Shown here: one piece after another, positions 1-64,000 of the stretch
How positions within the stretch are numbered: position 1 is the first letter of the stretch
Layout of the letters: each line of letters starts with the position of its first letter
Source: a virus
Direction: 5' to 3' (one strand)
Virus record (IMG/VR): IMGVR_UViG_3300033143_002031
Span: 96,001-160,000 of that record
DNA length: 64,000 bases
Notes under the pieces: model-generated
Told to the model about the DNA's origin: nothing
Database searches by the model: none
Seen by the model: only the letters and a program-made list of their open reading frames with translations
Made by a program: the position numbers and the translations under genes

Positions 1-1
1 G

Positions 2-262
2 CACCGGAACAAACATCACTGGCAGTTCTGGCGTCTCAGGGAAGACGACGGCGGGACGAAGCTGATCCCCATGCCGCCGAAGTACGTGAAGGAGATGCTC
101 GCCGACTGGCGCGGGGCCGGTCGCGCGCAGGGCTTCGACAAACTCGGCCCCTGGTACGCGAAGAACCACCTCAAGATCGAGCTACACGCGGAGACGCGCG
201 ACCTCCTGCACTCCCTCATGGAGCCCGACGAGCTACCACCGAAGGTGCGGGAGAAGTCATGA
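2..262 (+). CDS. C-terminal part of a DUF5662-like (HD-related) phage protein; truncated by window edge
   Basis: Frame open from base 2: HRNKHHWQFW...MPPKYVKEMLADWRGAGRA...WY..N, resembling the HHWxxW / MPxxYxxEMxxDWxGA pattern of this family. Confidence 0.6.
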   Translation, partial: HRNKHHWQFWRLREDDGGTKLIPMPPKYVKEMLADWRGAGRAQGFDKLGPWYAKNHLKIELHAETRDLLHSLMEPDELPPKVREKS

Positions 263-879
263 GCACCCCTGGCACCGCAACGTGGCTCCGCGCGCAGGCG
301 CAGGACCACGAGGACTTGGCCGAAGGGCTCATGCGTGCGGCGAACCGTATCGACCGACTACAGGCCGAACTGGCGAAGCAGAAGACGGGTGTGGACCAGA
401 CGCACTGCCCGGCTCCGGTCCCGCGCCGTCCGGCCTCATATTTCCCCCGGCCCACAGACAGGCCGCAGCTACCGATCTTCCGCATTCGGCTGCCCGAGGG
501 GGAGCTTGCGTCGGACCGTGAGGCCCACGAGCGTGTCTTCGACTGGATCAACGGCTCGGAGCACCTCGGCATGGGCCTGCTCGACCCCTGCCAGGTGTTC
601 GTTCTCGGAGAGCCCGACGCAGAGGGCGGAACGTGGGACTACGACACGGTGATCGGCATCTCCACGCTCCACACGGACGCGCACGACAAGGGGTTCGTTC
701 GCATCACAGGGGTCAGCCGGAAGGGGCCACTTGGGCTCTTGCAGAAGCGCCTCGGGAGCATCGACCTGACAGGGTGCACCATCCTGGACGTAGAGTCGGA
801 CAACGAGACGATCATCGAACTCGTGGCGCTGGGCGAAGAGGTCGTGAAGGCCGAGGAAGACGAGGCAGGCGATGAGTGA
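259..879 (+). CDS. Hypothetical protein (206 aa)
   Basis: ATGA overlap with the upstream stop and overlap with the downstream gene; GC3-rich codons; acidic C-terminus. Confidence 0.7.
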   Translation: MSTPGTATWLRAQAQDHEDLAEGLMRAANRIDRLQAELAKQKTGVDQTHCPAPVPRRPASYFPRPTDRPQLPIFRIRLPEGELASDREAHERVFDWINGSEHLGMGLLDPCQVFVLGEPDAEGGTWDYDTVIGISTLHTDAHDKGFVRITGVSRKGPLGLLQKRLGSIDLTGCTILDVESDNETIIELVALGEEVVKAEEDEAGDE

Positions 880-1843
880 GACCATGATGAAGCTGACGGT
901 GCATTGCGTCTGTGGCACGAGCTACGACATCACCCCGGACACCTCGTCAGAGGACGCTCCGGGCCTGTGCCCCGGCTGCGGCGGCGTGCCTCCGCGCCCG
1001 AGCCTAGACGAGCGCGCCCAAGAGGCCACAGAACTCGAAGAGAGGGCTCTCGCCGACTTCACTGGTGCTATGGAATCGGTCCGCAGCAAACTCGCAAGTG
1101 CGCTCAGTGTCGATCCGGACACGAAATGGGAGAGGCTGGTGCCAGCCGCTCAAGAACTCCACGGCGAGTGGCAGGAAGTCACGACCGAGATCGACTCGCT
1201 GCGCTTCGCCCTGCACATGGTCCGAGAGCAGGTCGTCAAGGCCGACAAGTTGGTCTGGGACACCATCGGGGGTCGGCCGCCGGGGGAGGCGGAGTACGCC
1301 AGCGACCTCGTGGAGAGCGTCGGGGCGCTCATCGGTAAGATGGAAGAGGGGAAGGAGGTCCGAGAGCGACTTCACACCGAGATCGAGTCTCTGGAGGAGG
1401 ACGTAGCGGTGCTTCGCGCGGGGGACGAGACGTCTGCCGGAACGTGGAAGGCTCACTTCCTGGACCTCGCCATGGCGGTTGGGGTCCCGCGCGTGGCCTA
1501 CGGCGTCGTCACGGCCCCGAACGTGGACGCCGTGATGACCTACGTGGGGCAAGTCATGCCCGCCTACAAACTCCTCCAGCGCGTGGACGAACTGGAGAAG
1601 CGGTTCAACACCACGGCCGCGCCGCAAGGGACCGAGACCGGAGGGCTGAACCGGGTGCGGTGCCCCCACTGCGGGACAGGCTACCCCGCAGGAGTCATGT
1701 TCTGCCCGCGCTGCGGAAAGGACCCCTCCCCAGCGACCCCAGAGGGCTGCGAGACGTGCGAAGACGCCCCGGACGACTGCTACCCCGACCCGCCCGGCGC
1801 GGGCTCCTGTGAGCACCACAAGCCCAAGGGAGGTGCATCATGA
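872..1843 (+). CDS. Hypothetical protein with N- and C-terminal zinc ribbons and central coiled coil
   Basis: CxCG..CPGCGG at the N-terminus; CPHCG..CPRCGK..CETC at the C-terminus; heptad-like middle. Confidence 0.7.
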   Translation: MSETMMKLTVHCVCGTSYDITPDTSSEDAPGLCPGCGGVPPRPSLDERAQEATELEERALADFTGAMESVRSKLASALSVDPDTKWERLVPAAQELHGEWQEVTTEIDSLRFALHMVREQVVKADKLVWDTIGGRPPGEAEYASDLVESVGALIGKMEEGKEVRERLHTEIESLEEDVAVLRAGDETSAGTWKAHFLDLAMAVGVPRVAYGVVTAPNVDAVMTYVGQVMPAYKLLQRVDELEKRFNTTAAPQGTETGGLNRVRCPHCGTGYPAGVMFCPRCGKDPSPATPEGCETCEDAPDDCYPDPPGAGSCEHHKPKGGAS

Positions 1844-2346
1844 GCCACACCTACAAGGACGAGACGGGGATCATCTTCCACTACAACTCGGACCTGTCCG
1901 GCGGCGTGGAGATTGTTGTCCCGCCCAACAACCCGCACGGTGATGGTACTTCGATCTCGATCGAGGCCGACGTCCTGAGCCGGTTCGTCTTTCACGCCAT
2001 GATGGACCCCGAAGAGACGCTGACGTGGCTCGAAAACATCCGGGACTGGATCAACCGGCACACGAATGCTGTGACGCAGTACCGCGAGGAGCGCACCCTG
2101 GGGCTGACCACCCCTAACACCGACCCGAGCCGGTACAAGTTCGCGCCCGGTGACAAGGTGTTCCTGACCTTCGCCGAGGCGAACGGGGAGACGGGCATGG
2201 TCACGAACGTTGGGCACCACTCCTCCGGGGGCGGGAGCTACGAGTACGCCGACGTGAACCTGGACAAGGACGGCACGCAGACAGGGCCGTTGCCGGTCAC
2301 GTGCGTGCGGATGAGGCGGCCGGAGGACCAGCTATGTACATCGTGA
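1840..2346 (+). CDS. Hypothetical protein with KOW/SH3-like C-terminal segment
   Basis: ATGA overlap; YKFAPGDKVFL...GETGMVTNVG resembles a KOW-type beta motif. Confidence 0.6.
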   Translation: MSHTYKDETGIIFHYNSDLSGGVEIVVPPNNPHGDGTSISIEADVLSRFVFHAMMDPEETLTWLENIRDWINRHTNAVTQYREERTLGLTTPNTDPSRYKFAPGDKVFLTFAEANGETGMVTNVGHHSSGGGSYEYADVNLDKDGTQTGPLPVTCVRMRRPEDQLCTS

Positions 2347-2636
2347 TCGAGATGACCGCGAACAGGACAGACCCGCAGGGCTACGGAGGGTTCGTGAAGA
2401 TCCATTCCGACCTGACTTCCGGCAGCCTGCACGAGCAGGAATTCGCGGATGTCTACCATGAGGTCTGCAAACTCCTCGGGGTCGAGCAGGCGAAGATGAT
2501 CCACACCATGGGTGTGTACGGGGCGAGCAATGCGGGGATGGCCTATGAGGACGTGAAGTCGGACGGGGAGGTCCAGCTATTCACTGAATTTCAAGACCGA
2601 AGGCGAGTGTGGATCTTCGAGGTGCCGGCGGAGTAG
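2334..2636 (+). CDS. Hypothetical protein
   Basis: ATG at 2334 preceded by GGAGG; in frame with ORF 2301-2636. Confidence 0.6.
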   Translation: MYIVIEMTANRTDPQGYGGFVKIHSDLTSGSLHEQEFADVYHEVCKLLGVEQAKMIHTMGVYGASNAGMAYEDVKSDGEVQLFTEFQDRRRVWIFEVPAE

Positions 2637-2646
2637 GATCGTCAAC

Positions 2647-3000
2647 ATGGGGAGTATCACAGTTATCAGGTATGAGAAGCTCATCATGGCCGATGTCAGG
2701 TGGGCGGACGACGTGGCGGTCGAGTGGGCCGGAAACGATGGAGTTTACATCGTCCGGGCTGCTCTCGATTACACTGGCGCGGACGCAAGGATCATTCTGC
2801 GCCATGGCCCTAATGAGACGATCCTGGCTTCTGGGCTTGGGAGAGAGATGAGTTACTTCGGCAAGCATGCGGTTGCCGAGGGGGATGAGGTCGTGCTTCA
2901 GTGGCGCGCTCTTGTTCCATCGAGGCCGGCAGTGTCGGAGGTGGCAGAACTGCTCCTCGAAACCACTTCGGGTCGGTCCGATGACGAGACCAGACCGTAG
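2647..3000 (+). CDS. Hypothetical protein
   Basis: Fills the gap between + strand genes; codon usage slightly more AT-rich. Confidence 0.5.
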   Translation: MGSITVIRYEKLIMADVRWADDVAVEWAGNDGVYIVRAALDYTGADARIILRHGPNETILASGLGREMSYFGKHAVAEGDEVVLQWRALVPSRPAVSEVAELLLETTSGRSDDETRP

Positions 3001-3107
3001 GACACAGGGTGCGGGATGAGGACGGTGTGGGATGGTGATGGCGGTGCTGGGTGTTGTCGTGGCCCTGACGGTTCACGACGTGGTGGTGTGGCTCAAGAAC
3101 CAGGACG

Positions 3108-3383
3108 ATGGAGGAGCTTGTGGGTTGGAGCCTTTGCGGGAAGAACGACCACGGGCAGGAGATAGGCTACAGCGTGGAGGCGGTCTGCGACGAGCCCGGC
3201 TGCGAGGTCGCGATAAATAGGGGCCTCGCATACCTCTGTGGACGGATGCACGAGGACTCCGAGACCTGCCACAAGTACTACTGCCAGGAGCACTTGTACC
3301 ACGCCGACGTGGGGCCAGGAGGCGGGCTCTGTGCGAGGTGCTTGGAGGAGCGGGAACGGCGAGAGGGGCTGGAGGACGAATGA
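3108..3383 (+). CDS. Small Cys/His-rich phage protein
   Basis: GWSLCG..IGYSVEAVCDEPGC..INRGLAYLCG.MH pattern typical of a recurrent phage hypothetical family; overlaps next start. Confidence 0.65.
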   Translation: MEELVGWSLCGKNDHGQEIGYSVEAVCDEPGCEVAINRGLAYLCGRMHEDSETCHKYYCQEHLYHADVGPGGGLCARCLEERERREGLEDE

Positions 3384-4027
3384 AGGTACCTAGCAAAGCG
3401 CAGATCGAGGAGATGGGGGCTCATATGGAGGAGATGGCCCGAGAGACGCAGGGGCTCGGGCCGCCGGACCCTGAGCATCTGAGTGACTGCGGGGACGGCG
3501 AGGTCAGGCCGGTCCTGGTCTATCCGAGCCCTCGACTGCGGGACGAAACAGCCGAAGTCCCGGAGTTCGATGACCGGCTCCGCAAACTCGTGGCTGACCT
3601 GGCGACGACGATGTACACGTTCAACGGCATCGGGCTCGCTGCCACGCAGATCGGCGAGCCGGACCGGGTGTTCGTCGTGGACGTCTTGAACGGTGCCCCG
3701 CCCCAGAAGGGGCGACCGACGAACCAGCTTCTCGTCGCTGTCAACCCGATCGTGTGGCCCGTACCCGGCAAGACCAAGCGAGACGCGGAGCGATGCCTCT
3801 CGTTTCCAGATGCCGTGGAAGTGGTGGAGCGACCGGCGAGTGTCATCATGAAGGCGTTCGACCACCATGGGAAGCCCTACGCCCTCGGCTGTAGCGCCGA
3901 CCTCGGCCGCGCGATCCAGCACGAGTACGACCACCTCGAAGGCCGGCTGCTCATCGACTACATGGCGAAGAAGAAGGCCCGCGACCTGCGGCGTCGGATT
4001 CACTCCAACGGGCGGCGAAGGTGGTGA
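3380..4027 (+). CDS. def: Peptide deformylase
   Basis: Motif 1 GIGLAATQ, motif 2 variant ERCLS (normally EGCLS), motif 3 QHEYDH; YP.PRLR start of the domain. Confidence 0.92.
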   Translation: MKVPSKAQIEEMGAHMEEMARETQGLGPPDPEHLSDCGDGEVRPVLVYPSPRLRDETAEVPEFDDRLRKLVADLATTMYTFNGIGLAATQIGEPDRVFVVDVLNGAPPQKGRPTNQLLVAVNPIVWPVPGKTKRDAERCLSFPDAVEVVERPASVIMKAFDHHGKPYALGCSADLGRAIQHEYDHLEGRLLIDYMAKKKARDLRRRIHSNGRRRW

Positions 4028-4233
4028 GCGACTACTCGGATCGAAAACTCCCTCGGGAGGGGGACGAGCCAGAGAGAGTCGTCCATGTCCTCGACAGTGG
4101 AGTCGCTCTCTGCGGGCTGGGTAAAGGGCAGTTCCCGGGCGAGTGGCCTCCGGGGCATGTCTGGACCTACGCGCACGACCTCGACAACGTGACCTGCGAG
4201 AGGTGTCTTGCCGAAGCGAAGAAGGTGCGTTGA
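4021..4233 (+). CDS. Small putative zinc-binding protein
   Basis: VH..ALCG ... VTCERC; overlaps the def stop. Confidence 0.55.
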   Translation: MVSDYSDRKLPREGDEPERVVHVLDSGVALCGLGKGQFPGEWPPGHVWTYAHDLDNVTCERCLAEAKKVR

Positions 4234-4399
4234 GCCCGCGCAGTACCGATGCCTCACCTGCGCCTACGAGTGGCACAGGACCCCGGACAGCGGCCACCCG
4301 AGCGGGGTGACGCCCCCGACCTGCCCGAAGTGCGGCGCGCTCTACCTGGAGTGGATCGACTTTGAGGGCTGGCGCGAGCGCAACCCACTTTCAACTTGA
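4208..4399 (+). CDS. Small zinc-ribbon protein
   Basis: CLTC...CPKCG..YLEW; start codon uncertain. Confidence 0.55.
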   Translation: MPKRRRCVEPAQYRCLTCAYEWHRTPDSGHPSGVTPPTCPKCGALYLEWIDFEGWRERNPLST

Positions 4400-4424
4400 C
4401 TTTCTCGCGTCAATAGCATACGTT
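4396..4424 (+). promoter_or_regulatory. Sigma70-type promoter
   Basis: TTGACT-17-TACGTT upstream of the gene at 4467. Confidence 0.65.
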
Positions 4425-4466
4425 AGGTGGGACGAGTGGGACGTGTCCCGCTAGGAGAGGAAGCAC

Positions 4467-5171
4467 ATGAACCCAGCGACCTACAACCTGTTGGAAGGCA
4501 TCGTCCGCGCGATCACCACGGTTGCCGAAGCCTCACTTCCGAAAGAGGCCATTGCAGAGTCCCGCAGCGACCTCCACGGAAAGCTCATGTCCGTCAAGAA
4601 CGAGATGAGGCGAGAGGACGGTGAGGATATCGTGCAGGCTACTGCGAAAGCAGCGCTCGCCTTGGCTCGATACACACTCAGCTTCAAGGTGGATATGGAC
4701 AGCGAGCGCGTGCAGAAGAAGCACCTTCTCTCCGTTGTCAAAGAACTCACCAATCGCTCCGAGCGCCGACACGCACTGACCGAGGCCACGTTGCACCCGA
4801 CCGGGCACTGCACGTGCGAAGGGCAACTCACGAACGGCCAGCCTGAAGGCGAGTGCGAGTGGTGCCGGGAGCACTGCGTGGAGTGCGGCATGGAACTCGA
4901 TATGGATAGGCACTGCCCCAACTGCTACGAGGACGGCAAGGCGCTGGCCGAAGAGGTGCTTCCGGACCTGGGGGATGAGCAAGCTCCCGAGGAGCCCGTC
5001 ATCGACGAGTACGTTGACGCAGGTCTCGACTCGACCAAGTGGCGGCTGATCAACGACACCGCTGGCAACCCGGTGGCAGCGCTCTGGTTCAACGGCCAGA
5101 AGGACTCGCTCACGCAGGAACAGGTCGAAGATCTGGAAGAGGCGATCAGCGAGGTCGTTAGGCAATGGTGA
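4467..5171 (+). CDS. Hypothetical protein with Cys cluster
   Basis: SD AGGAG upstream; HCTC..CEWC..CVEC..CPNC. Confidence 0.7.
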   Translation: MNPATYNLLEGIVRAITTVAEASLPKEAIAESRSDLHGKLMSVKNEMRREDGEDIVQATAKAALALARYTLSFKVDMDSERVQKKHLLSVVKELTNRSERRHALTEATLHPTGHCTCEGQLTNGQPEGECEWCREHCVECGMELDMDRHCPNCYEDGKALAEEVLPDLGDEQAPEEPVIDEYVDAGLDSTKWRLINDTAGNPVAALWFNGQKDSLTQEQVEDLEEAISEVVRQW

Positions 5172-5278
5172 GGTACGACAAGAGGCCGTGGGATTGGATG
5201 CTGGACGGGGTGGCGCCCTTCATGGGCGTCTTGATCGGCCTGAGTATCTTCCTAGCGGTCATGGACTGCCTTGGGTAG
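5168..5278 (+). CDS. Small membrane peptide (36 aa; not in ORF track)
   Basis: GTGA overlap with upstream stop; MRYDKRPWDWMLDGVAPFMGVLIGLSIFLAVMDCLG contains one hydrophobic span. Confidence 0.45.
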   Translation: MRYDKRPWDWMLDGVAPFMGVLIGLSIFLAVMDCLG

Positions 5279-5290
5279 GCAGATTGTGGC

Positions 5291-5320
5291 TTGACAATCG
5301 CCGGGCTATGTGGTACGACT
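5291..5320 (+). promoter_or_regulatory. Sigma70-type promoter
   Basis: TTGACA-ATCG...TGTGG-TACGACT (17-nt spacer), same motif as at 13145, 24942 and 29851. Confidence 0.6.
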
Positions 5321-5362
5321 GAGGGAGATCGAAAGTGGGATGACTTCCCGCTAGGAGAGACG

Positions 5363-6691
5363 ATGAAGAAGAAACGCCCGCCAGTCCCCGATAACGATTG
5401 GCTCCGTCACGGGGCCTCTGGACCCGTTCCGATAGGCACGCCTTCGGGCGACCGCAGGACGTTTCGTCAGACGGCTGATCCAGTGGGCAAGGAACTGAAG
5501 CGTCACGCGGAAGCGACGTGGAACACATGGAAGCGCGGAGAGCCCGTCTTCCGCCTCGTCACCGCGCTCCGAACGATGGTGACGCTCGCCATGTTCGAGG
5601 GCAAGGTGCCGACCGACCTCCAGTGGATCAGCGACTTCTTCGATCCAGAGGCATGGTTCTACGAGCCCTTTCTGGGCGTGAACCAGATCAATGCAGGCGA
5701 GGACAACAGTGCTTCACTGAACGCGACGCTCGCGTTCACGGCCATGCAAGCTCTCCAGGTGAGCGACACGCCGGCCTGGTTCGAGCTACGGGACGGGCTC
5801 GCTCACTCGCTCCTCGCGACGCGCTTGACCGGCGTGCGGCCGAGCGACGTCAAGATGCCGCTTCCGGGCTTCTACATCGAGCTACCGCCTGACCTCATGT
5901 ACCTCACGAACAACCTGACGGGACGCCACGAGGTCCGTGCGCTGTGCGTGGCCGAGGGCTGCCCGACCAAGGCTGCCAGCGATATTGTGGCGTCGTTCCC
6001 GATCGACGACTCACCGTTCCGCGAGTCCGAGGATGTGGGCTATGGACGCCGCCTCCTGATCGTCGTGTTCTGCGAGCCAAACGAGAACAGCATCACGCCA
6101 GAGGATGACAACATCCTCTATTTCTCTCTGCCGCTGTACGACGACGAGAGGACCGTAGGGGAGTTGATCGAGTACGATCACACGGTCACTGGTGACGACT
6201 GGAGAGACGACAAGATCGGCGGAGCGTTTGCAGGGGTGGGCCGCACCAATCTCCAGCTACGAAACCTGCTCCGCTCGTTCGTCGTCAACTTCCTGCTCTA
6301 CCTGAATGCACCTGAGTCGGACATCTGCCACAAGCACGCCGACCACGTGTCGAAGCTACGCAAGGGCAAAACGACGCGGCGAGTGCGGGAGCAGATCAAG
6401 CGTCTCCGGCGGAAGCCCTTCTGGGTCGTCGGGAGCCGTGTCGTGGTGGACCCGAGCATCCGGGAGGCCGTCCGGCACGCAGGGACGAAGAGAGGCCCTC
6501 AGAAGGCCGTCAACGTCCTCGTGATGGGGTACTGGCGCAAGCAGTGGAGCGGGCCAAAGTCGGAAGAGTGCCCGAAAGGGACCAAGTGCCGTCCGAAAGA
6601 GATCAAGCCCTACGTCCGGAACAAGGTCGAGGGCTCGCCCGTGTTCGCTCACGAGTACAAGGTCAAGAATGGCAACGGGAGCCGGAAGTAG
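5363..6691 (+). CDS. Conserved phage protein of unknown function (C-terminal VxGxWRxQ-type motif)
   Basis: ATG 5363 after AGGAG; C-terminal VLVMGYWRKQWSGP resembles the VRGHWRxQ motif of a widespread phage family. Confidence 0.65.
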   Translation: MKKKRPPVPDNDWLRHGASGPVPIGTPSGDRRTFRQTADPVGKELKRHAEATWNTWKRGEPVFRLVTALRTMVTLAMFEGKVPTDLQWISDFFDPEAWFYEPFLGVNQINAGEDNSASLNATLAFTAMQALQVSDTPAWFELRDGLAHSLLATRLTGVRPSDVKMPLPGFYIELPPDLMYLTNNLTGRHEVRALCVAEGCPTKAASDIVASFPIDDSPFRESEDVGYGRRLLIVVFCEPNENSITPEDDNILYFSLPLYDDERTVGELIEYDHTVTGDDWRDDKIGGAFAGVGRTNLQLRNLLRSFVVNFLLYLNAPESDICHKHADHVSKLRKGKTTRRVREQIKRLRRKPFWVVGSRVVVDPSIREAVRHAGTKRGPQKAVNVLVMGYWRKQWSGPKSEECPKGTKCRPKEIKPYVRNKVEGSPVFAHEYKVKNGNGSRK

Positions 6692-6711
6692 ATTCTGGCT
6701 AGGAGGGCAGC

Positions 6712-8040
6712 ATGTTCATACTACCGATCAAGAGCACCTACGTCTCTCACTGGGGGACATGGGAGTGTGTGCGCGAAATCGTCCAGAACGCTAAGGACGA
6801 GGAGGAGGAGAACGGTCACAAGATGACCGTGAAGTACGAGCGCGGGTGGCTGCGCCTTTCCAACATCGGGGCCGACCTCGCGCGCAACGCGCTGCTCCTC
6901 GGGCAGACCAGCAAGGCGTCACGAGACGACCTGCGAGGTGAGTTCGGCGAGGGCCTGGACCTGGCGCTCCTCGCAGGTGTTCGAGCCGGCTACGAGATGC
7001 GCGTCTACACCAAGACGGAGGTCTGGACGCCGACGATCGAGTTCGTGAAGAAGTTCGGCGACCTCGTGCTGGTCGTCCGCACCCGCGCGAGAGAGATCGA
7101 GGGACCGGGCGTTGAGGTCCGGATCAAGATGCCGCTCGACGACTGGAAGGAGGCGCGCAAGCTCTTTCGTTTCCTCGTGGACGACGAGCCTCAGTTCAAT
7201 ATCAAAGTCGATGAGGGGGTCATCCTCACGCACCCCGATCGCAAGGGGCAGATCTACGTCAAAGGGATCTACTGCACGACGATGCCGCAGATGGAGTACG
7301 GCTACGACCTGAAGAAGGCGAAGATGGACCGCGACCGTCGCATGGTGGAGGTGTGGGACCTCCGCTGGCGGCTCTCAGCCATGTTGAAGGAAGGCGTGGC
7401 GAAGGACCCCGGAAAGCTCGCCCCGGCCGTCTACAAGATGCTCAAGGACAAGGCCGAGGAGGTTCAGTCCATGGGCTACAACAACTCGGACGAGTTCGCC
7501 GAGGCGATGGCTACGCAGTTCAAGTCCGAGCACGGCGAGGGGGCTATCCCTGTCGAGGGCATGGCCGAGAGCAAGCAACTCGATCACCTCGGAGCCCAGG
7601 GCGTCGTCGTCAGTGACACCCTGAAGAAGGTGCTGGAGAGGAAGGTCAGGAGTGCCTCTGAGGTGAGGCAGGAACTCGCCACGGCGGCCGAGGCGGAGTA
7701 CTCCTGGCAAGATCTCGAAGAGGAGGAGAGGACCGTTCTGGGCGAGGTGACGACCCTTGTGCACGAGGCCACAGCCGAGTGGCGAGGGCGTTGGGGCCTG
7801 AGCCCGCTTCTCGACCGGCTGCACGTCGTGGACTTCAAGCAAGAGGCGCTGCTCGGGACCTGCGATCGCAAGACCCGGCTCGTGAAGATTTCGCGCCGAC
7901 TGCTCGTGGATGCGGAGGAGGCCCTGACCACGCTCATCCACGAGGAGGCTCACGCGCTGTCAGCCGCCTCGGACGGAGAGAAGCAGCACATCGACATGGT
8001 GGAGCGCATCTGGGCGCGGCTCTTCTTCTCCCGGTCTTGA
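6712..8040 (+). CDS. GHKL-type ATPase with C-terminal HExxH metalloprotease-like motif
   Basis: REIVQNAKD (N-box), LLLGQTSK, GEFGEG (G-box); C-terminal LIHEEAH. Confidence 0.75.
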   Translation: MFILPIKSTYVSHWGTWECVREIVQNAKDEEEENGHKMTVKYERGWLRLSNIGADLARNALLLGQTSKASRDDLRGEFGEGLDLALLAGVRAGYEMRVYTKTEVWTPTIEFVKKFGDLVLVVRTRAREIEGPGVEVRIKMPLDDWKEARKLFRFLVDDEPQFNIKVDEGVILTHPDRKGQIYVKGIYCTTMPQMEYGYDLKKAKMDRDRRMVEVWDLRWRLSAMLKEGVAKDPGKLAPAVYKMLKDKAEEVQSMGYNNSDEFAEAMATQFKSEHGEGAIPVEGMAESKQLDHLGAQGVVVSDTLKKVLERKVRSASEVRQELATAAEAEYSWQDLEEEERTVLGEVTTLVHEATAEWRGRWGLSPLLDRLHVVDFKQEALLGTCDRKTRLVKISRRLLVDAEEALTTLIHEEAHALSAASDGEKQHIDMVERIWARLFFSRS

Positions 8041-8062
8041 CTATCGCGGGGCTTTGTAGGAT
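8037..8062 (+). promoter_or_regulatory. Probable promoter
   Basis: TTGACT-ATCGCGGGGCTTTG, closely similar to the 5291 motif; the -10 match is weak. Confidence 0.4.
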
Positions 8063-8074
8063 AGGAGAAATAGC

Positions 8075-8593
8075 ATGGGAACGAATTTCTATCTGACGCG
8101 ACACACCTTCGAGTTCGAGCCCGAAGACGCGGACTTCTACACCGAGAGGGACCAAGATGAGTCTCTCGACTCGGACGACCCTCGGTTTCACATCGGCAAG
8201 CGTTCGGCGGCAGGCCCCTATTGCTGGGACTGCGGTGTGACGCTCTGCAAGGACGGGGAGGCGCGTGTTCACCACGACTCGAAGTGGCACGACGAGTGCC
8301 CTGTCTGCGGCAAAGCCCCTGTGCCTGTGGACGGGCTCAAAGAAGGAGCAGGAGCGGTCGAACTAGGCTTCGCGAAGCCTGCCAGTGTGCGTCCGGAGGA
8401 GGTGCGATCGTGTGCCTCGTTTACGTGGGCGCAACCGCTAGGCCACTTCCAAGTGTTCGCGCGGGAGCACCTGGACGAGGAGATTGTCGTGGACGAGTAC
8501 GAGCGGTCTATGACAGGACGGGCATTCCTGAAGATGCTGGAGATGAACTGCCCGATCCAACTCAAGAACTCGATCGGGGGGTGGTTCTGCTGA
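8075..8593 (+). CDS. Conserved phage hypothetical protein
   Basis: MGTNFY...HIGKRSAAG pattern; two CxxC pairs; SD AGGAG. Confidence 0.7.
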   Translation: MGTNFYLTRHTFEFEPEDADFYTERDQDESLDSDDPRFHIGKRSAAGPYCWDCGVTLCKDGEARVHHDSKWHDECPVCGKAPVPVDGLKEGAGAVELGFAKPASVRPEEVRSCASFTWAQPLGHFQVFAREHLDEEIVVDEYERSMTGRAFLKMLEMNCPIQLKNSIGGWFC

Positions 8594-8651
8594 GAGGTAC
8601 AATGCCGGAGTCGCAGGGTGTGGTGATCGAGAGGAAGGACTGGGACTGGTA

Positions 8652-8897
8652 ATGGTCAACGACAAGACGCTGCAAGACGAGATCACGGAACCGACCACCT
8701 CGCAGAGCATGAAGTCTCTGAAGCTCATTCGGCTCATGAAGGGCGATGTCGCGACGGCCTTGCAGGACGAGGTGCCGCTGGTTGTCGAAGGCGAAGGGCC
8801 GCTGACGGCTCTCATGACCGTGATCCAGGTCGCCGAGCACGCGACCCTGAAGGCGATGGCTCCAATCCTCGGGGCTGACGGGAAGATGGTGTCGTGA
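8652..8897 (+). CDS. Hypothetical protein
   Basis: Tightly packed + strand ORF overlapping the next gene. Confidence 0.55.
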   Translation: MVNDKTLQDEITEPTTSQSMKSLKLIRLMKGDVATALQDEVPLVVEGEGPLTALMTVIQVAEHATLKAMAPILGADGKMVS

Positions 8898-9526
8898 TGG
8901 GTGACGTCGTGGAGATGAAGCGCAAGGTGGAGGCCGAGGTACATCGCTTCGGCCACCACTTCTGCGTGGAGTACAGCACGGGCAGGCACCCGGCCACGGC
9001 GGACCCACAGGCAGCCCTGTACGTGGACGGAGCTTTCTTCACCTGGCTCGCGGTGGGCTTCCGCGTGCTCGACTGGAAGGCGCTCTACCTCGATCTCGAC
9101 AACGACCACGTGCTCATCCGGCCCGAAATGGTTGGCATGAGCCCAACGACTGAGGGCACCAAGGACCATCGGTTCCTGCTCGAAACGGAGGAGTACATCC
9201 TAGCCCTACTCACGGAGGGGCTCGTGCGGGCGCTAGGAGCGTCCGAGGAGAGCGAACCCGAGCCCAAAGAGGTTCCCGACCCTCGGAACCTTCACCCGCG
9301 CGAGAGGGCGCTGAGAGCCGTTGCAGCGTGGCATGACCACGGCAAGGACGAGAAGCGGCTGCCCGACCTCATCGCCATCGAAATCTACGACGCCCTGGAC
9401 GGTATGGGTATGACCGTCGCCGACTCCCTGGACGAGGACGAAGACGTGCCACGTGAGGAGTGTGGGGACGCGGTGCGGAACCTGATCGAAGAGACACTCC
9501 AGACGTGGCGAGGAGGTGCGGAATGA
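8894..9526 (+). CDS. Hypothetical protein
   Basis: GTGA-type overlap; GC3-rich. Confidence 0.65.
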   Translation: MMGDVVEMKRKVEAEVHRFGHHFCVEYSTGRHPATADPQAALYVDGAFFTWLAVGFRVLDWKALYLDLDNDHVLIRPEMVGMSPTTEGTKDHRFLLETEEYILALLTEGLVRALGASEESEPEPKEVPDPRNLHPRERALRAVAAWHDHGKDEKRLPDLIAIEIYDALDGMGMTVADSLDEDEDVPREECGDAVRNLIEETLQTWRGGAE

Positions 9527-9723
9527 GACCGAAGCAGGTTCTCCTGATCATGGTAGCGACGGCGCTCATGTCGATCGCACTATTCAGTGCGGCTCGGAAG
9601 CAACTGCTCCCCGAGGCCCACGCGCAGGTGGGACAGACCATCGAGGAGCGCCAGGTCATCGCGCTGGAGAGGATGGCCAGCGAGATGGGAAGGATGCGAC
9701 GTGACGGAATCAAGTGCCGGTAG
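9523..9723 (+). CDS. Small protein with signal peptide or TM anchor
   Basis: ATG 9523 after AGGAGG; MRPKQVLLIMVATALMSIALFSAA followed by AHA, a possible signal peptidase site. Confidence 0.6.
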   Translation: MRPKQVLLIMVATALMSIALFSAARKQLLPEAHAQVGQTIEERQVIALERMASEMGRMRRDGIKCR

Positions 9724-9907
9724 GACGGTCGTGATGGAGGTGGTGCGGCAGATCGCGCCGCAGTTCTTTGCCGAGGGCCACGAGCGCGTGTACGTGACGA
9801 CGTGCTGCGGCCGGCTCCTCGTGACGACCCGAGAGGTGCTGAAGTGCCGCACGTGTGGCGGCAAACCGCGCGGCCTATGGGTGACCAAGGATGAAGTCGG
9901 AGCCTGA
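9701..9907 (+). CDS. Small zinc-ribbon protein
   Basis: TCCG...CRTCGG; start GTG 9701 is uncertain. Confidence 0.5.
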   Translation: MTESSAGRTVVMEVVRQIAPQFFAEGHERVYVTTCCGRLLVTTREVLKCRTCGGKPRGLWVTKDEVGA

Positions 9908-9978
9908 GCTTCCCCGCGACCCTCGGGTGTAACTGTGGCAAGTCCTACTCTGCTATTCTGAGAAACTTAGGAGGCGCC

Positions 9979-10848
9979 ATGTATGACCTGAACGACACCA
10001 GCCTCGGGCTCTGGATTGACCTCTCCAAGCGGATGGTCCTGACGCCGGACTTCTTCCGATGGTTTGCGGAGACCCTCAAGTTCGACCTCATGTCGATCAT
10101 GATCGACGACGCTGACCCGGCTGTAGAGTTTTCCTGGTCGGCCAAGGACGTCGAGAAGGCCCTGAAGCTGGCCGACAAGTACGCCATCGAGATCGCTCTC
10201 ACGACATGGCCCTACCCGGACGTGAACCAGCTTCGCGTCATGGAGCAGAAGATGGACGCGCTCCTCGGGGTCGGCCCCATAGGGGAGTGGGAGACGGATG
10301 AGGAGTTCAACTGGCAAGAGGACGACGTGGCCGGCTTCGCCAACCTCGACAAGGCTGGCGACGCCCTGGTTGATATCAAGGGCCGGTTGTGCTCGAAGCA
10401 CGAGGTCCGCAACACGATCACGACCTTCACCTATCACCGCGAGAACAGCGCACGCGCGGACACGGCGCAGCACATGGACCGCGTGATGGTGCAAGCGTAT
10501 GCGGTGGACGAGCGCGGCGGTAAAGAGGTCACGTGGGACCACCGTTTCGGCCCGGGTCGGATGCAAACTCTGACCCTGAATCGCACTCTGAAGATCCCCG
10601 GTGTCGCACAAGGCAAGCCGGAACTCGCTGTCGGTCACGCAGCGTGGAACCAGGACCACTTTAGGCGCAAGATGGACGGCCGCTGGGCCACCATGTCGGC
10701 CAACGACGCGATGAAGGCGTCCTTCGAGGCATCGCTCCACTACAAGCCCGTTGCGCACAACTGGTGGAGCGCGAAGTATGCCTACCCGTCGAGTCCGAGA
10801 CACCATCCCTACGCCGAGACCTTTCTCAAGAGCCTGCGCGCTGACTGA
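9979..10848 (+). CDS. Putative TIM-barrel glycoside hydrolase-like protein
   Basis: SD AGGAGG; alternating beta/alpha pattern with a DxE-like motif (ETDEE) after the fourth strand and DRVMVQAY later, reminiscent of GH25/GH18-like barrels. The CDS is certain, the function tentative. Confidence 0.45.
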   Translation: MYDLNDTSLGLWIDLSKRMVLTPDFFRWFAETLKFDLMSIMIDDADPAVEFSWSAKDVEKALKLADKYAIEIALTTWPYPDVNQLRVMEQKMDALLGVGPIGEWETDEEFNWQEDDVAGFANLDKAGDALVDIKGRLCSKHEVRNTITTFTYHRENSARADTAQHMDRVMVQAYAVDERGGKEVTWDHRFGPGRMQTLTLNRTLKIPGVAQGKPELAVGHAAWNQDHFRRKMDGRWATMSANDAMKASFEASLHYKPVAHNWWSAKYAYPSSPRHHPYAETFLKSLRAD

Positions 10849-10858
10849 CCCTTTGCTC

Positions 10859-10887
10859 TTGACGTTTCGTCCTCTCTCTGGTACGTT
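10859..10887 (+). promoter_or_regulatory. Sigma70-type promoter
   Basis: TTGACG-17-TACGTT; preceded by TTTGCTC as at 48283. Confidence 0.65.
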
Positions 10888-10931
10888 CTAGGCAGATGCG
10901 AGAAGTTTTCTCGCAAGAAGGTGAAAGGTAA

Positions 10932-11483
10932 ATGAGCGACCCTCCGAACTTCAGCGGACCAGCGTACAGCCAGCCGCTCGACCAGGATCGGTTAGCTGGC
11001 CAACACGAACGCATCCGTGACCTCATGTCGGACGGAGAGTGGCGGACGCTCCAAGAGATCAAGTCCGTGACGCACGACCCGGAGTCGTCCGTCTCGGCAC
11101 AGCTTCGCCACCTACGGAAGCCGCGTTTCGGCAGCCATGATGTCGACAAGCGCCGTCGCGGGGGAAGCGGGTCGTGGGAGTACAAGGTCTACCCGGCCGG
11201 GACGAACACGAGGACAGGCCAGCCTGGAGCAGCTACCGGGGAGGGGCTCACTCGCGCGGAAGCGAGGAGGGTTAGGGAAGATTTATTCGCGGCCCTGTCA
11301 GTGGCAAACGCTCACAATTTCACGTATCGCTATCGCCCGGCCGTCGAGACGCTCCTGAAGTACCTGGAGGATCTCGCAGGCGACAGCGGCAAGGTGTGCT
11401 CGGTCTGTTCTGGAAGGGTCGCTCGAACATACGACGGGATGTGGTGCCCAGAGCACGGGCTTGTCGAGGTCAAGTACCTATGA
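10932..11483 (+). CDS. Winged-helix DNA-binding protein with C-terminal zinc ribbon
   Basis: RIRDLMSDGEWRTLQEI...ESSVSAQLRHLRKPRFG...WEYKV; CSVC..WCPEH. Confidence 0.7.
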   Translation: MSDPPNFSGPAYSQPLDQDRLAGQHERIRDLMSDGEWRTLQEIKSVTHDPESSVSAQLRHLRKPRFGSHDVDKRRRGGSGSWEYKVYPAGTNTRTGQPGAATGEGLTRAEARRVREDLFAALSVANAHNFTYRYRPAVETLLKYLEDLAGDSGKVCSVCSGRVARTYDGMWCPEHGLVEVKYL

Positions 11484-12160
11484 GGTGGGGTCACATCTGG
11501 GAGTGCCCCTACGACGACGAGGGATGGAAGGCGTGGATGGAAGAGAACATCGGCAAGGTCTCACTCCAGACGGTGTGGGAGAAACAGGTCAAGGACTGCA
11601 CCCGCTGCCGTCTCCACGAGGGCCGGGACAAGATCGTCTACGGCATGGGCAACACGGAGTCGCCTGACTTCCTTTTCATCGGTGAAGGCCCCGGGGCGAA
11701 GGAGAACGTGACGGGGGAGCCGTTCGTGGGTCCCGCTGGCAAACTCCTGGACTCGATCCTCGGCCACATGGGCTACAAGCGGGAGGACATCTACATCTGC
11801 AACGCTGTGGCTTGTCATCCACCTGGCAACCGGGACCCGAAGCCCGACGAACTTGAAGCCTGCATGCCGATCTGGACCTCTCAGGTCGTCGCGGTTCGGC
11901 CCAAGATGATCATCGCGCTCGGCAAGGTCTCCGGGAACGTGCTTCTGGGGACCAAAGGGCAGGCTGTCGGCCAGATGCGGAAGAAGATCCACACCTGGGA
12001 CAAGCTCCCTCTCCAGGTGACGTATCACCCGTCTGGGATGCTCCGGAACGAGGAGTACAAGCAGCCGGCATGGGACGATCTGAAGAAGGCCATGCGCCAC
12101 CTGAAGGCCATGGAGGTGCGCTCGCGGGACGCGGGACCGCTGTTCGGGGGCGAGGCATGA
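11480..12160 (+). CDS. udg: Uracil-DNA glycosylase, family 4 (4Fe-4S)
   Basis: CTRC.L, IGEGPG, PFVGPAG.LL, N...CHPPGNRDP...C, TYHPS. Confidence 0.92.
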   Translation: MRWGHIWECPYDDEGWKAWMEENIGKVSLQTVWEKQVKDCTRCRLHEGRDKIVYGMGNTESPDFLFIGEGPGAKENVTGEPFVGPAGKLLDSILGHMGYKREDIYICNAVACHPPGNRDPKPDELEACMPIWTSQVVAVRPKMIIALGKVSGNVLLGTKGQAVGQMRKKIHTWDKLPLQVTYHPSGMLRNEEYKQPAWDDLKKAMRHLKAMEVRSRDAGPLFGGEA

Positions 12161-12408
12161 ACGACTCGGTACGAAGGAAACGCAAGCGGGCGCGTTTCAC
12201 GCACGACCCCGCGCTTGTCCAACTGGCGGAGGACGCGCAGGTCATCACTCGCGAGCAGGTGGAAGGCGTCGTGCATGTCATCGGGAAGGACTCTGCGGCG
12301 GCCGACGCTTTGGAGCGAGCAGACGAACACAGAGGCCCTGTGCGCTTCTGGTACTCGAAGTCGCGGGGCATGTTGAGCGTGGAGTTGATCAAGGACACGA
12401 GGCACTAG
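12157..12408 (+). CDS. Hypothetical protein
   Basis: ATGA overlap with udg; basic N-terminus. Confidence 0.55.
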   Translation: MNDSVRRKRKRARFTHDPALVQLAEDAQVITREQVEGVVHVIGKDSAAADALERADEHRGPVRFWYSKSRGMLSVELIKDTRH

Positions 12409-12437
12409 TTGTGGCTACCAGCAAACTCCCCTATAGT
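12409..12437 (+). promoter_or_regulatory. Promoter for a probably leaderless transcript
   Basis: TTGTGG-17-TATAGT, then 7 nt to in-frame GTG at 12445; no SD. Confidence 0.5.
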
Positions 12438-12444
12438 CAGGCCC

Positions 12445-12672
12445 GTGGGTGCAAGGAAACAAGACCGTTGTGTGGTCTGTGGCAAGCCTGTCACGACAAA
12501 GGCCATCCGTATCGCAAAGGGCACGATCAAGAGCGGAGAGTGGAAGGAGCGGTCCCTCTTCGGGGTCGCGCACGAGTCGTGCTTCGCGTCAGCAGTCGAG
12601 TCCCCCGACATGGTGGTAGACGAACTGCGGCGGGTGTCTCGTGAGCCGCTTGCTGGACAACCTACACGCTGA
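12445..12672 (+). CDS. Small zinc-finger protein
   Basis: CVVCGK...HESCF; start reassigned to GTG 12445. Confidence 0.6.
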   Translation: MGARKQDRCVVCGKPVTTKAIRIAKGTIKSGEWKERSLFGVAHESCFASAVESPDMVVDELRRVSREPLAGQPTR

Positions 12673-12895
12673 ACTCGAAGCCGCCGGCCTGAAGCCTGGC
12701 TCGGAGCCCTTTGAGAGGGAACTCCGGGATCGGAAGGTCCAACTCTGCAAAGAGGCCAAGGCTCTCTCCTCGTGTTGGGACTGTGACTACTTCGACCACT
12801 GCGATCTCGTGAAGGCGCACTTGCGCGACATGTACAAGGTCCAACAAGCGAAGAAGGGAGGTACGGGTGGAGGCTCGACCCCAGCATCCTCTTGA
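12641..12895 (+). CDS. Small Cys-rich protein
   Basis: CKE..SCWDCDYFDHC. Confidence 0.55.
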   Translation: MSRLLDNLHAELEAAGLKPGSEPFERELRDRKVQLCKEAKALSSCWDCDYFDHCDLVKAHLRDMYKVQQAKKGGTGGGSTPASS

Positions 12896-13148
12896 AGACC
12901 GGGCGCTTCTGGCGGAGATTGCCAGGGCACTCGTAGACACCCCCGTGCACGTTCGAGTGGAAGAGGAGCAGGTCGGCCCGAAGCTGGTCCTGCACCTCTA
13001 CGTGCTCCCCCAAGACCGGGGCCGGATCATCGGCAAACGAGGCCGCACGATCCGAGCCCTACGGCAGGTGTTCTCCGCGATCGGCATGGCTGACGGCCGG
13101 CAGGTCGTGGTCGAAGTGGACGAGTCGGACGAGCCTCATTACGATTGA
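12867..13148 (+). CDS. khpA: KH-domain RNA-binding protein, KhpA/YlqC family
   Basis: IARALVDTP..VRVEE...LHLYVLPQDRGRIIGKRGRTIRALR..VVVEV: single type-II KH domain with GxxG loop. Confidence 0.88.
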   Translation: MEARPQHPLEDRALLAEIARALVDTPVHVRVEEEQVGPKLVLHLYVLPQDRGRIIGKRGRTIRALRQVFSAIGMADGRQVVVEVDESDEPHYD

Positions 13149-13174
13149 CAATCGCCATTCTTTGTGGTACACAT
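13145..13174 (+). promoter_or_regulatory. Sigma70-type promoter
   Basis: TTGACA-ATCGCC...TGTGG-TACACAT. Confidence 0.6.
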
Positions 13175-13243
13175 GAAGAGTGAATCAGGCACTCTGGCCG
13201 GAGCACGGTTGCTCCCGCTGATTGCCGGAAGGAGAAGATCGAG

Positions 13244-13819
13244 ATGACATTCGAGGAAGCAGTAGAGAAGTACGTCGAGCCGATCTTGACGGGCGACATC
13301 ATGACCTCAGACGCCGAGGAGGCCAACGTGGCCAGCGTCGTCCAGTCGTGGGTCCTCCTGAAGCACACGAAGGAGCGCATCGAGGAGCGCATGAAGGGGC
13401 TCCGGAACGTGCTTCTGGGCCGCGCCGAGGAGTTCGGGAAGGAGACGGAGAAGGGCGGCAGCAAGCTCTCGGTGGAGGGCTCCCTCGTCCTGCGCGAGAG
13501 GCGTCAGGCCGCGCTCCCCGACGAGAAGAAGATGCGAGCGATCCTGGACGAGCACGGGGTCAAGCCCGACCAGGCGTTCACCAAGGTCTCCAAGGTCGTC
13601 CTGGACGCCTCGAAGGTCCAGGGGCTCGTGGACCTCGGGAAGATCCCGGAGAAGAAGGTCGACGACGCGAAGAAGGTCACCTGGGCGCTCCGCGTGAAGG
13701 AGAGCCACGAGTTGGCTGAGTCCCTCGACCGGATGGTCGGCGAGGCCGGGGAAGAGATCGTCGAGAAGGCTCCCAGGGCGAAGCGCGCCGAAGCCAACGG
13801 GAACCGGAAGGAGGGCTGA
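13244..13819 (+). CDS. Hypothetical phage protein (coiled coil plus beta region)
   Basis: SD AAGGAG; strong GC3 bias. Confidence 0.7.
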   Translation: MTFEEAVEKYVEPILTGDIMTSDAEEANVASVVQSWVLLKHTKERIEERMKGLRNVLLGRAEEFGKETEKGGSKLSVEGSLVLRERRQAALPDEKKMRAILDEHGVKPDQAFTKVSKVVLDASKVQGLVDLGKIPEKKVDDAKKVTWALRVKESHELAESLDRMVGEAGEEIVEKAPRAKRAEANGNRKEG

Positions 13820-13820
13820 C

Positions 13821-14660
13821 ATGGGGGACATGACCGTCGAGAGGCTTCCCAACGACGCCTTCACCCCGAAGGGCGACCTCATCTACGAGGACGTGGCGGA
13901 GCACCTCCCGCTGTTCGACAAGATCGGGTTCAACGCGAACCTCATCCTCGTCGGGCCGAAGGGGGTCGCCAAAACTCTCTCCATCGCGTCCTGGGCTCAC
14001 GAGAACGATCACCCGATCGTTACCTTCGATTGCAGTGAGGACATCCGCCGGGCGCACCTGCTCGGCATGTTCACGCTCAGGGGTGATGAGAGCCCGTTCA
14101 TCCTCGGTCCGCTCCCCACGGCTATCGAGGTCGCGAACGAGGTGGGCCGGTGCATCCTCTGCCTCGAAGAGATCAACGCCCTCACCCCTTCCGTCCAGAA
14201 GATGCTCAACGCCATCGGAGATTACCGGCGGCGGATCGAGGTCCCCGAGTGCAAGCGGGTCTTCGAGTTGAAGAATGGGGCGCAACTCTGGCTCTGCGGG
14301 ACCATGAACACCTCGGTCTACGGTGGCGTCTACGAGTTGAACGAGGACTTGAAGAGCCGCTTCCGCATGCTGCCGGTGGAGTACCCCTCGAAGGGCGAGG
14401 AGACGCGCATCCTGAAGAAGGTCGTCGGCGGCGGGGTGAAGAAGGAGACGATCAAGGACGTGCTCACGCTCGCGCACGAGACGCGCCAGAAGAGCCTCGC
14501 CTACTCGCTGTCCCCGCGCGACACGGTGCAGATCCTCGAAGACATCGGCTACTGCGGGCTGGAGGACGCGCTGCGCCTCGCTTCCGGGAAGTTCGAGGGC
14601 CAGGACCGAGACTATTTCCTCACGAGGGTGCAGTCGGTCTTCGGTATCACACTCAAGTAG
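13821..14660 (+). CDS. MoxR/CbbQ/NirQ-type AAA+ ATPase
   Basis: Walker A GPKGVAKT, Walker B LCLEEIN, TMN, E.LKSRF, SPR. Confidence 0.85.
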   Translation: MGDMTVERLPNDAFTPKGDLIYEDVAEHLPLFDKIGFNANLILVGPKGVAKTLSIASWAHENDHPIVTFDCSEDIRRAHLLGMFTLRGDESPFILGPLPTAIEVANEVGRCILCLEEINALTPSVQKMLNAIGDYRRRIEVPECKRVFELKNGAQLWLCGTMNTSVYGGVYELNEDLKSRFRMLPVEYPSKGEETRILKKVVGGGVKKETIKDVLTLAHETRQKSLAYSLSPRDTVQILEDIGYCGLEDALRLASGKFEGQDRDYFLTRVQSVFGITLK

Positions 14661-14670
14661 CGGGGGCGCC

Positions 14671-16638
14671 ATGTCTGACATCGACGTTGACGCCCTCCTG
14701 AAAGCGGGCGTGGATTCATCCCAGAAGGCGATGGCGTACAAGACGGTCGACGTCTTCGCCGGGATAGTGGAGCGAAAGCTCTGGCTCAAGGACGCTCGGG
14801 ACGGACAGCCGAAGACCAACGGCTACCTGATCGAGGTGCCCTTCATGCACCCCCGCGCGTACCAGTACACCGAGCACGAGATCAGCCACATCCTGTTTCA
14901 GAGCGACTTCCTGGCGAAGCAGAAGTTCGTGGAGGAGTACTCCGAAAAGATCGGGCAGGTCGCCAAGGGGGCCGGGACGCCGATCAACGAACGGATGCTC
15001 CGCGCGGGCCTGGACGGCATCATAGGCGTGCTGGACGACGAGCGGGTTATCTCGCTCTGGGGGCTCCTGTACAAGGGCTCCGAGGCCATCATGCGGCGTA
15101 TGAAGGCGGACGAGGTGAAGCCGTATCTGGGTATGGTGCACGAGGACTTCATCTCGCTTCTCATCTGTGTGGCGAGCGGCAACGATGTCCCACCGGGAAA
15201 GCTCGACCGATTCGTCCCGTACATGCGCGAGGCGCTCCGCAAGGTGCACCTCCGGGACTACTTCGGCTGCCTCGTGGCCGCGAAGTGGCTCATCGTGCAA
15301 CTGGTGAGCGAGATCATCCGGGAATCGAGGGGTGAGGAGCCCCCTCCAATGCCCTCATTCCAGCCCGGGGCCGGGCAGGACGGTCAGTTCGGGGCCAAGA
15401 ACGCCCCTGACGGCCTTCCAGACGACTCAGAACCCTCCGGGCCGCCATCCATGCCCTGGGAGGCCGGAGACGCTCAGGAGGGCTCTGAGACCCCTTCTGG
15501 GGGCCACGGAGGGGATGCTTGGGAGCCCCCGAAGGTCCAGGCCGGTCTGGAAGCCCGTTCCAAGGCCATGCAGGACACGATTGACAGGCTCGGGGTCGCC
15601 CCGAAAGACCTCACGAGCGAGGTCGGAGAGTCACGCTACAAGAAACGCGGCGAGGAGACCAAGGCCAACCGTCGGGCTCGGGCAGCGATCAACGCTGACG
15701 TGAAAGACGGCGACAAGTTGGAGACGGCCCTGGAGATTTCTTCGGAGCAAATGATCCAGATCGTGGAGAAGGCCCGCCACGCGACCAAGAATACCCCGAA
15801 CCACGACGATAAGATTCGGCAGGAGAGCTACGCCAAGGTGGTCTTCAAGGACGTGATGCCCTCCCCGCACAGCGACCCGCACGCCAGGATCGAGGACGAG
15901 GACGAGGACACGGTGCGGCGCCTGCGCGCGATGTTCCACCGGGTCATAGGGCGCCGCGTGAACACCTTGGAGGACTCTGGGTCGCAAGTCGACATTCCGG
16001 CTCTTATTGAGCGCCGGATGACCGGGGAGCCCCTTCCCGTCTTCCGCGTGGACAGCTTCGGCCGGGGCTTCAAGACCGTCGTCCTTGTGGACCGCTCCAT
16101 CTCCATGAAAGGGAAGCGAACGGCGCAGGCCGAGAGAGCTTGCAGGATCATCTCTCGGGCGCTGGACTTCCCGTTCGTCGCGCGCACCGTTTGGGGCTTC
16201 CAATCGTGGAAGGACGGCGAGGTAGACATCACACGATTCAAGGCCGGGCAGGAGGTCTTCGAGTCGGAGGCAGCGGCAGTGGGCGGCCACACGCCCTTGC
16301 ACACGGCTATCCGGGTCGCGCTCCGAGAGTTGGAGGACGGCACGGATAAGAAGCACCTGTTCGTCATCTCGGACGGCTTCCCTGTCTTCGCTCGGCGTGA
16401 CGGCGCGCACTTCGGGACCCAGACGCTCATGGCGTTCGTCCGGAGCAACGTCATGACTGCTCGCTCGAAGGGCATCGGGGTCACTGGGGTGATGATCGGC
16501 CACGACATCAAACCCAAGGGGATGTCGTTCATGTTCGGATCGTCGAAGTTCTGGCGGATCATGGGGGAGGACTCCTTCGGCAACGACCTGGTGCAACTCG
16601 TCACCGGGGCGTTTGTTGAGTACCTCCGGACGAGGTGA
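14671..16638 (+). CDS. vWA-domain protein (CobT/NorD-like) with N-terminal HExxH
   Basis: EHEISH near the N-terminus; MIDAS VLVDRSISM, GGHTP, VISDG.P; adjacent to the MoxR ATPase. Confidence 0.85.
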   Translation: MSDIDVDALLKAGVDSSQKAMAYKTVDVFAGIVERKLWLKDARDGQPKTNGYLIEVPFMHPRAYQYTEHEISHILFQSDFLAKQKFVEEYSEKIGQVAKGAGTPINERMLRAGLDGIIGVLDDERVISLWGLLYKGSEAIMRRMKADEVKPYLGMVHEDFISLLICVASGNDVPPGKLDRFVPYMREALRKVHLRDYFGCLVAAKWLIVQLVSEIIRESRGEEPPPMPSFQPGAGQDGQFGAKNAPDGLPDDSEPSGPPSMPWEAGDAQEGSETPSGGHGGDAWEPPKVQAGLEARSKAMQDTIDRLGVAPKDLTSEVGESRYKKRGEETKANRRARAAINADVKDGDKLETALEISSEQMIQIVEKARHATKNTPNHDDKIRQESYAKVVFKDVMPSPHSDPHARIEDEDEDTVRRLRAMFHRVIGRRVNTLEDSGSQVDIPALIERRMTGEPLPVFRVDSFGRGFKTVVLVDRSISMKGKRTAQAERACRIISRALDFPFVARTVWGFQSWKDGEVDITRFKAGQEVFESEAAAVGGHTPLHTAIRVALRELEDGTDKKHLFVISDGFPVFARRDGAHFGTQTLMAFVRSNVMTARSKGIGVTGVMIGHDIKPKGMSFMFGSSKFWRIMGEDSFGNDLVQLVTGAFVEYLRTR

Positions 16639-17117
16639 ACGTGGCGAAGAGGAAGCAGAAAGCTCCTCCCAAGAGGCGCCTGGTCTACGAGGGGCCTGTG
16701 GGCCGCTGTCCGTGCTGCGACAAGCCGACGGAGGTGAGACTAGGCGGGACCCTCGGAGACCCTGAGACGACGGGCTGGACGGTGCCTACGGATGTTCTGG
16801 AGGTGCTCTACAGGCAGGTCGCGGTTCGCACCCAAGAGAAGGCCGGGAAGCTGTACGTGACCGACCCGAGCGAGTACGACGCGACGCGACGGTCGAAGCT
16901 GTTTTTCGTGGATGGTGACGATGGCATCGCTGGCCCCTTCGGTCAGTTGGGCCTGAAGGTCTTTCTCGGAACTCACTTCGGTGAGGACCACACTGAGGAC
17001 GTCCGCATTTATGTCGTCGCTACGACCCCCCGAGCCCTCGCCACCATCCGCGATTCCCCCTTCGCGCGGGAGCCCGACGAGCCCGACGACCTCGACGGGT
17101 CGGCTGACCTGTTCTAG
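16635..17117 (+). CDS. Hypothetical protein
   Basis: GTGA overlap; CPCC motif. Confidence 0.6.
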   Translation: MNVAKRKQKAPPKRRLVYEGPVGRCPCCDKPTEVRLGGTLGDPETTGWTVPTDVLEVLYRQVAVRTQEKAGKLYVTDPSEYDATRRSKLFFVDGDDGIAGPFGQLGLKVFLGTHFGEDHTEDVRIYVVATTPRALATIRDSPFAREPDEPDDLDGSADLF

Positions 17118-17121
17118 GCTG

Positions 17122-17136
17122 GCGACCAATGGTCGC
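17122..17136. promoter_or_regulatory. 15-bp palindromic operator-like site, copy 1
   Basis: GCGACCA-A-TGGTCGC; also at 27242 and 61386; 18 nt upstream of ATG 17155. Confidence 0.7.
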
Positions 17137-17154
17137 AAGAGAAGGAGGGGTAGG

Positions 17155-17862
17155 ATGTCATCCTGGTTCAAAAAGCCGCTCAACATCGGCATCACCATTG
17201 GCGCGGCGCTGCTCACCGCTGCCGCAATCTTCCTGATCGTCTGGGGTGTGACGCACCACACTGAAGGTGAGATGCTGGAAGTGTGCTGGGCCGCTGACGG
17301 CTCGGCGCGTTATGTGGAAGGCTCGGAGAGAGACCATGGGGCATGTGAGGGGGCTCAAGAACTACGTTGGCCGCAGGAACAGATACCGCTCACCCTCGCG
17401 CCCGTGTCGTCTGAAGGGCAACCACTGGCAGCAGACGCGCCTGAAGTCCGGGTTCTCGGCCAGGCCGTTTCCGACCTCAATCGCCAAGTCGGCTTCGAGC
17501 TTTTCCGGATGGGAACCGGACTACAGCCCTCCGACGCGGAAGTTCGCTTTGGTGGAGCGTTTCCTTGCGGCGAAGGGGCCGCCACCCCACCCCCGGGGTA
17601 CACCACCCACACGCGGTTGGGCGGCACCTCTACATACCGAGGTCACGTCTGGATACGGTCAGACGTGGGATCAGAGGACCGTCTACTATTTCTTGTCCTA
17701 GAGCACGAACTGCTACATCTCGCCGGGCTGGCCCACGACGACTTCACCATGTCGATCATGTTCCCTCTCACCCATGAGGAGTGGGAGACCGGCGTCATGA
17801 CCACGGCGCATGTAACAGACCGGGATATCAGCAATCTTCAAGCACGGTATCGTCGGCAGTAG
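17155..17862 (+). CDS. Membrane-anchored matrixin-like (metzincin) metalloprotease
   Basis: N-terminal TM helix; HELLHLAGLAH zinc motif followed by Met-turn SIMFP. Confidence 0.8.
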   Translation: MSSWFKKPLNIGITIGAALLTAAAIFLIVWGVTHHTEGEMLEVCWAADGSARYVEGSERDHGACEGAQELRWPQEQIPLTLAPVSSEGQPLAADAPEVRVLGQAVSDLNRQVGFELFRMGTGLQPSDAEVRFGGAFPCGEGAATPPPGYTTHTRLGGTSTYRGHVWIRSDVGSEDRLLFLVLEHELLHLAGLAHDDFTMSIMFPLTHEEWETGVMTTAHVTDRDISNLQARYRRQ

Positions 17863-17868
17863 GTGATC

Positions 17869-17897
17869 TTGACTATTCACCTGCTAGGTGGTAAGGA
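17869..17897 (+). promoter_or_regulatory. Probable promoter
   Basis: TTGACT-17-TAAGGA, with GG before TA as in the other copies. Confidence 0.4.
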
Positions 17898-17905
17898 GAG
17901 GACGA

Positions 17906-18229
17906 ATGCAGGCTTTGAGAGGACTCAGCAAGGCGGACACCTTGCGGCTTGTGGGGATCGAGCAGTACGTCAAGACGGGCAAGCGCTCGGACGGTCTCCA
18001 GGTGACGGACGAGTGGGTGGACGAGTCGATGGCGTTCCTGGCCGGGAACATGCGACCGAAGCTGGAAGCGTGGGCCGAGATCGCAGACCAGTCCGACAAG
18101 GATGCTCTCGTCGCGCTAGCCGCTCGAAAGCTGTGCCGATTGTGGAAGCGAGGCGTGAACGGCGAGCAGCGTGAGGCCGCTTTCCGGGAGCTAAAGCAGC
18201 GCATCCTGGAGTCCGGCGAGCGCCTCTGA
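17906..18229 (+). CDS. Hypothetical protein
   Basis: ATG 17906 after AAGGAG. Confidence 0.6.
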   Translation: MQALRGLSKADTLRLVGIEQYVKTGKRSDGLQVTDEWVDESMAFLAGNMRPKLEAWAEIADQSDKDALVALAARKLCRLWKRGVNGEQREAAFRELKQRILESGERL

Positions 18230-18357
18230 GTGGCAAGATCGTGCCTCTCTGTGTTATGTTCTGCGGCCGTGAGCAACGCTCTGCACACCGATCTTTCCCT
18301 GCATGTTGAATAGCGACGACTGATCCCGGTGTGCCGGGCTCAGGAAGGAGGTAGCCG

Positions 18358-19425
18358 ATGGCTACGTGGCGAGGAGTGTCGAGCAAACTCAGGGGGGCGA
18401 TGGTCATAGGAGCAATCCTCGTGGCCATTGCGGCTGGGGCGTCCGTGACCCCTTTTCTCGTGTCTTGCGAGGATACTGCGGAGGCTGGTCCGGACCTAGC
18501 ACGACAGCGCCAACTGGCGAGGGAGGACCGGGTTCGGGAGGCGGCCGAGTTCCGCCAGCAATGGGAGCGACACGAGCAGGAGAGGGAGGCTTGTTGGGCT
18601 CAGGAGGAGGAGGAGTCACGCCAGCGGTCGGAAGCCCTGGAGGCGGAGTTTGCGAAGGCGCCCCCAAAGCGTGTCCGCCGTGTTCGCAGGTTCCGATGGG
18701 AGTCGCCCGCAGAGAGGCGGGGCGAGATCTGGAATGTACCTGTCGAGGAGAGTCACGAGGCCCTTCTGACAGCCCTGCTCCGAGTGTGCATAGCCGAGGC
18801 CGACGGCAACCCCCAGGACTGCACAGGCATCTGGCAGGTGGTCAAGAACAACCGCCGCCGGTCCTGCGACCGGGGGATGATCCGACGCATCACAGAGTGC
18901 GTAGAGGGCGAAGGGGAGACCTACCTCTCGGCCCTACGGCGGCACCAGCGTCACGTGCTCGGGATGATCAAGGCCCAGAACCAACGCGCGATCTGGGTCG
19001 GCAAACTCACCCCCAACTGTGAGATGCCCGAGGGGTACCCGAAATCCGGGAACCACTGGGATTCGCACTACGGCTCGAAAGCCTGCCCCCAAGCCGTGGC
19101 TGACGCTCGCCGGCTGCTTGCTGGGAAGTTGCCCGAGTCGAGGCCAGGTCACCGTGTCCAGTGGTTGCCGGGGCGGCCTATCACGTGGGGAGGTCGCTGT
19201 GAGAGCGGCAAGGCGGCCTGCGACGATCAAATCGCGTGTTCCCGGGGGCTGGTACGCCTCCAAGGGACCAACACCCTGAATGCGTTCTGGAGACGCCCCA
19301 CCAGCCCAGAAGAGATCGACCCTGTCTGCTCTGAGATGGGGTACAAGGCTCCCAGCCCTCCTTCAGAAGTAGCAGAAACCGTGACCTCGATCGCGCCAGA
19401 AGATCCCTCCGACGAAAACTCTTGA
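18358..19425 (+). CDS. Membrane-anchored protein with SleB/Hydrolase_2-like cell-wall hydrolase motif
   Basis: TM/lipoprotein-like N-terminus; LLRVCIAEADG...TGIWQVVKNN resembles the LAR.I.AEA.G...AVA.VI.NR motif; SD AAGGAGG. Confidence 0.5.
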   Translation: MATWRGVSSKLRGAMVIGAILVAIAAGASVTPFLVSCEDTAEAGPDLARQRQLAREDRVREAAEFRQQWERHEQEREACWAQEEEESRQRSEALEAEFAKAPPKRVRRVRRFRWESPAERRGEIWNVPVEESHEALLTALLRVCIAEADGNPQDCTGIWQVVKNNRRRSCDRGMIRRITECVEGEGETYLSALRRHQRHVLGMIKAQNQRAIWVGKLTPNCEMPEGYPKSGNHWDSHYGSKACPQAVADARRLLAGKLPESRPGHRVQWLPGRPITWGGRCESGKAACDDQIACSRGLVRLQGTNTLNAFWRRPTSPEEIDPVCSEMGYKAPSPPSEVAETVTSIAPEDPSDENS

Positions 19426-19450
19426 CCCTTCGCCCCTTGGAGGGCAGTAT
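19422..19450 (+). promoter_or_regulatory. Probable promoter upstream of the structured RNA and initiator
   Basis: TTGACC-17-CAGTAT. Confidence 0.45.
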
Positions 19451-19535
19451 CGGTGGTCCTGATTCGGTGGCGGCCCAACTACCGGACGGGGATTTAGCAA
19501 TGACTATAAACTTTCTATGTGATAGAGTCCGTTTC

Positions 19536-19672
19536 AGCGCGAGCCCACTAGGAATTCGGGTTCGAGGATTGGCGTTGGCGTAAGCCACGCCCAAAGGCGC
19601 TCCACGCGCCGACGTCACATCGTCATTGCGTCCTCGTCTCCGTTGGGCCTCCTAGTGGGCTCGTGCTTTTTT
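19536..19672 (+). ncRNA. Candidate multi-stem structured RNA or attenuator ending in a U-tract
   Basis: 18-bp outer stem 19536-19553/19650-19667 (one G-U), inner stem 19563-19568/19631-19636, three hairpins (one with a GUAA tetraloop), followed by a T run. Confidence 0.65.
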
Positions 19673-19701
19673 ATGCGCGGGCCATGAGGGGGAGGTGGTC
19701 C

Positions 19702-19863
19702 GTGCTCTCTGATTTCTACTCCGCGCTCTACACCCACCCGGCTGCGCTCGACGCACTGCCCGTGATCGGTGTTGGCCCGAAGGTCGTCCTGGAGATCCTT
19801 CTACGTCACTCTCAGCCGACTGAGTTTGAAGGGGAGGAGGTGGAAGATGCGCGGGGGGTCTGA
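19702..19863 (+). CDS. Small protein, possible helix-hairpin-helix motif
   Basis: GTG 19702 after GGAGG; LDALPVIGVGPK; overlaps the initiator start. Confidence 0.45.
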   Translation: MLSDFYSALYTHPAALDALPVIGVGPKVVLEILLRHSQPTEFEGEEVEDARGV

Positions 19864-21268
19864 AAGCTACCTGATCAAGGACTCTGCCTTCTACCAGTCG
19901 AAGATGGCGGCGGCGCTCGGGGTAGACACCGTCGCCGTGTACGAAGAACTACGCGCTCACGTGTGGCGGTCGCGCTCCCGAGGCAACGGGAAGATGCGAG
20001 CCGAGGTCCGAAAGGGGCACCTCTCGGTCGGTATCCGTCGTCAGACCTTGGCCGACTCGACCGGCCTCTCTGTGAAGACCGTCCAGCGTCGCGTGAACCT
20101 GCTTCGAGAGATCGGTTGGGTTCGGTCTGAGAACGGTCAGCCCTTGGGTGGGGCTCTCGTCTACGAACTAGGCCACGTCATCCAAGGCGGCATGGAGGTC
20201 TTCTACGCGGATATGGACTGCCGGGAATTCTGTCTCTACTTGGAGGAGCTTGCAGACCGGACCGAAGAGCAGGTGTACAGCATCCCCGTGCTCGAACGGG
20301 TTCGGCTGGCGAAGGAGTGGGTCACGCGGAAGGACAGAGGTCTGTACCGAGCGAACGGGGGTGGGTCAGAGAGTCCCACCCCCTCGGTCACAGAGTCCCA
20401 CCTACCCCCGGGGGGTGGGTCAGAGAGTCCCTCTGTAATAGATAACCCTTCGGGAGAGAGAATAGATAAGTCCGAGGAATATGTAGGGCGCTGCGCGCCA
20501 ACACACTCGACCGGCCCCGAGCCAGAGCATTGGAATGACCCCGCCGGACAAGAACGTAGAAGAAGATCTCAAAAGAAGAAAAAAGATCAAGAAGGGAGTA
20601 GCGCTGAGTTTGCTATTGACTCTGCTCTTGACTCCAGGCAGGATGAGGATAGGTTCGCCCGCGCGGCGGAGGCGGGGACGATCGGCAAGACCAAGGCGGA
20701 CCATCAACAAGCGGCCAAGGTCGAGAAGGTGACGGAGCGATTGACAGCGAAGCGCACAGAGCAGGTCCAGAAGGGTGACGCCGATGAGCAGCGAGTCCGG
20801 AACCTGAAGGGTGGGACCAAGTTCACCCACGCCGTGCTCAAAGCCTCACGTTGCGCGTGGGACCTCTACACGACTCTGACCAAGGACAGCTACCCCATGC
20901 TGCCAGTGGTGCGATGGAACGCCGAGGGTAACGCGAAGGCGCGCGGGCAGATGTACCGTCTCGTGGATATGTATGGTGGCGATGCGGTGGAGCAGACGCT
21001 ACGCTTTGTGGTAGGCAATTGGGATTCGATCAATGTGCGCTTCTTCAAAAAGGGACCAGGAAGCGTCCCAAACTTCGCGCTGCTCCTCTCCATGCACGAG
21101 TCTCTGTTCCGAGAGGCCGCGATGTGGGGGGAGCATCGGGAGGTCATGGAGGAGTGGGAGGCGTGGCAGAGCGGTCACGAGGACGACGACGAGACGCCGC
21201 CCTCGGAGTTGCAGGGGCGGTATGAGACGGCGAGAACAGCGCTGGAGTCTCTTGGGCTCGGGAGTTGA
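19847..21268 (+). CDS. Replication initiator (wHTH, lambda O/DnaD-like architecture)
   Basis: SD GGAGGAGG; HTH RRQTLADSTGLSVKTVQRRVNLLREIGWV; internal direct repeats; directly followed by DnaC-like and DnaB genes. Confidence 0.75.
   Translation: MRGGSESYLIKDSAFYQSKMAAALGVDTVAVYEELRAHVWRSRSRGNGKMRAEVRKGHLSVGIRRQTLADSTGLSVKTVQRRVNLLREIGWVRSENGQPLGGALVYELGHVIQGGMEVFYADMDCREFCLYLEELADRTEEQVYSIPVLERVRLAKEWVTRKDRGLYRANGGGSESPTPSVTESHLPPGGGSESPSVIDNPSGERIDKSEEYVGRCAPTHSTGPEPEHWNDPAGQERRRRSQKKKKDQEGSSAEFAIDSALDSRQDEDRFARAAEAGTIGKTKADHQQAAKVEKVTERLTAKRTEQVQKGDADEQRVRNLKGGTKFTHAVLKASRCAWDLYTTLTKDSYPMLPVVRWNAEGNAKARGQMYRLVDMYGGDAVEQTLRFVVGNWDSINVRFFKKGPGSVPNFALLLSMHESLFREAAMWGEHREVMEEWEAWQSGHEDDDETPPSELQGRYETARTALESLGLGS
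20364..20431 (+). repeat. Iteron-like direct repeats within the initiator gene (candidate origin)
   Basis: GGTCA(G/C)AGAGTCCC at 20364, 20386 and 20418; followed by an A-rich tract with AATAGATAA twice (20438, 20461). Confidence 0.7.
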
Positions 21269-21286
21269 CGATGCCTGGAGGTCGGG

Positions 21287-21895
21287 ATGATCGACACGGC
21301 GCAATTCAGGAGAAAGCTAGGTCGTGTGGACCTGGAGCGCATGAACCTGCCGGAAGACCTCTGGCTGGCGAAAGTGCAGAACGTCAGCGACGAGGCTCGC
21401 GAGAAGGTCGAGACCTACCTCCGCAACGTGGACGAAGCTATGGCTCACGGAGCCGGGCTTGTCATCCACGGGTCGACGGGTACAGGCAAGACAGCCATCG
21501 CCTCCCTCATTGCGAAGGAGGCCCGCTCGCGCGGGTATACGGCCCTGTTCGTTCGCCTCTGGGAGCTACGCGAGATGATCCGCTCCCGCATGAAGTACGA
21601 CGACGACTCGTCCATGGCGCAGCGTGCCCGAGAGGTCGAAGTGCTTGTCCTAGACGATCTGCGTCAAGAGGACGCTGGCGAGAAGTTTTTCACGTTCTCC
21701 GAGATCAACGAATTGGTCCGGTACCGAGCGTCTCGGCGCCGCGTGACGCTCCTCACGACACGGCTCGACAAGGGCGCGCTCACTGGCCCGCCGATGAACT
21801 CGCTGTTGGATGTTTTGCTCTTGTTCAAGGTGTCCGGTCCGAACCTGCACGACAGCCGGAAGCAAGCAGTAAAAGAAGCGGTCCTCGGGACCTGA
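21287..21895 (+). CDS. DnaC/IstB-like helicase-loader ATPase
   Basis: Walker A GSTGTGKT, Walker B LVLDDL, E..RYR..TLLTT. Confidence 0.85.
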   Translation: MIDTAQFRRKLGRVDLERMNLPEDLWLAKVQNVSDEAREKVETYLRNVDEAMAHGAGLVIHGSTGTGKTAIASLIAKEARSRGYTALFVRLWELREMIRSRMKYDDDSSMAQRAREVEVLVLDDLRQEDAGEKFFTFSEINELVRYRASRRRVTLLTTRLDKGALTGPPMNSLLDVLLLFKVSGPNLHDSRKQAVKEAVLGT

Positions 21896-21916
21896 GACGT
21901 TAGGTGGGGGTAGGGC

Positions 21917-23314
21917 GTGGACCTTGACACGATCTTTGTCGCTAGTGCGCTGAAAGCGGGGCACAGCACCGTTCGTCTCGCTATCGAGAAGGGCGTCGAT
22001 GAGGAGTGCCTTTCGGGGCAGGGTCTCACGGCCTGGAAGTGCGTTCTCGACTACCTGAAGCAGTACAGCGCCGTTCCGGACCCTGCGTTCGTGGAGGGCA
22101 AGACCGGCGTAAAACTCGACGATCCCCCACCCGGGACACCACCGGAGGTCTGGATAGACGAGGTTCTCAACCGCCGGCTCCACAACGCGATCGGGGACCA
22201 ACTGCTAGCCATCACCAAGCACTTCGAGGCGCGGGACCCCCAGGCGGCCTATGCGGAGTACGAGGACGGCATCCGGGAGCTACGGAAGCTGGGGGTCGCC
22301 ACGGCGAAGACCGTGAGCCTGCCGTCCCTCGGTCCGGAGTTCCTGGAGTACTACGACAAGATCAAGGCCGGCTACCGGGGCATCCTCACGCCGTGGCCGA
22401 CGATCAATGAGTCAACCCTCGGCTTCTGGCCGGAAGATTTCGTTCTGTACGTCGCCCGCCTCGGGGTCGGCAAGACATGGGCTCTGGCAATCATCGCCGA
22501 CCACGTATGGTCGGTCCAGAAGAAGCGAGTGCTCTTCGCCACGACCGAGATGTCCCAACTGTCGATCATTCGTCGCTGGCTCGCGATCCATTTCAGATAC
22601 CCGTACAACGACCTCCGGAAGGGCTTGCTGAGTGCGTTCGCCGAGCAGAGGATGCGCGACGAACTCGTCACCTTGGCACAAGAGGAGGGGCTCTACATCA
22701 TTGGAGGTGACTTCGACTTCAGGATCGAGAGCCTGGAAGCGGCGATCGAGGAGTGCGAGCCGGACGTGGTGTTCATGGACGGGGCATACCTTCTGAAGGT
22801 CAAGGGCGAGGGGCGTATCGAGAAGGCGGCCAACTCGTTCGACGAACTGAAGCGGGTGGCGAAGCGGAACCACCTTCCGCTCGTGGCCTCGACTCAGTTC
22901 AACCGCGAGGTGAAGGGGAACAATCTCTCGTCTGCCGGCCCTGAGAAGATCGCCCTGTCCGACGCGGCAGGCTGGAACGCCGACCTCATCTTCGGGCTCC
23001 TCCGGACGGACGACATGAAGCGGGACCGGAGGATGGTCCAGCTACCCCTGAAGTTCCGGGAGGGGGAAGGCGAGGAGATCGAGACCCACTGGGACTTCGA
23101 TACCATGTGCTTCGATGAGCTACCCAAGGGCGCACAGGCGGCCGTAGCGGGCGCGGGAGGGGCTGGAGGGGCCGGAGGGCCTGGAGGCGGTCAGGGAGGC
23201 GCAGGAGGCGGCTCAGGCGGCTCAGGCGGCGGTTCTGGGTCTGATCCCGACCCCTACGGTTCTGGGCTCCTGTTCAAGGACGACGACAACACGAAGGACC
23301 AGGTGCCTTTCTGA
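21917..23314 (+). CDS. dnaB: Replicative DnaB-like helicase with Gly-rich acidic tail
   Basis: ARLGVGKT, FATTEMS, FMDGAYL, STQFNR, DAAGWNAD; tail ends DDDNTKDQVPF. Confidence 0.88.
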   Translation: MDLDTIFVASALKAGHSTVRLAIEKGVDEECLSGQGLTAWKCVLDYLKQYSAVPDPAFVEGKTGVKLDDPPPGTPPEVWIDEVLNRRLHNAIGDQLLAITKHFEARDPQAAYAEYEDGIRELRKLGVATAKTVSLPSLGPEFLEYYDKIKAGYRGILTPWPTINESTLGFWPEDFVLYVARLGVGKTWALAIIADHVWSVQKKRVLFATTEMSQLSIIRRWLAIHFRYPYNDLRKGLLSAFAEQRMRDELVTLAQEEGLYIIGGDFDFRIESLEAAIEECEPDVVFMDGAYLLKVKGEGRIEKAANSFDELKRVAKRNHLPLVASTQFNREVKGNNLSSAGPEKIALSDAAGWNADLIFGLLRTDDMKRDRRMVQLPLKFREGEGEEIETHWDFDTMCFDELPKGAQAAVAGAGGAGGAGGPGGGQGGAGGGSGGSGGGSGSDPDPYGSGLLFKDDDNTKDQVPF

Positions 23315-23315
23315 T

Positions 23316-23777
23316 ATGCCTGCGAAGCAGATACCAGTCCTGGTCAAGCACTGCGCGCTCGCGATCTACAAGAGCGGCTACTGCACCGGAACCAAGGTCG
23401 AGCGCGTACAGGAGTCGCTGGACATTGCTGTCAGCCGACTCATCGAATACGGATTTCTATGGAAGAATTCTGGGAAGGTCACCCCGGAGAAGATCAAACT
23501 CAAGACCAAGGGGCAGAAGGCCGAGAACCGCCACCGACGGGAGAAGGGCGGCAGCGTCAAGACGCAAGCGTGGAATGCCCTGTACGTGCTGATCAAGGAA
23601 GAGGTTGAGGAGCCCGAGGGTTCGGGCGCCACGTCAGAGGATGCGGAGCCTGTGACGGAAGAGCCTCACGAGAGCCGGAAGCTACAAAGACGACGACGCC
23701 TGGCAAAGGTGGCTCGCTCCTCGGCGCGCAGGCAGCCGAAGAGGGTGAAGCGAGCCAAGCGGGCCAAGCGAAGGTGA
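23316..23777 (+). CDS. Basic hypothetical protein
   Basis: Lies between dnaB and dnaG; Arg/Lys-rich C-terminus. Confidence 0.65.
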   Translation: MPAKQIPVLVKHCALAIYKSGYCTGTKVERVQESLDIAVSRLIEYGFLWKNSGKVTPEKIKLKTKGQKAENRHRREKGGSVKTQAWNALYVLIKEEVEEPEGSGATSEDAEPVTEEPHESRKLQRRRRLAKVARSSARRQPKRVKRAKRAKRR

Positions 23778-23781
23778 GGAC

Positions 23782-24945
23782 ATGGACGTTGGCGAGATCC
23801 GGTATTTCCTGAGCGCGCTCAGGTGCCAGAAGATTTCTGTCGGGGCGAAGTGGGTGCGCTCGACGTGCCCTATGACCCACCTCCATAGCGGGGGTAAGGA
23901 TCGGCAGCCGTCGTTTGCCATCTCGATCAACCCTGGGGACGAGAGCAATTGTCGGTGCCAGGCGTGTGGTATCTACGGAGGGCTCCTCCCGCTCGTGTGG
24001 CGCCTGAGCGTGGAGGGGCGACGACCCAAGCCCGACCTCTTCGACTATCTGGTCAAGCACAATAAGATCGACGTCGAGAAGTTCGATCTCGATCTCCCTG
24101 AGCCGGCCGCCAACGACCTCGAAGGACGGATACGCGCGGCTCGCAAGTACGCCGCCGGACCGACGCGCAAGAGTAAGTTCGTCCATCCGGACGACGAACC
24201 ACAGGCCGAGGTTCCCGAGCACGTCCTGAAGAAGATGATCGAGGACATGCCGGACTACGTGCGGGAGTACCTGACACGGCAGGACGACCCGCTCATGGGC
24301 GTCAAGGGCCGGAGGCTCTCGGACCTGACTGTCGTGGAGTGGGAACTCGGCTGGCACAGCTTCAAGCACCGCATCGCCATTCCGATTCGCGATGAAGATG
24401 GCAAACTCGTCTCGATCAGTGGGCGTACCTTCGATGACAGCGTGTGTTCTTTCTGTGGGGCCTCCGTCGTGAAGAAGGAATGCACGCGGTGCGGGAAGTC
24501 CCCTCCTCCGAAGTACTTGCACAGCCCGTTCAAGCGGGACCGCGTTCTGTTCGGGGGGCACAAGCACGATTCCAGCATCCGGACTGGCTACCTTTTTGAG
24601 GGCTTTTTCCAGACGATCTACACCTGGCAGTGCGGCTACCAGAACACCCTTGCGCGCATGGGTACGCACCTGAGCCGGCAGCAGTCGGAGAAGCTGGTGC
24701 GCTGGTTCGATCACCTGGTCATCGTTCCGGATGCGGACAAGGCTGGGACGGAGGCTGCCGAGCGCGACCGGCTCGCCCTTCGAGACTTGGAATTCCCTGG
24801 GCGGCCGTTCGACCCTCCAGGCAAGGGTGGGAACACCTTCCGAATCGAACAGATCGACATCGTTGACCTACCTGGCAAGGGGGACATCGACGCTCGAAAA
24901 CCCGAGGAAGTGCAGTCACTTCTAGGGCCACGAAATACCGCTTGA
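23782..24945 (+). CDS. dnaG: DNA primase (DnaG-like)
   Basis: Zn-binding CP..H...SF.I...C..C; RIAIPIRD..G..V..SGR; KYLHS; TOPRIM FEG and PDAD.AG. Confidence 0.88.
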   Translation: MDVGEIRYFLSALRCQKISVGAKWVRSTCPMTHLHSGGKDRQPSFAISINPGDESNCRCQACGIYGGLLPLVWRLSVEGRRPKPDLFDYLVKHNKIDVEKFDLDLPEPAANDLEGRIRAARKYAAGPTRKSKFVHPDDEPQAEVPEHVLKKMIEDMPDYVREYLTRQDDPLMGVKGRRLSDLTVVEWELGWHSFKHRIAIPIRDEDGKLVSISGRTFDDSVCSFCGASVVKKECTRCGKSPPPKYLHSPFKRDRVLFGGHKHDSSIRTGYLFEGFFQTIYTWQCGYQNTLARMGTHLSRQQSEKLVRWFDHLVIVPDADKAGTEAAERDRLALRDLEFPGRPFDPPGKGGNTFRIEQIDIVDLPGKGDIDARKPEEVQSLLGPRNTA

Positions 24946-24970
24946 CAATCGGATCGCTATTAGGTAGTTT
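24942..24970 (+). promoter_or_regulatory. Sigma70-type promoter
   Basis: TTGACA-17-TAGTTT; two small hairpins in the leader. Confidence 0.65.
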
Positions 24971-25019
24971 TCGAGTTGCCGTGTAGGCAATTGATGGCCT
25001 TGGGCCAGGAGGAAGTAGC

Positions 25020-25718
25020 ATGACTGTCCGGACGAATTCGGTCCAAACCTGCGACCGATGTGAGAAGCCTTTCAACGAAAAGCACCTGAAAGCGGCCGAC
25101 GTCGTGCCGACTTTCAAACAGCATGGTCTCGTCGTCACGGAGACCAAGGGGACGAACAAGGACCCGGAGCCGAAGTTCACTGTGGTCATTTCCTTTGACG
25201 ACATGTGCCCCGACTGCCAGAAGGCGATCGACAACCTGATCGCGAAGATGCGTTTGGACGGGAAGAAGAAGCGCGGCCCGGCGAAGAAGCGCGGCGAGAA
25301 GAAGCCCGAGGAGAAGAAGCCTCCGAAGACCCCGGAGTACTCCGAGAACCCGGAGGACGACCCAGCGAAGGCCGAGGGCGAGACCGTGAAGGAGACGGCA
25401 GAGAAGGTCGAGAAGGCCGCCGAAAAGGCGACCGAGACCGGAGAGCCGCAGGTTACGGCGGTGCAGGGTGAGGAGGAGCCCGAGAACCCGGAGGAGCCCC
25501 CAGCCGATGCGCCCGCCGAAAACTCCGAGCCCGAGGAACCAGAACTCGCGAATGAGCCAGGCGAGACCTCGGATGGGGACAACGGTGCGGAAGCGACTTC
25601 CGAGACCGATGACGGGCTCGTGGAAGACCCCTTGACGGGCGACAGGTACGACCCAGAGACGGGGGAGGTCAAGGTGCGGGGGAACAAGGGACAGAACGGG
25701 GAGAAGCACCCCTTCTAG
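25020..25718 (+). CDS. Zn-binding protein with Lys-rich and long acidic disordered tail
   Basis: CDRC...CPDC, KKKRGPAKKRGEKK, E/P-rich tail ending HPF. Confidence 0.7.
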   Translation: MTVRTNSVQTCDRCEKPFNEKHLKAADVVPTFKQHGLVVTETKGTNKDPEPKFTVVISFDDMCPDCQKAIDNLIAKMRLDGKKKRGPAKKRGEKKPEEKKPPKTPEYSENPEDDPAKAEGETVKETAEKVEKAAEKATETGEPQVTAVQGEEEPENPEEPPADAPAENSEPEEPELANEPGETSDGDNGAEATSETDDGLVEDPLTGDRYDPETGEVKVRGNKGQNGEKHPF

Positions 25719-25763
25719 GCCGGATGGCCACATAACGATCATGTAGATCGAGAGGAGAGAATC

Positions 25764-26564
25764 ATGGGCGACGGATCATGGTACGACACTGGGTTTGAGG
25801 GGATCAGCGGCGAAGAGGCCGCACTCGACGCCGCGCAGGGACCGCACCGCTTGTGGATTCCCGGTGGGGCATCCAAGGACACCGTGTGGGTTGATGACGA
25901 GCCGGTTTGCGTGCACGAGCACAACCCCAAGATGAACGGCAACTACCGCAACTGGCTCACCTGTCAGCAGGGAGTTTACGACGAGGTGGTGTGCTGCCAG
26001 AAGCTCGGTCCGAGGGGCCGCTACTACGTCGGGTACCTCACGGCGGTGGACTGCTCCGAGTGGACGGATCAGCGTGGGAACAAGCACCAGTACGAGATGC
26101 GGCTGGTGCCGATGAAGCTGCGCTCCCTGAAGAAGTTCCGCCGGAAGAAGGAAGACCGGGGCTCGATGGTCGGGACGATGTGGAAGATGAACCGCGAGGA
26201 CGACAACGCGGCGAGCATCGGCGACGACTGGGACTTCCAGCGCGATATCGACATGGAGAAGATGTTCGATTTCGTGAACTACCGTGGCACCAAGTTGTCC
26301 GAACTCTGGGAGCAGGCCGAGGCCGACCCGGAGGTCATGGCACGGGTCACGCGGACCTTCCAGGTCAAGCCGGATGAGGAGGGCAAACTCCCTCGTGTCG
26401 TCCCGGCGTTCAACTACATGGAGGTCTTGAAGCCGAAGACCCCGAAGGATCTGCGTCTGCTCCTCGGCGCCGTCCAAGAGGACGACGAAGACAACAAGCG
26501 AGGCGCGTCGGGTGGCGGGGGTGGCGGGGGTGGAGCCTCGAAGGAGGACAAGGTTCCGTTCTAA
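25764..26564 (+). CDS. Putative gp32-like single-stranded DNA-binding protein
   Basis: HxH..C..CC putative Zn site; Gly-rich acidic tail ending EDKVPF; located in the replication block. Confidence 0.6.
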   Translation: MGDGSWYDTGFEGISGEEAALDAAQGPHRLWIPGGASKDTVWVDDEPVCVHEHNPKMNGNYRNWLTCQQGVYDEVVCCQKLGPRGRYYVGYLTAVDCSEWTDQRGNKHQYEMRLVPMKLRSLKKFRRKKEDRGSMVGTMWKMNREDDNAASIGDDWDFQRDIDMEKMFDFVNYRGTKLSELWEQAEADPEVMARVTRTFQVKPDEEGKLPRVVPAFNYMEVLKPKTPKDLRLLLGAVQEDDEDNKRGASGGGGGGGGASKEDKVPF

Positions 26565-26572
26565 AAGGGTAC

Positions 26573-26601
26573 TTGTAGTCTCGTCGGGAGGGCGCTAGTC
26601 T
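26573..26601 (+). promoter_or_regulatory. Promoter for a probably leaderless HNH transcript
   Basis: TTGTAG-17-TAGTCT, then 6 nt to ATG 26608. Confidence 0.5.
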
Positions 26602-26607
26602 GGTTGC

Positions 26608-27039
26608 ATGGAAGAGCAGAAAACATGCTTCAAGTGCGGCCGGGCGAGGCCCCTCGACGAGTTCTACCAGCACCCGGAGACGGCCGACGGACGTCTCAAC
26701 AAGTGTAAGGAGTGCGCGAAGGCTGATGTTCGAGGCAACTACAGGAAGACTCGTAAGAAGCGGCAGGGGTACGAGCGGAAGCGCGAACAGTCCCCTGAGC
26801 GGCGAGCGAAGAAGCGGGAGTACGCCAGGAGAGCCCGGCAAGCTCACCCTGAGAAGTACAGGGCGAACACAGCCATCAACAATGCAATCCGAGACGGCAA
26901 GGTGGTGCGGGGGTCTTGTGAAGCGGAAGGGTGCGAACGACCGGCCGAGGCACATCATGAGGACTACTCGAAGCCCTTGGAGGTGCGGTGGCTTTGTCGG
27001 AAGCACCATCGAGCGGAGCATGGACAGGTAGCGGATTGA
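26608..27039 (+). CDS. HNH-like endonuclease with N-terminal zinc finger
   Basis: CFKC...EFY..CKEC; AHHEDYSKPLEVRWLCRKHH. Confidence 0.8.
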   Translation: MEEQKTCFKCGRARPLDEFYQHPETADGRLNKCKECAKADVRGNYRKTRKKRQGYERKREQSPERRAKKREYARRARQAHPEKYRANTAINNAIRDGKVVRGSCEAEGCERPAEAHHEDYSKPLEVRWLCRKHHRAEHGQVAD

Positions 27040-27060
27040 CGGGCCTACGCCCCCGGGCCT

Positions 27061-27238
27061 TCCTCGGTTCGACCATCCGAGGAGAAGCAGGATGCTGTAG
27101 GGGGCACTTGATCGGGTTGGAGTCGAGGGCAGGGAACAGTGGTGGGGCAACCGCGCCATGGAGCGGCCACTCGGCCCCCCTGCTAGCGGCGATCAGTGGG
27201 CGACTCCTGCTGCGGGTCCGGGTGGAGGCGCAGCACCC
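27061..27238 (+). ncRNA. Candidate structured intergenic RNA
   Basis: Hairpin 27061-27083; nested stems 27086-92/27205-11, 27105-14/27190-98, 27129-34/27178-83, 27138-42/27167-71; apical GCAA tetraloop. Confidence 0.4.
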
Positions 27239-27241
27239 CTA

Positions 27242-27256
27242 GCGACCATTGGTCGC
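27242..27256. promoter_or_regulatory. 15-bp palindromic operator-like site, copy 2
   Basis: GCGACCA-T-TGGTCGC, directly abutting the AGGAG SD of the gene at 27263. Confidence 0.7.
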
Positions 27257-27262
27257 AGGAGA

Positions 27263-27505
27263 ATGATGGACGACACGACCCCCAAACTCCGATTCGTCCG
27301 GCTCTATCTGGGCAAGAGCAAGATGGATGTTGCTCTGGACGACCCGCTCTCGGAGAAGCCTCGACTGGTGAAATACAACTGGAAAGCCCTGGAGGCCAAG
27401 GACGTGCCTCCGGACATCTGGCACGAGGCTGTGCTCCGGGAGGTCCAGCACCAGCGGGGGTTGGAGCACAGGCGGCGGACGGGGCGAGCGTTGCCCGGGG
27501 AGTAG
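27263..27505 (+). CDS. Hypothetical protein
   Basis: ATG 27263 after AGGAG. Confidence 0.6.
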   Translation: MMDDTTPKLRFVRLYLGKSKMDVALDDPLSEKPRLVKYNWKALEAKDVPPDIWHEAVLREVQHQRGLEHRRRTGRALPGE

Positions 27506-27508
27506 ACC

Positions 27509-29854
27509 GTGGATGTGACAGTCACAGGGTGGGCGTGGTTGCCCAAGGCGGACCTGACGCCAGACCAGATCGTGAACATGGAGCGCATGCTCACGGTTCA
27601 CCCGCAGAAGATCGGGGACTACCCGGGCGACGAGCCCCTGCCGATCCACCTGTATGCGAACGAGAGTGACCGCTTCGGCGTCCCCCGCGAGTTCTTTTTC
27701 AGCAATCGGCGTGCGACTCACAACATCGACCTCCAGGTCACAGAAGGATCTAAGGACTGGTGGCCGGCGGAGTTTGTCGGCCTCCTTCGGACGGAGCAGA
27801 AGACCGCTCTGAACGAGGTGGTGGCGATGTTCCGGGCCGGGCGGATGGGCGGGATCATCCAAGCCAAGCCGGGCTGGGGGAAGTGCCTGGGTATCGGAAC
27901 TCCCGTGCTCATGTTCGATGGAGCGATAAAGCCTGTCGAGGACATTCAAGATGGCGATCTTCTCATGGGGCCGGACAGCCGACCCCGCCGCGTTTTGTCT
28001 ACGACACGCGGCACCGGACCGCTATACGAGATCGTTCCGTTGCGTGGAGAGTCCTGGGTGTGCAACGACGCTCACATCTTGACTCTGGTTCACTCCCTGA
28101 CAGGAGAAGTACAGGATATTGAGGTGGGGGAGTACCTGAAGCTATCGAAGACGGAGCGGCATTACCTCAAGCAGTTTGCTCCGGAGCAAGGGGTCGACTT
28201 TCTCTCAGCCGAGCCACTTCTGCTGGACCCGTACTTTTTGGGGGTGTGGTTCGGGGACGGTACGAAGGGTGCGGACGAGGGGGTCTTGAGGAAGGTAGCG
28301 GTCACTAAGCGGGACGAAGAGATCAAGAAGCTGTGCGAGGATGTGGCGTCGAGGTACGGTCTCCATGTCCGCGTGGAAACTTCTGGAGGTACGCGGTGCC
28401 CTACCTACCATCTCACAACTGGCAGGACGGGAGGAGGCCGGAACGCGCTTCTCGATCTTTTGCGTCGTGTCGTGGGGGACGCATCTGAGGTCCCTCGTCA
28501 GTATCTCACCGCGTCCAGGTCGGATCGAAGGGCACTGCTCGCGGGTTTTTTGGACTCGGACGGCCACCTCAATAACGGTTATTTCGACATCGTGCAGAAG
28601 CGGCGCTCTTATGCGGAGGCCGTCATGTTCCTCGCCCGATCTCTTGGGTTTCGGGCGAGGGTGTCGGAGAAAATTGTACACGGGGAGGTCTACTGGCGCA
28701 TGGGTCTGTCCGGCGATTTCTCTACACTTCCCCTGCGTGTGTCCCGAAAGAAGGCCCCTCCCCGGCGACAGAAAAAGGTGCCTACTCGGACAGGGTTCGA
28801 TGTTCGTTTTGCGGGGACCGGGGCGTATGCGGGGTTTACGTTGGACGGGGACGGGCGGTTCCTCCTCGGAGATTTCACCGTGACTCACAACACGGTCGTG
28901 GCGCTGGCTATCGCTGCCGAGCTAGGTGTGCCTACCCTCGTCGTAGTCCACAAGGAATTTCTGATGGACCAGTGGACGGAGCGGATCGAGAAGTTCCTTC
29001 CGGCGGCGAAGATAGGTCGCGTCCAGCAAGACACCTGCGACTTCCGGGGCAAGACTGTGGTCATGGGCATGGTTCACTCCCTTGGAGGAGAGCAGCCCTA
29101 CCCTGAAGACCTGTGGGAGTGGCCGGGTTTGGTCATCGTGGACGAGGTGCACCGTATCGGAGCCCGCACGTGGGCTCCTGTTCCTCCGAGGTTCCAAGCC
29201 AAGTACCGCCTCGGATTCACGGCGACGCCCCGGCGCAAGGATGGCGCCGACGACGTGTTCTGGCAGCACATCGGTCCGATTATCTTCGCGGGGAAAGAGG
29301 AGCGATTGAAGCCCGTCGTCAAGCGAGTGTGGACCAAGTTCAAACTCGTGAAGACGGACCGCTTCAATCCGAATCTGGCCCCGAAGGCGCTCATCACTCG
29401 GTTCCTGGTCAAGAGCCGCTACCGCAACGATCTGATCGCGGAGCAACTCGTCTCAGCCTTGGAGGCGGGGAGGAAGATCCTTGTGCTGAGTGAGCGCTTG
29501 CAGCACCTACAGGACATGGAGTCGCAGCTTCGGAATATGTGGCCAGCGGTGGCCGGAGACGTTTCGATCGGTCAGTACGTCGGAGGTCGAACCAAGGTCC
29601 AACTCGAACGGTCGGCGCAGGCTAAGGTCATCTTCGCCACGTCTCAGTACGCGGCCGAGGGTCTGGACATCCCGGCGCTGGACACGCTGTTCCTGACCAC
29701 GCCAATGAGCGACGTGGAGCAGGCGGTGGGTCGTATTCAGAGGCCGCACCCGGACAAGAAAGATCCTATCGTGGTGGACTTCCGCGATGACTCGATTCCT
29801 ATGTTCGAGGCGATGGGTAGGAAACGAGAGAAGTTCTACACGAGGATAGCTTGA
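27509..29854 (+). CDS. Superfamily 2 (UvsW/XPB-like) helicase containing an intein
   Basis: AKPGWGK|T Walker A split by the intein, DEVH, GFTATP.R.DG, LDTLFL, EQAVGRIQR. Confidence 0.9.
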   Translation: MDVTVTGWAWLPKADLTPDQIVNMERMLTVHPQKIGDYPGDEPLPIHLYANESDRFGVPREFFFSNRRATHNIDLQVTEGSKDWWPAEFVGLLRTEQKTALNEVVAMFRAGRMGGIIQAKPGWGKCLGIGTPVLMFDGAIKPVEDIQDGDLLMGPDSRPRRVLSTTRGTGPLYEIVPLRGESWVCNDAHILTLVHSLTGEVQDIEVGEYLKLSKTERHYLKQFAPEQGVDFLSAEPLLLDPYFLGVWFGDGTKGADEGVLRKVAVTKRDEEIKKLCEDVASRYGLHVRVETSGGTRCPTYHLTTGRTGGGRNALLDLLRRVVGDASEVPRQYLTASRSDRRALLAGFLDSDGHLNNGYFDIVQKRRSYAEAVMFLARSLGFRARVSEKIVHGEVYWRMGLSGDFSTLPLRVSRKKAPPRRQKKVPTRTGFDVRFAGTGAYAGFTLDGDGRFLLGDFTVTHNTVVALAIAAELGVPTLVVVHKEFLMDQWTERIEKFLPAAKIGRVQQDTCDFRGKTVVMGMVHSLGGEQPYPEDLWEWPGLVIVDEVHRIGARTWAPVPPRFQAKYRLGFTATPRRKDGADDVFWQHIGPIIFAGKEERLKPVVKRVWTKFKLVKTDRFNPNLAPKALITRFLVKSRYRNDLIAEQLVSALEAGRKILVLSERLQHLQDMESQLRNMWPAVAGDVSIGQYVGGRTKVQLERSAQAKVIFATSQYAAEGLDIPALDTLFLTTPMSDVEQAVGRIQRPHPDKKDPIVVDFRDDSIPMFEAMGRKREKFYTRIA
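27884..28891 (+). mobile_element. Intein with LAGLIDADG homing endonuclease (336 aa)
   Basis: Starts CLGIGTPVLMFDG, ends FTVTHN followed by Thr; LGVWFGDG and LAGFLDSDG blocks; more T-rich codons than the host gene. Confidence 0.93.
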
Positions 29855-29879
29855 CAATCGGGGCCTATTTGGTAGAGGT
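29851..29879 (+). promoter_or_regulatory. Probable promoter
   Basis: TTGACA-ATCG...GG-TAGAGGT, ending about 6 nt before ATG 29886. Confidence 0.5.
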
Positions 29880-29885
29880 AGGGGG

Positions 29886-30686
29886 ATGCCCAGAGCCCCG
29901 AAAGCTCAGGACTACTTCCAGAAGTGGTATGACGACAATCGAGACGATCTGAATGAGCGTCGGCGTGAGAAGTACGCTAGTGACCCTATGTACCGAGCGA
30001 AGGTGCAGAAGTGGAACCGGGACGCCAGGGCACGCCGCCGGAAGGACGTCGAGAAAGAGGGGCTCCGAGCGAAGCGGGCTGTGAAGATGCAGACATCCGG
30101 GGCATGGAAGACGGTGCAGGTCGAGGTGGATGGCGTCATGGTACGCATGTTCACCATTGGGGCTCTTGCTCGTGCTATCGGAAAAGGCATCTCTACCATC
30201 CGCGTCTGGGAGCGCAACGGCACGCTCCCCCAGACCCCCTACAGGTCAAAGAAGGGGGACAGGCTCTACACCCTGGAGATGGTTGAGTCGATTCAGGTTG
30301 CGCTTCGCAAGGCAGGAAAACTCGAAATCGGTGCGCTGAAAGAGAAGAAGCGTCCGACCTACGTGGAGAAGGATGTCCGGTTCAAACGGCTAAAGACGCC
30401 GATCCGGATGAGGCTCTACAAGATCGGAACGCTCGCCAAGGCTGTGAACAGGACGGTGGTGGCTCTCACGCAGATGGAGAAGCGTGAGGTGCTGCCCAAA
30501 ACACCGCTCGTGTCGTCCTCCCTGTCGTACCGACTCTATACGCTCGACATGATCGAGGTCGTGCAAGGGGCGTTCGACAGGAGGGGAGGAGCGATCCGAG
30601 GGCAGTCCGAGTGGGAAGATTTCTACGACGAGATCGTGGATGGATGGACGAGGTTAGGAGTCATGGACGCGAGGTTGGAAGAATGA
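29886..30686 (+). CDS. Protein with two MerR-type HTH domains
   Basis: FTIGALARAIGKGISTIRVWERNG.LP...RLYT and YKIGTLAKAVNRTVVALTQMEKREVLP...RLYT. Confidence 0.8.
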   Translation: MPRAPKAQDYFQKWYDDNRDDLNERRREKYASDPMYRAKVQKWNRDARARRRKDVEKEGLRAKRAVKMQTSGAWKTVQVEVDGVMVRMFTIGALARAIGKGISTIRVWERNGTLPQTPYRSKKGDRLYTLEMVESIQVALRKAGKLEIGALKEKKRPTYVEKDVRFKRLKTPIRMRLYKIGTLAKAVNRTVVALTQMEKREVLPKTPLVSSSLSYRLYTLDMIEVVQGAFDRRGGAIRGQSEWEDFYDEIVDGWTRLGVMDARLEE

Positions 30687-31138
30687 AAACGAGTCCAGTC
30701 GAGGATGCTCACCCGACCCTTGAAAAGCAGGTCGAGGCGGACATGGAGCAGGTCGAGGAGGCCCTGACGGAGACGGTGGAGCCGGGAGGCATCGTCGCCA
30801 TGAAGCCCATCGTGATGCGAGTGCGCCGGCAGTACAAGGAGAGCGGTGACCTCGTGATCGACCCTGAAGAGGCGGTGGAGGAGATCCTGGTGCAGGACTT
30901 CCACACGGACCCCGCTCACGCGGGTCTGCGTGTGAACCACACGCTCAACCTCGGCAACTTCTGGTCTCTGTCGGTGCAGGTCTCGCTCGACGTACCGTGC
31001 TACCGCGAGGAGTACGCCGAGGCTCTGGAGTTTGTGGCCAAGACGGTCGGTGAGCGACTGGCCACGGAGATCGAGACCGGCCAGGAACGTGCTGCCGAGC
31101 TACGCAAATCCAAGGGCTCCGGGAAGCATCTGTTTTAG
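30683..31138 (+). CDS. Hypothetical protein
   Basis: ATGA overlap; in frame with ORF 30611. Confidence 0.6.
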   Translation: MKTSPVEDAHPTLEKQVEADMEQVEEALTETVEPGGIVAMKPIVMRVRRQYKESGDLVIDPEEAVEEILVQDFHTDPAHAGLRVNHTLNLGNFWSLSVQVSLDVPCYREEYAEALEFVAKTVGERLATEIETGQERAAELRKSKGSGKHLF

Positions 31139-31146
31139 GGGGACTC

Positions 31147-32256
31147 ATGGCGAAGTCGAAAGAGGACCGATTCAAAGCGCTTATGGCGAGCGAGTTGATC
31201 GCCAAGATCAAGAAGAAGCACGGCAAGAACATCCTCACGCCGGCCGACGAGTTCCGGATCAAGAAGATCCCGCGCATCCCCACTGGCATCTTTTTCTATG
31301 ACTACGCCCTCGGGGGCGGGGGTTTCCCCGGGGGGCGGACGAACATCGTCTGGGGGCACAAGAGCACCGGCAAGACGGTTATCTGCCTGCGAGCCATGGG
31401 CAATGCTCAGAAGCTATGTGCCAATTGCTACACGTTCCCGGACGAGGAGACGGGGGAGTGCCAGTGCGGGAAGTTCCGCGAGACCATCTGTTGCTTCCTC
31501 GATGTCGAGGGTTCGTGGGATCACGAGTGGGCCAGGCTACACGGGGTGAACCCTGACCGGGTGCTTCTGTCCGTTCCCGAGTACGCAGAGCAAACTCTGG
31601 ACATCGCCGAGGCGCTGCTTCGGTCGGGTGACGTGGACTTTCTTGTCATCGACTCGTTGGCTTTCCTCACGCCCGCGAAGGAGATCGAGGAGAGTGCCGG
31701 CAAGGCTCTCCAGGCGGAGCAGGCGCGTGTTCTCGGCCGAGGCATCCGCAAGTTCGGCGCGGCTCTAAACCACATGGGCAACGTCACCGGGCGCCGACCC
31801 ACCTTGCTCTTCACGAACCAGATTCGGATGAAGGTCGGGCTGCTCTTTGGCAATCCAGAGACGCAACCGGGCGGCTACGCTCCGGGCTTCTCTGCGACGA
31901 CCGAGACCAAGACCTACGGCGGCAAGTACGTGATGGACGAGGTGACCGGGCGACCCCTTCACGTGGATATGTCGTTCCGGGTCGAGAAGAACAAGTCGTC
32001 CGGGGCGAAGATCGAAGGGGAGTGGCGGCTCATGCTGGCCGACACGACCATCAAAAAGAAGGGCGAGGTCTACGAGGAGCCCCCTATGGTTGACATGGGG
32101 ATCAAGATCGGGCTCGTCGAGAAGTCTGGGAACGGTTGGACATGCCTCGGAGAGAAGTACAAGTCGAAATCTCTTCTGGTCACAGCGATGGTGGAGAACG
32201 CGGCCCTGAAGAAGCAGTTCGGGGAGACGCTGATGGGCGTGTTGACGGCGGCGTAG
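31147..32256 (+). CDS. recA: RecA-family recombinase
   Basis: IPTG, Walker A GHKSTGKT, LVIDSLA.L, NQIRMKVG..FGNPET.PGG, VEKNK. Confidence 0.93.
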   Translation: MAKSKEDRFKALMASELIAKIKKKHGKNILTPADEFRIKKIPRIPTGIFFYDYALGGGGFPGGRTNIVWGHKSTGKTVICLRAMGNAQKLCANCYTFPDEETGECQCGKFRETICCFLDVEGSWDHEWARLHGVNPDRVLLSVPEYAEQTLDIAEALLRSGDVDFLVIDSLAFLTPAKEIEESAGKALQAEQARVLGRGIRKFGAALNHMGNVTGRRPTLLFTNQIRMKVGLLFGNPETQPGGYAPGFSATTETKTYGGKYVMDEVTGRPLHVDMSFRVEKNKSSGAKIEGEWRLMLADTTIKKKGEVYEEPPMVDMGIKIGLVEKSGNGWTCLGEKYKSKSLLVTAMVENAALKKQFGETLMGVLTAA

Positions 32257-32648
32257 ACGGCCCCAGACCCAAGGCGTTCGATGCCAACTATGACCGGGCG
32301 AAGAAGTCCTCTCGGGAAGAGAAGAAGGTCGCCAAGCGACTTGGAGGGCGCACCCACGCCCGCTCTGGTGGGCTCCCTTGGTCGAAGAGCGACCCCACCA
32401 CGGTCTGCGGGGACATCACCACCCCCGACCTCCATATAGAGCACAAGCGGATTGAGCCCAACACCAAGTCGATCGGTGTCAAGCGCGACTGGCTTCGGAA
32501 GGTCACGGTCGGGGCCAAGCGTCGGATGAAGATCCCGGCGATGGTGTTCCACTACGAGGGGGCGTCAGGCTATGCCGAGGACTGGCTCATGTTGCCGATG
32601 GACGTGGCCGAGCGGTTGTTGGCCATGATGCGAGAGGGTGACGAGTGA
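32142..32648 (+). CDS. Hjc-like PD-(D/E)XK nuclease / Holliday junction resolvase
   Basis: E.KVAKRLGG...SG...GDI....IEHK; the only available starts overlap recA, so the start is uncertain. Confidence 0.7.
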   Translation: MPRREVQVEISSGHSDGGERGPEEAVRGDADGRVDGGVDGPRPKAFDANYDRAKKSSREEKKVAKRLGGRTHARSGGLPWSKSDPTTVCGDITTPDLHIEHKRIEPNTKSIGVKRDWLRKVTVGAKRRMKIPAMVFHYEGASGYAEDWLMLPMDVAERLLAMMREGDE

Positions 32649-33010
32649 CTGGCAAGCCGATGCTCCTAAAAGACCTCGAACGCATGCGGCCGTATCTCCA
32701 TGTGTCAGCCTTCGATCGTGTGCGAGTGATCATAGGAAGAGGGGACCGCAATCTCCAACTGGACCTGGAGTGCGTCGCCTGTGAAGACCTGCTAGAATGG
32801 GACGCCTCTAAGGGCTGGTGGGTCTGTCCAGGCTGCCAGCAAGAGACGACGGACCGGGAGGGCGCCGACCTGCTCCGGGCCTGCTACAAAGGGCTCGGAG
32901 AGGTGCTAGGCGAGACGGATGACGAGGTGGCTCACACCTGCGAGCCAAAGGACGCTGGAAGGGGTATAGGACGATGGGTACGGAGGCTCACGGGGATCTC
33001 AAGCCGCTGA
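32645..33010 (+). CDS. Zinc-ribbon hypothetical protein
   Basis: CVAC...CPGC; GTGA overlap. Confidence 0.6.
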   Translation: MTGKPMLLKDLERMRPYLHVSAFDRVRVIIGRGDRNLQLDLECVACEDLLEWDASKGWWVCPGCQQETTDREGADLLRACYKGLGEVLGETDDEVAHTCEPKDAGRGIGRWVRRLTGISSR

Positions 33011-33864
33011 TTCGTAGCTCCATTCCGGAAGAGCGAGAGAAGCCGCCACTAACCGAGGACTCGTGGATCAGAGTCTCCGGTCTCGCAATGATGTGTGCTC
33101 GGGAGGAGGTGCTCGCTGTCCGGGGCGAGATCATCCGAGCCGACAACGTGGGTGCCGACCTCATGCTCATCTTCGAGCACGGTAATGGGCTCCACTGGGA
33201 CCTCCAGAACCGCATCCTGCCGCAGACGAAAACTCTGTTCGGGCGCTGGCTCTGCGCGGTGTGCGGAACCCACCACGGAGGTCGGTCGCTATGGGGCGAG
33301 CCTGACCCCGAGGAGACGTACCCGATCTTTCCGGACGAGCCCGAAAGGGACCACACGTTCGAGGATTCTCAGATACTCCGCCCCGAGGTGTGTCCGAAGT
33401 GTGGGAGCGTCCTCACGTCCGACAACAGCATCTTCGAGGAGCAGTGGATCAAGGACCCGGAGTACCGCCTAGCGGGCCACCCAGATGGCTTTCTGCGCTT
33501 GGAAGGCATGCCAGGGCTTGGGGTCCTAGAGGTCAAGTCGATCAGCCCACGAGGGGCCTACGAGGTCCGCACCTGCGCGAAGCTGGACCATGTGACGCAG
33601 GCGCAATGCTACATGTGGATGACCGGCTGCCAGTGGGGCAAGGTGCTCTACTGGGACAAGGGTACGGGCGGTATGAAGGGCCTGATCGAGCACACGGTCG
33701 AGTACGACGAGGACCACGTGGAGGCCATGCAGAACCTCGTTCGTGACATCTGGACCGGCGTCAAGGACGAGACCAGCAAACTCCCCGAGCGCATCTGCGC
33801 GTCTTCGGACTGCAAGCGGGCGGACCTCTGTGCCTGCGTCGAGCCTTGTTTCGAGGCCGACTGA
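32974..33864 (+). CDS. Cas4-like PD-(D/E)XK exonuclease
   Basis: HG..LH..LQ, GHPDG, LEVKS, Q.QCYM, C-terminal Cys cluster. Confidence 0.8.
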   Translation: MGTEAHGDLKPLIRSSIPEEREKPPLTEDSWIRVSGLAMMCAREEVLAVRGEIIRADNVGADLMLIFEHGNGLHWDLQNRILPQTKTLFGRWLCAVCGTHHGGRSLWGEPDPEETYPIFPDEPERDHTFEDSQILRPEVCPKCGSVLTSDNSIFEEQWIKDPEYRLAGHPDGFLRLEGMPGLGVLEVKSISPRGAYEVRTCAKLDHVTQAQCYMWMTGCQWGKVLYWDKGTGGMKGLIEHTVEYDEDHVEAMQNLVRDIWTGVKDETSKLPERICASSDCKRADLCACVEPCFEAD

Positions 33865-34298
33865 TGGGGCACGACACGATCATCGACGACCCTGCATTCC
33901 TCCAGGTCGCCTCTCCCAAGTTCGTCTTCCTCGATCCAAAGGTGCTCCGTCCCCTCCCCCAGTCGCTCTGGAACATCTCATGCGAGGAGTGCGACAAGCG
34001 CCAGTCGGTCTGGGAACATTTCCCACCGGAACTTCCTTCTGGGGTTCGGAAGGGTACCCCCGTGTGCTCCCTGTGCTGGCTCTATGAGTCGGCGTGGGGG
34101 AAGGAGAACCGGGAGGCTGTCGACTGCATGATTCGCGCCGTGGAGGTCCAGAAGGAAGAGATCTTCCGCAAGGCGGGCGACGGCTGTCTCTGGTCCTGTA
34201 GGGATGCAGATCGTATCCTCGGAGCGATCGGTGTGACGTCAAGGATTGCAGAGCACCATGCACGAATGGCGATGTTCGGGGGAGACGATGGATCGTGA
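33864..34298 (+). CDS. Zn-binding hypothetical protein
   Basis: CEEC...CSLC; TGATG overlap. Confidence 0.6.
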   Translation: MGHDTIIDDPAFLQVASPKFVFLDPKVLRPLPQSLWNISCEECDKRQSVWEHFPPELPSGVRKGTPVCSLCWLYESAWGKENREAVDCMIRAVEVQKEEIFRKAGDGCLWSCRDADRILGAIGVTSRIAEHHARMAMFGGDDGS

Positions 34299-34878
34299 AG
34301 TTTACATTCTTGGGTTGGACCCCGGGTTTGCATCGTTTGGTTTCGGGATCGTGCGGCTATCCTCCTCGTCTGAGAAGGTGATGACGACTGATGTCATCCG
34401 CACTCAGAAGTCCGAGAAGAAGAAGGGCGTCAAGGCTGCCGACGACAATTTTCACAGAGGTCAGGCTATCTCGGCTGTGCTCCATGAAACCGTGAAGGAG
34501 TGGAAGCCTATGGCCATTGCAGCGGAGGCTGCATCGTGGCCCCGGAACGCCGGAGCCGCTACGAAAGTTGCCCTGTCGTGGGGCATCATTATCGACCTCT
34601 GCTACATCTACCAGTTGCCGATGGTCCAGGCGAGCCCGCAGGAGATCAAGAAAGCTCTCTGCAACAACAAGTCGGCTACGAAAGAGGACGTCCGGCGTGT
34701 CCTAGAGGCTCGCTACCCGTGCCAGTTCGACGGGTTCAAGGCACGCTTCCCGGCCAGGAAGCCTCCCCAGCCCAACGGTCAGTGGGAGCACGGCTTCGAT
34801 GCGGTAGGCGCCGTGGTCACATGTCTGGACAGCGACGTCATCCGCATGGCAAGAGGGATGGCATCATGCGAGGAATAA
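34288..34878 (+). CDS. ruvC: RuvC-like Holliday junction resolvase
   Basis: ILGLDPG...GFG, IAAE, EIKKA....ATKEDV, H..DA. Confidence 0.85.
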   Translation: MDREVYILGLDPGFASFGFGIVRLSSSSEKVMTTDVIRTQKSEKKKGVKAADDNFHRGQAISAVLHETVKEWKPMAIAAEAASWPRNAGAATKVALSWGIIIDLCYIYQLPMVQASPQEIKKALCNNKSATKEDVRRVLEARYPCQFDGFKARFPARKPPQPNGQWEHGFDAVGAVVTCLDSDVIRMARGMASCEE

Positions 34879-35177
34879 ACAAGGTGATCGTCTCGGGCAA
34901 CGTGTCTCGCGAGATCAACTATGGCACCCTGCCGGACGATTCGCCGGTCCTATCGTTCACGATGGCGTCGGACCGCGCTGCCAACGGTGCCACCATCACG
35001 GCATGGGCGAAGATCAACGTCTACATCGACATCCTGGTTGAGCAGTGTCGCACGCATCTCTTTTGCGGGGGGTATGTCATCGTGGAGGGCGAACTCATGA
35101 ACCGTGAGGGGCGCCATGGAAAACTCATGGAGGTGCGAGCGAAGGAGATCATCTTCGTGAAGGAGGGTAGGAAGTGA
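34866..35177 (+). CDS. ssb: Bacterial-type SSB OB fold lacking the acidic tail
   Basis: INKVIVSGN, F.MA.DR, G.YV.VEG.L, EV.A.EI.F; ends right after the fold. Confidence 0.85.
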   Translation: MRGINKVIVSGNVSREINYGTLPDDSPVLSFTMASDRAANGATITAWAKINVYIDILVEQCRTHLFCGGYVIVEGELMNREGRHGKLMEVRAKEIIFVKEGRK

Positions 35178-36040
35178 GCAACGTGGCGGCGATTGCGGAA
35201 CTTCCGGGATCGGAAGCGTGGGGCGCGAAGATACGAAAGCGAGCGCGAGCACTGGTCAAGACCATCGACCAGGGCTATATGGAGTTGGCGGAGATCCTCC
35301 ATACTGTCTGGGCCACCCCGATCAACAACGAGTCCCACAATGCCTGCGTCACCGTGGCGTGGGGTTACGAGAGCTACGTCCAGTGGGGCGAGGAGGAGCT
35401 AGGTCTCCACAAGCGCAAGATCGAGCGCTTGAAGGCCATATGGCACCACTTCCACATCACGCTGGGCGGAAAACTCGATCGCCCGACTCGGAAGAAGATC
35501 ATCGCGCTCGGATGGACTAAGGTCCGAGAGTTGATCCGCGTCATTGACGCGGATAACGCGGAGAAGTGGGTCGAAGTGGCAGAGCACCTGAACTACGACG
35601 AGTTGTGTGAGGCCATCCGTCGCGCGCTGGAAGCCCGAGAGAAGCACGACCAGGCGAGGGCGGTGGGCACCGCCGACGACGAGGACGACGACGAGTTCAA
35701 GGGGGCTCCCCCACCGGACGACGCGGACCGCTTCAAAAAGATGTGGTTCAACCTCACGCCCGAGCAGAAGGCCAACATCGAGATGGCCATCGGGCGCGCG
35801 AAGCAACTGGCAAACTCGGACAGGCCGGGGCACTGTCTGGACCTCATCTGTACCGACTTCCTGAGCACGAACGACTTCCGGAAGGCCGACGACCCCAACA
35901 GACACCTTATCTTCCTCGCCAAGTTCGAGCGACTGCTGGGCAAGAGACTCGTCGTGATCGACGCGGCGACGTGGGTGATCGAGTACGGCATGGATGCCCT
36001 GTCGAGGGCTGCCGAGGTCTTGGAGGCGAACGATGAGTGA
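35174..36040 (+). CDS. Hypothetical phage protein, possible HTH
   Basis: GTGA overlap; GC3-rich; helical pattern. Confidence 0.7.
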   Translation: MSNVAAIAELPGSEAWGAKIRKRARALVKTIDQGYMELAEILHTVWATPINNESHNACVTVAWGYESYVQWGEEELGLHKRKIERLKAIWHHFHITLGGKLDRPTRKKIIALGWTKVRELIRVIDADNAEKWVEVAEHLNYDELCEAIRRALEAREKHDQARAVGTADDEDDDEFKGAPPPDDADRFKKMWFNLTPEQKANIEMAIGRAKQLANSDRPGHCLDLICTDFLSTNDFRKADDPNRHLIFLAKFERLLGKRLVVIDAATWVIEYGMDALSRAAEVLEANDE

Positions 36041-36272
36041 TCTGAATCTGGTGCTACCCATAACCCCAGACAACCTGCACACCGAGTTGGAGCACATCGA
36101 GGCGACCGTCAAGAAGTGGCGGGAGTACATTGGCCAGGGCATTGTCGGGATCGACAAGCCGGCTCCGGACTCTGACGAGAAGCTGGACGCCTTCCTCCGG
36201 CAGTTTACCGGCGAGATGTTCTTTGTCGCTGGCAAGTGCCAGAACATGGCTGTCGTGCTGTCCGAGCGATGA
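36033..36272 (+). CDS. Hypothetical protein
   Basis: ATG 36033 after GGAGG; overlaps both neighbours. Confidence 0.55.
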   Translation: MSDLNLVLPITPDNLHTELEHIEATVKKWREYIGQGIVGIDKPAPDSDEKLDAFLRQFTGEMFFVAGKCQNMAVVLSER

Positions 36273-37090
36273 CCCATAAGAAGAAGCTAGAAGGCAGAAC
36301 GATCTTTGAGATGCTGGACCCGACCCTTCTGGACAACAACCCTTGGAATCCGAACACGCTGGATCAGGACGACTTCAATCGGCTTGTGAGCGAGATCGAG
36401 GACGTAGGATTTATAGCTCCTGTGCAGGTCATCCCAGTCGATGGTGGGAGGTATCGGATCATCGGAGGAGAGCACCGCGTCGCGGCGGCTGTGGACCTAC
36501 GTCTTCCTTCTATTCCGGCCATGGTGCTCGATGGACCACGCTGGAAGGATGAAGACCTCCAGAAGCTCGTCACGGTGCGCCTGAATGTCCTGAGAGGGAA
36601 GCTCAACCCGGACAAGATGGCGCTGCTCTATCACCAGATGGCGAAGAGGTACGGAGAGGACGCTCTCCAGAGCCTCTTCGCCTACACGGACACGCACGGC
36701 TGGGACAAGTTGGTCAGCGGGATCAAGCAGGGCCTCTCGAAGGCGGCGCTGCCGAAGGACAAGCAGAAGGAGTTTGCTGAGAAGGCGAAGGAAGCCAAGA
36801 CCCTGAAAGACCTCGAACGCATCCTCAACGAACTGTGGTCGAGCTACGGGGACACGGTGCAGCTATCCTTCATGGTCTTCACCTACGGCAAGCGGGAGCA
36901 CTTCTACATCGCCATGGATAAGAAGACCCGGGAGGCGGTCAGGCGCATCGGAGACCACTGCAAGGGCCACGCGAAAGACATCAACACCGTCCTCGGTCCG
37001 GCACTCCAAGCGCTCGCTGACGTCCTCGACAAGAGCGAGTCGAAGAAGACCTCCAAGGCGAAGCCCCAGCAAGATGACGTCGGCTTCTGA
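36269..37090 (+). CDS. ParB/Srx N-terminal-domain protein
   Basis: NPWNPN, GFIAPV.V, YRIIGGEHRV.AA. Confidence 0.82.
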   Translation: MTHKKKLEGRTIFEMLDPTLLDNNPWNPNTLDQDDFNRLVSEIEDVGFIAPVQVIPVDGGRYRIIGGEHRVAAAVDLRLPSIPAMVLDGPRWKDEDLQKLVTVRLNVLRGKLNPDKMALLYHQMAKRYGEDALQSLFAYTDTHGWDKLVSGIKQGLSKAALPKDKQKEFAEKAKEAKTLKDLERILNELWSSYGDTVQLSFMVFTYGKREHFYIAMDKKTREAVRRIGDHCKGHAKDINTVLGPALQALADVLDKSESKKTSKAKPQQDDVGF

Positions 37091-37139
37091 CCTGTGGTAC
37101 TCCTAAACTCGGCCGAGAGATCGGTAGGGGTAGACGACC

Positions 37140-40100
37140 ATGGGCATGTTGAGCGAGGCCATTCCGCACACTTCAGGGCTCCTCGTAGAGGCCCCGAAGG
37201 CGCCGAACCCGGAGAAGTTCGTTCCGGTGTTCTCGTGGACCATGAAGCGTGTCTGGGTGTGGGTGAAGAAGGGCGGCAAGGTCTTTGGCCCCACAGAGAT
37301 CCCTCACGGCCAGGTCAAGAAGTACAAGGGAAAGCTCGGGTGGCTCCCGACAAAGACTGAGTACGTAGCGCTCTTGGACCCGAGCGCCTACACCGGCCCA
37401 GACGACCTGTACCCCCCGGGCTGGAAGTACGGGGATTCACTGGACACGTCCACGTTCGTGGGCAAGCCTGTGGACATTCCGATCCTGGCGAAATTTGAAC
37501 CGCTGGTGAAGCCCAAGGCGAAGAAGAAGGCCCCGAAGCTACCACCTGAGTTCACCCTCACGGGCAAAAAGGACCCCCATGGATTCCCCACGGTCGACGA
37601 CGACACCTCCGGAGATGTGTTTTCGATCCTCCCTGACGGACGTGTCATGGAGTTCGACCCTGACGACGGGCTCTACTACGAGGTGAAGAAGGAGGGAGCC
37701 ACCTGGTTCACTCAGGCCGCCCCCACCTACTCGCCCGCCGACCTGAAGCCGGGGCCAGCCATAAAGCCAAAGGCGAAGCCGCAGCCGATGGAGCCTCCGG
37801 AGGACTTCGAGCTACCTCCGAACTACACGATCAAGAAAGTCACGCCGTCGCATGTGGTCGCCATAACGCCGGACGGCACGGACGTGAAGTGGATCAAGGT
37901 CACGAACCATTGGGTCCACGCTGACGACCCCACAAAGGACCACGAGCCCCTTCAGTCCGCGACTCTCAAGACCAAGACCAAGACCAAGGCCAAGGCCAAA
38001 TCCAAGGCCCAGTCAAAGAACCCGTTCAAGGTCACCACGAAGAAGAAGCCCGGGGCGCCGTCGAAGAAGTACAGCACCAAGAAGGGCAAGCCCTCCACGA
38101 AAGCTCCGGAGCAGGAGAAGGTCGTTGCGCCTCACGCCGAACTGGCGCCTCACCTCACCAAGTACACGGGTCAGGTCGATGTGAACGGCCTCCCGCTCGT
38201 GGACGAAGTGATGGAGGTGGCTTCCGACGATGAGCAGGTGGCGAAGGGCCTGACGCTCATGCCGGACGACCGTGTGGCCCGATGGCGCCCGGACAGTGGC
38301 GTCTACCTGCTCTACGACTACGATCCCTACTACGGGTTTATGTTCTCGAAGTCGGGGGAGACCGTCTCCCCGGACGAGGCCAAGAAACTCATGACGGTCT
38401 TGTCCCTGACGGTCAAGAACGGCCGCTATCACCAGTTCCAGAACGTGGGGGCGGACAAGGCCCAGCCGTCCACCTACAGCGTGCCCTTGCCGAACGACTG
38501 CAAGTCGATCTCGCAGAAGGACACGAACGGCCTTCCCATGGTGGAGTCGATCCCAACCGACGATATGGACGACAACCACAAGTTGACGCTCCTCCCCGAC
38601 AGCCGCCTGGCCAGGTGGGACCCGCTGTCGATTCAGTACCTCGTGTGGGAATGGAGGGACATCCTCGGGGACTACAACTACTACCCGACCCACCCGACCG
38701 TGTACGTCACCTTGAAGGAGGTCAAGAAACTCCAGGCTCAGGTGCCCTCTGTGCCCGTCAGCACCCCCGTGGAGCCTCCGGAGTGGAAGCCCAAGGCGAA
38801 GCCCAAGGCGAAGCCCAAGGCGAAGCCTACGGGCGCCCTGGAGCCCGCAAACGCCAAGGACCCCAGGGGCTACCCTGTCGGGCTGTACAAGGGCAGCACG
38901 TATGCCATTCTGCCGGACGGCAAGGTCGGCGTCTGGTCCAAAGCGAACGGCGCCTACGTGCTCCACCAGTATGACGCGCTCGGGGACAGCTACTACAACT
39001 CGGGCTACATGTGGACTCCCCCGGGGATGCACCAAGCCCTGGCCCCGGACCACGGTACTTTCAGTGCTACCTTGGCCCATGTCGTGGACCACGACGGGAA
39101 GTCGGTCCTGGTGCTCCCGAACGGGAAGTTTGCCGAGCACAAGTACATCGACGGCAAGTCCAAGATCGTCATCTACAAGGCCGACCCGGCGCAGGGGAAG
39201 AAGTTCGTTCCGACCGGAGAGATACTCGACCCATCGGACCTGAAGGACGTGATAGGGGAGCCTGACTACAAGACCCTGAAGCCCACGGGTGAGGTGGATG
39301 ACAACGGCCTCCCAACCTACAAGGTTGTGCAGGGAGACTCCAAGCACCTGAAGCCCTTGGCGATGCTCCCGAACGGCTCCATGGCGGCGTGGAACCCCAA
39401 GGCGAAGACATACCGCCTGATGGAGTTTGACCCGCAGTTCGCGGTGTGGGAATTGTCCTTCCCGAAGGAGACATTCGATCTCAGCGACATCGACGCGATG
39501 TATCTGAAGTCCGGGGTCACCCCGATATCTGAGCCGCCGGCCCCCGCGAAGGCGATGACCCCTCTGGTGCCGGCGAAGGCAGTGAAGTCGGACGAGCCCG
39601 AGGCACCAAAGAAGCCCCCGAAGATGCCGGCAGCGGCGGCGTTCGTCACTCCGCAGGCCGACCTCCCCGACCCCGACACGCTGGAGGACATCGGGTCGGC
39701 CGGGATGAAGGGTGCCGGAGCCAAGACGCGACTCAAGGACCCGGACACAGGCAAGCTCTATCTGTTCAAGCCGTCGATACCGAAGAGCGGCCCGAAGAAG
39801 ACGCAGGCGTTCCGCGCCAAGTCGCAGGAGGGTTTCGCCGCCGTGGCGGCCGTAGCTCGCCCGGATGCCTATGTCCCTGTCGAGACGGTGAAGTACAAGG
39901 GGCAACTCGGGACGCTCCAACCGATGTTGGACCTGGACCCGAATCAGGAAGACCTCGCGGGCGTGGCGCCCGAGGAGTTGACGGAGCAGCAGAAGCAGGA
40001 CGTCGCCGAAGAGCACCTGCTCGATTGGCTCATGTCCCAGCACGATTCCTTCGCCGCAAACTTCGTCATCACGAAGGAGGGCCGCGTCGTCGGGATCGAC

Positions 40101-42203
40101 AAGGAACAGGGCTGGAAGTACGTCGGTCACAAGTCCCACCCCGACGAGTTGAGTACGGAGTACCGACCCAACAGCGACCTCTACGGCGAGCAGGAGCCCT
40201 ACTACAACAAGTTCTGGCGGGCGTTCGGCGGCGGCACGATGGACTTCGATCCGAAGTCCATGAACAGCGCCCTCAAAAAGCTGGAACAGATGCCCGTCGA
40301 GACCTTGACCAAGGCCCTGGAGGGGTACGCGGCCACGAACAAAAAGATGCTCGGAGCGGACAAGGAATACGAGCGCTACGCTTTCGTGAAGAAGATGGTC
40401 TCTCGCCGGGCGACGCTGCGTCGGGACTTCGAGGAGTTCATCACGGAGAAGTACGTGAAGCGCGAGGGCGAGACCGGGAAGTTTACGTTCGCGGCGGGGT
40501 GGGTGAGCGACGCCTCGGAGGCGGCCGGGCCGCAGTCCACATTCCAGGAGGTCTCGGACACCCTCCGAGGGCTCATCCTGAAGCATCTCGGCTCGAACGC
40601 CCTGAAGCCGCACAAGTCGGACCCGGACCTCACGGTCGTGCGTGTCCAGAATATGGAGCCGATCACAAAGGTCACGGAGTACCTCCAAGAACTAGGTGTC
40701 GAGGTGGTGGGAGAGCCGAAGATGGGCTCGAACTACAACATGGTGTTCGTGAAGAGCGGTGACCTCGACAAGACGATCACCAAGACGATCGAGATCAAGT
40801 CCGAACCAGGGCAGAAGTACCAGGACTTCAAGGGCTCCCCGACGTACCAGTCTGAGGCGTTCGCGCCCCAAGAGGCTCCTGCCAACATCGACGAGATCAT
40901 CACGGTCGAGCAGGACCACCTGGGCCACGTCGGGAAGCAGTTCACCCTGGACGGCAAGGCTGTGGAAGGGCAGTCAGCTAGCATTCAGAGGGTCATCCTC
41001 ACGAACGGGAAGAAGGCCCACGTCGTCCACTTCAAACTCCGGAAGCCCTACTGGAAGGACATCACCGGGGGCGAGCCTGGCGAGTACAAGTGGCACCTCG
41101 GCGCCTACGACGAGGGCGAGGACGCGGTGCGTTACTCGTCGAGCGGGGGGCACTCTGAGAAGGCGCTCGTCTTCAAGGGGCCGAAAGGTTCGGAGATGTT
41201 CGTGCTCGGGCCGAAGGTGGACCACTCACACTACGGCAACAAAGCCAGTTACTCCTTCCAGGGGTCGGTGTACGCGATCATCCCTGAAGGGGCTGGGAAG
41301 GTGAAGACGGTTCTGAAGAAGCTGCTCGATGAGATCGGACTCGCGAAGGAGGTTCTGAAGAAGCCGAGCAAGTCGGACGTCGAACTGTTCCATCTATCGC
41401 AGGCGCTCTGGTCGGTCTCCCCGAAGGTCCACGACAAACTCATCGAGGATGACGTTGAGTTGACGATCCCCCTTCTGAAGAAGAAGCTGAAGGGCAAGTT
41501 GAAGAAGGACGAGATCGAGGCCATTCGCACAGTCCAAGGCCCACTCGGAAGGGCGTCGGCGATCATCCCAGGTCGGTGGAAGACGCTCGGAGGCGGGACC
41601 GAGGACGACCCGGTGGTCCGGTTCCCGTTCTGGCAGGTGGACAACCCTAGCAAGGTGGCCAACATACTCAAGACCGGAGGCGTAGGCGCTCACGAGCGGA
41701 TGCGGATGGGGCTTGGTACTGGGGGCTCGTCGGTCCACTCCGACATGGAGACCGGCGGCTCGGACAACGTGACCACGCGGATCGCGATGAAGGACCACTA
41801 CGGCTCGATGGACCAGGGAAATGTCCAGGGCGCTATCAAACTCGTCATCGCACCGGAACTCCTGGACCGGCTTGACGTTCACCTTGCGCGGGGGGACTCC
41901 TACGGGGCCACCAAGCCTGGGCATTCGTCGTTCTACGACAACCGGAAGGGGCTGAGCAGCGCGGTCAAGGCGGAGAACGCAAGCAAGCACTCGAACACGG
42001 AACTGGTCTTGCGGCGTGGGTTCCCGGCCTCCATGATCAAGCGCATTGCGACGGGGGGCGAGAGCACGCGGAAGAAGGTTCTGGCAGCCCTGGATAACGC
42101 CGGCATCACCGAGCACAATGGGGTGCCCATCGAGGATTTCGTGGTCGTTGAAACGGATCAGAAGGCTATGTACACCAAGTACCTGAAGCCGCTGGGGTAC
42201 TGA
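37140..42203 (+). CDS. 1687-aa multidomain protein: about 7 short repeats, HipA/PI3-4K-like kinase domain, putative ART-fold C-terminal domain
   Basis: Repeats of D.NG.P...L.(L/M)PD.R.A.W; kinase motifs GMKGAG, YLFKP, DWLMSQHDSFAAN, VVGIDKE; C-terminal NILKTGG...TELVLRRGFPASMIKRI. Confidence 0.7.
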   Translation: MGMLSEAIPHTSGLLVEAPKAPNPEKFVPVFSWTMKRVWVWVKKGGKVFGPTEIPHGQVKKYKGKLGWLPTKTEYVALLDPSAYTGPDDLYPPGWKYGDSLDTSTFVGKPVDIPILAKFEPLVKPKAKKKAPKLPPEFTLTGKKDPHGFPTVDDDTSGDVFSILPDGRVMEFDPDDGLYYEVKKEGATWFTQAAPTYSPADLKPGPAIKPKAKPQPMEPPEDFELPPNYTIKKVTPSHVVAITPDGTDVKWIKVTNHWVHADDPTKDHEPLQSATLKTKTKTKAKAKSKAQSKNPFKVTTKKKPGAPSKKYSTKKGKPSTKAPEQEKVVAPHAELAPHLTKYTGQVDVNGLPLVDEVMEVASDDEQVAKGLTLMPDDRVARWRPDSGVYLLYDYDPYYGFMFSKSGETVSPDEAKKLMTVLSLTVKNGRYHQFQNVGADKAQPSTYSVPLPNDCKSISQKDTNGLPMVESIPTDDMDDNHKLTLLPDSRLARWDPLSIQYLVWEWRDILGDYNYYPTHPTVYVTLKEVKKLQAQVPSVPVSTPVEPPEWKPKAKPKAKPKAKPTGALEPANAKDPRGYPVGLYKGSTYAILPDGKVGVWSKANGAYVLHQYDALGDSYYNSGYMWTPPGMHQALAPDHGTFSATLAHVVDHDGKSVLVLPNGKFAEHKYIDGKSKIVIYKADPAQGKKFVPTGEILDPSDLKDVIGEPDYKTLKPTGEVDDNGLPTYKVVQGDSKHLKPLAMLPNGSMAAWNPKAKTYRLMEFDPQFAVWELSFPKETFDLSDIDAMYLKSGVTPISEPPAPAKAMTPLVPAKAVKSDEPEAPKKPPKMPAAAAFVTPQADLPDPDTLEDIGSAGMKGAGAKTRLKDPDTGKLYLFKPSIPKSGPKKTQAFRAKSQEGFAAVAAVARPDAYVPVETVKYKGQLGTLQPMLDLDPNQEDLAGVAPEELTEQQKQDVAEEHLLDWLMSQHDSFAANFVITKEGRVVGIDKEQGWKYVGHKSHPDELSTEYRPNSDLYGEQEPYYNKFWRAFGGGTMDFDPKSMNSALKKLEQMPVETLTKALEGYAATNKKMLGADKEYERYAFVKKMVSRRATLRRDFEEFITEKYVKREGETGKFTFAAGWVSDASEAAGPQSTFQEVSDTLRGLILKHLGSNALKPHKSDPDLTVVRVQNMEPITKVTEYLQELGVEVVGEPKMGSNYNMVFVKSGDLDKTITKTIEIKSEPGQKYQDFKGSPTYQSEAFAPQEAPANIDEIITVEQDHLGHVGKQFTLDGKAVEGQSASIQRVILTNGKKAHVVHFKLRKPYWKDITGGEPGEYKWHLGAYDEGEDAVRYSSSGGHSEKALVFKGPKGSEMFVLGPKVDHSHYGNKASYSFQGSVYAIIPEGAGKVKTVLKKLLDEIGLAKEVLKKPSKSDVELFHLSQALWSVSPKVHDKLIEDDVELTIPLLKKKLKGKLKKDEIEAIRTVQGPLGRASAIIPGRWKTLGGGTEDDPVVRFPFWQVDNPSKVANILKTGGVGAHERMRMGLGTGGSSVHSDMETGGSDNVTTRIAMKDHYGSMDQGNVQGAIKLVIAPELLDRLDVHLARGDSYGATKPGHSSFYDNRKGLSSAVKAENASKHSNTELVLRRGFPASMIKRIATGGESTRKKVLAALDNAGITEHNGVPIEDFVVVETDQKAMYTKYLKPLGY
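38787..38822 (+). repeat. Three copies of a 12-nt tandem repeat (KPKA)
   Basis: AAGCCCAAGGCG x3, encoding a basic linker. Confidence 0.9.
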
Positions 42204-42204
42204 C

Positions 42205-43398
42205 ATGTCACTGGACTTCAACACCGTCTACAAACTCAGGCTCGGGAGCGACCCGGCTCACCCCGAGATCGTCATGGCTCCTGTGCCGCTCCCTGCGGGG
42301 AAGGGGTGGTGGGTCCGTCGCACCTCTCCAGACCATCCGGAACGCATCCTCCGAGGCGACACGTTCGAGGGGGAGGGTGGGAAGGTCGTCGTGGTGACTA
42401 AGGACGGCCCAGCCACCTTCGAGCCTCTGACGCTGGACCTGTGGAAGGGGATGAACCCTTCCGATTCCTCCCACCTGCCGTTCGACTCGGATGGCGATTT
42501 GCAGGAGTTTTACTGGCACGATTGGATGACGGCCTCGGAGGAGACCGGGGTGGGGGACATCGACTCGATCTCCAAGGCCCTCGCCATTCAGTACGGGGCT
42601 GAGATACAGGAGGGCCGTAAAGCCAAGCCTGGCGAGGTCCACCAGTGGAGCGACGGCTCCTACCTGAAGCTGCGCGATGGCACCTGGCAGAAGATACCCG
42701 GCACGGAGCCCGCCGCCGAGGGCGCGGAGATAATGGCCGAGACGATCACGCGACTGAATGGGATGGTCGGAAGCGGCGAGTTGGCTCCCGGGATGGACAT
42801 TCAGGACCACATCGACCAGGCCCGTGGCGTCGTGGACGCGCATAGGAAGGGTGTGGTCGCGTTCGGCGCGAAGCTGGAGGAGATGGCCGGGGGTGGCGCG
42901 AATGTCCAGGGCCGGGTGAAAACTCTCGGCTCGGTCCTCGGGAAGATCGCTACCAAGCCGCACTGGTTCAAAAAGGCGGATGACGTGCAGGACGGCACAG
43001 GCTACCGGATCATCCACGACAGCCTAGACGACGTGACGCGCTCCGTCGGGAAGATCAAGAAACAGTTCAAGGTGAAGGCGGAGCGGGACTACATCTCGAA
43101 CCCGCAGGGCAGCTACCGATCGCACCACCTGATCGTGGAGGACGAAGACGGCCTGGAGAAAGAGATCCAGGTCCGGACGCGCCGGCAGCACGAGATGGCG
43201 GAGTGGTCGCACGACGTGTTCAAGCCACGGACGTCAGAGCAGAAGAAGAAGGTCGACGCCAACCGCAAAGAGATCGAGAAGACCCAGGCGAAGATTGCCG
43301 AGTGGGCATACGAGAAAGACAAGGGCAAGGACCCCGGCCCCCAGCCGGAGTGCCCCGAGCAGGTGTCCAACGCAGTCGGGTGCCGATCACTAGGGTGA
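42205..43398 (+). CDS. Small alarmone synthetase (RelA/SpoT nucleotidyltransferase domain) with long N-terminal extension
   Basis: GRVK...S..GK, D.TGYRI, YISNP..SYRSHH, EIQVRT..QH..AEWSH. Confidence 0.88.
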   Translation: MSLDFNTVYKLRLGSDPAHPEIVMAPVPLPAGKGWWVRRTSPDHPERILRGDTFEGEGGKVVVVTKDGPATFEPLTLDLWKGMNPSDSSHLPFDSDGDLQEFYWHDWMTASEETGVGDIDSISKALAIQYGAEIQEGRKAKPGEVHQWSDGSYLKLRDGTWQKIPGTEPAAEGAEIMAETITRLNGMVGSGELAPGMDIQDHIDQARGVVDAHRKGVVAFGAKLEEMAGGGANVQGRVKTLGSVLGKIATKPHWFKKADDVQDGTGYRIIHDSLDDVTRSVGKIKKQFKVKAERDYISNPQGSYRSHHLIVEDEDGLEKEIQVRTRRQHEMAEWSHDVFKPRTSEQKKKVDANRKEIEKTQAKIAEWAYEKDKGKDPGPQPECPEQVSNAVGCRSLG

Positions 43399-43403
43399 GG
43401 ACG

Positions 43404-43628
43404 ATGGCGAAGAAGACAGACATGGAGAAGCGGCTCGAAGCGAAGGCGAAGATGATCCCGAAGGAGGGGTTCAACCTCGTCGGGTTCGACGACTTCGAGG
43501 AGCCTGGAGATGAGCTACACCTGGCGGCGCGATTCGACACGCACGAAGAGGCCGACGCCGCCATGAAGAAGCGGATGAAAGACGACCCGAGCCAGCGCTT
43601 CTTCATCTACGGCCCCGACGACCACTAG
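43404..43628 (+). CDS. Small protein downstream of the SAS (possible antitoxin)
   Basis: ATG 43404 after GAGG, 5 nt after the SAS stop; 74 aa. Confidence 0.6.
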   Translation: MAKKTDMEKRLEAKAKMIPKEGFNLVGFDDFEEPGDELHLAARFDTHEEADAAMKKRMKDDPSQRFFIYGPDDH

Positions 43629-43967
43629 CCATGCCTGGCACGTCCGTGTTGGCTGCGATCGTCCCTCCTCGCGTGTGGCTGCGACGGAGTTTGTGACCGC
43701 CCTCACCGACAACGGTATCGAGGCTCGCGTCGTCGGGCTGTGGGCTGCCAAAGTGATGACTCCGCTGGGGCGTGAGAGCAGGGTTGCGGGTGCGCTCGTA
43801 GCTGCTATTCTGTCGGTCGATCTGAGGCGTACTCGCGCGCACGCGAAACTGCTCGGGGTGCGCCTGCTAGCCCTTGAAATAAACGGATGCCCTTCAAGAG
43901 CAAACGTGGTATAGTCCCAACTATGGATGTTGGGAGCGATCACTCCCAAGGATAAGGAGATCGGACG

Positions 43968-44429
43968 ATGGCTGATTCAAAAGTCGCAGGTGTCGCCGCA
44001 GCCGTGAAGAAGGCCAAGGGGAAGCCAGTGAAGAAGCGCGGCGAGGCAAAGGCGAAGCCCCACAAGGTGACCAAGCCGAGGAAGAAGAAGGCCGCCGCGA
44101 AGAAGGCGCCCCCGAAGAAGACTGCTGAGAAGAAGACCCCGACGAGCGGTCAGAGCGCTCCGTCCATAGAGCTTTCCACGGACGGTCTCAACACGAAGGA
44201 GGACAAGGTCTTCGCCGCGCTCAACGGCCCCGGTTCGGGCGTGCGGACGATCCTGACCATCGCGGAACTGTCGGAGACGTGCTTCAAGTCGCGCGGGAGG
44301 CGGCAGGCCAACTCGTGGACCCGGAACTCGCTTCGGCGCCTCGTGCAGGCCGGGCTCGTGGAGAAGGTCGCACGTGGCAAGTACCGCGTGTCGGAAGCCG
44401 GCCGTAAGAAGCTGGCCCGCGCCGCGTAG
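43968..44429 (+). CDS. Lys/Ala-rich tail plus winged-helix DNA-binding protein (linker-histone-like)
   Basis: N-terminal KKAKGKPVKK..KKKAAAKKAPPKK; C-terminal wHTH TIAELS..RNSLRRLVQAGLVEKVARGKYRV. Confidence 0.72.
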   Translation: MADSKVAGVAAAVKKAKGKPVKKRGEAKAKPHKVTKPRKKKAAAKKAPPKKTAEKKTPTSGQSAPSIELSTDGLNTKEDKVFAALNGPGSGVRTILTIAELSETCFKSRGRRQANSWTRNSLRRLVQAGLVEKVARGKYRVSEAGRKKLARAA

Positions 44430-44431
44430 TC

Positions 44432-46228
44432 GTGCTGGACTACGACTTCATCACGCGAGCGGACGACCTGAACCGCGTCGCGCAGGACGTCCTACAGGCC
44501 GACGTCCTCGGCCTTGATATCGAGACCACCTCCCTAGACCCTCGCTACGGAGACATCCGTCTGGTCCAGTTGGTCGTGCCCGGGGTGGAGAACGACGGGC
44601 GCGGTCGCATCTACGTCATCGACCTCTTTCAGACCAAGACTCTCGGCCCTGTGCTCGAAGCCATGCGGGAGACCTCCGCAATCTTCGTGATCCACAACGC
44701 CAAGTTCGAGCAGAAGTGGATGTGGTGGAAGTTCCGCCTTCGCATCTGGCCGGTGTTCTGCACGTTCCGGTCGAGCGCGATCACGTACAACGGGAAGAAG
44801 GGGCTCAGGCACAACCTTGACTCCGTGATCATCCGCGAGTTGGACGAGCACCCGGTGAACGTCGGGCAAGGGAAGTCGAACTGGTCCGGGACGCTCAACC
44901 AACAGCAGAAGGACTACGCAGCCGAGGATGTTTTGCGTTTGCTCCCCCTTCGGGTGGCTCTGAAGAAGAAGCTGACGGAGTACGGGCTGCTCACCACCGC
45001 GCTTGTGGAGTTTGGCGTGGTGTTCGCGGAGTGCCGGACCGAGTTGAATGGCTTCGCCCTCGATGAGGAGAAGTGGACCACCCTCGCGAAAGCCAACGCG
45101 GCAGCGCGATTCAAGTCCCGCGAGGAGCTACTCTACGAGCTACCGCACCCGAAGGACCAGATGGCGCTGCCGGGGATGAGCGGGCAGTGGAACGTGGACT
45201 CGCCGCAGCAGATGCTCGCTTCCCTGAAACGGCTCGGCCTGAAGATCGAGAACACGCCGGAGATCGTCCTCGCGCAGCACGCGGGTAAGTATCCCCTCGT
45301 GAAGAAGGTGCTCGACTACCGCCACATCGCACAGCGCGTCAAGACGTTCGGAATGACCTTCTTGCGCCATCTAGACGAGGACTCCCGTGTCCACACGGAG
45401 TACTTCGGGCTGCTCATTACGGGCCGCTACAGCGCGAACAAGAGCATGCACCAGATCCCACGGGCGCTGGAGTTCCGGGACTGCTTCGAGGCGCCAGAGG
45501 GGCGTAGGCTCACGGGAGCGGACTACTCAGGGATCGAGATGCGCCTGTGTGCTGAAATCTCCGGGGACCCAGCGCTGACGCAGGTGTTCATCAACGGGGA
45601 GGACGCGCACAGGGCGACAGCGGCAGTCATCATGGACATGGACCCCGACAAGGTGTCCAAGGCCCAGCGGCAGAACGCGAAGCCAGTGAACTTCGGGTTC
45701 ATCTACGGAATGATGCCAGACAAGTTGGTCCTCTACGCCATGTCGAACTACGGTGTGGCGTTGACGCCCTACCAGGCGAAGACCTACCGCAAGCGTTACT
45801 TCGAGCGCTACGCAGGGGTCGAGCAGTGGCACCGACGAGTGCTACGAGACGGGCAGCGCAACGGCTTCTCTCGGACGCTCTGTGGGCGCATCCGCTACCT
45901 GGACCCGCATGAGGCGTTCAATGAGTTCTACAACACCCCGGTGCAGGGCTCCGGAGCAGACGCCCTGAAGACCTCGCTGGCGATCGTGCAGGACGCCATC
46001 GACAAGCGCTTTGGGGTCACCTCACCGGAAACTCCTGATGGTCCCGTGAAGATCGTCCACCACGTCCACGATGAGATCATCCTGGAAACGGACGACACCC
46101 ATGAGATGGTCGCGGAGGCCGAGAGCCTGCTCAGTGAGGGCATGGTCGAGGGCATGGAGAAGTTCGTTCACCACGTGCCTGTGGTCGTAGACGCCTCCAA
46201 CGGAAAGTCATGGGCAGACATTCACTGA
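44432..46228 (+). CDS. polA: Family A DNA polymerase with 3'-5' exonuclease (no 5'-3' exonuclease)
   Basis: LDIETT, HNAKFE, YAAED, TGRYS, ADYSGIEMR, R..AK..NFG..YG, VHDE. Confidence 0.95.
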   Translation: MLDYDFITRADDLNRVAQDVLQADVLGLDIETTSLDPRYGDIRLVQLVVPGVENDGRGRIYVIDLFQTKTLGPVLEAMRETSAIFVIHNAKFEQKWMWWKFRLRIWPVFCTFRSSAITYNGKKGLRHNLDSVIIRELDEHPVNVGQGKSNWSGTLNQQQKDYAAEDVLRLLPLRVALKKKLTEYGLLTTALVEFGVVFAECRTELNGFALDEEKWTTLAKANAAARFKSREELLYELPHPKDQMALPGMSGQWNVDSPQQMLASLKRLGLKIENTPEIVLAQHAGKYPLVKKVLDYRHIAQRVKTFGMTFLRHLDEDSRVHTEYFGLLITGRYSANKSMHQIPRALEFRDCFEAPEGRRLTGADYSGIEMRLCAEISGDPALTQVFINGEDAHRATAAVIMDMDPDKVSKAQRQNAKPVNFGFIYGMMPDKLVLYAMSNYGVALTPYQAKTYRKRYFERYAGVEQWHRRVLRDGQRNGFSRTLCGRIRYLDPHEAFNEFYNTPVQGSGADALKTSLAIVQDAIDKRFGVTSPETPDGPVKIVHHVHDEIILETDDTHEMVAEAESLLSEGMVEGMEKFVHHVPVVVDASNGKSWADIH

Positions 46229-46243
46229 CCAGGAAGTTTGCCA

Positions 46244-46272
46244 TTGACTATCCTCCACCTTGCTGGTAGTGT
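46244..46272 (+). promoter_or_regulatory. Sigma70-type promoter
   Basis: TTGACT-17-TAGTGT. Confidence 0.65.
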
Positions 46273-46292
46273 CGCGTGCTTGGGAGGGAAAC

Positions 46293-46940
46293 ATGCCTGA
46301 GTTGATTGCCCCGCAATACGTCATCCTGGAGTACCCCGAGGACGCGCACTTGCGAATCGAGCGAGCGGCGCGCATCTGCTACAAGTCCGAGGACAAGATC
46401 ACGGAAGGGTCGGCCGAGAAGCTGACGCGCGGGCTCATTGAACGACGGCACTACGCGATGGTCGAGTTCGGTGGCTGGATCGTGGTCAAGTTCTTCTCCA
46501 ACCGGGGCTTCACCCACGAACTGGTTCGGCACCGGCTATCCTCGCTGGCGCAGGAGTCAACGCGCTACTGCAACTACTCGAAGGGGAAGTTTTCCGGAGC
46601 GATCACCTGTGTCGATCCCTCGGCCATGCTGGAGATGAAGGTCTCCGATCCAGGGAAGCGGGCTGAGTTCAAGGCCGACATGATAGAGTCCTGGGCTCAG
46701 TGCGAAGCGAAGTACATGAGCATGGTCGAGTGTGGGTGCCCGGCGGAGATCGCGCGAGAGGTGCTCCCCATCGGCTTGAAGGCGGAGATCGTCATCGGCG
46801 CCAACGTGCGCGAGTGGCGGCACATCTTCTCGCTACGGTGCTCGAAGAAGGCCCACCCCCGCATGCGCGAACTGATGCTCCCGCTCCGTGAGGAGCTACA
46901 GAGCCTCGTCCCCGTTGTGTTCGATGACCTCGGAGAATAG
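46293..46940 (+). CDS. thyX: Flavin-dependent thymidylate synthase
   Basis: H.AMVEF, THELVRHR..SLAQESTRY, AREVLP, N.REW.H...LR....AH. Confidence 0.95.
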   Translation: MPELIAPQYVILEYPEDAHLRIERAARICYKSEDKITEGSAEKLTRGLIERRHYAMVEFGGWIVVKFFSNRGFTHELVRHRLSSLAQESTRYCNYSKGKFSGAITCVDPSAMLEMKVSDPGKRAEFKADMIESWAQCEAKYMSMVECGCPAEIAREVLPIGLKAEIVIGANVREWRHIFSLRCSKKAHPRMRELMLPLREELQSLVPVVFDDLGE

Positions 46941-47222
46941 ATGAGTTACGACGATCAGTACCCCCGTGCGGTTCGAGAACCATCTCCACCCCACGGCGAG
47001 CGCGATCCTGTCATCCTGAAGCCGGTGGAGGTGCTGGTCACTGACGGCAAGTTGGACAAGGCCCTCCGCAAACTCACGAAGAAGATGGCTGCCGAGGGGG
47101 TCCTGAAGGAACTGAAGAAGCGCCGCCGGGCTACCAAGCCAAGCGATCGGAAGCGGCGCAAGCGAGTGGACGCGGCTCGACGACGCAGGAAGCGCGCACG
47201 GGCTGCTGAGAAGAAGGGGTAA
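46941..47222 (+). CDS. rpsU: Ribosomal protein bS21 with N-terminal extension
   Basis: V.V.DG.LDKALRKL.KK...EGVLKELK.RR..KPS..KRRK...ARRR. Confidence 0.85.
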   Translation: MSYDDQYPRAVREPSPPHGERDPVILKPVEVLVTDGKLDKALRKLTKKMAAEGVLKELKKRRRATKPSDRKRRKRVDAARRRRKRARAAEKKG

Positions 47223-47228
47223 GTCGCG

Positions 47229-47708
47229 ATGGATAACGACAGGAAGGGCAACGACAGGCCGCGCAATCCCATCGACCACTGGGAGACGGTGGAGATGTTG
47301 CACAGCGATCTCCAGAACGTGGGTAAGGATGCCCTTGGACTCGTGATCGAGGTCCAGCGACCTGTGTTCGAGGGCGGACGCACGGGTCACGTGGCGATGG
47401 GTGTCGTCCTGAAGCGGGGAGAGCGCATGCTGCGGTTGAAGTGTCATGGCGGAGAGACCACGGAAATCTCCGCTCTCCGCGAGATGCTCAACCGCCTGGA
47501 CGACGCGAAGCTGGACGAGACCAAGGATCGCTTTGCGGAACTGCGGAAGGAGCACGACCCGCCCCCGCGCCCGCAGCGACAGGAACGAGGTTCCGGGCCG
47601 AGTAGGGTGGGCGGCGGGGCCGGCGGTCTCGGCCAGTTCTCGGCGCCTGGCAAGACGGCGCGGAAGCGCGAGAACAAGGCGAAGCGGGCCAGGGGCGAGA
47701 CGGTATGA
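47229..47708 (+). CDS. Hypothetical protein
   Basis: Tightly packed; basic C-terminus. Confidence 0.65.
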   Translation: MDNDRKGNDRPRNPIDHWETVEMLHSDLQNVGKDALGLVIEVQRPVFEGGRTGHVAMGVVLKRGERMLRLKCHGGETTEISALREMLNRLDDAKLDETKDRFAELRKEHDPPPRPQRQERGSGPSRVGGGAGGLGQFSAPGKTARKRENKAKRARGETV

Positions 47709-47998
47709 AGGAGCACGACCTCAAGACCTGGCCCCGGGAGTTTGCTGCCGTCGCTGGCTGCGCCAAGCGGTTCGAGTATCGGAAGGACGACCGAGGCTTC
47801 GAGGTCGAGGACGTGCTCATCTTGCACGAGTGGGATCCAGCCGCCGGGGCGCAGTTCGGTACTGGCGGCGAGTACACCGGGAGGGTTCTGCGAGCGCACG
47901 TGACCTACATTCTCCATGGTCCGGACTTCGGTGTACCTACGGGCTACGTGGTCATGTCCATCCTGCCTGACCCGCTGGGGGAGCCGTGGGTAACATAG
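47705..47998 (+). CDS. ASCH/DUF3850 (PUA-like) domain protein
   Basis: HDLKTWP..F.AV...K.FE.RKDDR.F.V.D.L.L.EW...YTGR...VTYI...GYVVMSI. Confidence 0.88.
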   Translation: MKEHDLKTWPREFAAVAGCAKRFEYRKDDRGFEVEDVLILHEWDPAAGAQFGTGGEYTGRVLRAHVTYILHGPDFGVPTGYVVMSILPDPLGEPWVT

Positions 47999-48228
47999 GC
48001 GAGGACGTCACTCTGGCTGAGATGCACCGCCAGCACGCCGACGCCCTCCGGATCATTGCCGAGCTACGTGAGCGTGCGGAGAGGGCCGAGCGCAAGGCGG
48101 CACGCTGGAAGGAACTGTACGAATCCTCTCTGGCGATCGTCCGCTGCTACCAGGCCGAGCGGGAGAGTTTGCTGGCTCGCGTGCAGGCCGCGCTCCTCGG
48201 AATCGCCTCCGCCTCCGACTCTGACTGA
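47986..48228 (+). CDS. Coiled-coil hypothetical protein
   Basis: Heptad pattern. Confidence 0.5.
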   Translation: MGNIGEDVTLAEMHRQHADALRIIAELRERAERAERKAARWKELYESSLAIVRCYQAERESLLARVQAALLGIASASDSD

Positions 48229-48282
48229 CACCTACACTTCTCCACAAATCGACAGAGCGCCGATCTTTTTTCACGTTTGCTC

Positions 48283-48311
48283 TTGACGCCGTCGGCTGGC
48301 TCGTGCATGAT
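48283..48311 (+). promoter_or_regulatory. Probable promoter
   Basis: TTGACG-17-CATGAT; leader hairpin CGCGGT/ACCGCG before AAGGAGG. Confidence 0.55.
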
Positions 48312-48355
48312 GGGGTTATCAGGTCGCGGTTGCTACCGCGAAGGAGGAAGCGCAG

Positions 48356-49030
48356 ATGAGTCTCAGTAACTACACCGCTCTCAAGAACGTCGACATCCAC
48401 GCCGCGCCCCCGTGGGCAGCCCTCATGTTGGGGGCGATCCCGCGCATCGAGGCCGACGCGAAACGCTGGCGCCAGGCCGCGCACGACGTGGCAGTCGCGA
48501 ACGGTGTCGGCCCGAATGACTCCGTGTGCAGACCCTACTTCAAGCGTGCGGGTCGGCTCGACAAGCGTGCGAGCATGTTGGCCATGGGCGCGGCTCTCGA
48601 AATCGCCGGGCGCGACGTGGCGAACCTGGACGCGGAGATCCTGTCCTGCTTCACCAAGAAGGGGCGCCACAAGAGCGAGACGATCATACGGCGCCTCTTC
48701 AAGGTGTCTTGCTGGCTCGAATATGAATGGGAGCGCACGATCGAGAAGCGCCTCCGTCGTCTGGTGAACGAGGGTCGGCTCTGGACGGACTACGGCCGCA
48801 CGAGCGACACCCTTTACCTGCTTCCGACTCCCGAGCGCGTCGCGGCGGAGGCGGCGGAGAAGGCGACCCATGCGAAGCACGACGCACTCGTGAAGGTGCG
48901 CAAGGCCAGGCAGGCGGCCGTGATCGATCTGCTCAAGTCGAAGGGCTGCGAGAGCCCGACGAAGCACCGCTACGACGACGAGCGCGTGACCATGAGCGTG
49001 AGCGACCTGGAGAAATTGCTGGGCCTGTAG
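48356..49030 (+). CDS. Hypothetical protein
   Basis: SD AAGGAGG; GC3-rich. Confidence 0.7.
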   Translation: MSLSNYTALKNVDIHAAPPWAALMLGAIPRIEADAKRWRQAAHDVAVANGVGPNDSVCRPYFKRAGRLDKRASMLAMGAALEIAGRDVANLDAEILSCFTKKGRHKSETIIRRLFKVSCWLEYEWERTIEKRLRRLVNEGRLWTDYGRTSDTLYLLPTPERVAAEAAEKATHAKHDALVKVRKARQAAVIDLLKSKGCESPTKHRYDDERVTMSVSDLEKLLGL

Positions 49031-49042
49031 AAGGAGGGTAGG

Positions 49043-49720
49043 ATGCCGAGAGTCAACCAAGTGAAGCGGAGCCAGAAGGACCAGGGGGCGTGCGGGCGCT
49101 GCGGGAAGGCGCTTCCGAAGGGCTCGCCCTACGTGTGGATCAAGTTCCGCCACGGTGGCCGGCGTATCCGCTGCACCGACTCGGCCTGCCGGTTCCGTCC
49201 GAGCGACCTCACGCAGTCGAAGATGAGCGGTGTCTACGCGGCGCAGGAGAACGCCGAGGACAGCATCGGCGACCTGTGCAGCGTCGAGGGTATCAAGGGC
49301 CTCGCCGAAGAGACGGCCGACTCGATCGTGGAGGTCGCCGAGGAGTACCAGGAGAGCGCGGACAGCATTCACGACTCCTTCTCCGAGTCGACCACGGCGG
49401 ATGAGTGTGAAGAGAAGGCCGAGGGCTTGAATGACTGGGCCGAGACGATCCGCGACTCCGTGAGCGACTTCGCGGACGAGTTCGAGCCCACCAACAGCTT
49501 CAATGCGGATGGGGACCGCGTGTGCTCCGAGTGCGGCAGCGAGGTCGAGGCGGACGCCACTTATTGGATGTGCTGCGACACCATAGGGTGCGGCGCGCAC
49601 GACGACATCGACCCGAACGAGGACACGGAGCCGCGCGACGACGAGGAGCGCACCCACGAGGAGTGGGTCGAGGCCGCGCGGGATGCCCTCAACGACACCC
49701 TCGGCGAGTGCCCCTGCTAG
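49043..49720 (+). CDS. Zn-finger and acidic coiled-coil phage protein
   Basis: CGRCG..I.KG..Y.W.KF...C...RPSDLT.S; second Cys cluster CSEC..CC..C. Confidence 0.72.
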   Translation: MPRVNQVKRSQKDQGACGRCGKALPKGSPYVWIKFRHGGRRIRCTDSACRFRPSDLTQSKMSGVYAAQENAEDSIGDLCSVEGIKGLAEETADSIVEVAEEYQESADSIHDSFSESTTADECEEKAEGLNDWAETIRDSVSDFADEFEPTNSFNADGDRVCSECGSEVEADATYWMCCDTIGCGAHDDIDPNEDTEPRDDEERTHEEWVEAARDALNDTLGECPC

Positions 49721-49840
49721 CCCCTCCCCCGCGCGCCCGCGCAACCCCCTCTCCCTGACCCCCTGACAGCCCCTCTAAGCCCCGCAAGCCCGGACAGCCC
49801 CTTGGTAGGGCCGGAGCCCTACGAGGCCCCGGAGCCCCTC
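49719..49840 (+). repeat. C-rich intergenic tract with roughly 9-10 nt phased AGCCC(C) units
   Basis: AGCCC(C) at 49719, 49768, 49778, 49787, 49796, 49815 and 49833, upstream of the small terminase candidate. Confidence 0.6.
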
Positions 49841-49878
49841 AGAGCGCTGCTAGCTGGCTCTCCCTGCCAGGTTGCCCT

Positions 49879-50556
49879 ATGATGGTCAAGATGGGTAGAA
49901 AACGATCCAGCGGGAAGCCCCCCGGCCGGAGCACCCGATTCAAGAAGCTGCGAGCCCTCGCGTGCTACCAAGAGGTCTACGAGCGCATTTGCGCTGGGTG
50001 GCCTCTCGCGCAGGTGGCGCGGTTCGTCCAGGAGGAGCGGCGCGAGTACACCGCAATCTCTTGCCACGGGCTCGAACAGCAGTTGGCCGAGTTCCGGAAG
50101 GAGATGCCTCCAGGGGACCTTGTGCAGAAGCGGTTTCCGGAGGTCTTCGACGAGGCGAAGAAGAAGGTCGAAGAGGGCATCGACGAACTGGTCGAACTGG
50201 AGGAGCTATACCGAATCCAGATGCACCGTGTTGGAGTGGACTTCGCCACTGAGAAGGGGATCGGAAAACTCATGCCGTCGATGACGGGAGAGATCCGAGA
50301 GGCCCGGAACATCTTGAAGGACATGGCCGACCTGAAGCTGGAGATGGGCGTCCTCGGTCGTGCGCCTCGGGGTGTGGATGTCAACGTCGGTGTCGAGGTG
50401 GAGGCTACGCTCTCCGAGAGCGTCCTAGCCAAGTTCGGTGACGGGGCTGTCGCGAAGGTGTTGGAGGACCCCGAATCACGCCGGAAGGTCATGGGGGTCA
50501 TGGAGCGGTTTCTGCGGTTGCCAGAGGGCACCAAGCCTCCCGAAGGGTCCAACTAG
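49879..50556 (+). CDS. Putative terminase small subunit
   Basis: Immediately upstream of TerL; N-terminal HTH-like segment and coiled coil; true start may be ATG 49891 (leaderless, after TATGAT). Confidence 0.6.
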   Translation: MMVKMGRKRSSGKPPGRSTRFKKLRALACYQEVYERICAGWPLAQVARFVQEERREYTAISCHGLEQQLAEFRKEMPPGDLVQKRFPEVFDEAKKKVEEGIDELVELEELYRIQMHRVGVDFATEKGIGKLMPSMTGEIREARNILKDMADLKLEMGVLGRAPRGVDVNVGVEVEATLSESVLAKFGDGAVAKVLEDPESRRKVMGVMERFLRLPEGTKPPEGSN

Positions 50557-50565
50557 GACCACCGC

Positions 50566-53500
50566 ATGATCGAGTACGAGAATGGCCACTGGCGGTCAGT
50601 GCGGACGCCGCAGGAGGGGACCGGGCTCCTGGAGAGAGACCTGGAGACCCTCACCTCCGAGGAGCGCGAGACGATCGGGGTTCTCATGGCCGAGCTAGCG
50701 GACCCCGCCGCGTCTGCCGGGCTCCTCCAGACCATCGGCAACCTGGAGTGGCTACGCACCCCGGTGGACATGCAAACTTTCTGCATGGACCCGTACTACC
50801 TCGGGAACACCTGCGACAACCTGTACCCGAGGCTCCTGGAGGACATCACCGCGCTGTTCGAGGAGGGCTATCGGGAGGCGGTCCTCACGGGCGCGATCGG
50901 GTGGGGGAAGACCTTCGCTGCGTCCATCGGCATCTGCCGGCTTCTGTACATCCTGAGTTGCATGCGGGACCCCCACCGTTCTTTCGGAATCGCAGCCAAC
51001 TCGAACATCTCGATCGTCTGCCTCTCGGTCAACGAGATCCTGGCCACCAAGGTCGCCTACGAGAACATCGCTACCAAGATCGAGGCGAGCCCCTACTTTC
51101 AGGAAAACTTCCCGTTCGAGAAGACAAAGAAGGAACTTCGCTTCCCACGCAAGGTGTGGGTGGCCGCGCGTGCGAGCAACGACGGCTCGGTCTTGGGGCT
51201 AAATGTTATTGGAGGCTTGCTGGATGAATGTGTGCCAGTCGGGTCGCTGGTGCTGCTCGGGGATGGTAAACAGGCTCGTGTGGAGACGTTGGTCGGTCGG
51301 ACCGATGTGGTGGTCGAGACGTTCGACTTCGAGCTAGGTCACGCTGTGCCAGCACAGGCGTTCGTGAAATGGTCGTCGGAGCAGCCGTGTTACGAGTTGG
51401 AGTTGGATAACGGTGGAGTGATGCGCGGGTCGGCCGATCACCCTGTTGCAGTTCGACAGGTTGACGGCACCTTCACTTTCAACGTAATGGGCGCTATCCT
51501 GGACGGGCAGGAGGTTGTGGTTCATGCCCCGATGGACGGAGGAGCGCCGGAAAGCTCATTCGGAGCGGATGAAGGCTCTGTGGGCGGAGGGACGATACAA
51601 GGACCGGGAGATGTCACCCGAGGGTCGCGAGAGGCAGGTTTCGGCGGTGCGGCAGATGCACGCGGAGGGACGGGGCTTTGTTCCGCCTCCGATGGAGGGG
51701 ACCGACAACCCGATGTATGGGAAGCGGCTCTCCGACTCGCAGAAAGAGCGCATAGGCGAAGTGAGCAGAGGCAGGCGGTGGTCGGACGAGGACCGCAAGC
51801 GCATGTCCGAGCAGCGGACCGGGAAGCCGGTCCACTCACAAGAGTTCAAGGACGCGCTGGCCGAACGCAACCGGGAGCGCAAGGGCAAGTTCAAGCACAC
51901 CGAGGAGACCAAACAGAAGATCTCCGAATCGAACATCTGGAAACTCCGCAAGGGGGACTTCCGCTACTTGGGTTGGGCGCAGACGACCAAGGCAGGGCGT
52001 GTCGGTTTCCGCAGTCTGTACGAATTGAGAGCCATCGAGTTGTTGGAGGCGGACTCCTCTGTGACGCGGTTCGAGTACGAGAAGCTGGCGGTCTCCTACT
52101 CGTTGAACGGGACGACCCGCCGCACGGTGCCGGACTTTCGAGTCTGGGGCGACAGGGATCGTGTGATCGAGGTCAAGCCCCGGGGCTTCACCTACCATTG
52201 GAAGGAGAAGCTCAAGATGGGTGCCGCGCGGCGCTACTGCGAGGAGCACGGCTTGGAGTACGTAGTCTGGGACGAGAGCTTTCTGTGGCCCGCGTCGTGT
52301 CCAAGAGAGACGTGGGAGTGCAGCCTACCTACGACGTTTCGGTCCCAGGGTACGAGTGCTTCGTCGTAGACGGGGTTCTCGTCCACAACACCAACTTCAT
52401 GCCCAAGGCGAGCAAGGGGCAGGACCCGAGGTTCAACCTTCAGGACCGGGCCGAGGTGCTGTACAACGCCATGCAGCGCCGGATGAAGTCCAGGTTCGAG
52501 CGCAAGGGACGGCTGCCCGGCATTCTGTTCGTCGTCTCCTCGAAGCAGACCAACGATGACTTCACGGCCAAGCGGGTCAAAGAGTCGATTCTCGACCCGA
52601 CAGTGTTCGTGCGGGATTACGCTCTTTGGGACGTCAAGCCGGACATCTACTACTCTGACGACTGGTTCCATGTGGTGGTGGGGAACGAGCAAGCTCCCAG
52701 TCGAATCATCGAGGTCGATGAAGACCTCGATGAGGTGAGGGTGCTGCTCCCCGAGGACTGCGTTGTGATCGAAGTTCCGGAGGACTTCCGAGTAGACTTC
52801 GAGAAAGACTTGGAAGGGGCCATCCGGGACCTTGCGGGCGTGGCCACCGTCTCCGTGAGCCCCTACATCCAACGCCGTACCAAGATCGTTGAAGCCATCC
52901 GTCCGGGCATGAAGCACCCTTTCAGCGTGGAGGTGTACGACCCCTCGCAGCCGGGGAGGTTCTACTGGCACAAGATGCTGCGGGCTGCTTCGGACGCCGA
53001 GGGCGGCAACAGGCCCATCCTGAGCCCCTACGCTCCCCGACACATCCACATCGACCCGTCGATGACAGGCGACTCCACAGGCTTCGCCATGGGGCACATC
53101 TCAGGCTGGCGTGAGGTCGTCCGGAGGGACGACGAGGGGAACAAGTACCCCGAGCGTGCTCCGGAGATCACGTTCGACGTGCTCTTGAAGATCGTCCCGC
53201 CTATCGGAGGGGAGATCGTCCTCGGCGAGATACGAAAACTCGTCTACCAGTTGAGCAAGCACGGGTACATGATCACCTGCGTGTCGATCGACTCGTGGAA
53301 CTCCGCCGACGCGATCCAGAAGTTGAATCAGCGAGGCTTCAACGCGATCCAGTTGTCGATCGACAGGACGATGGGACCCTACGACCTTCTGAAGACGGGC
53401 CTCTACGAGGACCGCATCTACTACTACGAATACGAGCCTCTCCTTCGGGAGCTACGCGAGGTCGAGCACGACCGCATGAAGCACAAGGTGGACCACCCGC

Positions 53501-53742
53501 TGCGTGGCTCGAAGGATATTTCAGACGCAGCGGCCGGGGTCATGTGGACGCTCACTGAAAACTCCTCCGCACTGCCTCTCCCCATCCTCCGCAGCGTTCC
53601 GCAGAACGGGGATGCGTGGATGCAGGAGCACCAGCAAGCGGCGATGGCGAGGAGCTACGGGAGCGAGGACACCTCGGATATGTCGGAGAGTACGGCTTTG
53701 CCTCCGTTTCTGGTAGGCTCTGGAAGCGATTGGGGCGACTGA
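50566..53742 (+). CDS. terL: Terminase large subunit containing an intein
   Basis: Walker A TGAIGWGKT, Walker B GLLDE immediately before the intein, VSS, nuclease HIHID.S...DSTG, KDISDA. Confidence 0.93.
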   Translation: MIEYENGHWRSVRTPQEGTGLLERDLETLTSEERETIGVLMAELADPAASAGLLQTIGNLEWLRTPVDMQTFCMDPYYLGNTCDNLYPRLLEDITALFEEGYREAVLTGAIGWGKTFAASIGICRLLYILSCMRDPHRSFGIAANSNISIVCLSVNEILATKVAYENIATKIEASPYFQENFPFEKTKKELRFPRKVWVAARASNDGSVLGLNVIGGLLDECVPVGSLVLLGDGKQARVETLVGRTDVVVETFDFELGHAVPAQAFVKWSSEQPCYELELDNGGVMRGSADHPVAVRQVDGTFTFNVMGAILDGQEVVVHAPMDGGAPESSFGADEGSVGGGTIQGPGDVTRGSREAGFGGAADARGGTGLCSASDGGDRQPDVWEAALRLAERAHRRSEQRQAVVGRGPQAHVRAADREAGPLTRVQGRAGRTQPGAQGQVQAHRGDQTEDLRIEHLETPQGGLPLLGLGADDQGRACRFPQSVRIESHRVVGGGLLCDAVRVREAGGLLLVERDDPPHGAGLSSLGRQGSCDRGQAPGLHLPLEGEAQDGCRAALLRGARLGVRSLGRELSVARVVSKRDVGVQPTYDVSVPGYECFVVDGVLVHNTNFMPKASKGQDPRFNLQDRAEVLYNAMQRRMKSRFERKGRLPGILFVVSSKQTNDDFTAKRVKESILDPTVFVRDYALWDVKPDIYYSDDWFHVVVGNEQAPSRIIEVDEDLDEVRVLLPEDCVVIEVPEDFRVDFEKDLEGAIRDLAGVATVSVSPYIQRRTKIVEAIRPGMKHPFSVEVYDPSQPGRFYWHKMLRAASDAEGGNRPILSPYAPRHIHIDPSMTGDSTGFAMGHISGWREVVRRDDEGNKYPERAPEITFDVLLKIVPPIGGEIVLGEIRKLVYQLSKHGYMITCVSIDSWNSADAIQKLNQRGFNAIQLSIDRTMGPYDLLKTGLYEDRIYYYEYEPLLRELREVEHDRMKHKVDHPLRGSKDISDAAAGVMWTLTENSSALPLPILRSVPQNGDAWMQEHQQAAMARSYGSEDTSDMSESTALPPFLVGSGSDWGD
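51229..52389 (+). mobile_element. Intein (387 aa) with out-of-frame internal endonuclease gene
   Basis: Starts CVPVGSLV, block B SADHP, ends YDVSV...FVVDGVLVHN followed by Thr; the in-frame middle of about 250 aa has no recognisable domain. Confidence 0.92.
51524..52369 (+). CDS. NUMOD3-repeat / TnsA-like PD-(D/E)XK homing endonuclease in the +1 frame of the intein
   Basis: AGGAGG SD at about 51509-51514 and ATG 51524; NPMYGK..S, HTEETKQKIS; FRS.YE...YE...PDF...IEVKP. Confidence 0.88.
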   Translation: MPRWTEERRKAHSERMKALWAEGRYKDREMSPEGRERQVSAVRQMHAEGRGFVPPPMEGTDNPMYGKRLSDSQKERIGEVSRGRRWSDEDRKRMSEQRTGKPVHSQEFKDALAERNRERKGKFKHTEETKQKISESNIWKLRKGDFRYLGWAQTTKAGRVGFRSLYELRAIELLEADSSVTRFEYEKLAVSYSLNGTTRRTVPDFRVWGDRDRVIEVKPRGFTYHWKEKLKMGAARRYCEEHGLEYVVWDESFLWPASCPRETWECSLPTTFRSQGTSASS

Positions 53743-53781
53743 TCGGTTTCCACGCTCGGTCGCACGTGGTATTAGAGCAGC

Positions 53782-54123
53782 ATGGACAGCGAACTCAGGC
53801 GGCAACTGGAGGAGATCTTCGGAGGCGACATGAACGTCGCACCCGGGGGTACAGGAGCCGTGCTCATTCGCCCATCGAAGTTGTCTTTGGAGGTCGCGCA
53901 GCAAGCCGTCAGGGCTATGCCGATAGACGGGTTGTATCGAGACGTAGGTGCTGTCGCAGCGCGTGTCCTAGCGGATGAACTGGAGAGGCAGTCTCTCCGG
54001 CCGGCGGACTACGCTAACCTCCCCGATCTTCCGAAGGCAGCAGCGAAGCGAATCGTTGGCTACCTTCTCCGGTCGGAGGAGTTTGCTCGGTCGTTCTCCG
54101 AGCACCTGGCCGCGAGGGGATAG
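53782..54123 (+). CDS. Hypothetical protein
   Basis: Between TerL and portal; possibly leaderless (TTTCCA-17-TATTAG-6-ATG). Confidence 0.6.
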   Translation: MDSELRRQLEEIFGGDMNVAPGGTGAVLIRPSKLSLEVAQQAVRAMPIDGLYRDVGAVAARVLADELERQSLRPADYANLPDLPKAAAKRIVGYLLRSEEFARSFSEHLAARG

Positions 54124-55919
54124 TGGGCGCTGTACAGAATGTTGTTGATCGCCTGCGTGGTGCGTTTGTCTCGGATAAGGAACGGGGAGGGCAACTACTC
54201 GCCAAGGGCAGCACCTCTCCAACGTATCCGGACTCTGGGTACGACCTGCTTCAAGCCTACGGCTACGATGCTCTGTCGGACTATCTCCGGTTGGAGCACG
54301 ATCTCCTCAGTCGCTATGTCGACTACGAGGAGATGGACGACTACCCCGAGGTCTCGTCGGCCATCGACATCTACGCGGACGACGCCTCACAGCCGGACAC
54401 GCAACTCCAGCGCACCGTGTGGGTGTCCAGTCCGGACAAGACCCTTCAGGGCGTGCTCGACGATCTGTTCCATAAGCGGCTCCGCCTGGACGAGGAAATC
54501 TGGGAAATCGTGCGCTCCCTGGTGAAGTACGGGAACGACTACGAAGAGTTGCTCGTCAATCAGGATGGCGTGGTCGGCTTGAACTTCCTTCCGGCGCCGA
54601 CTGTGCGCCGGGTGGAAGGCCCTCGTGGGGAACTGTACGGGTTCGTCCAGGACTTCAAAGGCCGGTTCGGCTACTCTCCGCAGGAGTTTCAGAAGATCCT
54701 AACCCAGCGCACGGACGCTATCCGTCAGGTCACGCAGCCGGGCGCCGCTCGACCCCCGGGCAACATGCTACAGCGCGTCTCTGCGCTGGAGCCTTGGGAG
54801 GTGTCGCACTTCCGCTTGCGCGGGAAGCACCGCCGGAGCGTGTACGGCTACTCGGTCCTCGAATCGTCACGGTGGATATGGAAGCGGCTCATGCTGCTCG
54901 AAGATGCCGCGATGATTTATCGACTCCAGCGAGCGCCCGAGCGCTTCGCCTTCTATGTCGACGTCGGCGATCTACCTCCGGCCGAGGCGTTGGCGTTCGT
55001 CAACAAGATCCGGCAGCAGCACAAGAAGAAGCGGTTCGTCAACCCGTCTACCGGCAAACTCGATATGAAATTCGAGCCGCTGTCCCAGGATGACGACTTC
55101 TGGGTTCCGGTGCGTAAGGGTGTGGAGGGTACGCGGATCGAGGTACTCGGCGGCCCGTCCTGGCAGCACATGGACGACGTAGAGTATTTCCAGACGAAGC
55201 TGTTCACCGCAATGAAGGTGCCCAAGGCGTACCTGGCTCAGGACGACAACACGGCAAGAGCGGTCCTCTCTAGCGAGGATGTCCGGTTCGCACGGTCTGT
55301 CTTGCGAGTCCAGCGGGAGGTCCGCAACGGTCTTCGCAAGGTGGCCCGGACGCACCTGGCGGCGCTCAATATCGACCCCTACGCGAGCGACTACACCATC
55401 CACATGACCGTGCCTTCGGCCATCTTCGAGTTGGCTCAGTTGGAGGTACGGAACGCGCGGGCTGACTTGGCTTCGCGTATGCGCGAGCATGTCTCGCTGC
55501 GGTGGGTGTTGGAGAACATCTACCAGCTATCGGACGAGGACATCAAACTCATCATTCAAGAGCGGTCCGAGGATGTGATCCGAGAGGGCAAGGCTCAGGC
55601 CGAGGTCGAGAAGATGAGCGCCATGGCGCAGGCTTCGGTAGAGCAGGCATCGGGTGGAGGTGGAGGTGGTGGCGGTGGCGTGGAGTCGCTCGCAGCCCCT
55701 TCGGGTATGCGGAGGCTCGAACGCAAGATCGCTGCGATACCCCGTCAGTTGCGTGGGGCTATCACCGAGAAGGAGCTTCTAAGAGGGAATCGCGAGGCCG
55801 AGAAGCGGGCCGAGGGAAAGTTGGACAGCATCCTCCGGTCGAACAGTGCGAACAGCCAACGCTTGCGGGAGAGCGTGGCGCTTCTCCGAGAGGTCGTGGC
55901 AGCGGCGCATGGCCGCTGA
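54123..55919 (+). CDS. Portal protein, T4 gp20-like
   Basis: YEEMDDYPEVSSAID, LEDA.MIYRLQRAPER..FYVDVG.LP, DDFW.P.R.G..GT.I..L.G, DVEYFQ.KL..A.KVP, EDVRF. Confidence 0.93.
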   Translation: MGAVQNVVDRLRGAFVSDKERGGQLLAKGSTSPTYPDSGYDLLQAYGYDALSDYLRLEHDLLSRYVDYEEMDDYPEVSSAIDIYADDASQPDTQLQRTVWVSSPDKTLQGVLDDLFHKRLRLDEEIWEIVRSLVKYGNDYEELLVNQDGVVGLNFLPAPTVRRVEGPRGELYGFVQDFKGRFGYSPQEFQKILTQRTDAIRQVTQPGAARPPGNMLQRVSALEPWEVSHFRLRGKHRRSVYGYSVLESSRWIWKRLMLLEDAAMIYRLQRAPERFAFYVDVGDLPPAEALAFVNKIRQQHKKKRFVNPSTGKLDMKFEPLSQDDDFWVPVRKGVEGTRIEVLGGPSWQHMDDVEYFQTKLFTAMKVPKAYLAQDDNTARAVLSSEDVRFARSVLRVQREVRNGLRKVARTHLAALNIDPYASDYTIHMTVPSAIFELAQLEVRNARADLASRMREHVSLRWVLENIYQLSDEDIKLIIQERSEDVIREGKAQAEVEKMSAMAQASVEQASGGGGGGGGGVESLAAPSGMRRLERKIAAIPRQLRGAITEKELLRGNREAEKRAEGKLDSILRSNSANSQRLRESVALLREVVAAAHGR

Positions 55920-55932
55920 GTCTACCTTTCGT

Positions 55933-55962
55933 TTGACAGACGGTTCGAGGAACAGCTAGTGT
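55933..55962 (+). promoter_or_regulatory. Probable promoter (leaderless)
   Basis: TTGACA-18-TAGTGT, then 8 nt to ATG 55971. Confidence 0.5.
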
Positions 55963-55970
55963 CGCCCAAG

Positions 55971-56852
55971 ATGATCGAGAGCCCCAACAAACTCCTACCG
56001 GATGCCGAATTGCGGCGTCTTCGGTCAGGGAGCTACGAGGTAAAGATCGAGGAGGTCGCCCGAGCGGTCCGTGCGGGCCTTGGGGACGTTCCTTTCGAGG
56101 TGGTGGCGACGCAGGAGTACGGGGCTGTGGTGTACTCCGGTGGGAAGTACGTTCGCGTGGAGTTGACCGAGGATGGCCCGACGCTCTCGGACCTCGATGT
56201 CGAGGTATTCGACATGACAAGCATGCACGGTTTCGTGGGGAGGGAGGCCGGCGTTGTTGTCGACCTGTTCCTTCGTGGCGAGATGAAATCCGCTGTGTCC
56301 CGATTGGAGAATCTAGTTCCGAAGACCCGTGTCTCGGGCGGCAAGGTTGCAAAGATCGAGGGCATGATAGCGGCCCCGCGACCGTGGAGGCGGCTCTTCG
56401 AGGCGCGTGAGGACCACATTCTCGGCTTCATCGAGGGCGATGTGGAGGCTCTCGAAGAAGGCCGGTTGCGCCAGAAGTTCGGTAAGTTGTATGATGGGGC
56501 GATCGAAGAGGGCAAACTCAGTGCCTACGAGGATCGCGTGACAGAAGGTCTGAGGATCGTGATTGACAGGCTGGGTCAGATTCGAGACGAGGTAGGGACA
56601 GCGTTGGCAGTAGCGACCACTACCCTTTCCGAGTCCACCGGGCCTATCGCTGATATGTTTGCTCGATTTGCTGACGATCTGTTCGCCGACCTCTGTGCGA
56701 TCCATGAATCAGGCTCCCACGCAATTGAGGCGGTAGACGATATCCGCTCCCGTGGTAGACTCTGCGACACGCTCGTCGGAGGGTTGCACGATCGGGAGGT
56801 CGCTGGCCGCTTCGTCGTGGTGGTGGCCAATAGAATGGTCGAGGCCAGCTAG
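55971..56852 (+). CDS. Hypothetical protein in the head module
   Basis: Between the portal and the acidic core protein; ORF track start is GTG 55959. Confidence 0.7.
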   Translation: MIESPNKLLPDAELRRLRSGSYEVKIEEVARAVRAGLGDVPFEVVATQEYGAVVYSGGKYVRVELTEDGPTLSDLDVEVFDMTSMHGFVGREAGVVVDLFLRGEMKSAVSRLENLVPKTRVSGGKVAKIEGMIAAPRPWRRLFEAREDHILGFIEGDVEALEEGRLRQKFGKLYDGAIEEGKLSAYEDRVTEGLRIVIDRLGQIRDEVGTALAVATTTLSESTGPIADMFARFADDLFADLCAIHESGSHAIEAVDDIRSRGRLCDTLVGGLHDREVAGRFVVVVANRMVEAS

Positions 56853-56862
56853 GAGGAATGGT

Positions 56863-57774
56863 ATGACTTTGCTCAGGCACGCGGTGGTAATCACCTCCCT
56901 GGAGGAGGACTTCCGGCGCATTGGCCTCATCAAGGAAGATCACCCCGGCGAGGGAGAGGACGTCCTTGCGGAGTCCGAGTCCGAGGAGACCGACGAGTCC
57001 GATTACGACGTGGACTTCGACGACGACGAGGACGAGGCAATCTCCAAGGCCCGCCCCGACTCCGACGAGGCCGACGAGGCCGACGAGGCCGACGAGTCCG
57101 ACGAGTCCGACGAGGATGTCGCTATGGCCGAGGCCGTTGCTTTCCACGAGAGTGCGAAGGCGATGTGGCAGGAGTTCGGTGAGGATGGCATCGAGACGAT
57201 CGATCTCGACTCGGGGCAGATGTCCGCTCTGGAGGGCATGGGGGATACCACCACGCTCCCCGGCGGTGTCATCGACGAGACCATCGACGCTGACGACGAG
57301 GACGAGGCCATCGACGAGGACGACGACGAGGATGAGGGCGAAGACGCCCCCAACCCGTTCGAGTCCGTGTCCGAGGCCATGAGCGCCATCGAGGCCATCC
57401 TGGACGAGGACGCGCGGCCGACCGACTCTCTGGAGGAGGCCACCCCAGCGTTCGCCAACCTCGCGCTCATCTCGGAGAAGCTGTACGGTTTCTTCACCGA
57501 GACCGCCGAGGCTCAGGACGATGCCGAGTACGCGGAGATTGCCGAGGCGTACAAGAGCATCGCGCAGTACTCGGCAGCGATCGTGGACACGCTCAAGACC
57601 GAGAGTGCCGACACGATCAACTTCGAGGCCCTCACGGAGACGTTCCAGGACTACCTGGCGACGGTCCTCCAGGGCTTGGAGACCTTCGCCATCCTCCGGG
57701 AGGCCGATGAGGACGAGGACGAGGACGAGGACGACGGTGAGGAGCAGGACGAGGGCGATGAGGGAAACGGGTAA
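56863..57774 (+). CDS. Highly acidic putative prohead core protein (T4 gp67-like position)
   Basis: AGGAGG SD, ATG 56863; D/E-rich tracts; ends in G GGA AAC GGG TAA. Confidence 0.75.
   Translation: MTLLRHAVVITSLEEDFRRIGLIKEDHPGEGEDVLAESESEETDESDYDVDFDDDEDEAISKARPDSDEADEADEADESDESDEDVAMAEAVAFHESAKAMWQEFGEDGIETIDLDSGQMSALEGMGDTTTLPGGVIDETIDADDEDEAIDEDDDEDEGEDAPNPFESVSEAMSAIEAILDEDARPTDSLEEATPAFANLALISEKLYGFFTETAEAQDDAEYAEIAEAYKSIAQYSAAIVDTLKTESADTINFEALTETFQDYLATVLQGLETFAILREADEDEDEDEDDGEEQDEGDEGNG
57062..57115 (+). repeat. Six copies of a 9-nt tandem repeat
   Basis: CCGACGAG(G/T) x6, encoding (A/S)DE units. Confidence 0.9.
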
Positions 57775-57830
57775 GGCGACGACTCCGCGCGCTGGCCCTC
57801 CGTAAGGGGCGTACAACACGGCGTCGTCGC
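57762..57830 (+). promoter_or_regulatory. Candidate programmed -1 frameshift signal
   Basis: Slippery heptamer G GGA AAC (57762-57768) one codon before the stop; 7-nt spacer; 8-bp stem 57776-83/57823-30. Confidence 0.65.
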
Positions 57831-58022
57831 ACAGCGTATTCCTCGGGGAGACGGGAAGTGGTAGGGATGGAGAAGAGTCCAGTGAAGCGTCAGACTCGAA
57901 GCGTAGGAGGATCGCGTTCGGGGCTGGATTTCACTGTCGACCTTCCCAAGACGAGCATACGGTCCGACGCCAGTCTGGACCGTGGGCCGTTCCGGTCCAA
58001 CTTCCGCTGGAAGGTGTCATGA
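57768..58022 (+). CDS. Arg-rich 84-codon -1-frame extension (or a standalone 51-aa ORF from ATG 57867); not in ORF track
   Basis: RVRRRLRALALRKGRTTRRRRTAYSSGRREVVGMEKSPVKRQ...FRWKVS; the stop overlaps the protease start (ATGA). Confidence 0.6.
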   Translation, partial: RVRRRLRALALRKGRTTRRRRTAYSSGRREVVGMEKSPVKRQTRSVGGSRSGLDFTVDLPKTSIRSDASLDRGPFRSNFRWKVS

Positions 58023-59722
58023 TGGGACAATTGACTGCGACTTCCCCATCCACCGAGAACCAGTTGATCGACGAGCAGGTTCACCCCTGCAAGCTCGAAC
58101 TGGTCGAGGGGGAAGGCGAGAAGAAGGGCCGCGTGTTTGCACGTGGGGAGTTCGGCCATGCGGTCAACCCCACAGCGAACGGACGCCGATACCGGCACAA
58201 CATCTGGGAGAACAATTTCTCTCGCCTCCAGTCGAACCTGGAGTCCAAAAAGGTGCTGGGCGAACTCGACCACCCCACGGATGGGCGCACGGCACTGCAA
58301 CGCGCTTCGCACGTTATCACCGGCCTCCGCTTGGAGGACGACAAGGTGATGGGTGAGGCCGAGATCCTCGACACGGCCAAGGGCCGAGACCTGAAGGCGA
58401 TCCTCGCGGCGGGTGTTCCGGTGGGCATCAGTTCCCGTGGTTTCGGGAGCACCAAGCCGGGCAAGGACGGCATCGAGGAAGTCCAGGAGGACTACAAACT
58501 CGTCACCTTCGATTTCGTGGCTGAACCAGCCGACCCGTCGGCCTATCCCGAGGTGGTCTTCGAGAGCGCCGAAGAGGGCGCGGCCATGATGTTCGAGGGT
58601 GTGGCCTTCGAGACGGCCGAGCCGGAAGGTGCTTCTGAGGGTGAGGACGAGGGCGATGACGAAAACGTCGCTCCTGTCGTAGGTTCAGCACCTCCGGGCG
58701 AGGCAGAGATGGCCAAGCGCTTCGGAGAGAAGGTGGCTGCCGAGGCTGCCGCTGCGCCGAAGTCCGCCGAGGCAGAGATGGCCGCGCGGTTCGCCGCGAA
58801 GGTTCTGTCCGACGCCGAGGGAAACGATGTCTCGGTCGAAGACCTCCGGCAGGAGTTTGCGGACCAGATCGTAGATCGTATCGCTGCCCTCCGGGGTGAC
58901 GTCGAGAAGCAGGTTCGCGCTGAGATGGCAGCGGACCCCGCAGTTGCAGGTGCGAGAGCGGCCTTGGAAGACGTGCAGCGGGCGTTGCTCCCGTTCGCCC
59001 TGACCGAGGATGCCCACGCGCTGGTCGCAGAGCGCGACGATGAGATACACGCGCTCCGGTCCAAGCTCGAAGAGGTGGAGCAGACGATCGAGCAGCACGA
59101 GACGCTGATCGAAACGCTCACCGAGGCGGCTCGGGAGGCAGGCTACAGGTACCACCTGGAGTGCTTGCTCCATGAGGATGACGCAGAGATCGAGCGGCTT
59201 CGCGTGATCGTTGGGGATGTCTCGCAGTACGACTCCCCGGATGCGCTTCGCACTCGTGTCGAAGAGGCGTATCAGGAGATGCAGACGTTCCGTATCGAAG
59301 AGGAGCGTGTGCAGCAACAACGGTCGGAGGAATCTGATCGTCTACGCGGCAAGAACCAGGCATTGGCGGAGGGGCTGGAGAAAGCCCTCGTCGCCAACCG
59401 GGACCTGGCTCTACAGGTCTACGCATCCAAGAGGTTGCAAACTCACCCTCAAGGTGCGAAGATCCTCCGCATGCTCGAACGATCAGGGCTTCAGTCCCAG
59501 GAGCAAGTGGATGCACTGATCGAGGACTTCCGTGAGCCGAAGCGCGACGCGGACGACCTCGAAGCAGTGCGTGCTCGCGTTCGTGCTCAACTGCATGGTG
59601 GGGCGGAGTATCTCGAAGAAGACACGCAACCCTCTGGGCCGCGTGGTAGTGGATCGAAGGACTACAATGGTCTCGGAGCGTCCCTGGCTGACTTGAAACA
59701 CCTGGCAGGACTGCGAGACTGA
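58019..59722 (+). CDS. Prohead protease (T4 gp21-like) fused to a scaffold-like coiled coil
   Basis: N.NGR.Y, LGELDHP, ASH.I, GEAEILDT..G, VGISSRG.GS, FDFVAEP; acidic coiled-coil C-terminal half. Confidence 0.9.
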   Translation: MMGQLTATSPSTENQLIDEQVHPCKLELVEGEGEKKGRVFARGEFGHAVNPTANGRRYRHNIWENNFSRLQSNLESKKVLGELDHPTDGRTALQRASHVITGLRLEDDKVMGEAEILDTAKGRDLKAILAAGVPVGISSRGFGSTKPGKDGIEEVQEDYKLVTFDFVAEPADPSAYPEVVFESAEEGAAMMFEGVAFETAEPEGASEGEDEGDDENVAPVVGSAPPGEAEMAKRFGEKVAAEAAAAPKSAEAEMAARFAAKVLSDAEGNDVSVEDLRQEFADQIVDRIAALRGDVEKQVRAEMAADPAVAGARAALEDVQRALLPFALTEDAHALVAERDDEIHALRSKLEEVEQTIEQHETLIETLTEAAREAGYRYHLECLLHEDDAEIERLRVIVGDVSQYDSPDALRTRVEEAYQEMQTFRIEEERVQQQRSEESDRLRGKNQALAEGLEKALVANRDLALQVYASKRLQTHPQGAKILRMLERSGLQSQEQVDALIEDFREPKRDADDLEAVRARVRAQLHGGAEYLEEDTQPSGPRGSGSKDYNGLGASLADLKHLAGLRD

Positions 59723-59780
59723 GAAAGAACTTCTGGCGGGCGACGACGATCCGCCGTGGGAAAGACTAAGGAGGCAAGCC

Positions 59781-61289
59781 GTGGAAGCTCGACAGATGCT
59801 TCAGGAAGAGGGTCGTCGAACGATCGCCGACCAGAGCTACGTCGGGGCCTTGATCCGGAAGTGGGGAGACTTCCTGGAGGGCCTCGCCGATCGATCCGAG
59901 CAGGACAGGTACATCCTCGGATGCACCGCCATGCTCATGGAGAACGAGAGCCTCTGGCTCCAGTCTCTCACGGAGGAGACGCGCACGGTGAACGTCGGTT
60001 CGTTCACCAAGTTCATCTTCCCCGTTTTGAGGCGAGTTTTCCCGAACCTCATCGCCAACGAGATCGTCTCGGTCCAGCCGATGACGGCCCCGATCGGTGC
60101 TGTCTTCTTCCTCGACTACGTGTACGGTTCGACCAAGGGCGGCACGACCGAGGGGAACGTGTTCCCACGTGACTTCGATCGTGACTACTCCAGCGAGTAC
60201 GTCAACGGCGAGTCGATGGTGACCGGCGATGGCGTCAACTTCGGTGGTGGTGGTGGTGCGCTCGACCTCACCGGGACCCTCGCGTGGACCCCGGTTCGGC
60301 CCCTCGATGCTGCTCGTGAGTTCTCGTGCGCCATCCGGGAGGTTTCGGCGGCGGACGGGTCGACCGTGCAGGAGGCCGTCGACGATGGGGCGGGCGGCTT
60401 CACGTTCACCCCGGCCGGTGGACTCACTTCAGGCTCGATCAACTACGCGAACGGCGCGGTGACTGGGTTCCAGTTCCAGAACATCCCCGCCCTCGGGAAC
60501 CAGGTCAAGGCGTACTACTACTTCGACGGGGAACTCAACACCAAGGTTCCCGAGATCAAGCTCGACATCAAGAAGGCGCCGGTCGAGGCCAAGCCGCGTC
60601 GACTCAAGGCCCTGTGGTCGAGCGAGGCGGCGGAAGACCTCCGTGCGTTCCACGGTCTCGACGCCGAGACCGAGATCGTGTCGATCATCGCTCAGGAGAT
60701 CGCGCTGGAGATCGACCGCGAGATCATCAACGACCTCTTCCTGGCTTCGACGGGGACCACCGGCACGTTCGACCGCATCCCGCCCGGTGGCATCTCGGAG
60801 ATCGACCACATCCGAGCGCTGATCACGCAGATCAGCACCGTCTCGAACCTCATCCACAAGAAAACCCTCCGCGCCCCGGCGAACTGGATCATCACGAGCC
60901 CCGAAATCTCGGCGCTCCTGACCCAGTTGACCACGCACGGCGACTTCAAGCCGATCTGGTCGTCGGACATGAACCCGAACTCGCCGACCGACGTACCTCG
61001 GCCGCGCACGGCGCATGGGCAGTTCTCGATCTACAAGACCGGGACGCTCATGAACAAGTGGGTCGTCTACGAAGATCCCTTCTTCACGACCAACAAGATG
61101 ATGGTCGGTCTGAAGGGCGGCAGCTTCCTGGAGTCCGGCTACTGCTGGGCGCCCTACGTGCCCCTCCAGGTCACGCCGACCTTCCTCGATCCGAGCGACT
61201 TCAGCTTCCGCAAGGGCCTCCGGACCCGCTACGCGAAGAAGCTGCTTCGCCCGGACTTCTACGGCCAGTTGACGATCAACAACCTGTAG
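59781..61289 (+). CDS. Major capsid protein, T4 gp23-like
   Basis: RRVFPNLIANEIVSVQPMTAP.G..F, RLKA.WS.EAAEDL.AFHGLDAE.E, EIDREII, APYVPL, G..TRY. Confidence 0.96.
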   Translation: MEARQMLQEEGRRTIADQSYVGALIRKWGDFLEGLADRSEQDRYILGCTAMLMENESLWLQSLTEETRTVNVGSFTKFIFPVLRRVFPNLIANEIVSVQPMTAPIGAVFFLDYVYGSTKGGTTEGNVFPRDFDRDYSSEYVNGESMVTGDGVNFGGGGGALDLTGTLAWTPVRPLDAAREFSCAIREVSAADGSTVQEAVDDGAGGFTFTPAGGLTSGSINYANGAVTGFQFQNIPALGNQVKAYYYFDGELNTKVPEIKLDIKKAPVEAKPRRLKALWSSEAAEDLRAFHGLDAETEIVSIIAQEIALEIDREIINDLFLASTGTTGTFDRIPPGGISEIDHIRALITQISTVSNLIHKKTLRAPANWIITSPEISALLTQLTTHGDFKPIWSSDMNPNSPTDVPRPRTAHGQFSIYKTGTLMNKWVVYEDPFFTTNKMMVGLKGGSFLESGYCWAPYVPLQVTPTFLDPSDFSFRKGLRTRYAKKLLRPDFYGQLTINNL

Positions 61290-61337
61290 GCGTACCGCCT
61301 GCGGCGCTGGTCTGAGACTGACCCCGGTTCGTTCATG

Positions 61338-61377
61338 ACGGCCGCTGGCTCCCAAGGGGCCGGCGGCCGTTTGCTTT
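61338..61377 (+). terminator. Intrinsic terminator after the capsid gene
   Basis: About 14-bp GC-rich stem ACGGCCGCTGGCTC/GGGCCGGCGGCCGT followed by TTGCTTT. Confidence 0.75.
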
Positions 61378-61385
61378 GAGAGGCT

Positions 61386-61400
61386 GCGACCAATGGTCGC
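61386..61400. promoter_or_regulatory. 15-bp palindromic operator-like site, copy 3
   Basis: T-GCGACCA-A-TGGTCGC-A (17-bp palindrome), 20 nt upstream of ATG 61421. Confidence 0.7.
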
Positions 61401-61420
61401 ACCTGGTAAGGTAGAGGACG

Positions 61421-61615
61421 ATGGCGAAGACGAGCACGGACGATGTGTTGGCCGACTTGAAGCGAGTCGGCGCGGTTGGGGGCGCCCTGAAAGCTCCTAT
61501 ACTCCCTGAGAGTGTGGTCACCGAGGTGGAGGTCGAGCAGGGGCCTCCAAGCGTGGTCCTTCGGGACCTCCGAGGGACGAAGGCAGCCGAGGCCATAGAT
61601 GACGCGGTGCGCTAA
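61421..61615 (+). CDS. Hypothetical protein
   Basis: ATG after GAGG. Confidence 0.55.
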   Translation: MAKTSTDDVLADLKRVGAVGGALKAPILPESVVTEVEVEQGPPSVVLRDLRGTKAAEAIDDAVR

Positions 61616-61627
61616 ACAGACGACGCC

Positions 61628-62038
61628 GTGAGGGCGTTCGAGGGACTCCGGGAGGCGCTGACGCGACTCCGAGAGGTCTGGGCGCCTGTCGATGACGTCG
61701 ATGAGGGGCTGGAGACAGTCCTGGAGACGCCTGAGACGCCTCTGGAGAGCGCAGAAGCGACGGAAGCACCTTCCACACCCCTGAGCCCCCCGAAGCCGTC
61801 AGAGGGCACCCAGGAGCCTCCGATTCCTGACGAGGAGGCCCTAGCCCGCGCCCGAGAGGCCGCGCGAAGGAAGATCCTCGGAGAGGACATCCCCGAAGGA
61901 GAGCGCGAGGGAGACGAAGCAGAAGAGAACGTCCCGTTCGTCGGGATGGAGCGGGCGATGCCACCGGGGCAGGAGCCCGAGGAGATAACGATCGGTACGG
62001 TCGGCAAGATCAAGCCGAGTTTTCCAGCGGAGGGATGA
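61628..62038 (+). CDS. Acidic/Pro-rich hypothetical protein
   Basis: Packed + strand ORF. Confidence 0.5.
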   Translation: MRAFEGLREALTRLREVWAPVDDVDEGLETVLETPETPLESAEATEAPSTPLSPPKPSEGTQEPPIPDEEALARAREAARRKILGEDIPEGEREGDEAEENVPFVGMERAMPPGQEPEEITIGTVGKIKPSFPAEG

Positions 62039-62039
62039 T

Positions 62040-62420
62040 ATGGCACGTAGGTTCAGGAAGAAGGCAGGACTGGGGGCTTTGTGCCTCCCTGGTGTCGGTG
62101 GCATCGGCAACGACTCGATCGTGGAGGGCGACGAATACGCCCGCTTCTGCCCGGCCGTACTCGAAGAGGTCTTCGACGAGGCCCCTGTCGTGCCCAAGCC
62201 AGTCGCGAAGAAGGTAGCGGCGACACCGCCACCGCCTCCTCCTCCGGCTCCTCCGGCCGATGACGAAGAGCCCGAAGGCGAGGATGAGGAGCCCGAGCCC
62301 CCGAACATGGACTGGCTCAAGTCTGAACTCGTCGAGTATGCCAGGGGGCTCGACCTCGATGTGGACGGGATGACCAAGCGGCAGATCCTCGGTGCAATCG
62401 AGGAAGAAGAGGGAGAGTGA
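62040..62420 (+). CDS. Protein with C-terminal Rho-N/HeH-like helical motif
   Basis: WLKSELVEYARGLDL.VDGMTKRQIL..I after a Pro/Glu linker. Confidence 0.65.
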   Translation: MARRFRKKAGLGALCLPGVGGIGNDSIVEGDEYARFCPAVLEEVFDEAPVVPKPVAKKVAATPPPPPPPAPPADDEEPEGEDEEPEPPNMDWLKSELVEYARGLDLDVDGMTKRQILGAIEEEEGE

Positions 62421-62421
62421 T

Positions 62422-62586
62422 ATGGACTGCCCAAAGTGTGGGAGCCCAGAAGCCCTTGTCGAAAGCAAGCCGAACGGGGACAGGCGCGTGAAGTGTGAGA
62501 AGTGCGGCCTGGACGAGGTTAGGGACAGCCAGGGACGAAAACTGCTCCTCGATACTGTGGGTGGTGGCGACGTCCTGCTATCCTGA
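62422..62586 (+). CDS. Small zinc-ribbon protein
   Basis: CPKCG...CEKCG. Confidence 0.6.
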   Translation: MDCPKCGSPEALVESKPNGDRRVKCEKCGLDEVRDSQGRKLLLDTVGGGDVLLS

Positions 62587-62605
62587 TCAGTGAGAGGTGA
62601 CGCCG

Positions 62606-63343
62606 ATGGCCCGTCCGCCTGGAAACAAACTGATGAACCGGGAGGAGTTGGGGGAGTGGATTCTCCGCCGCCTCGGCGCCCCTTTCTGGGACATCGAACT
62701 CTGCAAAGACCACGTCAAGGATGCGGTGGAGAACTCCGTTCGGTGGTTCGCTGGGAAGAAGGGCGTCATGAAGCTCTTCCCGATCCAGGCGCAGTCTGGC
62801 GTTGTAGAGTACCAACTCGACTCGGAGATCGACCGCGTGATCGACGTGGCCTACGAGACGAACAAGTTGGACCTCTCCCTCATCTTTTCGCCCTTCACAC
62901 TGCTCGAAGAGAAGATCCCGTATGACGTGTTCGCCTCGGGGGGTTCGGGCGGTCTCTATTCCAGCTACGTCCAGGCTCTCCAGTACATCGAGACGGCGAA
63001 GCGGATTTTGAGCGCCGAGTTCGAGTGGACTGAGATCAATGACAAGCTCTTCATCGCCCCTCCGCCAGCGAACTCTCGCCGCATCATTATCCTGGCCAAG
63101 ATCAACTTCACGCAGATCGAAGACCTGGAGGAGCGCGACCACGAACTGATCAAGCGGTACGCCCTGGCAAAGGCCCGGGAAGACCTCGCGTGGGTGCGAG
63201 GGAAGTACGGCGACTACCCGAGCGCGCAGGGGTCCACGACCTTGAACTGGGACCGGCTGCTCGACGCAGCAACTACTGAGATCGAGAAGCTCGAAGAGGA
63301 GATCATGGGCGCTGGCTATCCAATGGGATTTTGCTCCGGGTAG
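62606..63343 (+). CDS. Neck/head-completion protein, T4 gp13-like
   Basis: ELGEWILRRLGAP..DIEL...HV.DAVE..V.WF; IKRYALAKARE..A..RGKY...P. Confidence 0.85.
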   Translation: MARPPGNKLMNREELGEWILRRLGAPFWDIELCKDHVKDAVENSVRWFAGKKGVMKLFPIQAQSGVVEYQLDSEIDRVIDVAYETNKLDLSLIFSPFTLLEEKIPYDVFASGGSGGLYSSYVQALQYIETAKRILSAEFEWTEINDKLFIAPPPANSRRIIILAKINFTQIEDLEERDHELIKRYALAKAREDLAWVRGKYGDYPSAQGSTTLNWDRLLDAATTEIEKLEEEIMGAGYPMGFCSG

Positions 63344-63358
63344 CCAGGGAGGTGTGGA

Positions 63359-63943
63359 GTGCCTATCACGAAGAAGTGCGATGGCATCGTCAGTTGCGAG
63401 TTTGCTCGACTGGAGAAGAGTGGCCCGCAGACGTGCGGACCGTTCGAGTTGGATGGCCGCGATGCAGCCATGTATGACCACTTCGCGCAGGAGCACGTGG
63501 ATGCAGTCGGCACAGACATGCTGCTCTGGCACCAGAACCTCGAAGAGACCCTCCGCGACCCGCTCTACGACGAGCCCATCGACCGTGAGTGGCTCGGGCC
63601 GTTCAAATTCAAGGCGTTCGTGGAGTACATCGCCGGGACGCCTCAGATGACCGAGAACGGGATGACGGTCCGCTGGCAGGGGAGCCTCTGGGTCGCTCGG
63701 AAGACCTTGGAGGACGCTGGAGTGCCGGCTCCTCTCGAAGGGGACGTGATCAAGTACTGGGACAACAAATTCTTCGCGGAGCACGGCGTCAACGCGGAGC
63801 ACGGCGTCCACGGAGGCTACTACTACGACGTGATCAACGTGGACGATGAGGGGCACGTACAGGACTCAGGCCATTTCGTAGGTCTCACGATCAATATCCT
63901 CCGCCGCACGGAGTTTACGCCTGAGCGACGCCTCAACGGCTAA
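63359..63943 (+). CDS. Neck protein, T4 gp14-like
   Basis: E.VDAVG.D......DPLYDEP..R.W; P.EGDVI; follows the gp13-like gene. Confidence 0.7.
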   Translation: MPITKKCDGIVSCEFARLEKSGPQTCGPFELDGRDAAMYDHFAQEHVDAVGTDMLLWHQNLEETLRDPLYDEPIDREWLGPFKFKAFVEYIAGTPQMTENGMTVRWQGSLWVARKTLEDAGVPAPLEGDVIKYWDNKFFAEHGVNAEHGVHGGYYYDVINVDDEGHVQDSGHFVGLTINILRRTEFTPERRLNG

Positions 63944-63960
63944 CGGACAAGGGTGAGGAC

Positions 63961-64000
63961 ATGGACTTGGTGAAGATCGGGCTCGCTGTGAAGAGCGGCG
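63961..64000 (+). CDS. Start of the next gene, truncated by window edge
   Basis: GAGG SD then ATG 63961. Confidence 0.5.
   Translation, partial: MDLVKIGLAVKSG

Follow-up and report, generated by a model that had tools for sequence, protein, structure and literature searches.

A predicted head-cargo effector locus encoding a giant kinase/DarT-like protein and an alarmone synthetase in an uncultured T4-type phage

Proteins injected alongside the phage DNA act ahead of all phage gene expression and, to our knowledge, few of them are known outside T4, P1, N4 and phiKZ-like phages. The prohead protease of T4, gp21, cuts after L/I-x-E; proteins are directed to the prohead by N-terminal propeptides of 7–65 aa, and the phage delivers Alt and the internal proteins into the host by ejection (PMC9026906). 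Delivery with the DNA has been predicted for the polyvalent proteins of phages and conjugative elements, which hold kinase, ADP-ribosyltransferase (ART), RelA/SpoT, Zeta toxin-like kinase, ParB-like and MuF domains (PMC5512222). The MuF polymorphic toxins, including Apk2/IapK, have a conserved part for delivery at the N-terminus, an exchangeable toxin (frequently RelA-like) at the C-terminus and a small downstream immunity ORF; they are reported only from temperate phages and their carrier is the MuF head protein (PMC5576092, PMC12226406). FaRel, PhRel and CapRel constitute the toxSAS modules (PMC7229694, PMC11782079).

Here we describe a locus of a T4-type phage that encodes a 1687-aa protein (the giant protein), a small alarmone synthetase and a 74-aa partner. 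As with T4 Alt and IPI–III, the phage has a T4-type head and a protease of the gp21 family; the leader is short, N-terminal and ends in L/I-x-E (often followed by Ala), and the cargo, as predicted from sequence, consists of effector enzymes, among them an ADP-ribosyltransferase, encoded outside the head gene cluster. The predicted cargo is a 1687-aa multi-enzyme protein, whereas the T4 proteins are of 76 kDa or 8–20 kDa, and the leaders are dissimilar in sequence to the T4 capsid targeting sequence (CTS). The giant protein resembles the polyvalent proteins (Iyer et al. 2017) in that at least two conflict-type catalytic domains (kinase and ART) are present in one giant phage polypeptide. Unlike in those proteins, no zincin-like MPTase or MuF domain was found with Pfam (residues 18–845 and 1116–1478 being without assigned fold), the prohead protease is predicted to process the protein at one site near the N-terminus, and the locus lies among replication genes rather than late genes; the text of PMC5512222 does not contain DarT. 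The locus shares with the MuF toxins a variable C-terminal toxin, a synthetase or Zeta domain in the same slot, and a small ORF after the synthetase, and relatives of the synthetase are fused to MuF-like proteins (L019, L012). It differs from them in that neither the giant protein nor the synthetase has a Phage_Mu_F match in Pfam and that the carrier, in a T4-type phage, is a short leader or a domain of ~130 aa with an LxE site. The strategy as such has described precedents in T4 Alt and the internal proteins, the polyvalent proteins and the MuF toxins; the present architecture and its tag have none. An earlier note had not recognised the combination as a described system; in kind it is a described one, as phage proteins in which kinase, ART, RelA/SpoT and Zeta domains are joined, with small immunity ORFs, are already covered (PMC5512222, PMC5576092, PMC12226406).

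Layout of the locus

The genome, about 185 kb in size with a GC content of 62%, belongs to an uncultured phage of the T4 type. Table 1 gives the positions of the features in the window (the whole stretch of DNA that was analysed, 64,000 nucleotides). The ORF calls agree with the four genes located in the earlier note, and the motifs that it had read, LSE-A and LVE-A in the giant protein and IQE in the synthetase, are present. The neighbours are not head genes but belong to a replication/recombination module (RecA, RuvC, SSB, ParB ... PolA). A megablast search with positions 36000–44000 against cultured phages gave zero matches. The T4 late-promoter consensus TATAAATA had two near-matches, which equals the chance expectation, and none upstream of the locus; scans for sigma-70 promoters and terminators and a visual comparison of upstream regions were uninformative for the locus. 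The RNA fold of the 340-nt gap 3' of the 74-aa ORF was unremarkable (z −0.88).

Table 1. Positions of the locus genes, their predicted domains and the prohead protease gene in the window.
Feature	Coordinates	Strand	Basis or remark
ParB-like (ParB_N) gene	36269..37090	+	Pfam ParB_N 1.6e-9; PHROG 26387 'ParB-like partition nuclease' 5e-54
Giant 1687-aa ORF	37140..42203	+	
Giant residues 1-17, acidic leader ending L-V-E	37140..37190	+	predicted prohead-protease propeptide, cleavage before A18
Giant residues 18-845	37191..39674	+	direct reading, motif listing; no Pfam match
Giant residues 846-1115, atypical PI3/4K-, CtkA- and HipA-like kinase domain	39675..40484	+	VIA fold match, conserved motifs
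Giant residues 1116-1478, conserved alpha/beta and beta domains	40485..41573	+	model pLDDT mostly >85
Giant residues 1479-1687, DarT-like ADP-ribosyltransferase domain	41574..42203	+	VIA fold match
Synthetase 397-aa ORF	42205..43398	+	start 1 nt past the stop of the giant gene
Synthetase residues 1-130, acidic 'nd' domain	42205..42594	+	separate ~140-aa gene in most relatives
Synthetase residues 134-166, IQE and basic mini-domain (K..P.G.V..W ... G.W..P)	42604..42702	+	homologue alignment
Synthetase residues 174-397, small alarmone synthetase core	42724..43398	+	Pfam RelA_SpoT, motifs, fold
74-aa partner ORF	43404..43628	+	5 nt past the synthetase gene
gp21-type prohead protease, long C-terminal extension	58019..59722	+	Peptidase_S77 (PF03420) 2e-20, above curated cut-off

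Domains of the giant protein

Sequence families gave little for the giant protein. Searches of Pfam (E ≤ 0.1, including PI3_PI4_kinase), NCBIfam and PADLOC yielded no match, PHROGs a single weak one (phrog_30433, unknown function, E 0.0038), and a profile of 28 homologues found nothing among the PDB sequences at E ≤ 10. The kinase and ART domains proposed in the earlier note are supported at the level of the fold (AlphaFold/VIA), without sequence-family support. The AlphaFold model spans residues 880–1687 and has a pLDDT of 87.6. The kinase part of the model aligned in VIA with PI4K-II (Z 12.3, 198 aligned residues, rmsd 3.6), H. pylori CtkA (Z 10.7–10.8) and LepB (Z 9.8). The Lys of YLFKP, the catalytic loop SQHDSxxxN and the motif G(I/V)DKE are conserved among the homologues of the giant protein; the loop reads HDSFAAN in the window and HDSHxxN in distant homologues. 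As modelled, the domain is a kinase fold with an ATP-binding Lys, a catalytic D....N loop and a metal-binding Asp. In a tblastn search with the giant protein against cultured phages the only overlap (11%) was the kinase region, in five Mycobacterium prophages; the matching protein of prophage McProf, gp54, is annotated as 'minor capsid and ADP-ribosyltransferase domain fusion'. The kinase domain also recurs in portal-fused viral proteins.

The best structural match to the C-terminal part was DarT of the DarTG systems: E. coli DarT1 (8baq) aligned over 165 of the 208 residues with a VIA Z of 11.4 and an rmsd of 3.3, followed by Thermosipho DarTG (Z 11.1–11.2), Thermus DarT (Z 9.4–9.6) and M. 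tuberculosis DarT (Z 9.2–9.3). The next class of ART fold, Tpt1, reached a Z of only 6.5. E1621 is invariant among the homologues and, counted along the aligned range, takes the place expected for E152 of DarT1; it may be the counterpart of the catalytic Glu of the ARTT region (E152 in DarT1, E160 in DarT2). The C-terminal domain has, in the model, a DarT fold. The parallel with the ART of T4 Alt drawn in the earlier note does not extend to the enzyme itself: there is no ADPrib_exo_Tox (R-S-E) match, and the modelled fold is not of the exotoxin type but of the DarT type, a nucleic-acid ADP-ribosyltransferase fold. Unlike DarT of DarTG, the domain has no sequence-level match, forms the end of a 1687-aa phage protein and has no DarG macrodomain or NADAR neighbour; the downstream gene or domain is without a Pfam family.

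The remainder of the protein is less readily assigned. Residues 18–130 form a conserved basic N-terminal domain (pI 9.8), and further on, up to residue 845, a repeat with LPDG(R/K)...W at its centre is clearly present five times, the copies being joined by Lys/Pro/Ala-rich linkers. Residues 1116–1478 drew no informative fold match, the results being dominated by the other domains, and an Atlas feature search gave no usable one.

Alarmone synthetase, partner and polymorphic slot

Residues 236–337 of the synthetase match Pfam RelA_SpoT (PF04607) at 1.4e-18 (67.7 bits, cut-off 27), and the motifs GRVK..S..GK, D..GxR, Y.S.H and E.Q.RT are invariant among its homologues; a C-terminal tail, CP..V...GC, is conserved as well. 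The best Foldseek matches were RelQ and RelP (TM by target 0.69–0.70), followed by CapRel (0.39–0.43). By these motifs and by its predicted fold, the third gene is an intact small alarmone synthetase without hydrolase domain, which bears out the RelA/SpoT-type synthetase of the earlier note. The protein also matches the candidate defence family PDC-S33 (2e-16). A hydrolase-less small alarmone synthetase with an adjoining small gene, and with a fold near CapRel and RelQ, is reminiscent of the toxSAS modules, a likeness by fold and layout; the N-terminal tag, the fusions to head proteins and the partner family differ from those described.

Homologues of the 74-aa partner lie 3' of a synthetase in every locus examined, including the archaeal provirus Pro-Nvie1, as the earlier note's view of a small partner would have it. 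The family comprises 373 clusters at 50% identity, and all four members that were picked by the partner alone lie directly downstream of a synthetase of the same clade. The linkage of synthetase and partner is obligate, and the 74-aa protein is a candidate immunity protein or antitoxin of the synthetase. It had no match in Pfam, NCBIfam or PADLOC, and PHROGs gave nothing for its frame. Some long proteins have the partner domain at their N-terminus; a kinase profile did not match them. Fusions of this synthetase clade, again with the partner, to head proteins are seen in L014 (portal protein) and in the MuF-like proteins mentioned above, and in Pro-Nvie1 the pair follows the portal gene.

Over 42 related viral contigs the conserved core consists of ParB, the giant gene and a gene for a ~140-aa domain. 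A ParB homologue is present upstream of the giant gene in most of the loci, and a profile of the 'nd' domain matches the gene 3' of it in about 35 of the 42, where it mostly stands alone. It is fused to a Zeta toxin in L037, L039, L040/42, L043, L048 and L057/60, and to the synthetase in the window and L004. Among about 45 related loci, synthetase and partner are present only in the window, L004 and L033/L044; other relatives have Zeta toxin domains in this slot instead. A lineage of only ~30% identity (L010/L011, which is the same as L033/L044) likewise has the giant gene linked to synthetase and partner, and its record also holds an S77 protease. The linkage of the genes put forward in the earlier note therefore stands for the core of ParB, giant and ~140-aa gene; synthetase and partner are not a fixed cassette. 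The synthetase or Zeta toxin is an add-on in a polymorphic slot 3' of the giant gene. A homologue search with residues 1–175 of the synthetase found only the protein itself and P0040.

Processing motifs and predicted packaging

The gp21-like protease that the earlier note had named is indeed encoded in the window: the Peptidase_S77 match covers about positions 58121–58567, the protein carries an LVE-G of its own at residues 28–31, and the gene adjoins that of a T4-type major capsid protein (Gp23; PF07068, 2e-74). When the capsid protein was aligned to mature T4 gp23, LME and LTE fell within ~15 residues of the expected cleavage point, a placement that is consistent with cleavage but not decisive. 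Of five other viral records with a synthetase, one has an S77 protease; as four of the five are incomplete, this count neither supports nor excludes a link between protease and synthetase. The gp21-type protease is the predicted processing enzyme for the proteins of the locus.

LSE-A and LVE-A occupy residues 4–7 and 15–18 of the giant protein. The LVE-A site is retained in 12 of 13 close homologues and is the sole conserved [LIM]xE outside the folded domains. In 26 of the 34 homologues a variable leader of 10–45 aa ends in [LIVM]xE[AGS]; this count, for the first 60 aa, compares with 88 of 965 windows (9%) elsewhere in the same proteins, an enrichment of about eightfold. In neighbouring genes of the lineage it was found in 4 of 27 ParB and 2 of 28 PolA homologues (7–15%). 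The nominal binomial p of 8e-21 overstates independence because the giant homologues are related. Within this genome, [LI]xE[AG] near the N-terminus is present in 14 of 164 long ORFs (8.5%), which is the background rate, and thus the motif alone identifies nothing. As a feature of the giant family the leader motif is not chance, judged by these counts, and the site is kept across giants in which the following domain differs. The [LIM]xE sites at the domain borders of the giant protein are not conserved among homologues and therefore give no support for cutting into separate enzymes.

In the synthetase, IQE occupies residues 134–136 and KPGEVHQW begins at 141. An aligned [LIM]xE column directly precedes the shared mini-domain in 12 of 15 synthetase homologues. 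In distant giant proteins the mini-domain likewise comes after LxEA, and the module also stands ahead of Zeta toxin domains; a profile of LxE plus mini-domain found no second carrier above threshold in this genome. Together with the fusions of synthetase and partner to portal and MuF-like proteins in other viruses, the alignment of the sites across diverged homologues gives real comparative support to the earlier note's proposal of LxE/IxE as a putative mark for processing by the prohead protease.

On balance, and on comparative evidence, the locus probably is a head-cargo effector locus in which the giant protein and the synthetase are packaged and injected host-takeover enzymes, because both carry what looks like a T4-style head-loading leader. 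The gp21-type protease would remove the 17-residue leader of the giant protein after L-V-E, as in T4 Alt and the internal proteins, and the mature protein of ~185 kDa would be carried in the head and pass into the next host along with the DNA. Host targets would then be phosphorylated by its atypical kinase domain and ADP-ribosylated by its DarT-like domain, in the latter case most likely nucleic acid. The acidic 'nd' domain is joined via [LIM]xE and the basic mini-domain to a swappable toxin, the synthetase here and a Zeta toxin or nothing in relatives. Within the prohead, the synthetase would be released by a cut at I-Q-E(136); the 74-aa partner most likely binds and silences it in the producing cell and would stay behind. 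Once injected, the synthetase would be active and make (p)ppGpp or (p)ppApp, or pyrophosphorylate tRNA. If so, head cargo of uncultured T4-type phages could be predicted by the signature of leader or carrier domain, LxE and mini-domain; a phage would bear a fusion of a DarT-like enzyme with an atypical kinase; MuF, portal and leader-based delivery would exchange alarmone-synthetase and Zeta toxins among them; and the family of the small partner would reach from bacterial viruses to thaumarchaeal proviruses. The location among replication instead of head genes, the missing late-promoter signal and the HDSFAAN loop of the kinase count against the reading as head cargo. So does the ~140-aa domain, whose solitary state in most relatives is odd for a pure targeting tag; it could instead be an inhibitor of the C-terminal ART of the giant protein.

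A wider reading is possible but doubtful when all its parts are taken together: the modular protease-cleavable N-terminal tag (a short leader or an acidic domain of ~130 aa, [LIM]xE and the basic mini-domain) may be a general loading system for polymorphic injected toxins in the T4-type lineage, with the alarmone synthetase, the Zeta toxin and the giant kinase/DarT-like ART protein as cargo; prohead cleavage would double as release of the toxin from its inhibitor or carrier, and the DarT-like domain would ADP-ribosylate host DNA on entry.

The solitary ~140-aa domain also speaks for a rather unlikely alternative, namely that the enzymes are real but unpackaged: they would be made in the infected cell together with the replication genes and remodel the host like T4 ModA/ModB or the T7 kinase, with LxE used otherwise and the 74-aa protein tuning the synthetase. 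The lack of a detected late-type promoter at the locus fits this explanation, as does the co-oriented, tightly packed arrangement among the RecA, RuvC, SSB, ParB and PolA genes in all relatives. The position is weak evidence, however, because the alt and internal-protein genes of T4 also lie outside the head gene cluster. What this alternative leaves unexplained is why giants that differ in the next domain all retain a variable leader with LxE-A at its end, and why fusions to portal and MuF-like head proteins recur in the synthetase clade.

Considerably less probable is that synthetase and 74-aa ORF form an ordinary toxSAS toxin–antitoxin (type II) or defence cassette, acting against rival phages by superinfection exclusion or abortive infection, whose place beside the giant gene is accidental and whose function has no relation to that gene. 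Such a cassette would account for the bicistronic order of toxin and small ORF, which is the toxSAS layout (PMC7229694), for the match to PDC-S33, for a fold that resembles CapRel as well as RelQ, and for the absence from most relatives, as of a mobile accessory gene. Yet the phage is of the T4 type and shows no sign of lysogeny in the parts examined, and the cassette bears the same LxE and mini-domain tag as the giants and Zeta toxins of the lineage. It is, moreover, fused to the resident downstream domain in the window and L004 and to portal or MuF-like proteins elsewhere, and is linked to the giant gene in both of the ~30% identical lineages. An origin of parts of the locus as artefacts, be it as motifs arisen by chance or as spurious ORFs of high-GC DNA, is effectively refuted by the many homologues, conserved domains and synteny of all four proteins, the confident models and the motif enrichment, even though LxE is short and high GC does yield long spurious frames, an example being the 891-aa antisense ORF at 38013–40688.

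Gene order and the slot behind the giant gene

The viral record measures 184.7 kb (estimated completeness 88%, GC ~62%), and its bases 96001–160000 make up the window. The four closely packed plus-strand genes described in the earlier note are real and lie where it had placed them (see the table below). Downstream of the 74-aa ORF, beyond a gap of 340 nt, lie a winged-helix gene and the gene for DNA polymerase A. The gap (43629–43967) is far longer than the 86 nt found in the relative L004 and contains a 79-aa GTG frame (43675–43914); its RNA fold was unremarkable, and the promoter and terminator calls made there were unconvincing. An 891-aa antisense ORF within the giant gene (38013–40688, minus strand) is almost certainly a high-GC artefact, because the plus frame has homologues and a confident model. 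PolA has 598 aa in the window and 1193 aa in L004 (15780–19361), the latter probably containing an intein.

Positions of the locus genes and of two head genes in the window
Feature	Position	Strand	Remark
ParB-like gene	36269–37090	+	
1687-aa ORF (giant protein)	37140–42203	+	
397-aa RelA/SpoT protein (synthetase)	42205–43398	+	start 1 nt past the stop of the giant gene
74-aa ORF (partner)	43404–43628	+	
Peptidase_S77 (gp21-like) protease	58019–59722		
Gp23-family capsid protein	59781–61289		

The gene order in 42 IMG/VR loci and in L004 was 288-aa gene, ParB, giant gene, variable slot, winged-helix gene and PolA. An acidic domain of ~140 aa is encoded directly 3' of the giant gene in about 35 of the 42 loci and stands alone in most relatives. 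In the loci L037, L039, L040/42, L043, L048 and L057/60 the protein continues past it into a Zeta toxin domain; these Zeta calls were made with Pfam for L037 (2.5e-19) and L039 (1.4e-21) and with a purpose-built Zeta profile for the remaining loci. Between the two domains an LxE site with a basic mini-domain was detected in L039, L043 and L057/60. The ~140-aa domain is a separate gene in L033/L044, where the synthetase and its partner come next, and is fused to the synthetase in the window and in L004, which accounts for the N-terminal extension of ~200 aa reported previously. The synthetase thus fills the slot in two lineages, whose giant proteins are only about 30% identical. Of the three-gene cassette proposed in the earlier note, the association of the giant protein with synthetase and partner holds in these two lineages, but the conserved part, as judged from gene content in the 42 loci and L004, is the pair of giant protein and ~140-aa domain, and the toxin slot is polymorphic. 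The main puzzle is the stand-alone ~140-aa domain, which may serve as a carrier or else inhibit the ADP-ribosyltransferase (ART) of the giant protein.

Domains of the giant protein

The giant protein has no match in the sequence libraries Pfam, NCBIfam and PADLOC; its homologues comprise 36 metagenomic proteins and the 42 IMG/VR loci. Residues 880–1687 were modelled confidently with AlphaFold (28 sequences; pLDDT 87.6, pTM 0.82), and two regions gave fold matches, each in both Foldseek and an exhaustive VIA search. Residues ~846–1115 matched PI4K-II (VIA Z 12.3, 198 residues aligned, rmsd 3.6), H. pylori CtkA (Z 10.7–10.8) and Legionella LepB (Z 9.8), with HipA, Fam20 and CotH lower, and are assigned from the modelled fold as an atypical kinase. 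Kept among the homologues are the Lys of YLFKP, the SQHD-S-x-x-x-N loop and G(I/V)DKE. Residues 1479–1687 matched DarT1 (Z 11.4, 165 of 208 residues, rmsd 3.3) and three further DarT entries (Z 9.2–11.2), the next ART-fold class, Tpt1, reaching 6.5; the model identifies them as a DarT-like ADP-ribosyltransferase domain. E1621 is invariant among the homologues and would occupy the place expected for the catalytic Glu of DarT, as estimated from aligned ranges, not from superposition. The kinase and ART calls of the earlier note were thus borne out, as was that of a RelA/SpoT-type synthetase, and we regard the domain identities as highly secure.

The region between kinase and ART (residues 1116–1478) is conserved and well modelled, yet the fold searches gave it no assignment. 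Residues 18–845 begin with a basic conserved domain; an LPDG(R/K)...W repeat comes next in five clear copies, with Lys/Pro/Ala-rich linkers in between. The kinase region is what the giant protein has in common with mycobacteriophage proteins annotated as fusions of minor capsid protein and ADP-ribosyltransferase, and similar kinase domains also occur in portal-fused viral proteins. The catalytic loop (residues 966–974, window 40035–40060) reads SQHDSFAAN in the window phage and its close relatives and SQHDSHxxN in distant ones; the residue changed to Phe is the His of PI3/4K-type loops, and the change may alter activity. A giant homologue of 2254 aa from a distant lineage (L033:6743–13507, the same gene as L010:839–7603) has two tandem regions resembling the window's kinase by BLAST.

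The synthetase and its 74-aa partner

The RelA_SpoT domain retains the invariant motifs GRVK..S..GK, D..GxR, Y.S.H and E.Q.RT, and in fold it most resembles RelQ and RelP, followed by CapRel. Homologous ORFs of 67–74 aa were found directly 3' of the synthetase in a TARA relative, three unrelated large contigs, the thaumarchaeal provirus Pro-Nvie1 and eight IMG/VR loci, one of which has the ORF inverted and another has it fused. Judged by its homologues, the 74-aa ORF is a real gene rather than a chance frame. A full profile search placed 373 clusters (at 50% identity) in the partner family, and all four members that were chosen by the partner alone lie just downstream of a synthetase of the same clade. 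The family carries no annotation; its look-alikes in the Atlas are Nitrososphaerota hypothetical proteins. From the obligate linkage and the precedent of toxin-immunity pairs (PMC5576092, PMC12226406) we infer that the partner would bind the synthetase.

Several other arrangements were observed. Two synthetase genes lie in tandem ahead of the partner gene in one virus of 171 kb (L013:7668–9604), and in another virus (L015:8630–8854) the synthetase and partner genes converge instead of running in one direction. The 70-aa partner domain also starts several long proteins, P0071, P0092, P0113 and P0117 (687–793 aa) and P0133; four of these have a conserved region in common that lacks a Pfam match, and in P0133 the partner domain is joined directly to an LxE-type mini-domain.

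Predicted protease sites, proposed head packaging and known systems

T4 gp21 cleaves after L/I-x-E, and Alt, the internal proteins and the shell proteins are targeted to the prohead by N-terminal propeptides of 7–65 residues that are later removed (PMC9026906). The motifs and the gp21-like protease on which the earlier note had built were all recovered: LSE-A (residues 4–7) and LVE-A (15–18) in the giant protein, IQE (134–136) in the synthetase, and a Peptidase_S77. Leaders of the giant homologues are 10–45 residues long, variable in length and sequence, and end in [LIVM]xE[AGS] in 26 of 34, compared with 9% of equal-sized windows elsewhere in these proteins and 7–15% of the ParB and PolA neighbours; for these and the following LxE counts the homologues are not independent samples. 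The site is kept even when a different domain follows, and it is the sole conserved [LIM]xE of the giant protein outside folded domains. Of 15 synthetase homologues, 12 have an [LIM]xE just ahead of the basic mini-domain, in one aligned column to which the IQE belongs; shorter homologues begin with leaders of 7–45 residues (e.g. ...LTE-A). The LxE and mini-domain module also stands at the head of distant giant proteins and ahead of Zeta toxin domains. Finally, synthetases of this clade, accompanied by the same partner, are fused to a portal protein (Phage_portal_3, 8.6e-78) in L014 and to proteins with a MuF-like N-terminal part in L019 (Phage_Mu_F match sub-threshold) and L012 (InPase also present); in Pro-Nvie1 the synthetase follows the portal gene.

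These four lines (giant leaders, synthetase sites, common module and head-protein fusions) fit the T4 gp21 rule and make packaging into the head, with processing by the protease, the best explanation of the giant protein and the synthetase, on sequence grounds a somewhat probable one. The interpretation given in the earlier note is supported in part. Of the two rivals, intracellular action of the two proteins is doubtful, and it is improbable that synthetase and partner form an independent toxSAS-type module.

In the region 5643–11313 of L014, an unrelated viral contig of 108 kb, the portal protein carries the synthetase at its C-terminus, and the ORF after it combines the small partner domain with a long stretch rich in Ala, Lys and Glu and with a PI3_PI4_kinase domain (28.7 bits in Pfam against a cut-off of 27.1). 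A PI3/4K-like kinase thus again accompanies synthetase and partner, here with another type of head.

The earlier note did not recognise the combination as a described system. The strategy is, however, already described for T4 Alt and internal proteins (PMC9026906), for polyvalent proteins, in which kinase, ART, RelA/SpoT, Zeta and ParB-like domains are combined (PMC5512222), and for MuF polymorphic toxins, whose domains include RelA-like and ART types and which come with small immunity ORFs (PMC5576092), an example being the (p)ppApp synthetase Apk2 with IapK (PMC12226406). The window's ART is DarT-like and not Alt-like, and neither the MPTase domain of polyvalent proteins nor a MuF domain was detected in the proteins of the locus. 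MuF toxins are reported only from temperate phages, whereas the window belongs to a T4-type phage in which the carrier would be a leader, or a domain, bearing a site of the prohead-protease type. Its mini-domain tag and partner family are unannotated, and the locus sits in the replication module, unlike the described systems.

The two head genes of the table belong to a T4-type head module. The S77 protease ORF has 567 aa with a long extension C-terminal to the protease domain; LVE-G at residues 28–31 and several further [LIVM]xE[AGS] sites suggest a protease-scaffold fusion with self-processing. Probable inteins occur in relatives, namely in PolA of L004, as noted above, and in a T4-type portal with an Intein_splicing match that is encoded on the P0010 contig. 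The capsid protein is only 26–35% identical to its nearest relatives from cultured phages; it has LME at residues 52–54 and LTE at 63–65, both no more than about 15 residues away from where the mature T4 gp23 N-terminus aligns.

Follow-up and report, generated by a model that had tools for sequence, protein, structure and literature searches.

The window analysed here comprises 64,000 nt of a virus genome (positions 96,001 to 160,000 of IMG/VR record IMGVR_UViG_3300033143_002031), and the locus of interest consists of two adjacent genes on the + strand, one for a protein of 397 aa (42205..43398) and one for a protein of 74 aa (43404..43628). Our sequence analysis confirmed, with matches well beyond chance level, that the product of the first gene is a small alarmone synthetase (SAS) of the RSH superfamily with a full catalytic motif set. 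The Pfam family RelA_SpoT covers residues 236-337 (E 1.4e-18, 67.7 bits against a gathering cut-off of 27), the AF2 model matches RelQ in Foldseek, and the protein is a solo one in which Pfam detects no second domain, whether HD hydrolase, TGS or ACT. We aligned the core to Rel synthetase domains and checked the R/K ATP site, the Mg-binding D, Y-x-S-x-H and E-x-Q-x-R-T; all the synthetase motifs that the initial annotation had described as intact are present, namely R237-V-K239, S243 and K247, then D263, G266 and R268, Y304-R-S-H-H308, E320-I-Q-V-R-T325, and finally Q328-H, A-E and H336. Among 77 relatives, R237, K239, S243, K247, D263, G266, R268, Y304, S306, H308, E320, Q322, R324 and T325 are each at least 90% conserved, and the enzyme looks catalytically active from both its sequence and its model.

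The AF2 model of the SAS reaches a pLDDT above 90 across residues ~180-390, and four parts can be distinguished along the chain. The N-terminal extension (residues 1-136; 42205..42612, + strand) is lineage-specific; it was described at the outset as unrelated to the synthetase, and it has indeed no family match in Pfam or PHROG. Residues 1-117 are modelled at a pLDDT below 50, and among the family relatives the extension is common only to P0002, P0079 and, weakly, P0013. It ends in I134-Q-E136, at a [LI]-x-E motif that is conserved in the family. A family-specific module follows (residues 143-232; 42631..42900, +), in which a small beta-meander (G-x-V-x-x-W ... G-x-W) precedes two long helices; the strands lie at 145-163 and the helices at 174-228 in the model, and the columns are conserved in two family alignments (A1 and A3). 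The catalytic core (residues 236-341; 42910..43227, +) holds Syn1-Syn5, whose motifs are invariant or near-invariant in the 77 family members, and it is followed by a conserved helical C-terminal extension (residues 342-397; 43228..43395, +) with D372, G374, P381, C383-P384 and G392-C393, the helices of which (344-391) are modelled at a pLDDT above 90.

The SAS gene stops with TGA at 43396-43398 and the partner gene starts with ATG at 43404, which leaves the gap of 5 nt reported in the initial annotation. A Shine-Dalgarno-like sequence read at this junction, GGGTGAGGA (43393..43401, +), overlaps the SAS stop codon, and this position of the ribosome-binding site suggests translational coupling of the partner. 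The 74-aa product is a candidate inhibitor or immunity protein that is conserved beside the SAS. Homologues were found at E values as low as 1e-25 and fall into 21 clusters of a 5.8-billion-protein set, none of the 21 with a Pfam domain, and the protein itself has no match in Pfam, PHROGs, PADLOC or NCBIfam; by sequence, this small open reading frame founds a previously unannotated protein family, with the motif G-F-N-V-V-G-x-D-x-F-E-x-P-G-E-x-L. The AF2 model (pLDDT 94.3) has the order helix-strand-strand-helix-strand. A profile search against PDB chains returned nothing at E<=10, and the fold gave a best Foldseek E of 0.57 and a best VIA-align Z of 4.7, although absence from such lists is no proof of a different fold. 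Conservation is highest in an acidic loop, D-x-F-E-x-P-G-E, which would be suited to insertion into a basic nucleotide-binding site.

Upstream, a giant protein of 1687 aa (37140..42203, +) has its stop codon 1 nt before the SAS start, and over the C-terminal ~860 residues it shares 30% identity (E 1e-84) with a giant protein encoded upstream of the SAS pair in a second T4-like phage (L002). Downstream, a small HTH gene (43968-44429) precedes a gene for a PolA-type DNA polymerase (44432..46228, +), which was assigned from the translated open reading frame together with weak similarity, at the DNA level, to a phage 'DNA polymerase'. The cassette of giant protein, SAS, partner and PolA(-like) gene is thus common to both phages, and L002 alone carries an unmatched 128-aa open reading frame between the giant protein and the SAS. 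The idea that the N-terminal extension is a fused copy of this frame was rejected (BLASTP E 12, hhalign probability 0.4%). The SAS gene sits in a replication and recombination cluster, with the ParB-like and giant genes on one side and PolA/ThyX on the other. The T4 late-promoter consensus is absent from the whole window, no sigma-70-like promoter was found in 36000-44600, and Rfam has no match in 43000-44500. The source phage is large and T4-like, and probably lytic.

Placement of the synthetase and its likely product

We used a ranking of profiles and folds against solved structures as a proxy for a subfamily tree, which covered CapRel and FaRel2 as the two toxSAS subfamilies of solved structure. 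The family profile was nearest to RelP (E 6.6e-20, 75 bits) and scored far lower against CapRel (E 8.7e-7, 32 bits) and FaRel2 (E 1.5e-3, 21 bits), and the top Foldseek match of the SAS model was RelQ (5ded, E 3.3e-8, target TM 0.69). No Tas1/Apk1 chain appeared in the profile search at E<=10 or among the Foldseek matches listed. By profile and modelled fold, the SAS family is therefore nearest to RelP/RelQ and far from CapRel and FaRel2. The housekeeping enzymes RelQ/SAS1 and RelP/SAS2, its best profile and structure matches, have the same Y-R-S-x-H acceptor motif and the same complete set of catalytic residues. In contrast to these enzymes, to which pairwise identity is 18-26% over the Foldseek-aligned part, the SAS studied here is virus-borne and has in addition an N-terminal beta-module and long helices, a conserved C-terminal extension and a dedicated partner.

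This placement bears on the proposal, made in the initial annotation, of a toxSAS-like module. The toxSAS (CapRel, FaRel2, PhRel/Phrann gp29-gp30, PhRel2 and FaRel) combine a single-domain SAS with a subfamily-specific small partner, often in overlapping genes (PMC7229694), and the bicistronic layout of SAS and small partner is likewise conserved in the family described here. To that extent, as a phage SAS with a conserved small partner, the proposal stands; a specific likeness to CapRel and FaRel2 is not supported, their scores being poor beside the 75 bits for RelP. Unlike toxSAS, the family as found here comes from viral and metagenomic contigs only, and many of its members are joined to virion proteins. 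Its partner shows no relationship to ATfaRel2 or to the antitoxin domain of CapRel, for which the Z scores of 3.2-3.6 are noise.

The SAS carries G-Y-R in Syn2, S-H-H in Syn3 and V-R in Syn4, the signature of RSH enzymes that make (p)ppGpp, and not the RYT, GxN and YH of Apk enzymes. From these motifs, the acceptor is most likely GDP/GTP, giving (p)ppGpp, whereas ATP/ADP or the CCA end of tRNA is a possible acceptor; as the initial annotation correctly stated, sequence does not settle the product specificity. The signature is only correlative, as a swap of Syn motifs failed to convert an Apk2 enzyme (PMC12226406). Host translation shut-off by the SAS, as first envisaged, is no more than a possibility.

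Distribution of the pair and fusions to head proteins

The small open reading frame is conserved with the enzyme, as it adjoins the SAS in 23 of the 24 assessable loci (21 of the 22 distinct loci with downstream DNA, together with L039 and the Nitrososphaera provirus Pro-Nvie1). In this thaumarchaeal provirus the pair is encoded as gp6/gp7, and elsewhere in the family the SAS and partner genes either share 4 nt or are separated by no more than 70 nt. The closest SAS relative, P0002, and the partner homologue P0172 each come from a contig of 201,577 bp, which is thus probably one contig. Conversely, a search of IMG/VR with the DNA pattern for GFNVVGVD gave 22 matches, of which two are genuine partner genes, and both of these lie beside an SAS. 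An HD_4 alarmone hydrolase accompanies the pair in four loci (L005, L006, L007 and L021), and those of L005 and L007 have Rel hydrolase domains and the SAH structures 7qoe and 7qoc as their nearest matches. This co-occurrence and likeness suggest that the SAS makes a 3'-pyrophosphorylated compound which it pays to detoxify. The present phage, the genome of which is 88% complete, yielded no alarmone hydrolase.

All the retrieved SAS-family loci are viral or metagenomic contigs. When 185,579 prokaryote genomes were scanned with a strict pattern, no SAS relative emerged, and a scan of cellular genomes with Pro-Nvie1 gp6 was likewise negative; both scans need near-exact peptide words and do not prove absence from prophages. 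A search of cultured phages matched only Pro-Nvie1 and three unannotated contigs from faecal samples. In this analysis, the SAS family turned up in viral sequence only.

The family search gave 241 homologues at E<=1e-10. About one fifth of the relatives, judged from the best 150 cluster representatives, consist of an SAS domain that ends a longer fusion protein: 33 of the 150 exceed 500 aa, and in 31-32 of these 33 the SAS domain lies at the extreme C-terminus. The N-terminal domains identified among the 33 are portal (seven proteins), InPase (four), Zeta (three), MuF (two), LPD1 (one) and ddrB-ParB (one), and the fused forms are scattered across the family tree, with at least nine well-supported changes. 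This repertoire (InPase, MuF, LPD1, ddrB-ParB, Zeta and portal) is that of polyvalent proteins, which are co-injected with DNA and combine RelA/SpoT domains with carrier modules according to passages of Iyer et al. 2017 (PMC5512222). Those passages do not mention the conserved small partner or members from archaeal viruses, and the present SAS differs from polyvalent proteins in being a solo gene that adjoins, and is not within, a gene for a giant multidomain protein.

The SAS of this phage is free-standing and is not joined to a portal, MuF, InPase or LPD module. The phage encodes a T4-type portal, a Peptidase_S77 prohead protease and a gp23 capsid protein that retains L63-T-E65. The [LI]-x-E motif of the SAS family is conserved six residues ahead of the core of the family, and 18 of 36 members have it no further than residue 22. 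At the N-terminus such a motif resembles a short cleavable leader, which, like the head genes of the phage, hints at packaging, but the role of the motif may be purely structural.

An effector-plus-inhibitor pair and its alternatives

The retention of the partner with the SAS family in almost all carrying viruses probably indicates a toxin-plus-inhibitor module, and the fusion of relatives to portal, MuF, InPase and polyvalent proteins argues for cargo of the Apk2-IapK-Aph1 type rather than a chromosomal-style toxin-antitoxin pair. Taken together with sequence, models and this analogy, we consider it on balance probable, by a small measure, that the SAS and its 74-aa partner form an effector-plus-inhibitor pair; its toxicity, its product, the direct action of the inhibitor and the loading into virions are inferred elements of this picture. 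The SAS would transfer the beta-gamma pyrophosphate of ATP to the 3'-OH of a purine nucleotide and, if unchecked, would arrest the growth programme of the host. The 74-aa protein, translated from the same message by coupling, would bind the SAS one-to-one and silence it in the producing cell. The usual logic of the family would be that SAS and inhibitor are produced late in infection, that the SAS enters the capsid without the inhibitor and that it reaches the next host active, along with the DNA. The free-standing T4-like version may take another route into the prohead, possibly with trimming at I134-Q-E136 by a gp21-type protease; alternatively, it may simply work inside the infected cell, held in check by the partner. 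Several observations count against the effector-plus-inhibitor explanation: the SAS is unfused to a virion protein and is encoded among replication genes, the explanation does not account for the N-terminal 136 aa, the fold of the partner is unlike any known antitoxin or immunity protein, and the hydrolase was not found in the phage. The possibly structural nature of the [LI]-x-E motif, the merely correlative Syn signature and the archaeal provirus discussed below weigh on the same side.

The closest known analogue is the "toxin plus two antidotes" of Apk2-IapK-Aph1. These modules, with a Tis1-like IapK, are MuF polymorphic-toxin modules of temperate phages (B. caccae, S. pneumoniae SPNA45 and M. 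haemolytica), and experiments have established this organisation for them, in which an immunity protein that binds the toxin is never missing, while the hydrolase is found in some modules only (PMC10083569, PMC12226406). The family described here is similar in that a phage-borne RSH-fold pyrophosphokinase ends a head protein (in relatives of the SAS, not in the SAS itself), a small gene directly follows that of the enzyme, and an HD alarmone hydrolase is present in some loci only. It differs in that the SAS belongs to another clade, with Syn motifs G-x-R, S-x-H and V-R instead of RYT, GxN and YH; in that no solved structure, including that of Tis1, detectably resembles the partner in sequence or fold; in that the hydrolases are nearest to Rel and SAH structures, unlike Aph1; and in that this phage has neither a MuF carrier nor a hydrolase, the MuF and portal fusions being those of 2/33 and 7/33 long relatives. 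For toxSAS, too, an SAH can act as a universal antidote (PMC7229694).

A first alternative, which we regard as unlikely but worth keeping in view, is that the SAS is an intracellular host-takeover factor that is never packaged, and that the small protein restrains it in stoichiometric amounts or serves as a timer. Alarmone-triggered host shut-off has been proposed for phage RelA/SpoT domains in passages of PMC5512222. In this alternative, a raised alarmone level would shut down host rRNA synthesis, replication and purine synthesis while phage enzymes continue, with the SAS expressed together with the replication genes. The position of the SAS gene inside the replication and recombination cluster (ParB-like, giant, PolA/ThyX) and its lack of a head-protein fusion agree with this alternative, but fusions to portal, MuF and polyvalent proteins recur among its relatives, and coupled, simultaneous translation of enzyme and brake offers no obvious timing. 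Moreover, T4-type packaged proteins can be encoded outside the head module, for example by the alt and ip genes of T4.

It is rather improbable that the small protein is no inhibitor at all but a chaperone, stabiliser or adaptor that docks the SAS domain, for example for capsid loading. The small domain forms the N-terminus of proteins of 694 to 862 aa encoded after the SAS genes in L006, L020 and L030, a pattern that would suit docking, and the wide range of pI within the family (4.1 to 10.3), which reflects a variable charge, also speaks for this alternative. No fused long forms of the partner were found in the homologue search, a weak result because the search was crowded out. Against this alternative, the gene layout mirrors that of validated toxin-immunity pairs, a detoxifying hydrolase is present in four loci, and the acidic loop is the most conserved element; docking and inhibition can also coexist.

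Very improbable is a classical toxSAS toxin-antitoxin module for abortive infection or superinfection exclusion in the manner of Phrann gp29/gp30, for although a bicistronic SAS and small gene is the hallmark by which toxSAS are found (PMC7229694) and the PADLOC defence-candidate model PDC-S33 matches the SAS domain (2.3e-16), the strict scan of prokaryote genomes gave no relative and the loci are all viral or metagenomic, the phage looks T4-like and lytic, the profile is far closer to RelP/RelQ than to CapRel/FaRel2, and portal fusions would be senseless for a resident toxin-antitoxin pair. Exclusion of competing phages, the role suggested in the initial annotation, thus fares poorly, and the head-protein fusions of the relatives point to effector-plus-immunity cargo instead.

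The preferred effector-plus-inhibitor reading can be extended to the whole family. Nitrososphaerota are not known to run a (p)ppGpp stringent response, and the presence of the pair in an archaeal provirus therefore argues for a target more universal than stringent signalling. We tentatively suggest, as a possible joint reading, a virus-specific SAS-partner toxin-immunity family in tailed viruses of bacteria and ammonia-oxidising archaea. In this joint reading, the SAS would be loaded into the capsid by the carrier of each lineage (portal, MuF, polyvalent protein or a T4-like cleavable L-x-E leader), and the injected SAS would hit purine nucleotide pools or tRNA 3' ends, which are common to both domains; stringent-response signalling would not be the target, and the adjacent giant protein would be a co-injected effector.

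Alarmone synthetases are already known as weapons in type VI secretion (Tas1/Apk1), toxSAS pairs and MuF prophage toxins (Apk2), and the benefit of such weapons to phages is an open question (PMC10083569). Our analysis adds a second SAS clade, viral-only here and RelQ/RelP-like, with (p)ppGpp-type motifs; a new partner family of ~70 aa that has no known relatives and may represent a novel type of RSH-enzyme inhibitor; and an instance in which the enzyme is free-standing, in a T4-like phage that is probably lytic. This instance is of importance because T4-like phages are tractable for testing the injection of an alarmone synthetase.

A further observation concerns the giant protein upstream of the SAS. 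Homology of its putative kinase region to the long carriers of the small domain was considered and rejected, as BLASTP and a profile search found nothing and hhalign aligned the D-x-H-x-x-N catalytic loop alone (probability 2.9%). The L006 carrier itself passes the Pfam PI3_PI4_kinase threshold at 28.8 bits, and a shared kinase is a hint only.

The synthetase and its placement

We favour, with modest confidence, a reading in which the small alarmone synthetase (SAS) of the window would be an active pyrophosphokinase effector, its 74-aa partner would be a small inhibitor that binds it directly and keeps it in check, and the pair would belong to a head-cargo family. The SAS gene, an ORF at 42205-43398(+), encodes 397 aa, of which residues 236-337 match Pfam RelA_SpoT (E 1.4e-18, 67.7 bits with a cut-off of 27), and the NCBIfam RelA/SpoT and YjbM models gave sub-threshold matches only. 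The initial annotation described its synthetase motifs as intact, and each was found in place: G236-R-V-K..S..K247, D263-G-T-G-Y-R268, Y304-R-S-H-H308, E320-I-Q-V-R-T325 and Q328-H..A-E..H336. In alignments their residues coincide with catalytic positions of Rel synthetase domains, and their conservation across 77 relatives is 90% or higher. Residues 1-136 constitute a lineage-specific N-terminal extension, residues 143-232 a beta-meander with two long helices specific to the SAS family and residues 236-341 the catalytic core, which is followed by a C-terminal extension of conserved helices carrying a C-P...G-C motif. An AlphaFold2 model with 77 homologues as input has pLDDT >90 over most of residues 180-390 and <50 over residues 1-117; Foldseek placed RelQ (5ded, E 3.3e-8, target TM 0.69) and RelP at the top, followed by long Rel enzymes, with CapRel at rank 13.

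The SAS family is sizeable in metagenomes: of 1.84 billion cluster representatives searched, 85 matched with E<=1e-30 and 241 with E<=1e-10; a near-length search with the window SAS gave 15 proteins, the closest of which (P0002, on a 201.6-kb contig) is 59% identical. When the family profile was scored against all PDB sequences, the best matches were RelP (E 6.6e-20, 75 bits) and RelQ (E ~4e-18, 69 bits), followed by long Rel/RelA (E 1e-14 to 1e-10, 42-57 bits), CapRel (E 8.7e-7, 32 bits) and FaRel2 (E 1.5e-3, 21 bits), and no PDB entry for Tas1/Apk1 matched at E<=10. By this ranking, the family is nearest in sequence to the small synthetases that make (p)ppGpp; as judged by the same profile, membership of the Tas1/Apk clade is undetectable, and CapRel and FaRel2, the toxSAS types whose structures have been solved, are remote. 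Paulet et al. reported a sequence signature that sets RSH enzymes and (p)ppApp synthetases apart (PMC12226406), in which Apk has Syn2 RYT, Syn3 GxN and Syn4 YH and the RSH counterparts are AVR, SxH and IR (PMC12226406). The window SAS has G-Y-R, S-H-H and V-R at these positions, which is the RSH type. Because exchanging the motifs leaves specificity unconverted (PMC12226406), the signature indicates a tendency and falls short of proof; judged by its motifs, the enzyme most probably makes (p)ppGpp. Exported toxins producing (p)ppGpp only are known (PMC12691689), and such a product would therefore be compatible with toxicity of the SAS.

Fusions and a possible packaging motif

Thirty-three of the 150 best cluster representatives of the SAS family exceed 500 aa, and in 31-32 of these the SAS domain lies at the extreme C-terminus. 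Their other domains are Phage_portal_3 (seven proteins), InPase (four), Zeta toxin (three), MuF (two), LPD1 and ddrB-ParB (one each). This set is that of phage-type polyvalent proteins and of head-associated proteins that are believed to be delivered to the host alongside the DNA (PMC5512222). In a tree of 158 domains, fused forms turn up in scattered positions, and parsimony gives 24 changes, at least nine of them forced by well-supported branches; thus, the SAS domain has been joined and split recurrently, in many events. Three long relatives, P0044 among them, are polyvalent proteins that carry InPase, a Zeta-toxin P-loop kinase and the SAS domain on one chain, that is, one carrier with two nucleotide-directed toxin domains.

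The beta-module has a conserved G-T-V-R, and six residues ahead of it an [LI]-x-E motif is common to about 40 members of the family; position 1 is leucine in 31 of the 36 members aligned, and position 3 is glutamate in 35 of 40. For 18 of 36 members this motif falls inside the first 22 residues, and these begin with a short amphipathic leader ending in L-x-E; in the window SAS it reads I134-Q-E136 and closes the long N-terminal extension. The gp21 protease of T4 cuts behind L/I-x-E, and Alt and the internal proteins of T4 are sent into the prohead by leaders of ten residues that finish with this motif. The gp23-type capsid protein of the window (59781-60080) keeps L63-T-E65, which agrees in place and motif with the site where the T4 propeptide is cleaved, and this suggests T4-like specificity for the prohead protease at 58019-59722. 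The family motif is compatible with capsid targeting and processing, and could equally be purely structural. Virion packaging of the SAS in the window phage is a tentative proposal, which we hold to be somewhat less probable than its opposite; that the SAS is a host-takeover enzyme with a brake, acting unpackaged, seems unlikely to us.

The partner and related systems

The small ORF had been placed 5 nt downstream of the SAS gene, the two spanning 42205-43628, and these positions are right to the base: the SAS stop codon occupies 43396-43398 and the partner (43404-43628(+)) starts with ATG at 43404, with GGGTGAGGA just before it. Its candidacy as a partner was borne out by conservation with the SAS family. 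When SAS and small-protein profiles were run on six-frame ORFs of all retrieved loci, a partner homologue adjoined the SAS in 21 of the 22 distinct loci with a clear family member and downstream DNA, and further pairs occur in L039, beyond the surveyed loci, and in the Nitrososphaera provirus Pro-Nvie1. The two genes share 4 nt or are separated by no more than 70 nt; in L007 and L021 the partner is convergent to the SAS rather than directly downstream, and in the single exception, L011, the SAS domain occupies the middle of a protein of 1478 aa. The partner family comprises 21 clusters in a set of 5.8 billion proteins, none with a Pfam domain, and has the conserved core G-F-N-V-V-G-x-D-x-F-E-x-P-G-E-x-L. 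The small protein, which was modelled with confidence (pLDDT 94.3; helix-strand-strand-helix-strand), matched no solved structure by sequence or by fold, and its look-alikes in the ESM Atlas are Nitrososphaerota clusters. We favour a directly binding inhibitor, and consider an adaptor or chaperone role for this protein quite improbable. The partner domain also forms the N-terminus of proteins of 694 to 862 aa (L006:7232-9316, L020:858-3446 and L030:304-2688); that of L006 passes Pfam PI3_PI4_kinase at 28.8 bits, and there is a weak alignment between its D-x-H-x-x-N catalytic loop and the kinase-like region of the giant protein upstream of the window SAS.

In Pro-Nvie1 the pair is gp6 and gp7 (7e-60 and 2e-19 with the family profiles), with a portal gene on one side and a protease/capsid gene on the other. 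In this thaumarchaeal provirus (FR725450.1) it occupies 4878-5721, directly after the portal gene, and Syn3 of the SAS is Y-R-G-Y-H, G replacing S. Occurrence of the pair in viruses of ammonia-oxidising archaea leaves open a universal target, namely adenine nucleotides or tRNA CCA ends.

By analogy, the closest known system is Apk2-IapK-Aph1 of temperate phages, in which Apk2, a (p)ppApp synthetase fused to MuF (PMC10083569, PMC12226406), is followed by IapK, a Tis1-like acceptor-site blocker, and then by the hydrolase Aph1 (PMC10083569, PMC12226406); the binding immunity protein is constant at these loci and the hydrolase present sometimes (PMC10083569, PMC12226406). The organisation is alike, whereas the parts are without detectable homology. 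An HD_4 hydrolase, nearest in sequence to Rel hydrolase domains and SAH structures, adjoins the SAS-partner pair in L005, L006, L007 and L021; none of this type was found in the window phage, whose record is 88% complete. The logic of the pair matches both Apk2-IapK-Aph1 and the toxSAS pairs, but the window pair departs from both in its enzyme clade, in its partner and in standing free in a T4-like phage, and we regard a classical toxSAS exclusion module as very improbable. In L005 (5785-7607), from a 171-kb phage that is 96% complete, two tandem SAS-family genes precede the HD_4 hydrolase and then the partner.

The window phage and its cassette

The window comes from an IMG/VR record of 184.7 kb, of which it covers bases 96001-160000. 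The phage is T4-like, with a Portal_T4 portal, a Peptidase_S77 prohead protease and a gp23 capsid protein, and it also encodes DnaB helicase, primase, RecA/UvsX, PolA, ThyX and two intein-bearing genes. The latter lie at 27509-29854 and 50566-53742; one encodes a ResIII-type helicase with Hint and LAGLIDADG domains, the other a probable terminase of 1058 aa that contains an intein splicing domain. The SAS pair is flanked by a 1687-aa giant protein (37140-42203(+)) on one side and by an HTH gene and then PolA (44432-46228(+)) on the other. Over its C-terminal ~860 residues, the giant protein has 30% identity (E 1e-84) with the one encoded ahead of the SAS pair in L002/L003, where PolA also follows the pair; L003 comes from another T4-like phage (gp23 match 6.7e-69), and the two SAS proteins are ~40% identical. 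The cassette of giant protein, SAS, partner and PolA is thus conserved in two divergent T4-like phages. In L002, the giant gene and the SAS are separated by a 128-aa unmatched ORF, and the giant protein (75-5606) has its kinase-like region in two copies. The window giant protein starts with M-G-M-L-S-E-A and L-L-V-E-A, L-x-E motifs resembling T4 capsid-targeting leaders. The 340 nt after the partner (43629-43967) hold no convincing gene, a 79-aa ORF at 43675-43914 being without matches, and an extended -10-like TGGTATAGT at 43907-43915, ~50 nt upstream of the HTH gene, could mark the start of the next transcription unit.

Follow-up and report, generated by a model that had tools for sequence, protein, structure and literature searches.

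An intein in a large-terminase-like phage gene overlaps a nuclease gene in the +1 reading frame

A large-terminase-like gene of an uncultivated phage is likely to carry a real dual-coding mobile element, in which an intein predicted to be spliced from the terminase-like protein is combined with a nuclease gene in the +1 frame that would be translated separately, cut intein-less copies of the gene and promote homing. The layout on which this reading is built, an open terminase-like frame overlapped by an out-of-frame nuclease gene, was confirmed as real. The gene is situated in a stretch of 64,000 nucleotides, referred to below as the window, which covers positions 96,001 to 160,000 of the 184.7 kb virus record IMGVR_UViG_3300033143_002031. 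An earlier note made from the letters of the window had placed a TerL-like frame open through an intein at 51229-52389 and, inside this contiguous intein at the Walker B site, a +1-frame nuclease gene with its own Shine-Dalgarno sequence. All of its coordinates held when the open reading frames were checked, and the nuclease gene was borne out by the ORF and by Pfam matches to NUMOD3 and TnsA-like_N above the cut-off. The features are given in Table 1.

Table 1. Positions in the window of the terminase-like gene, its intein and the overlapping nuclease gene
Feature	Positions	Strand	Basis or remark
TerL-like packaging ATPase-nuclease precursor ORF	50566..53742	+	Single open frame, 1058 codons; 671 aa without the intein
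N-extein, 221 codons, ending in Walker B ...GGLLDE	50566..51228	+	Colinear with intein-less alleles L001-L007
Intein, 387 codons in the TerL frame, Cys1...His-Asn, then +1 Thr	51229..52389	+	Pfam Intein_splicing match below cut-off; junctions exact against empty alleles
Codon TGT (Cys1), after LLDE	51229		First intein codon
Codons CAC AAC	52384-52389		Intein C-terminal end
Codon ACC (Thr)	52390		+1 residue
N-terminal splicing blocks: block A CVPVGSLVLLGDG, block B GSADHP, then ...LDGQEVVVHA	51229..51520	+	Alignment A2
TAA closing the nuclease frame upstream	51485-51487		12 codons before the ATG
Shine-Dalgarno-like AGGAGG of the nuclease gene	51509..51514	+	Within conserved intein codons for G-Q-E-V-V
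TTG, earliest possible nuclease start	51515
Nuclease gene, +1 frame, 281 codons + TAG, wholly within the intein	51524..52369	+	ORF, ATG at 51524 and TAG at 52367-52369; Pfam matches; pN/pS
N-terminal DNA-binding half of the nuclease, NUMOD3-type repeats, ~residues 1-145	51524..51958	+	Pfam NUMOD3; A1 profile
TnsA-like PD-(D/E)xK catalytic domain, residues ~150-255	51971..52288	+	AF2, Foldseek, invariant residues
Shadow-frame linker of the intein, ~254 TerL-frame codons	51521..52282	+	Composition, pN/pS, 0 stops
C-terminal splicing blocks of the intein (...ARVVSKRDVGVQPTYDVSVPGYECFVVDGVLVHN)	52283..52389	+	Frame-specific pN/pS switch
Passenger tail of the nuclease ORF, inside the C-terminal splicing blocks	52283-52369
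C-extein, 450 codons + stop, beginning TNFMPKASKG	52390..53742	+

The intein was matched by Pfam Intein_splicing (PF14890), which aligned over profile positions 3-155 of 155 with intein residues 10-387 (E 3.4e-6); its score of 27.4 bits is under the gathering threshold of 35.8 because of the 250-residue insert. The nucleophile at position 1 was Cys in the window and in every homologue with the N junction on its contig, block B was S-A-D-H in the window and SxxH or TxxH in the homologues (SEDH, SWNH, SGDH, SWRH, TARH, TDEH), and the C-terminal junction was VLVHN followed by T in the window, with T, S or C as the +1 residue in the homologues. Eleven empty alleles join ...DE to (T/S)NF... at the identical codon boundary, indicating a precise in-frame insertion, and the intein-less alleles L001-L007 read LLDE followed directly by TNFMPK at the intein site. 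The comparison with intein-less TerL homologues proposed in the earlier note accordingly gave exact junctions. These features point to a class-1-type contiguous intein positioned directly after Walker B, with LLDE before its Cys and T after its HN, and it is predicted to splice. A split intein or fractured gene was also considered and rejected, the host frame containing 0 stops in the window and in eight homologues. The AF2 model of the entire intein, made from the five-row alignment A2, had a mean pLDDT of 32 and was uninformative for the HINT fold or for disorder of the linker, while a PDB sequence search with the N-terminal intein part alone returned no match.

Identification of the extein drew on several lines. 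Residues 93-613 of the intein-less allele L001 weakly matched PHROG phrog_2, 'terminase large subunit', with E 4.6e-5, and still weaker TerL PHROGs followed; the Walker A motif GAIGWGKT and Walker B motif LLDE are present, and a T4-like portal gene is located directly downstream (PF07230, E 3e-72). The protein is called TerL-like on the basis of this weak match, the motifs and the gene order. No Pfam terminase family, NCBIfam or PDB sequence match was obtained for the extein, the PDB search including the intein-less TerL and a profile, and in the ESM Atlas the extein fell into viral clusters carrying PF27249.

The product of the +1-frame gene matched Pfam NUMOD3 (PF07460) at 33.0 bits (cut-off 20.4) and Tn7_TnsA-like_N (PF08722) at 34.2 bits (cut-off 26.5). 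When both frames were searched with profiles the nuclease families matched the +1 frame, as the earlier note had anticipated, and the TerL-frame reading of 51520-52290 matched no Pfam family. With the A1 profile the DNA-binding domain of I-TevI (1i3j) was matched at residues 55-87 with E 0.006, and the NUMOD3 half was modelled by AF2 as helical with a pLDDT of 45-75. The catalytic domain was modelled with a pLDDT of about 85-96, and the top Foldseek matches of the nuclease model were TnsA 1t0f and 1f1z (E 5e-6 to 2e-5, probability 1.00), the match spanning ~130-150 alignment columns of TnsA chains of 260-264 residues. Residues E167, E172, D204, E216 and K218 were invariant in the alignment of homologues, and they are presumed to correspond to E63/D114/K132 of TnsA. 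A TnsA transposase subunit of a Tn7-like element was considered as an identity for the gene and rejected, as NCBIfam TnsA_like_Actin (NF033179) scored 32.7 bits against a 110-bit cut-off and the gene resides within a terminase intein, not a transposon. The enzyme would work like a homing or free-standing phage nuclease and not like a transposase subunit. A second copy of the nuclease was not found in its own genome, and a search of INPHARED gave no DNA match to the gene and no protein match to the nuclease.

The start signal of the nuclease gene is conserved. In the window AGGAGG is located 9 nt ahead of the ATG, and all five aligned sequences shared the column of a GAGG/AAGG core, 9 nt upstream of the start column, with L019 arranged likewise. 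ATG or TTG was found at one alignment column, 9 nt after the GAGG core, in six sequences; in two further homologues the ATG followed a GAGG core at different distances, and for L028 the start was uncertain. A scan of 50400-54200 for sigma-70-like promoters found none, which says little for a phage. RNA folding at the nuclease start paired the Shine-Dalgarno sequence in local hairpins of four of the five relatives (z about -1.7 to -2.4), the window had z = +0.65, and the consensus structure reached merely -2.4 kcal/mol with 5 pairs. A hairpin masking the Shine-Dalgarno sequence is treated as a lead, not a finding. These hairpins overlap the junction in the same proportion of relatives and would suit programmed ribosomal frameshifting, whereby a +1 shift near 51500-51524 and a return near 52290 would put the endonuclease in frame at the protein level. 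That reading is very improbable, since the consensus RNA structure is unsupported, the TAA closes the nuclease frame just 12 codons before the ATG, the start codon preceded by a Shine-Dalgarno sequence is conserved at one column, and the ~254 host-frame codons would be needlessly stop-free, yet they are so in nine lineages.

Selection differed between the two frames. Over the body of the overlap the nuclease frame had a pN/pS of 0.33-0.44 and the TerL frame one of 1.3-1.6, and amino-acid identity was 38-70% in the nuclease frame versus 22-44% in the TerL frame, so that the per-frame check placed the constraint in the +1 frame over the central part of the intein as had been expected in the earlier note. 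In the last 87 nt of the nuclease gene TerL-frame pN/pS was 0.27-0.38 and nuclease-frame pN/pS 1.35-2.3, and differences in this C-terminal tail peaked at the second nuclease codon position, which corresponds to the third in TerL. For the N-terminal splicing blocks, 22 of the 28 displayed differences from close relatives in public runs were at TerL codon position 3 (hand count). Purifying selection thus acts on the nuclease frame over the nuclease body, where the host frame is selected only against stop codons, and in the final 87 nt, occupied by the C-terminal blocks of the intein, selection passes to the host frame.

These patterns bear on whether the nuclease gene is a relic, that is, whether a vertically inherited mini-intein with a long spacer holds a +1 ORF that encodes no active homing enzyme. 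The expectation that secondary ORFs decay once homing stops (bioRxiv 10.1101/2025.01.02.630785) counts in favour of a relic, but the +1 frame was intact in nine diverged lineages with the low pN/pS given above, the E/D/ExK residues were invariant and the start column was conserved. The intein is also scattered among intein-less alleles and shows mosaic exchange, described below for L016, and a relic is on balance quite unlikely.

The linker specified by the host frame over the nuclease body was rich in Gly, Arg and Ala (47, 31 and 30 of 253 residues, together 43%) and was without an aromatic-rich core. In the overlap of the window there were 0 stops in the host frame and 8 in the third frame. 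Under a codon-usage null, calculated by exact dynamic programming, 8.4-8.7 stops were expected for the window with P(0) ~1e-4, and P(0) ranged from 6e-5 to 4e-8 across individual sequences. An independent-codon null was not accepted as the sole null, since T before AA/AG/GA is under-used in ordinary genes of the window as well (21/458), and a conservative null was defined by the rate in these genes. It gave P ~0.02 for the window alone and ~1e-16 over nine independent homologues, a pooled figure that overstates independence as the sequences are related. The stop-free host frame exceeded chance under both nulls.

In the nine sequences, which are related, nuclease codons ended in T at 0 of 785 positions before codons starting with AA, AG or GA versus 320 of 1801 positions elsewhere (Fisher p 5e-55). 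Pooling exaggerates the independence of these sequences, but with pS at 0.62-0.81 their synonymous sites are close to saturation. Host-frame stops were absent from 9/9 sequences versus 5-15 stops in the third frame, the free-standing relative L030 had 29 stops in the corresponding frame, and ordinary genes of the window had ~1.2 stops per 100 codons in the corresponding shadow frame. The earlier note had attributed the open host frame to GC3-rich codon usage. This attribution did not stand, since ordinary genes reach ~1.2 stops per 100 codons and the nine homologues show no T-ending codon in the risky contexts. The open host frame is selected and is not a by-product of composition.

The layout of an open host frame with a +1 nuclease was present in eight other independent metagenomic sequences (L014, L015/L018, L016, L017, L019/L020, L026, L027 and L028/L029), among which nuclease identity was 43-71% where measured. 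Three contigs of 5.6-10 kb from three further studies, with ~88-91% DNA identity to the window, covered 51100-52500, 51283-52500 and 51454-52500 and differed from it by 169, 132 and 95 substitutions, respectively, and 0 gaps. An assembly or sequencing artefact, in which two compensating indels had displaced an in-frame endonuclease domain, has a practically negligible probability: nothing was found in its favour, the frame relation was identical in the eight independent assemblies, the three contigs aligned without gaps, and the avoidance of stops at the codon level was specific to the host frame. The assembly indel at the linker ends that the earlier note had named as a possible objection was thereby excluded. 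Several homologues had been split by gene callers into two or three genes. One contig of 251 nt and depth 4 showed three small indels at 51650-51662; only 40 nt of it match, with unlike sequence on both sides. A search of sequencing runs found no run with >11% of the sampled words and no RNA run among the holders listed.

The distribution of the intein is scattered over the extein tree. The intein-less alleles L001/L007 were 91% identical to the extein of the window, the tree required 4 changes of intein state for 4 rows, and L019 was sister to the empty L010 with 100/100 support. L016 is a mosaic relative to the window, with nucleotide identities of 95% in the C-terminal blocks and 83% in the C-extein versus 48% in the nuclease body. 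This mosaic and the scattered distribution are consistent with the predicted homing. In the distant relative L024 one ORF combines the N-extein and the N-intein part with a NUMOD3/TnsA-like nuclease, and the C-intein part and C-extein are in another frame. L030 is located between structural genes, and the existence of such a free-standing relative agrees with a free-standing gene having invaded an intein. The origin by invasion proposed in the earlier note was in this respect supported, as it was by the constraint in the +1 frame.

An active nuclease need not serve homing, or homing only. It might cut the DNA of competitors or exclude co-infecting relatives, with the intein as a safe landing pad, and the position of L030 as well as the size of the NUMOD3/TnsA-like family (3559 representatives at E up to 1e-10) would agree with such a role. 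However, the nearest eight representatives (P0003, P0005, P0017-P0022) and P0023 were in or beside TerL inteins wherever this was readable, P0019 and P0021 being left out, and diverged exteins contain the intein and the nuclease as a pair, as a homing unit would be. A role other than homing is consequently considered unlikely.

For a homing element the following course is proposed. The +1 nuclease gene would occupy the place of the in-frame endonuclease domain of canonical inteins. Ribosomes translating terL would run through the ~254 shadow-frame codons and produce a Gly/Arg/Ala-rich, probably disordered linker, after which the N- and C-terminal HINT blocks would fold together and excise the 387-aa intein to leave a TerL of 671 aa. 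Other ribosomes would initiate at the nuclease ATG, past the AGGAGG built into the conserved G-x-E-V-V intein codons, and the separate product, 281 aa long, would bind DNA through an I-TevI-like NUMOD3 half and have its catalytic site in a TnsA-like PD-(D/E)xK half. In mixed infections this enzyme may cut intein-less terL near the point where GAYGAR meets ACCAAYTTYATG, and repair would copy in the intein together with the nuclease gene.

A broader and distinctly speculative view is that the family is a living record of the steps by which an endonuclease invades an intein, from the free-standing L030 through the overprinted arrangement of the window and eight relatives to fusion of the nuclease with the N half, the C half being in another frame, in L024 and possibly in P0018, a putative in-frame fusion. 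Overprinting might then be a stable strategy, in which the dosage and timing of the nuclease are uncoupled from TerL synthesis by a start signal in conserved intein codons, possibly masked by a hairpin, and in which selection keeps the linker disordered and free of stops, with cis-splicing preserved as a result.

A TnsA-like PD-(D/E)xK enzyme with NUMOD3 DNA-binding repeats is added here to the few kinds of nuclease that have been linked to inteins. The overlapping genes are an unusually clean case, in which selection acts on the protein of one frame and, in the other, solely against stops. The findings support the gain of endonucleases by inteins through invasion of free-standing genes and offer natural intermediates toward split inteins. 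Terminase genes of this layout are split or mis-annotated by gene callers, and a tolerated linker of ~250 residues is relevant to the engineering of inteins.

The layout has precedents, as out-of-frame or antisense endonucleases in inteins have been described (bioRxiv 10.1101/2025.01.02.630785, 10.64898/2026.09.14.751524). With the general design in print, the new elements here are the type of nuclease and the statistics on stop avoidance, and the present case is a solid extension of that design and not a surprise. Gosselin, Arsenault and Gogarten (bioRxiv 10.1101/2025.01.02.630785) reported non-canonical inteins of actinobacteriophages whose homing endonuclease is encoded in a different frame or on the antisense strand. 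These are likewise contiguous and often in the large terminase subunit, with the endonuclease ORF between the splicing blocks and out of the intein frame; their in-frame reading is without recognizable structure, their distribution is patchy, and invasion by a free-standing gene was proposed. Their same-strand case is endonuclease VII-like and in frame 3 and their VSR-like, PD-(D/E)xK-related case is antisense, whereas in the window a NUMOD3 and TnsA-like enzyme is encoded in the +1 frame, and the phage lineage is an uncultivated one that has a T4-like portal gene. The text of that report mentions no NUMOD, no TnsA-like type among the non-canonical endonucleases and no stop-avoidance statistics.

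A cyanobacterial dnaX intein with an out-of-frame LAGLIDADG endonuclease was described by Phillips, DeSimone and Gogarten (bioRxiv 10.64898/2026.09.14.751524), who credit the first proposal of it to Gorbalenya 1998. Omega over its overlap is similarly low in the endonuclease frame and raised in the host frame, its distribution is sporadic and secondary invasion of a mini-intein was proposed, but it concerns a cellular gene, LAGLIDADG and the +2 frame in place of phage terL, a TnsA-like enzyme and +1. Dassa et al. 2009 (PMC2677866) reported fractured genes in which a free-standing endonuclease gene separates the two halves of a split intein. There too the endonuclease gene is at the endonuclease site of the intein and the host genes include a phage terminase, and the downstream intein part shares 6-69 bp with the 3' end of the endonuclease ORF, compared with 87 nt in the window. 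Their enzymes are GIY-YIG or Vsr-like and not TnsA-like, and the distant L024 is the only relative found here that looks fractured in this way. Unlike in those systems, no stop interrupts the host frame of the window, which makes the intein contiguous and leads one to expect splicing in cis.

Arsenault et al. 2025 (PMC11855218) described a hidden out-of-frame HNH endonuclease in an insertion of a phage DNA methylase (ShiLan domain). An endonuclease ORF is overprinted there as well on an insertion open in the frame of the host gene, but that insertion is without splicing domains and is thought to be retained as a loop, whereas the window has intein blocks and junction residues. Lastly, the window nuclease shares its restriction-endonuclease-like catalytic fold and the Pfam TnsA-like N family with TnsA, the endonuclease subunit of the Tn7 transposase (PDB 1f1z, 1t0f), and differs from it in an N-terminal half that consists of NUMOD3 repeats, as in I-TevI-type homing enzymes.

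The 184,744-base IMG/VR virus record holds a TerL-like gene interrupted by an intein whose own bases also encode a nuclease in the +1 frame. The earlier note had described the open TerL frame, the intein ends, the +1 nuclease ORF and an AGGAGG before it, and every coordinate was reproduced by ORF calls, Pfam searches and comparison with empty alleles.

Coordinates of the TerL-like gene, its intein and the overprinted nuclease gene in the window
Feature	Position	Strand	Basis
TerL-like ORF, 1058 open codons	50566..53742	+	ORF call
Intein, 387 codons	TGT 51229 after Walker B ...GGLLDE; ends ...VLVHN 52389; then Thr ACC 52390	+	sequence reading
Nuclease ORF, +1 frame	ATG 51524 (first possible start TTG 51515) to TAG 52369	+	ORF call
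SD-like AGGAGG	51509-51514	+	sequence reading

In eleven related alleles that lack the intein, the codons at this boundary read ...DE/(T/S)NF..., and the 387 codons have therefore been inserted precisely. The Pfam intein splicing model aligned end to end with intein residues 10-387 (profile positions 3-155 of 155) at 27.4 bits, which is under the curated cut-off because approximately 250 residues sit in the middle of the alignment. The central part of the intein had no Pfam family match in the TerL frame, and the +1-frame product matched Pfam NUMOD3 and Tn7_TnsA-like_N, both over the cut-off. The extein had no match in Pfam, NCBIfam or the PDB sequences. An intein-less allele matched PHROG phrog_2 (E 4.6e-5), and a T4-like portal gene lies directly downstream (PF07230, E 3e-72). 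The PHROG match, the Walker A and B motifs, the size and the adjoining portal gene would make the extein a large terminase, recognisable only weakly and labelled TerL-like for that reason. The terminase-like family (window 50566-51228 plus 52390-53742; L001:3001-4992 in a related contig) had no Pfam terminase match and is placed by the ESM Atlas in viral clusters with PF27249 (MJ0330_N), a family also listed for the nuclease homologues P0018 and P0036.

Two compensating assembly indels could in principle have produced such a frame relation. Tracing the nearest +1-frame protein homologues to their contigs identified eight independent sequences from different metagenomes in which the TerL/intein frame was free of stops along the full nuclease gene, itself in the +1 frame (L014, L015 from the same phage as L018, L016, L017, L019/L020, L026, L027 and L028/L029), with nuclease identities to the window of 43-71% where measured. 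Three other public runs, drawn from three studies, yielded contigs that covered 51100-52500, 51283-52500 and 51454-52500 with 169, 132 and 95 substitutions, respectively, and no gaps. The assembly explanation therefore fails, since the eight independent sequences and the three gap-free contigs have the same frame relation. The relatives in the three public runs (X1, X2 and X7), which carry the same intein, were about 88-91% identical in DNA over window 51100-52500 and came from freshwater sediment, soil and sediment metagenomes.

Constraint was specific to frame. Over the nuclease body (51524-52282) differences were most frequent at third positions of nuclease codons, amino-acid identity was 38-70% in the nuclease frame versus 22-44% in the TerL frame, and pN/pS was 0.33-0.44 versus 1.3-1.6, as the earlier note had predicted in expecting constraint in the +1 frame. 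From 52283 onward the pattern was reversed, with pN/pS of 0.27-0.38 in the TerL frame and 1.35-2.3 in the nuclease frame. This stretch codes for the intein C-terminal blocks (...ARVVSKR..GVQPTYD.SVPG......LVHN), and the nuclease ORF is carried along there as a passenger for its last 29 or so codons.

A TerL-frame stop arises when a T-ending nuclease codon precedes a codon starting AA, AG or GA, and the window has 80 such risky contexts because Lys, Glu, Asp, Arg and Asn are abundant in the nuclease. An exact calculation with the window's own codon usage gave 8.4-8.7 expected stops and a probability of none of about 1e-4 (6e-5 to 4e-8 for the homologues). This null is too generous, since ordinary genes of the window likewise under-use T in the risky context (21/458, 4.6%). 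At that empirical rate P was about 0.02 for the window alone and about 1e-16 for the 785 contexts of nine sequences, in which T-ending codons numbered 0/785 in the risky context versus 320/1801 elsewhere (Fisher p 5e-55). Each of these sequences had 5-15 stops in its third frame, and L030, a free-standing relative low in G+C, had 29 stops in the corresponding frame. The nine sequences are related, with pS among them of 0.62-0.81, and their synonymous sites have largely turned over. The earlier note's account of the open frame by GC3-rich codons is thus insufficient, as stop avoidance holds even under the ordinary-gene rate and despite this turnover. The sequence comparisons indicate that the open host frame is maintained by selection.

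In the N-side junction alignment a single column is ATG (window, L014 and L016) or TTG (L015 and L017), located 9 nt past a GAGG/AAGG core, and that core is part of the sequence coding for the conserved intein motif G-x-E-V-V. L019 has GAGGAGG, 9 nt and then ATG, and in L026 and L027 an ATG is preceded by a GAGG core at 6-12 nt. The nuclease frame of the window is closed by a TAA 12 codons upstream of the ATG. The start column with its GAGG core and the upstream TAA favour independent initiation over frameshifting, and point to a nuclease translated from its own start. Local SD-pairing hairpins were present in four relatives and unconvincing in the window, and no consensus RNA structure at the nuclease start was supported across the window and relatives. 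Short hairpins pairing the SD with an upstream CCU-rich stretch occurred at window 51497-51512 and at homologous places in L015, L016 and L019, with a register that varied by sequence and weak statistical support. By analogy with other phage homing endonuclease genes, such hairpins may regulate translation.

The AF2 model of the nuclease was confident for residues 150-255 (pLDDT about 85-96), and its best PDB matches were TnsA structures 1t0f and 1f1z (E 5e-6 to 2e-5, probability 1.00). Invariant residues include E167, E172, D204 and E216-x-K218 in 'PDF...IEVK', which conform to a PD-(D/E)xK signature. A TnsA transposase subunit was ruled out as its identity (NF033179, 32.7 bits versus a 110-bit cut-off). 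The N-terminal half is made of NUMOD3-type helical repeats; the profile of the family matched the I-TevI DNA-binding domain (1i3j, E 0.006). Homologues differ in repeat number, and where repeats are added the host frame still has no stop. At E up to 1e-10 the profile search returned 3559 representatives. The nearest of those that could be read all lay within TerL inteins; L030, a more distant one, stands free with unrelated ORFs on either side.

Two single-contig relatives were arranged differently. At the protein level, P0018 is a 1045-aa product that runs in one frame from the N-extein through the Walker B N-terminal intein blocks and about 65 linker-frame residues into the nuclease, which it enters at about profile position 45; it may be a frameshift variant that exists in nature or a product of misassembly. 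It also includes a Walker A intein, and the next called gene begins 48 nt past its stop. In the low-GC relative L024 (L024:1-3565), whose insertion site lies a few codons 5' of that in the window, ORF 1-1857 joins the N-extein, N-intein part, zinc ribbon, NUMOD3 and TnsA-like nuclease; the C-intein part and C-extein follow in a different frame, starting at 1712, which has an internal ATG and an overlap of about 68 nt. This layout resembles a fractured gene, split-intein-like, or would reflect a single indel.

On the extein-column tree the Walker-B intein required four changes for four rows, and no fewer than three of these follow from the starred branches. L001/L007, which lack the intein, matched the window extein at 91% identity, and L019 grouped with the empty L010 as its sister (support 100/100). 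Nucleotide identity between L016 (1-1475) and the window (51229-52900) was 95% in the C-terminal intein blocks, 83% in the C-extein and only 48-51% over the N-terminal blocks and the body of the nuclease, which indicates a recombination breakpoint at the nuclease/intein boundary and suggests that the nuclease cassette was swapped between inteins. The tree and the mosaic fit horizontal spread and are no proof of homing.

Other inteins were observed in relatives. One TerL ORF (L018:714-6095) carries four, comprising one with a LAGLIDADG-type insert after Walker A GKC, the overprinted-nuclease intein after Walker B, an HNH-like intein at DLEG/C...HN/S and a fourth beginning DHPPGG/C and extending past the contig end. 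In the close relative L006 (L006:1431-4403, 82% identity) the Walker B site is empty and an intein at DHPLRG/C...HN/SKD carries an HNH-like endonuclease in frame, and canonical and overprinted inteins therefore coexist in this terminase-like family. T4-like portal genes contained inteins at several sites (L004:3271-6150, L008:3256-6147, L006:4691-6268 and L011:4452-5978), with in-frame HNH-like inserts in L004, L008 and L011 and one of unlike appearance at another site in L006. The window's portal gene (54123-55919) had none.

The overprinted arrangement is real, well supported and selected in both frames. Its most likely reading is a terminase intein predicted to splice in cis, overprinted with a putative homing nuclease that would be translated on its own. 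Comparable designs have been described. Gosselin, Arsenault and Gogarten reported 63 actinophage inteins with non-canonical endonucleases, many in TerL and including antisense LAGLIDADG, antisense VSR-like and frame-3 endonuclease VII-like genes, and proposed that free-standing endonuclease genes invaded inteins (bioRxiv 10.1101/2025.01.02.630785). Phillips, DeSimone and Gogarten described an out-of-frame LAGLIDADG gene under frame-dependent selection in a cyanobacterial dnaX intein (bioRxiv 10.64898/2026.09.14.751524), Dassa et al. (2009) a split-intein version with the downstream part overlapped by the endonuclease 3' end (PMC2677866), and Arsenault et al. (2025) a methylase insertion hiding an out-of-frame HNH (PMC11855218). 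A link between TnsA-like nucleases and inteins was not found in the literature searched. Within this known design, the nuclease type and the frame are new.
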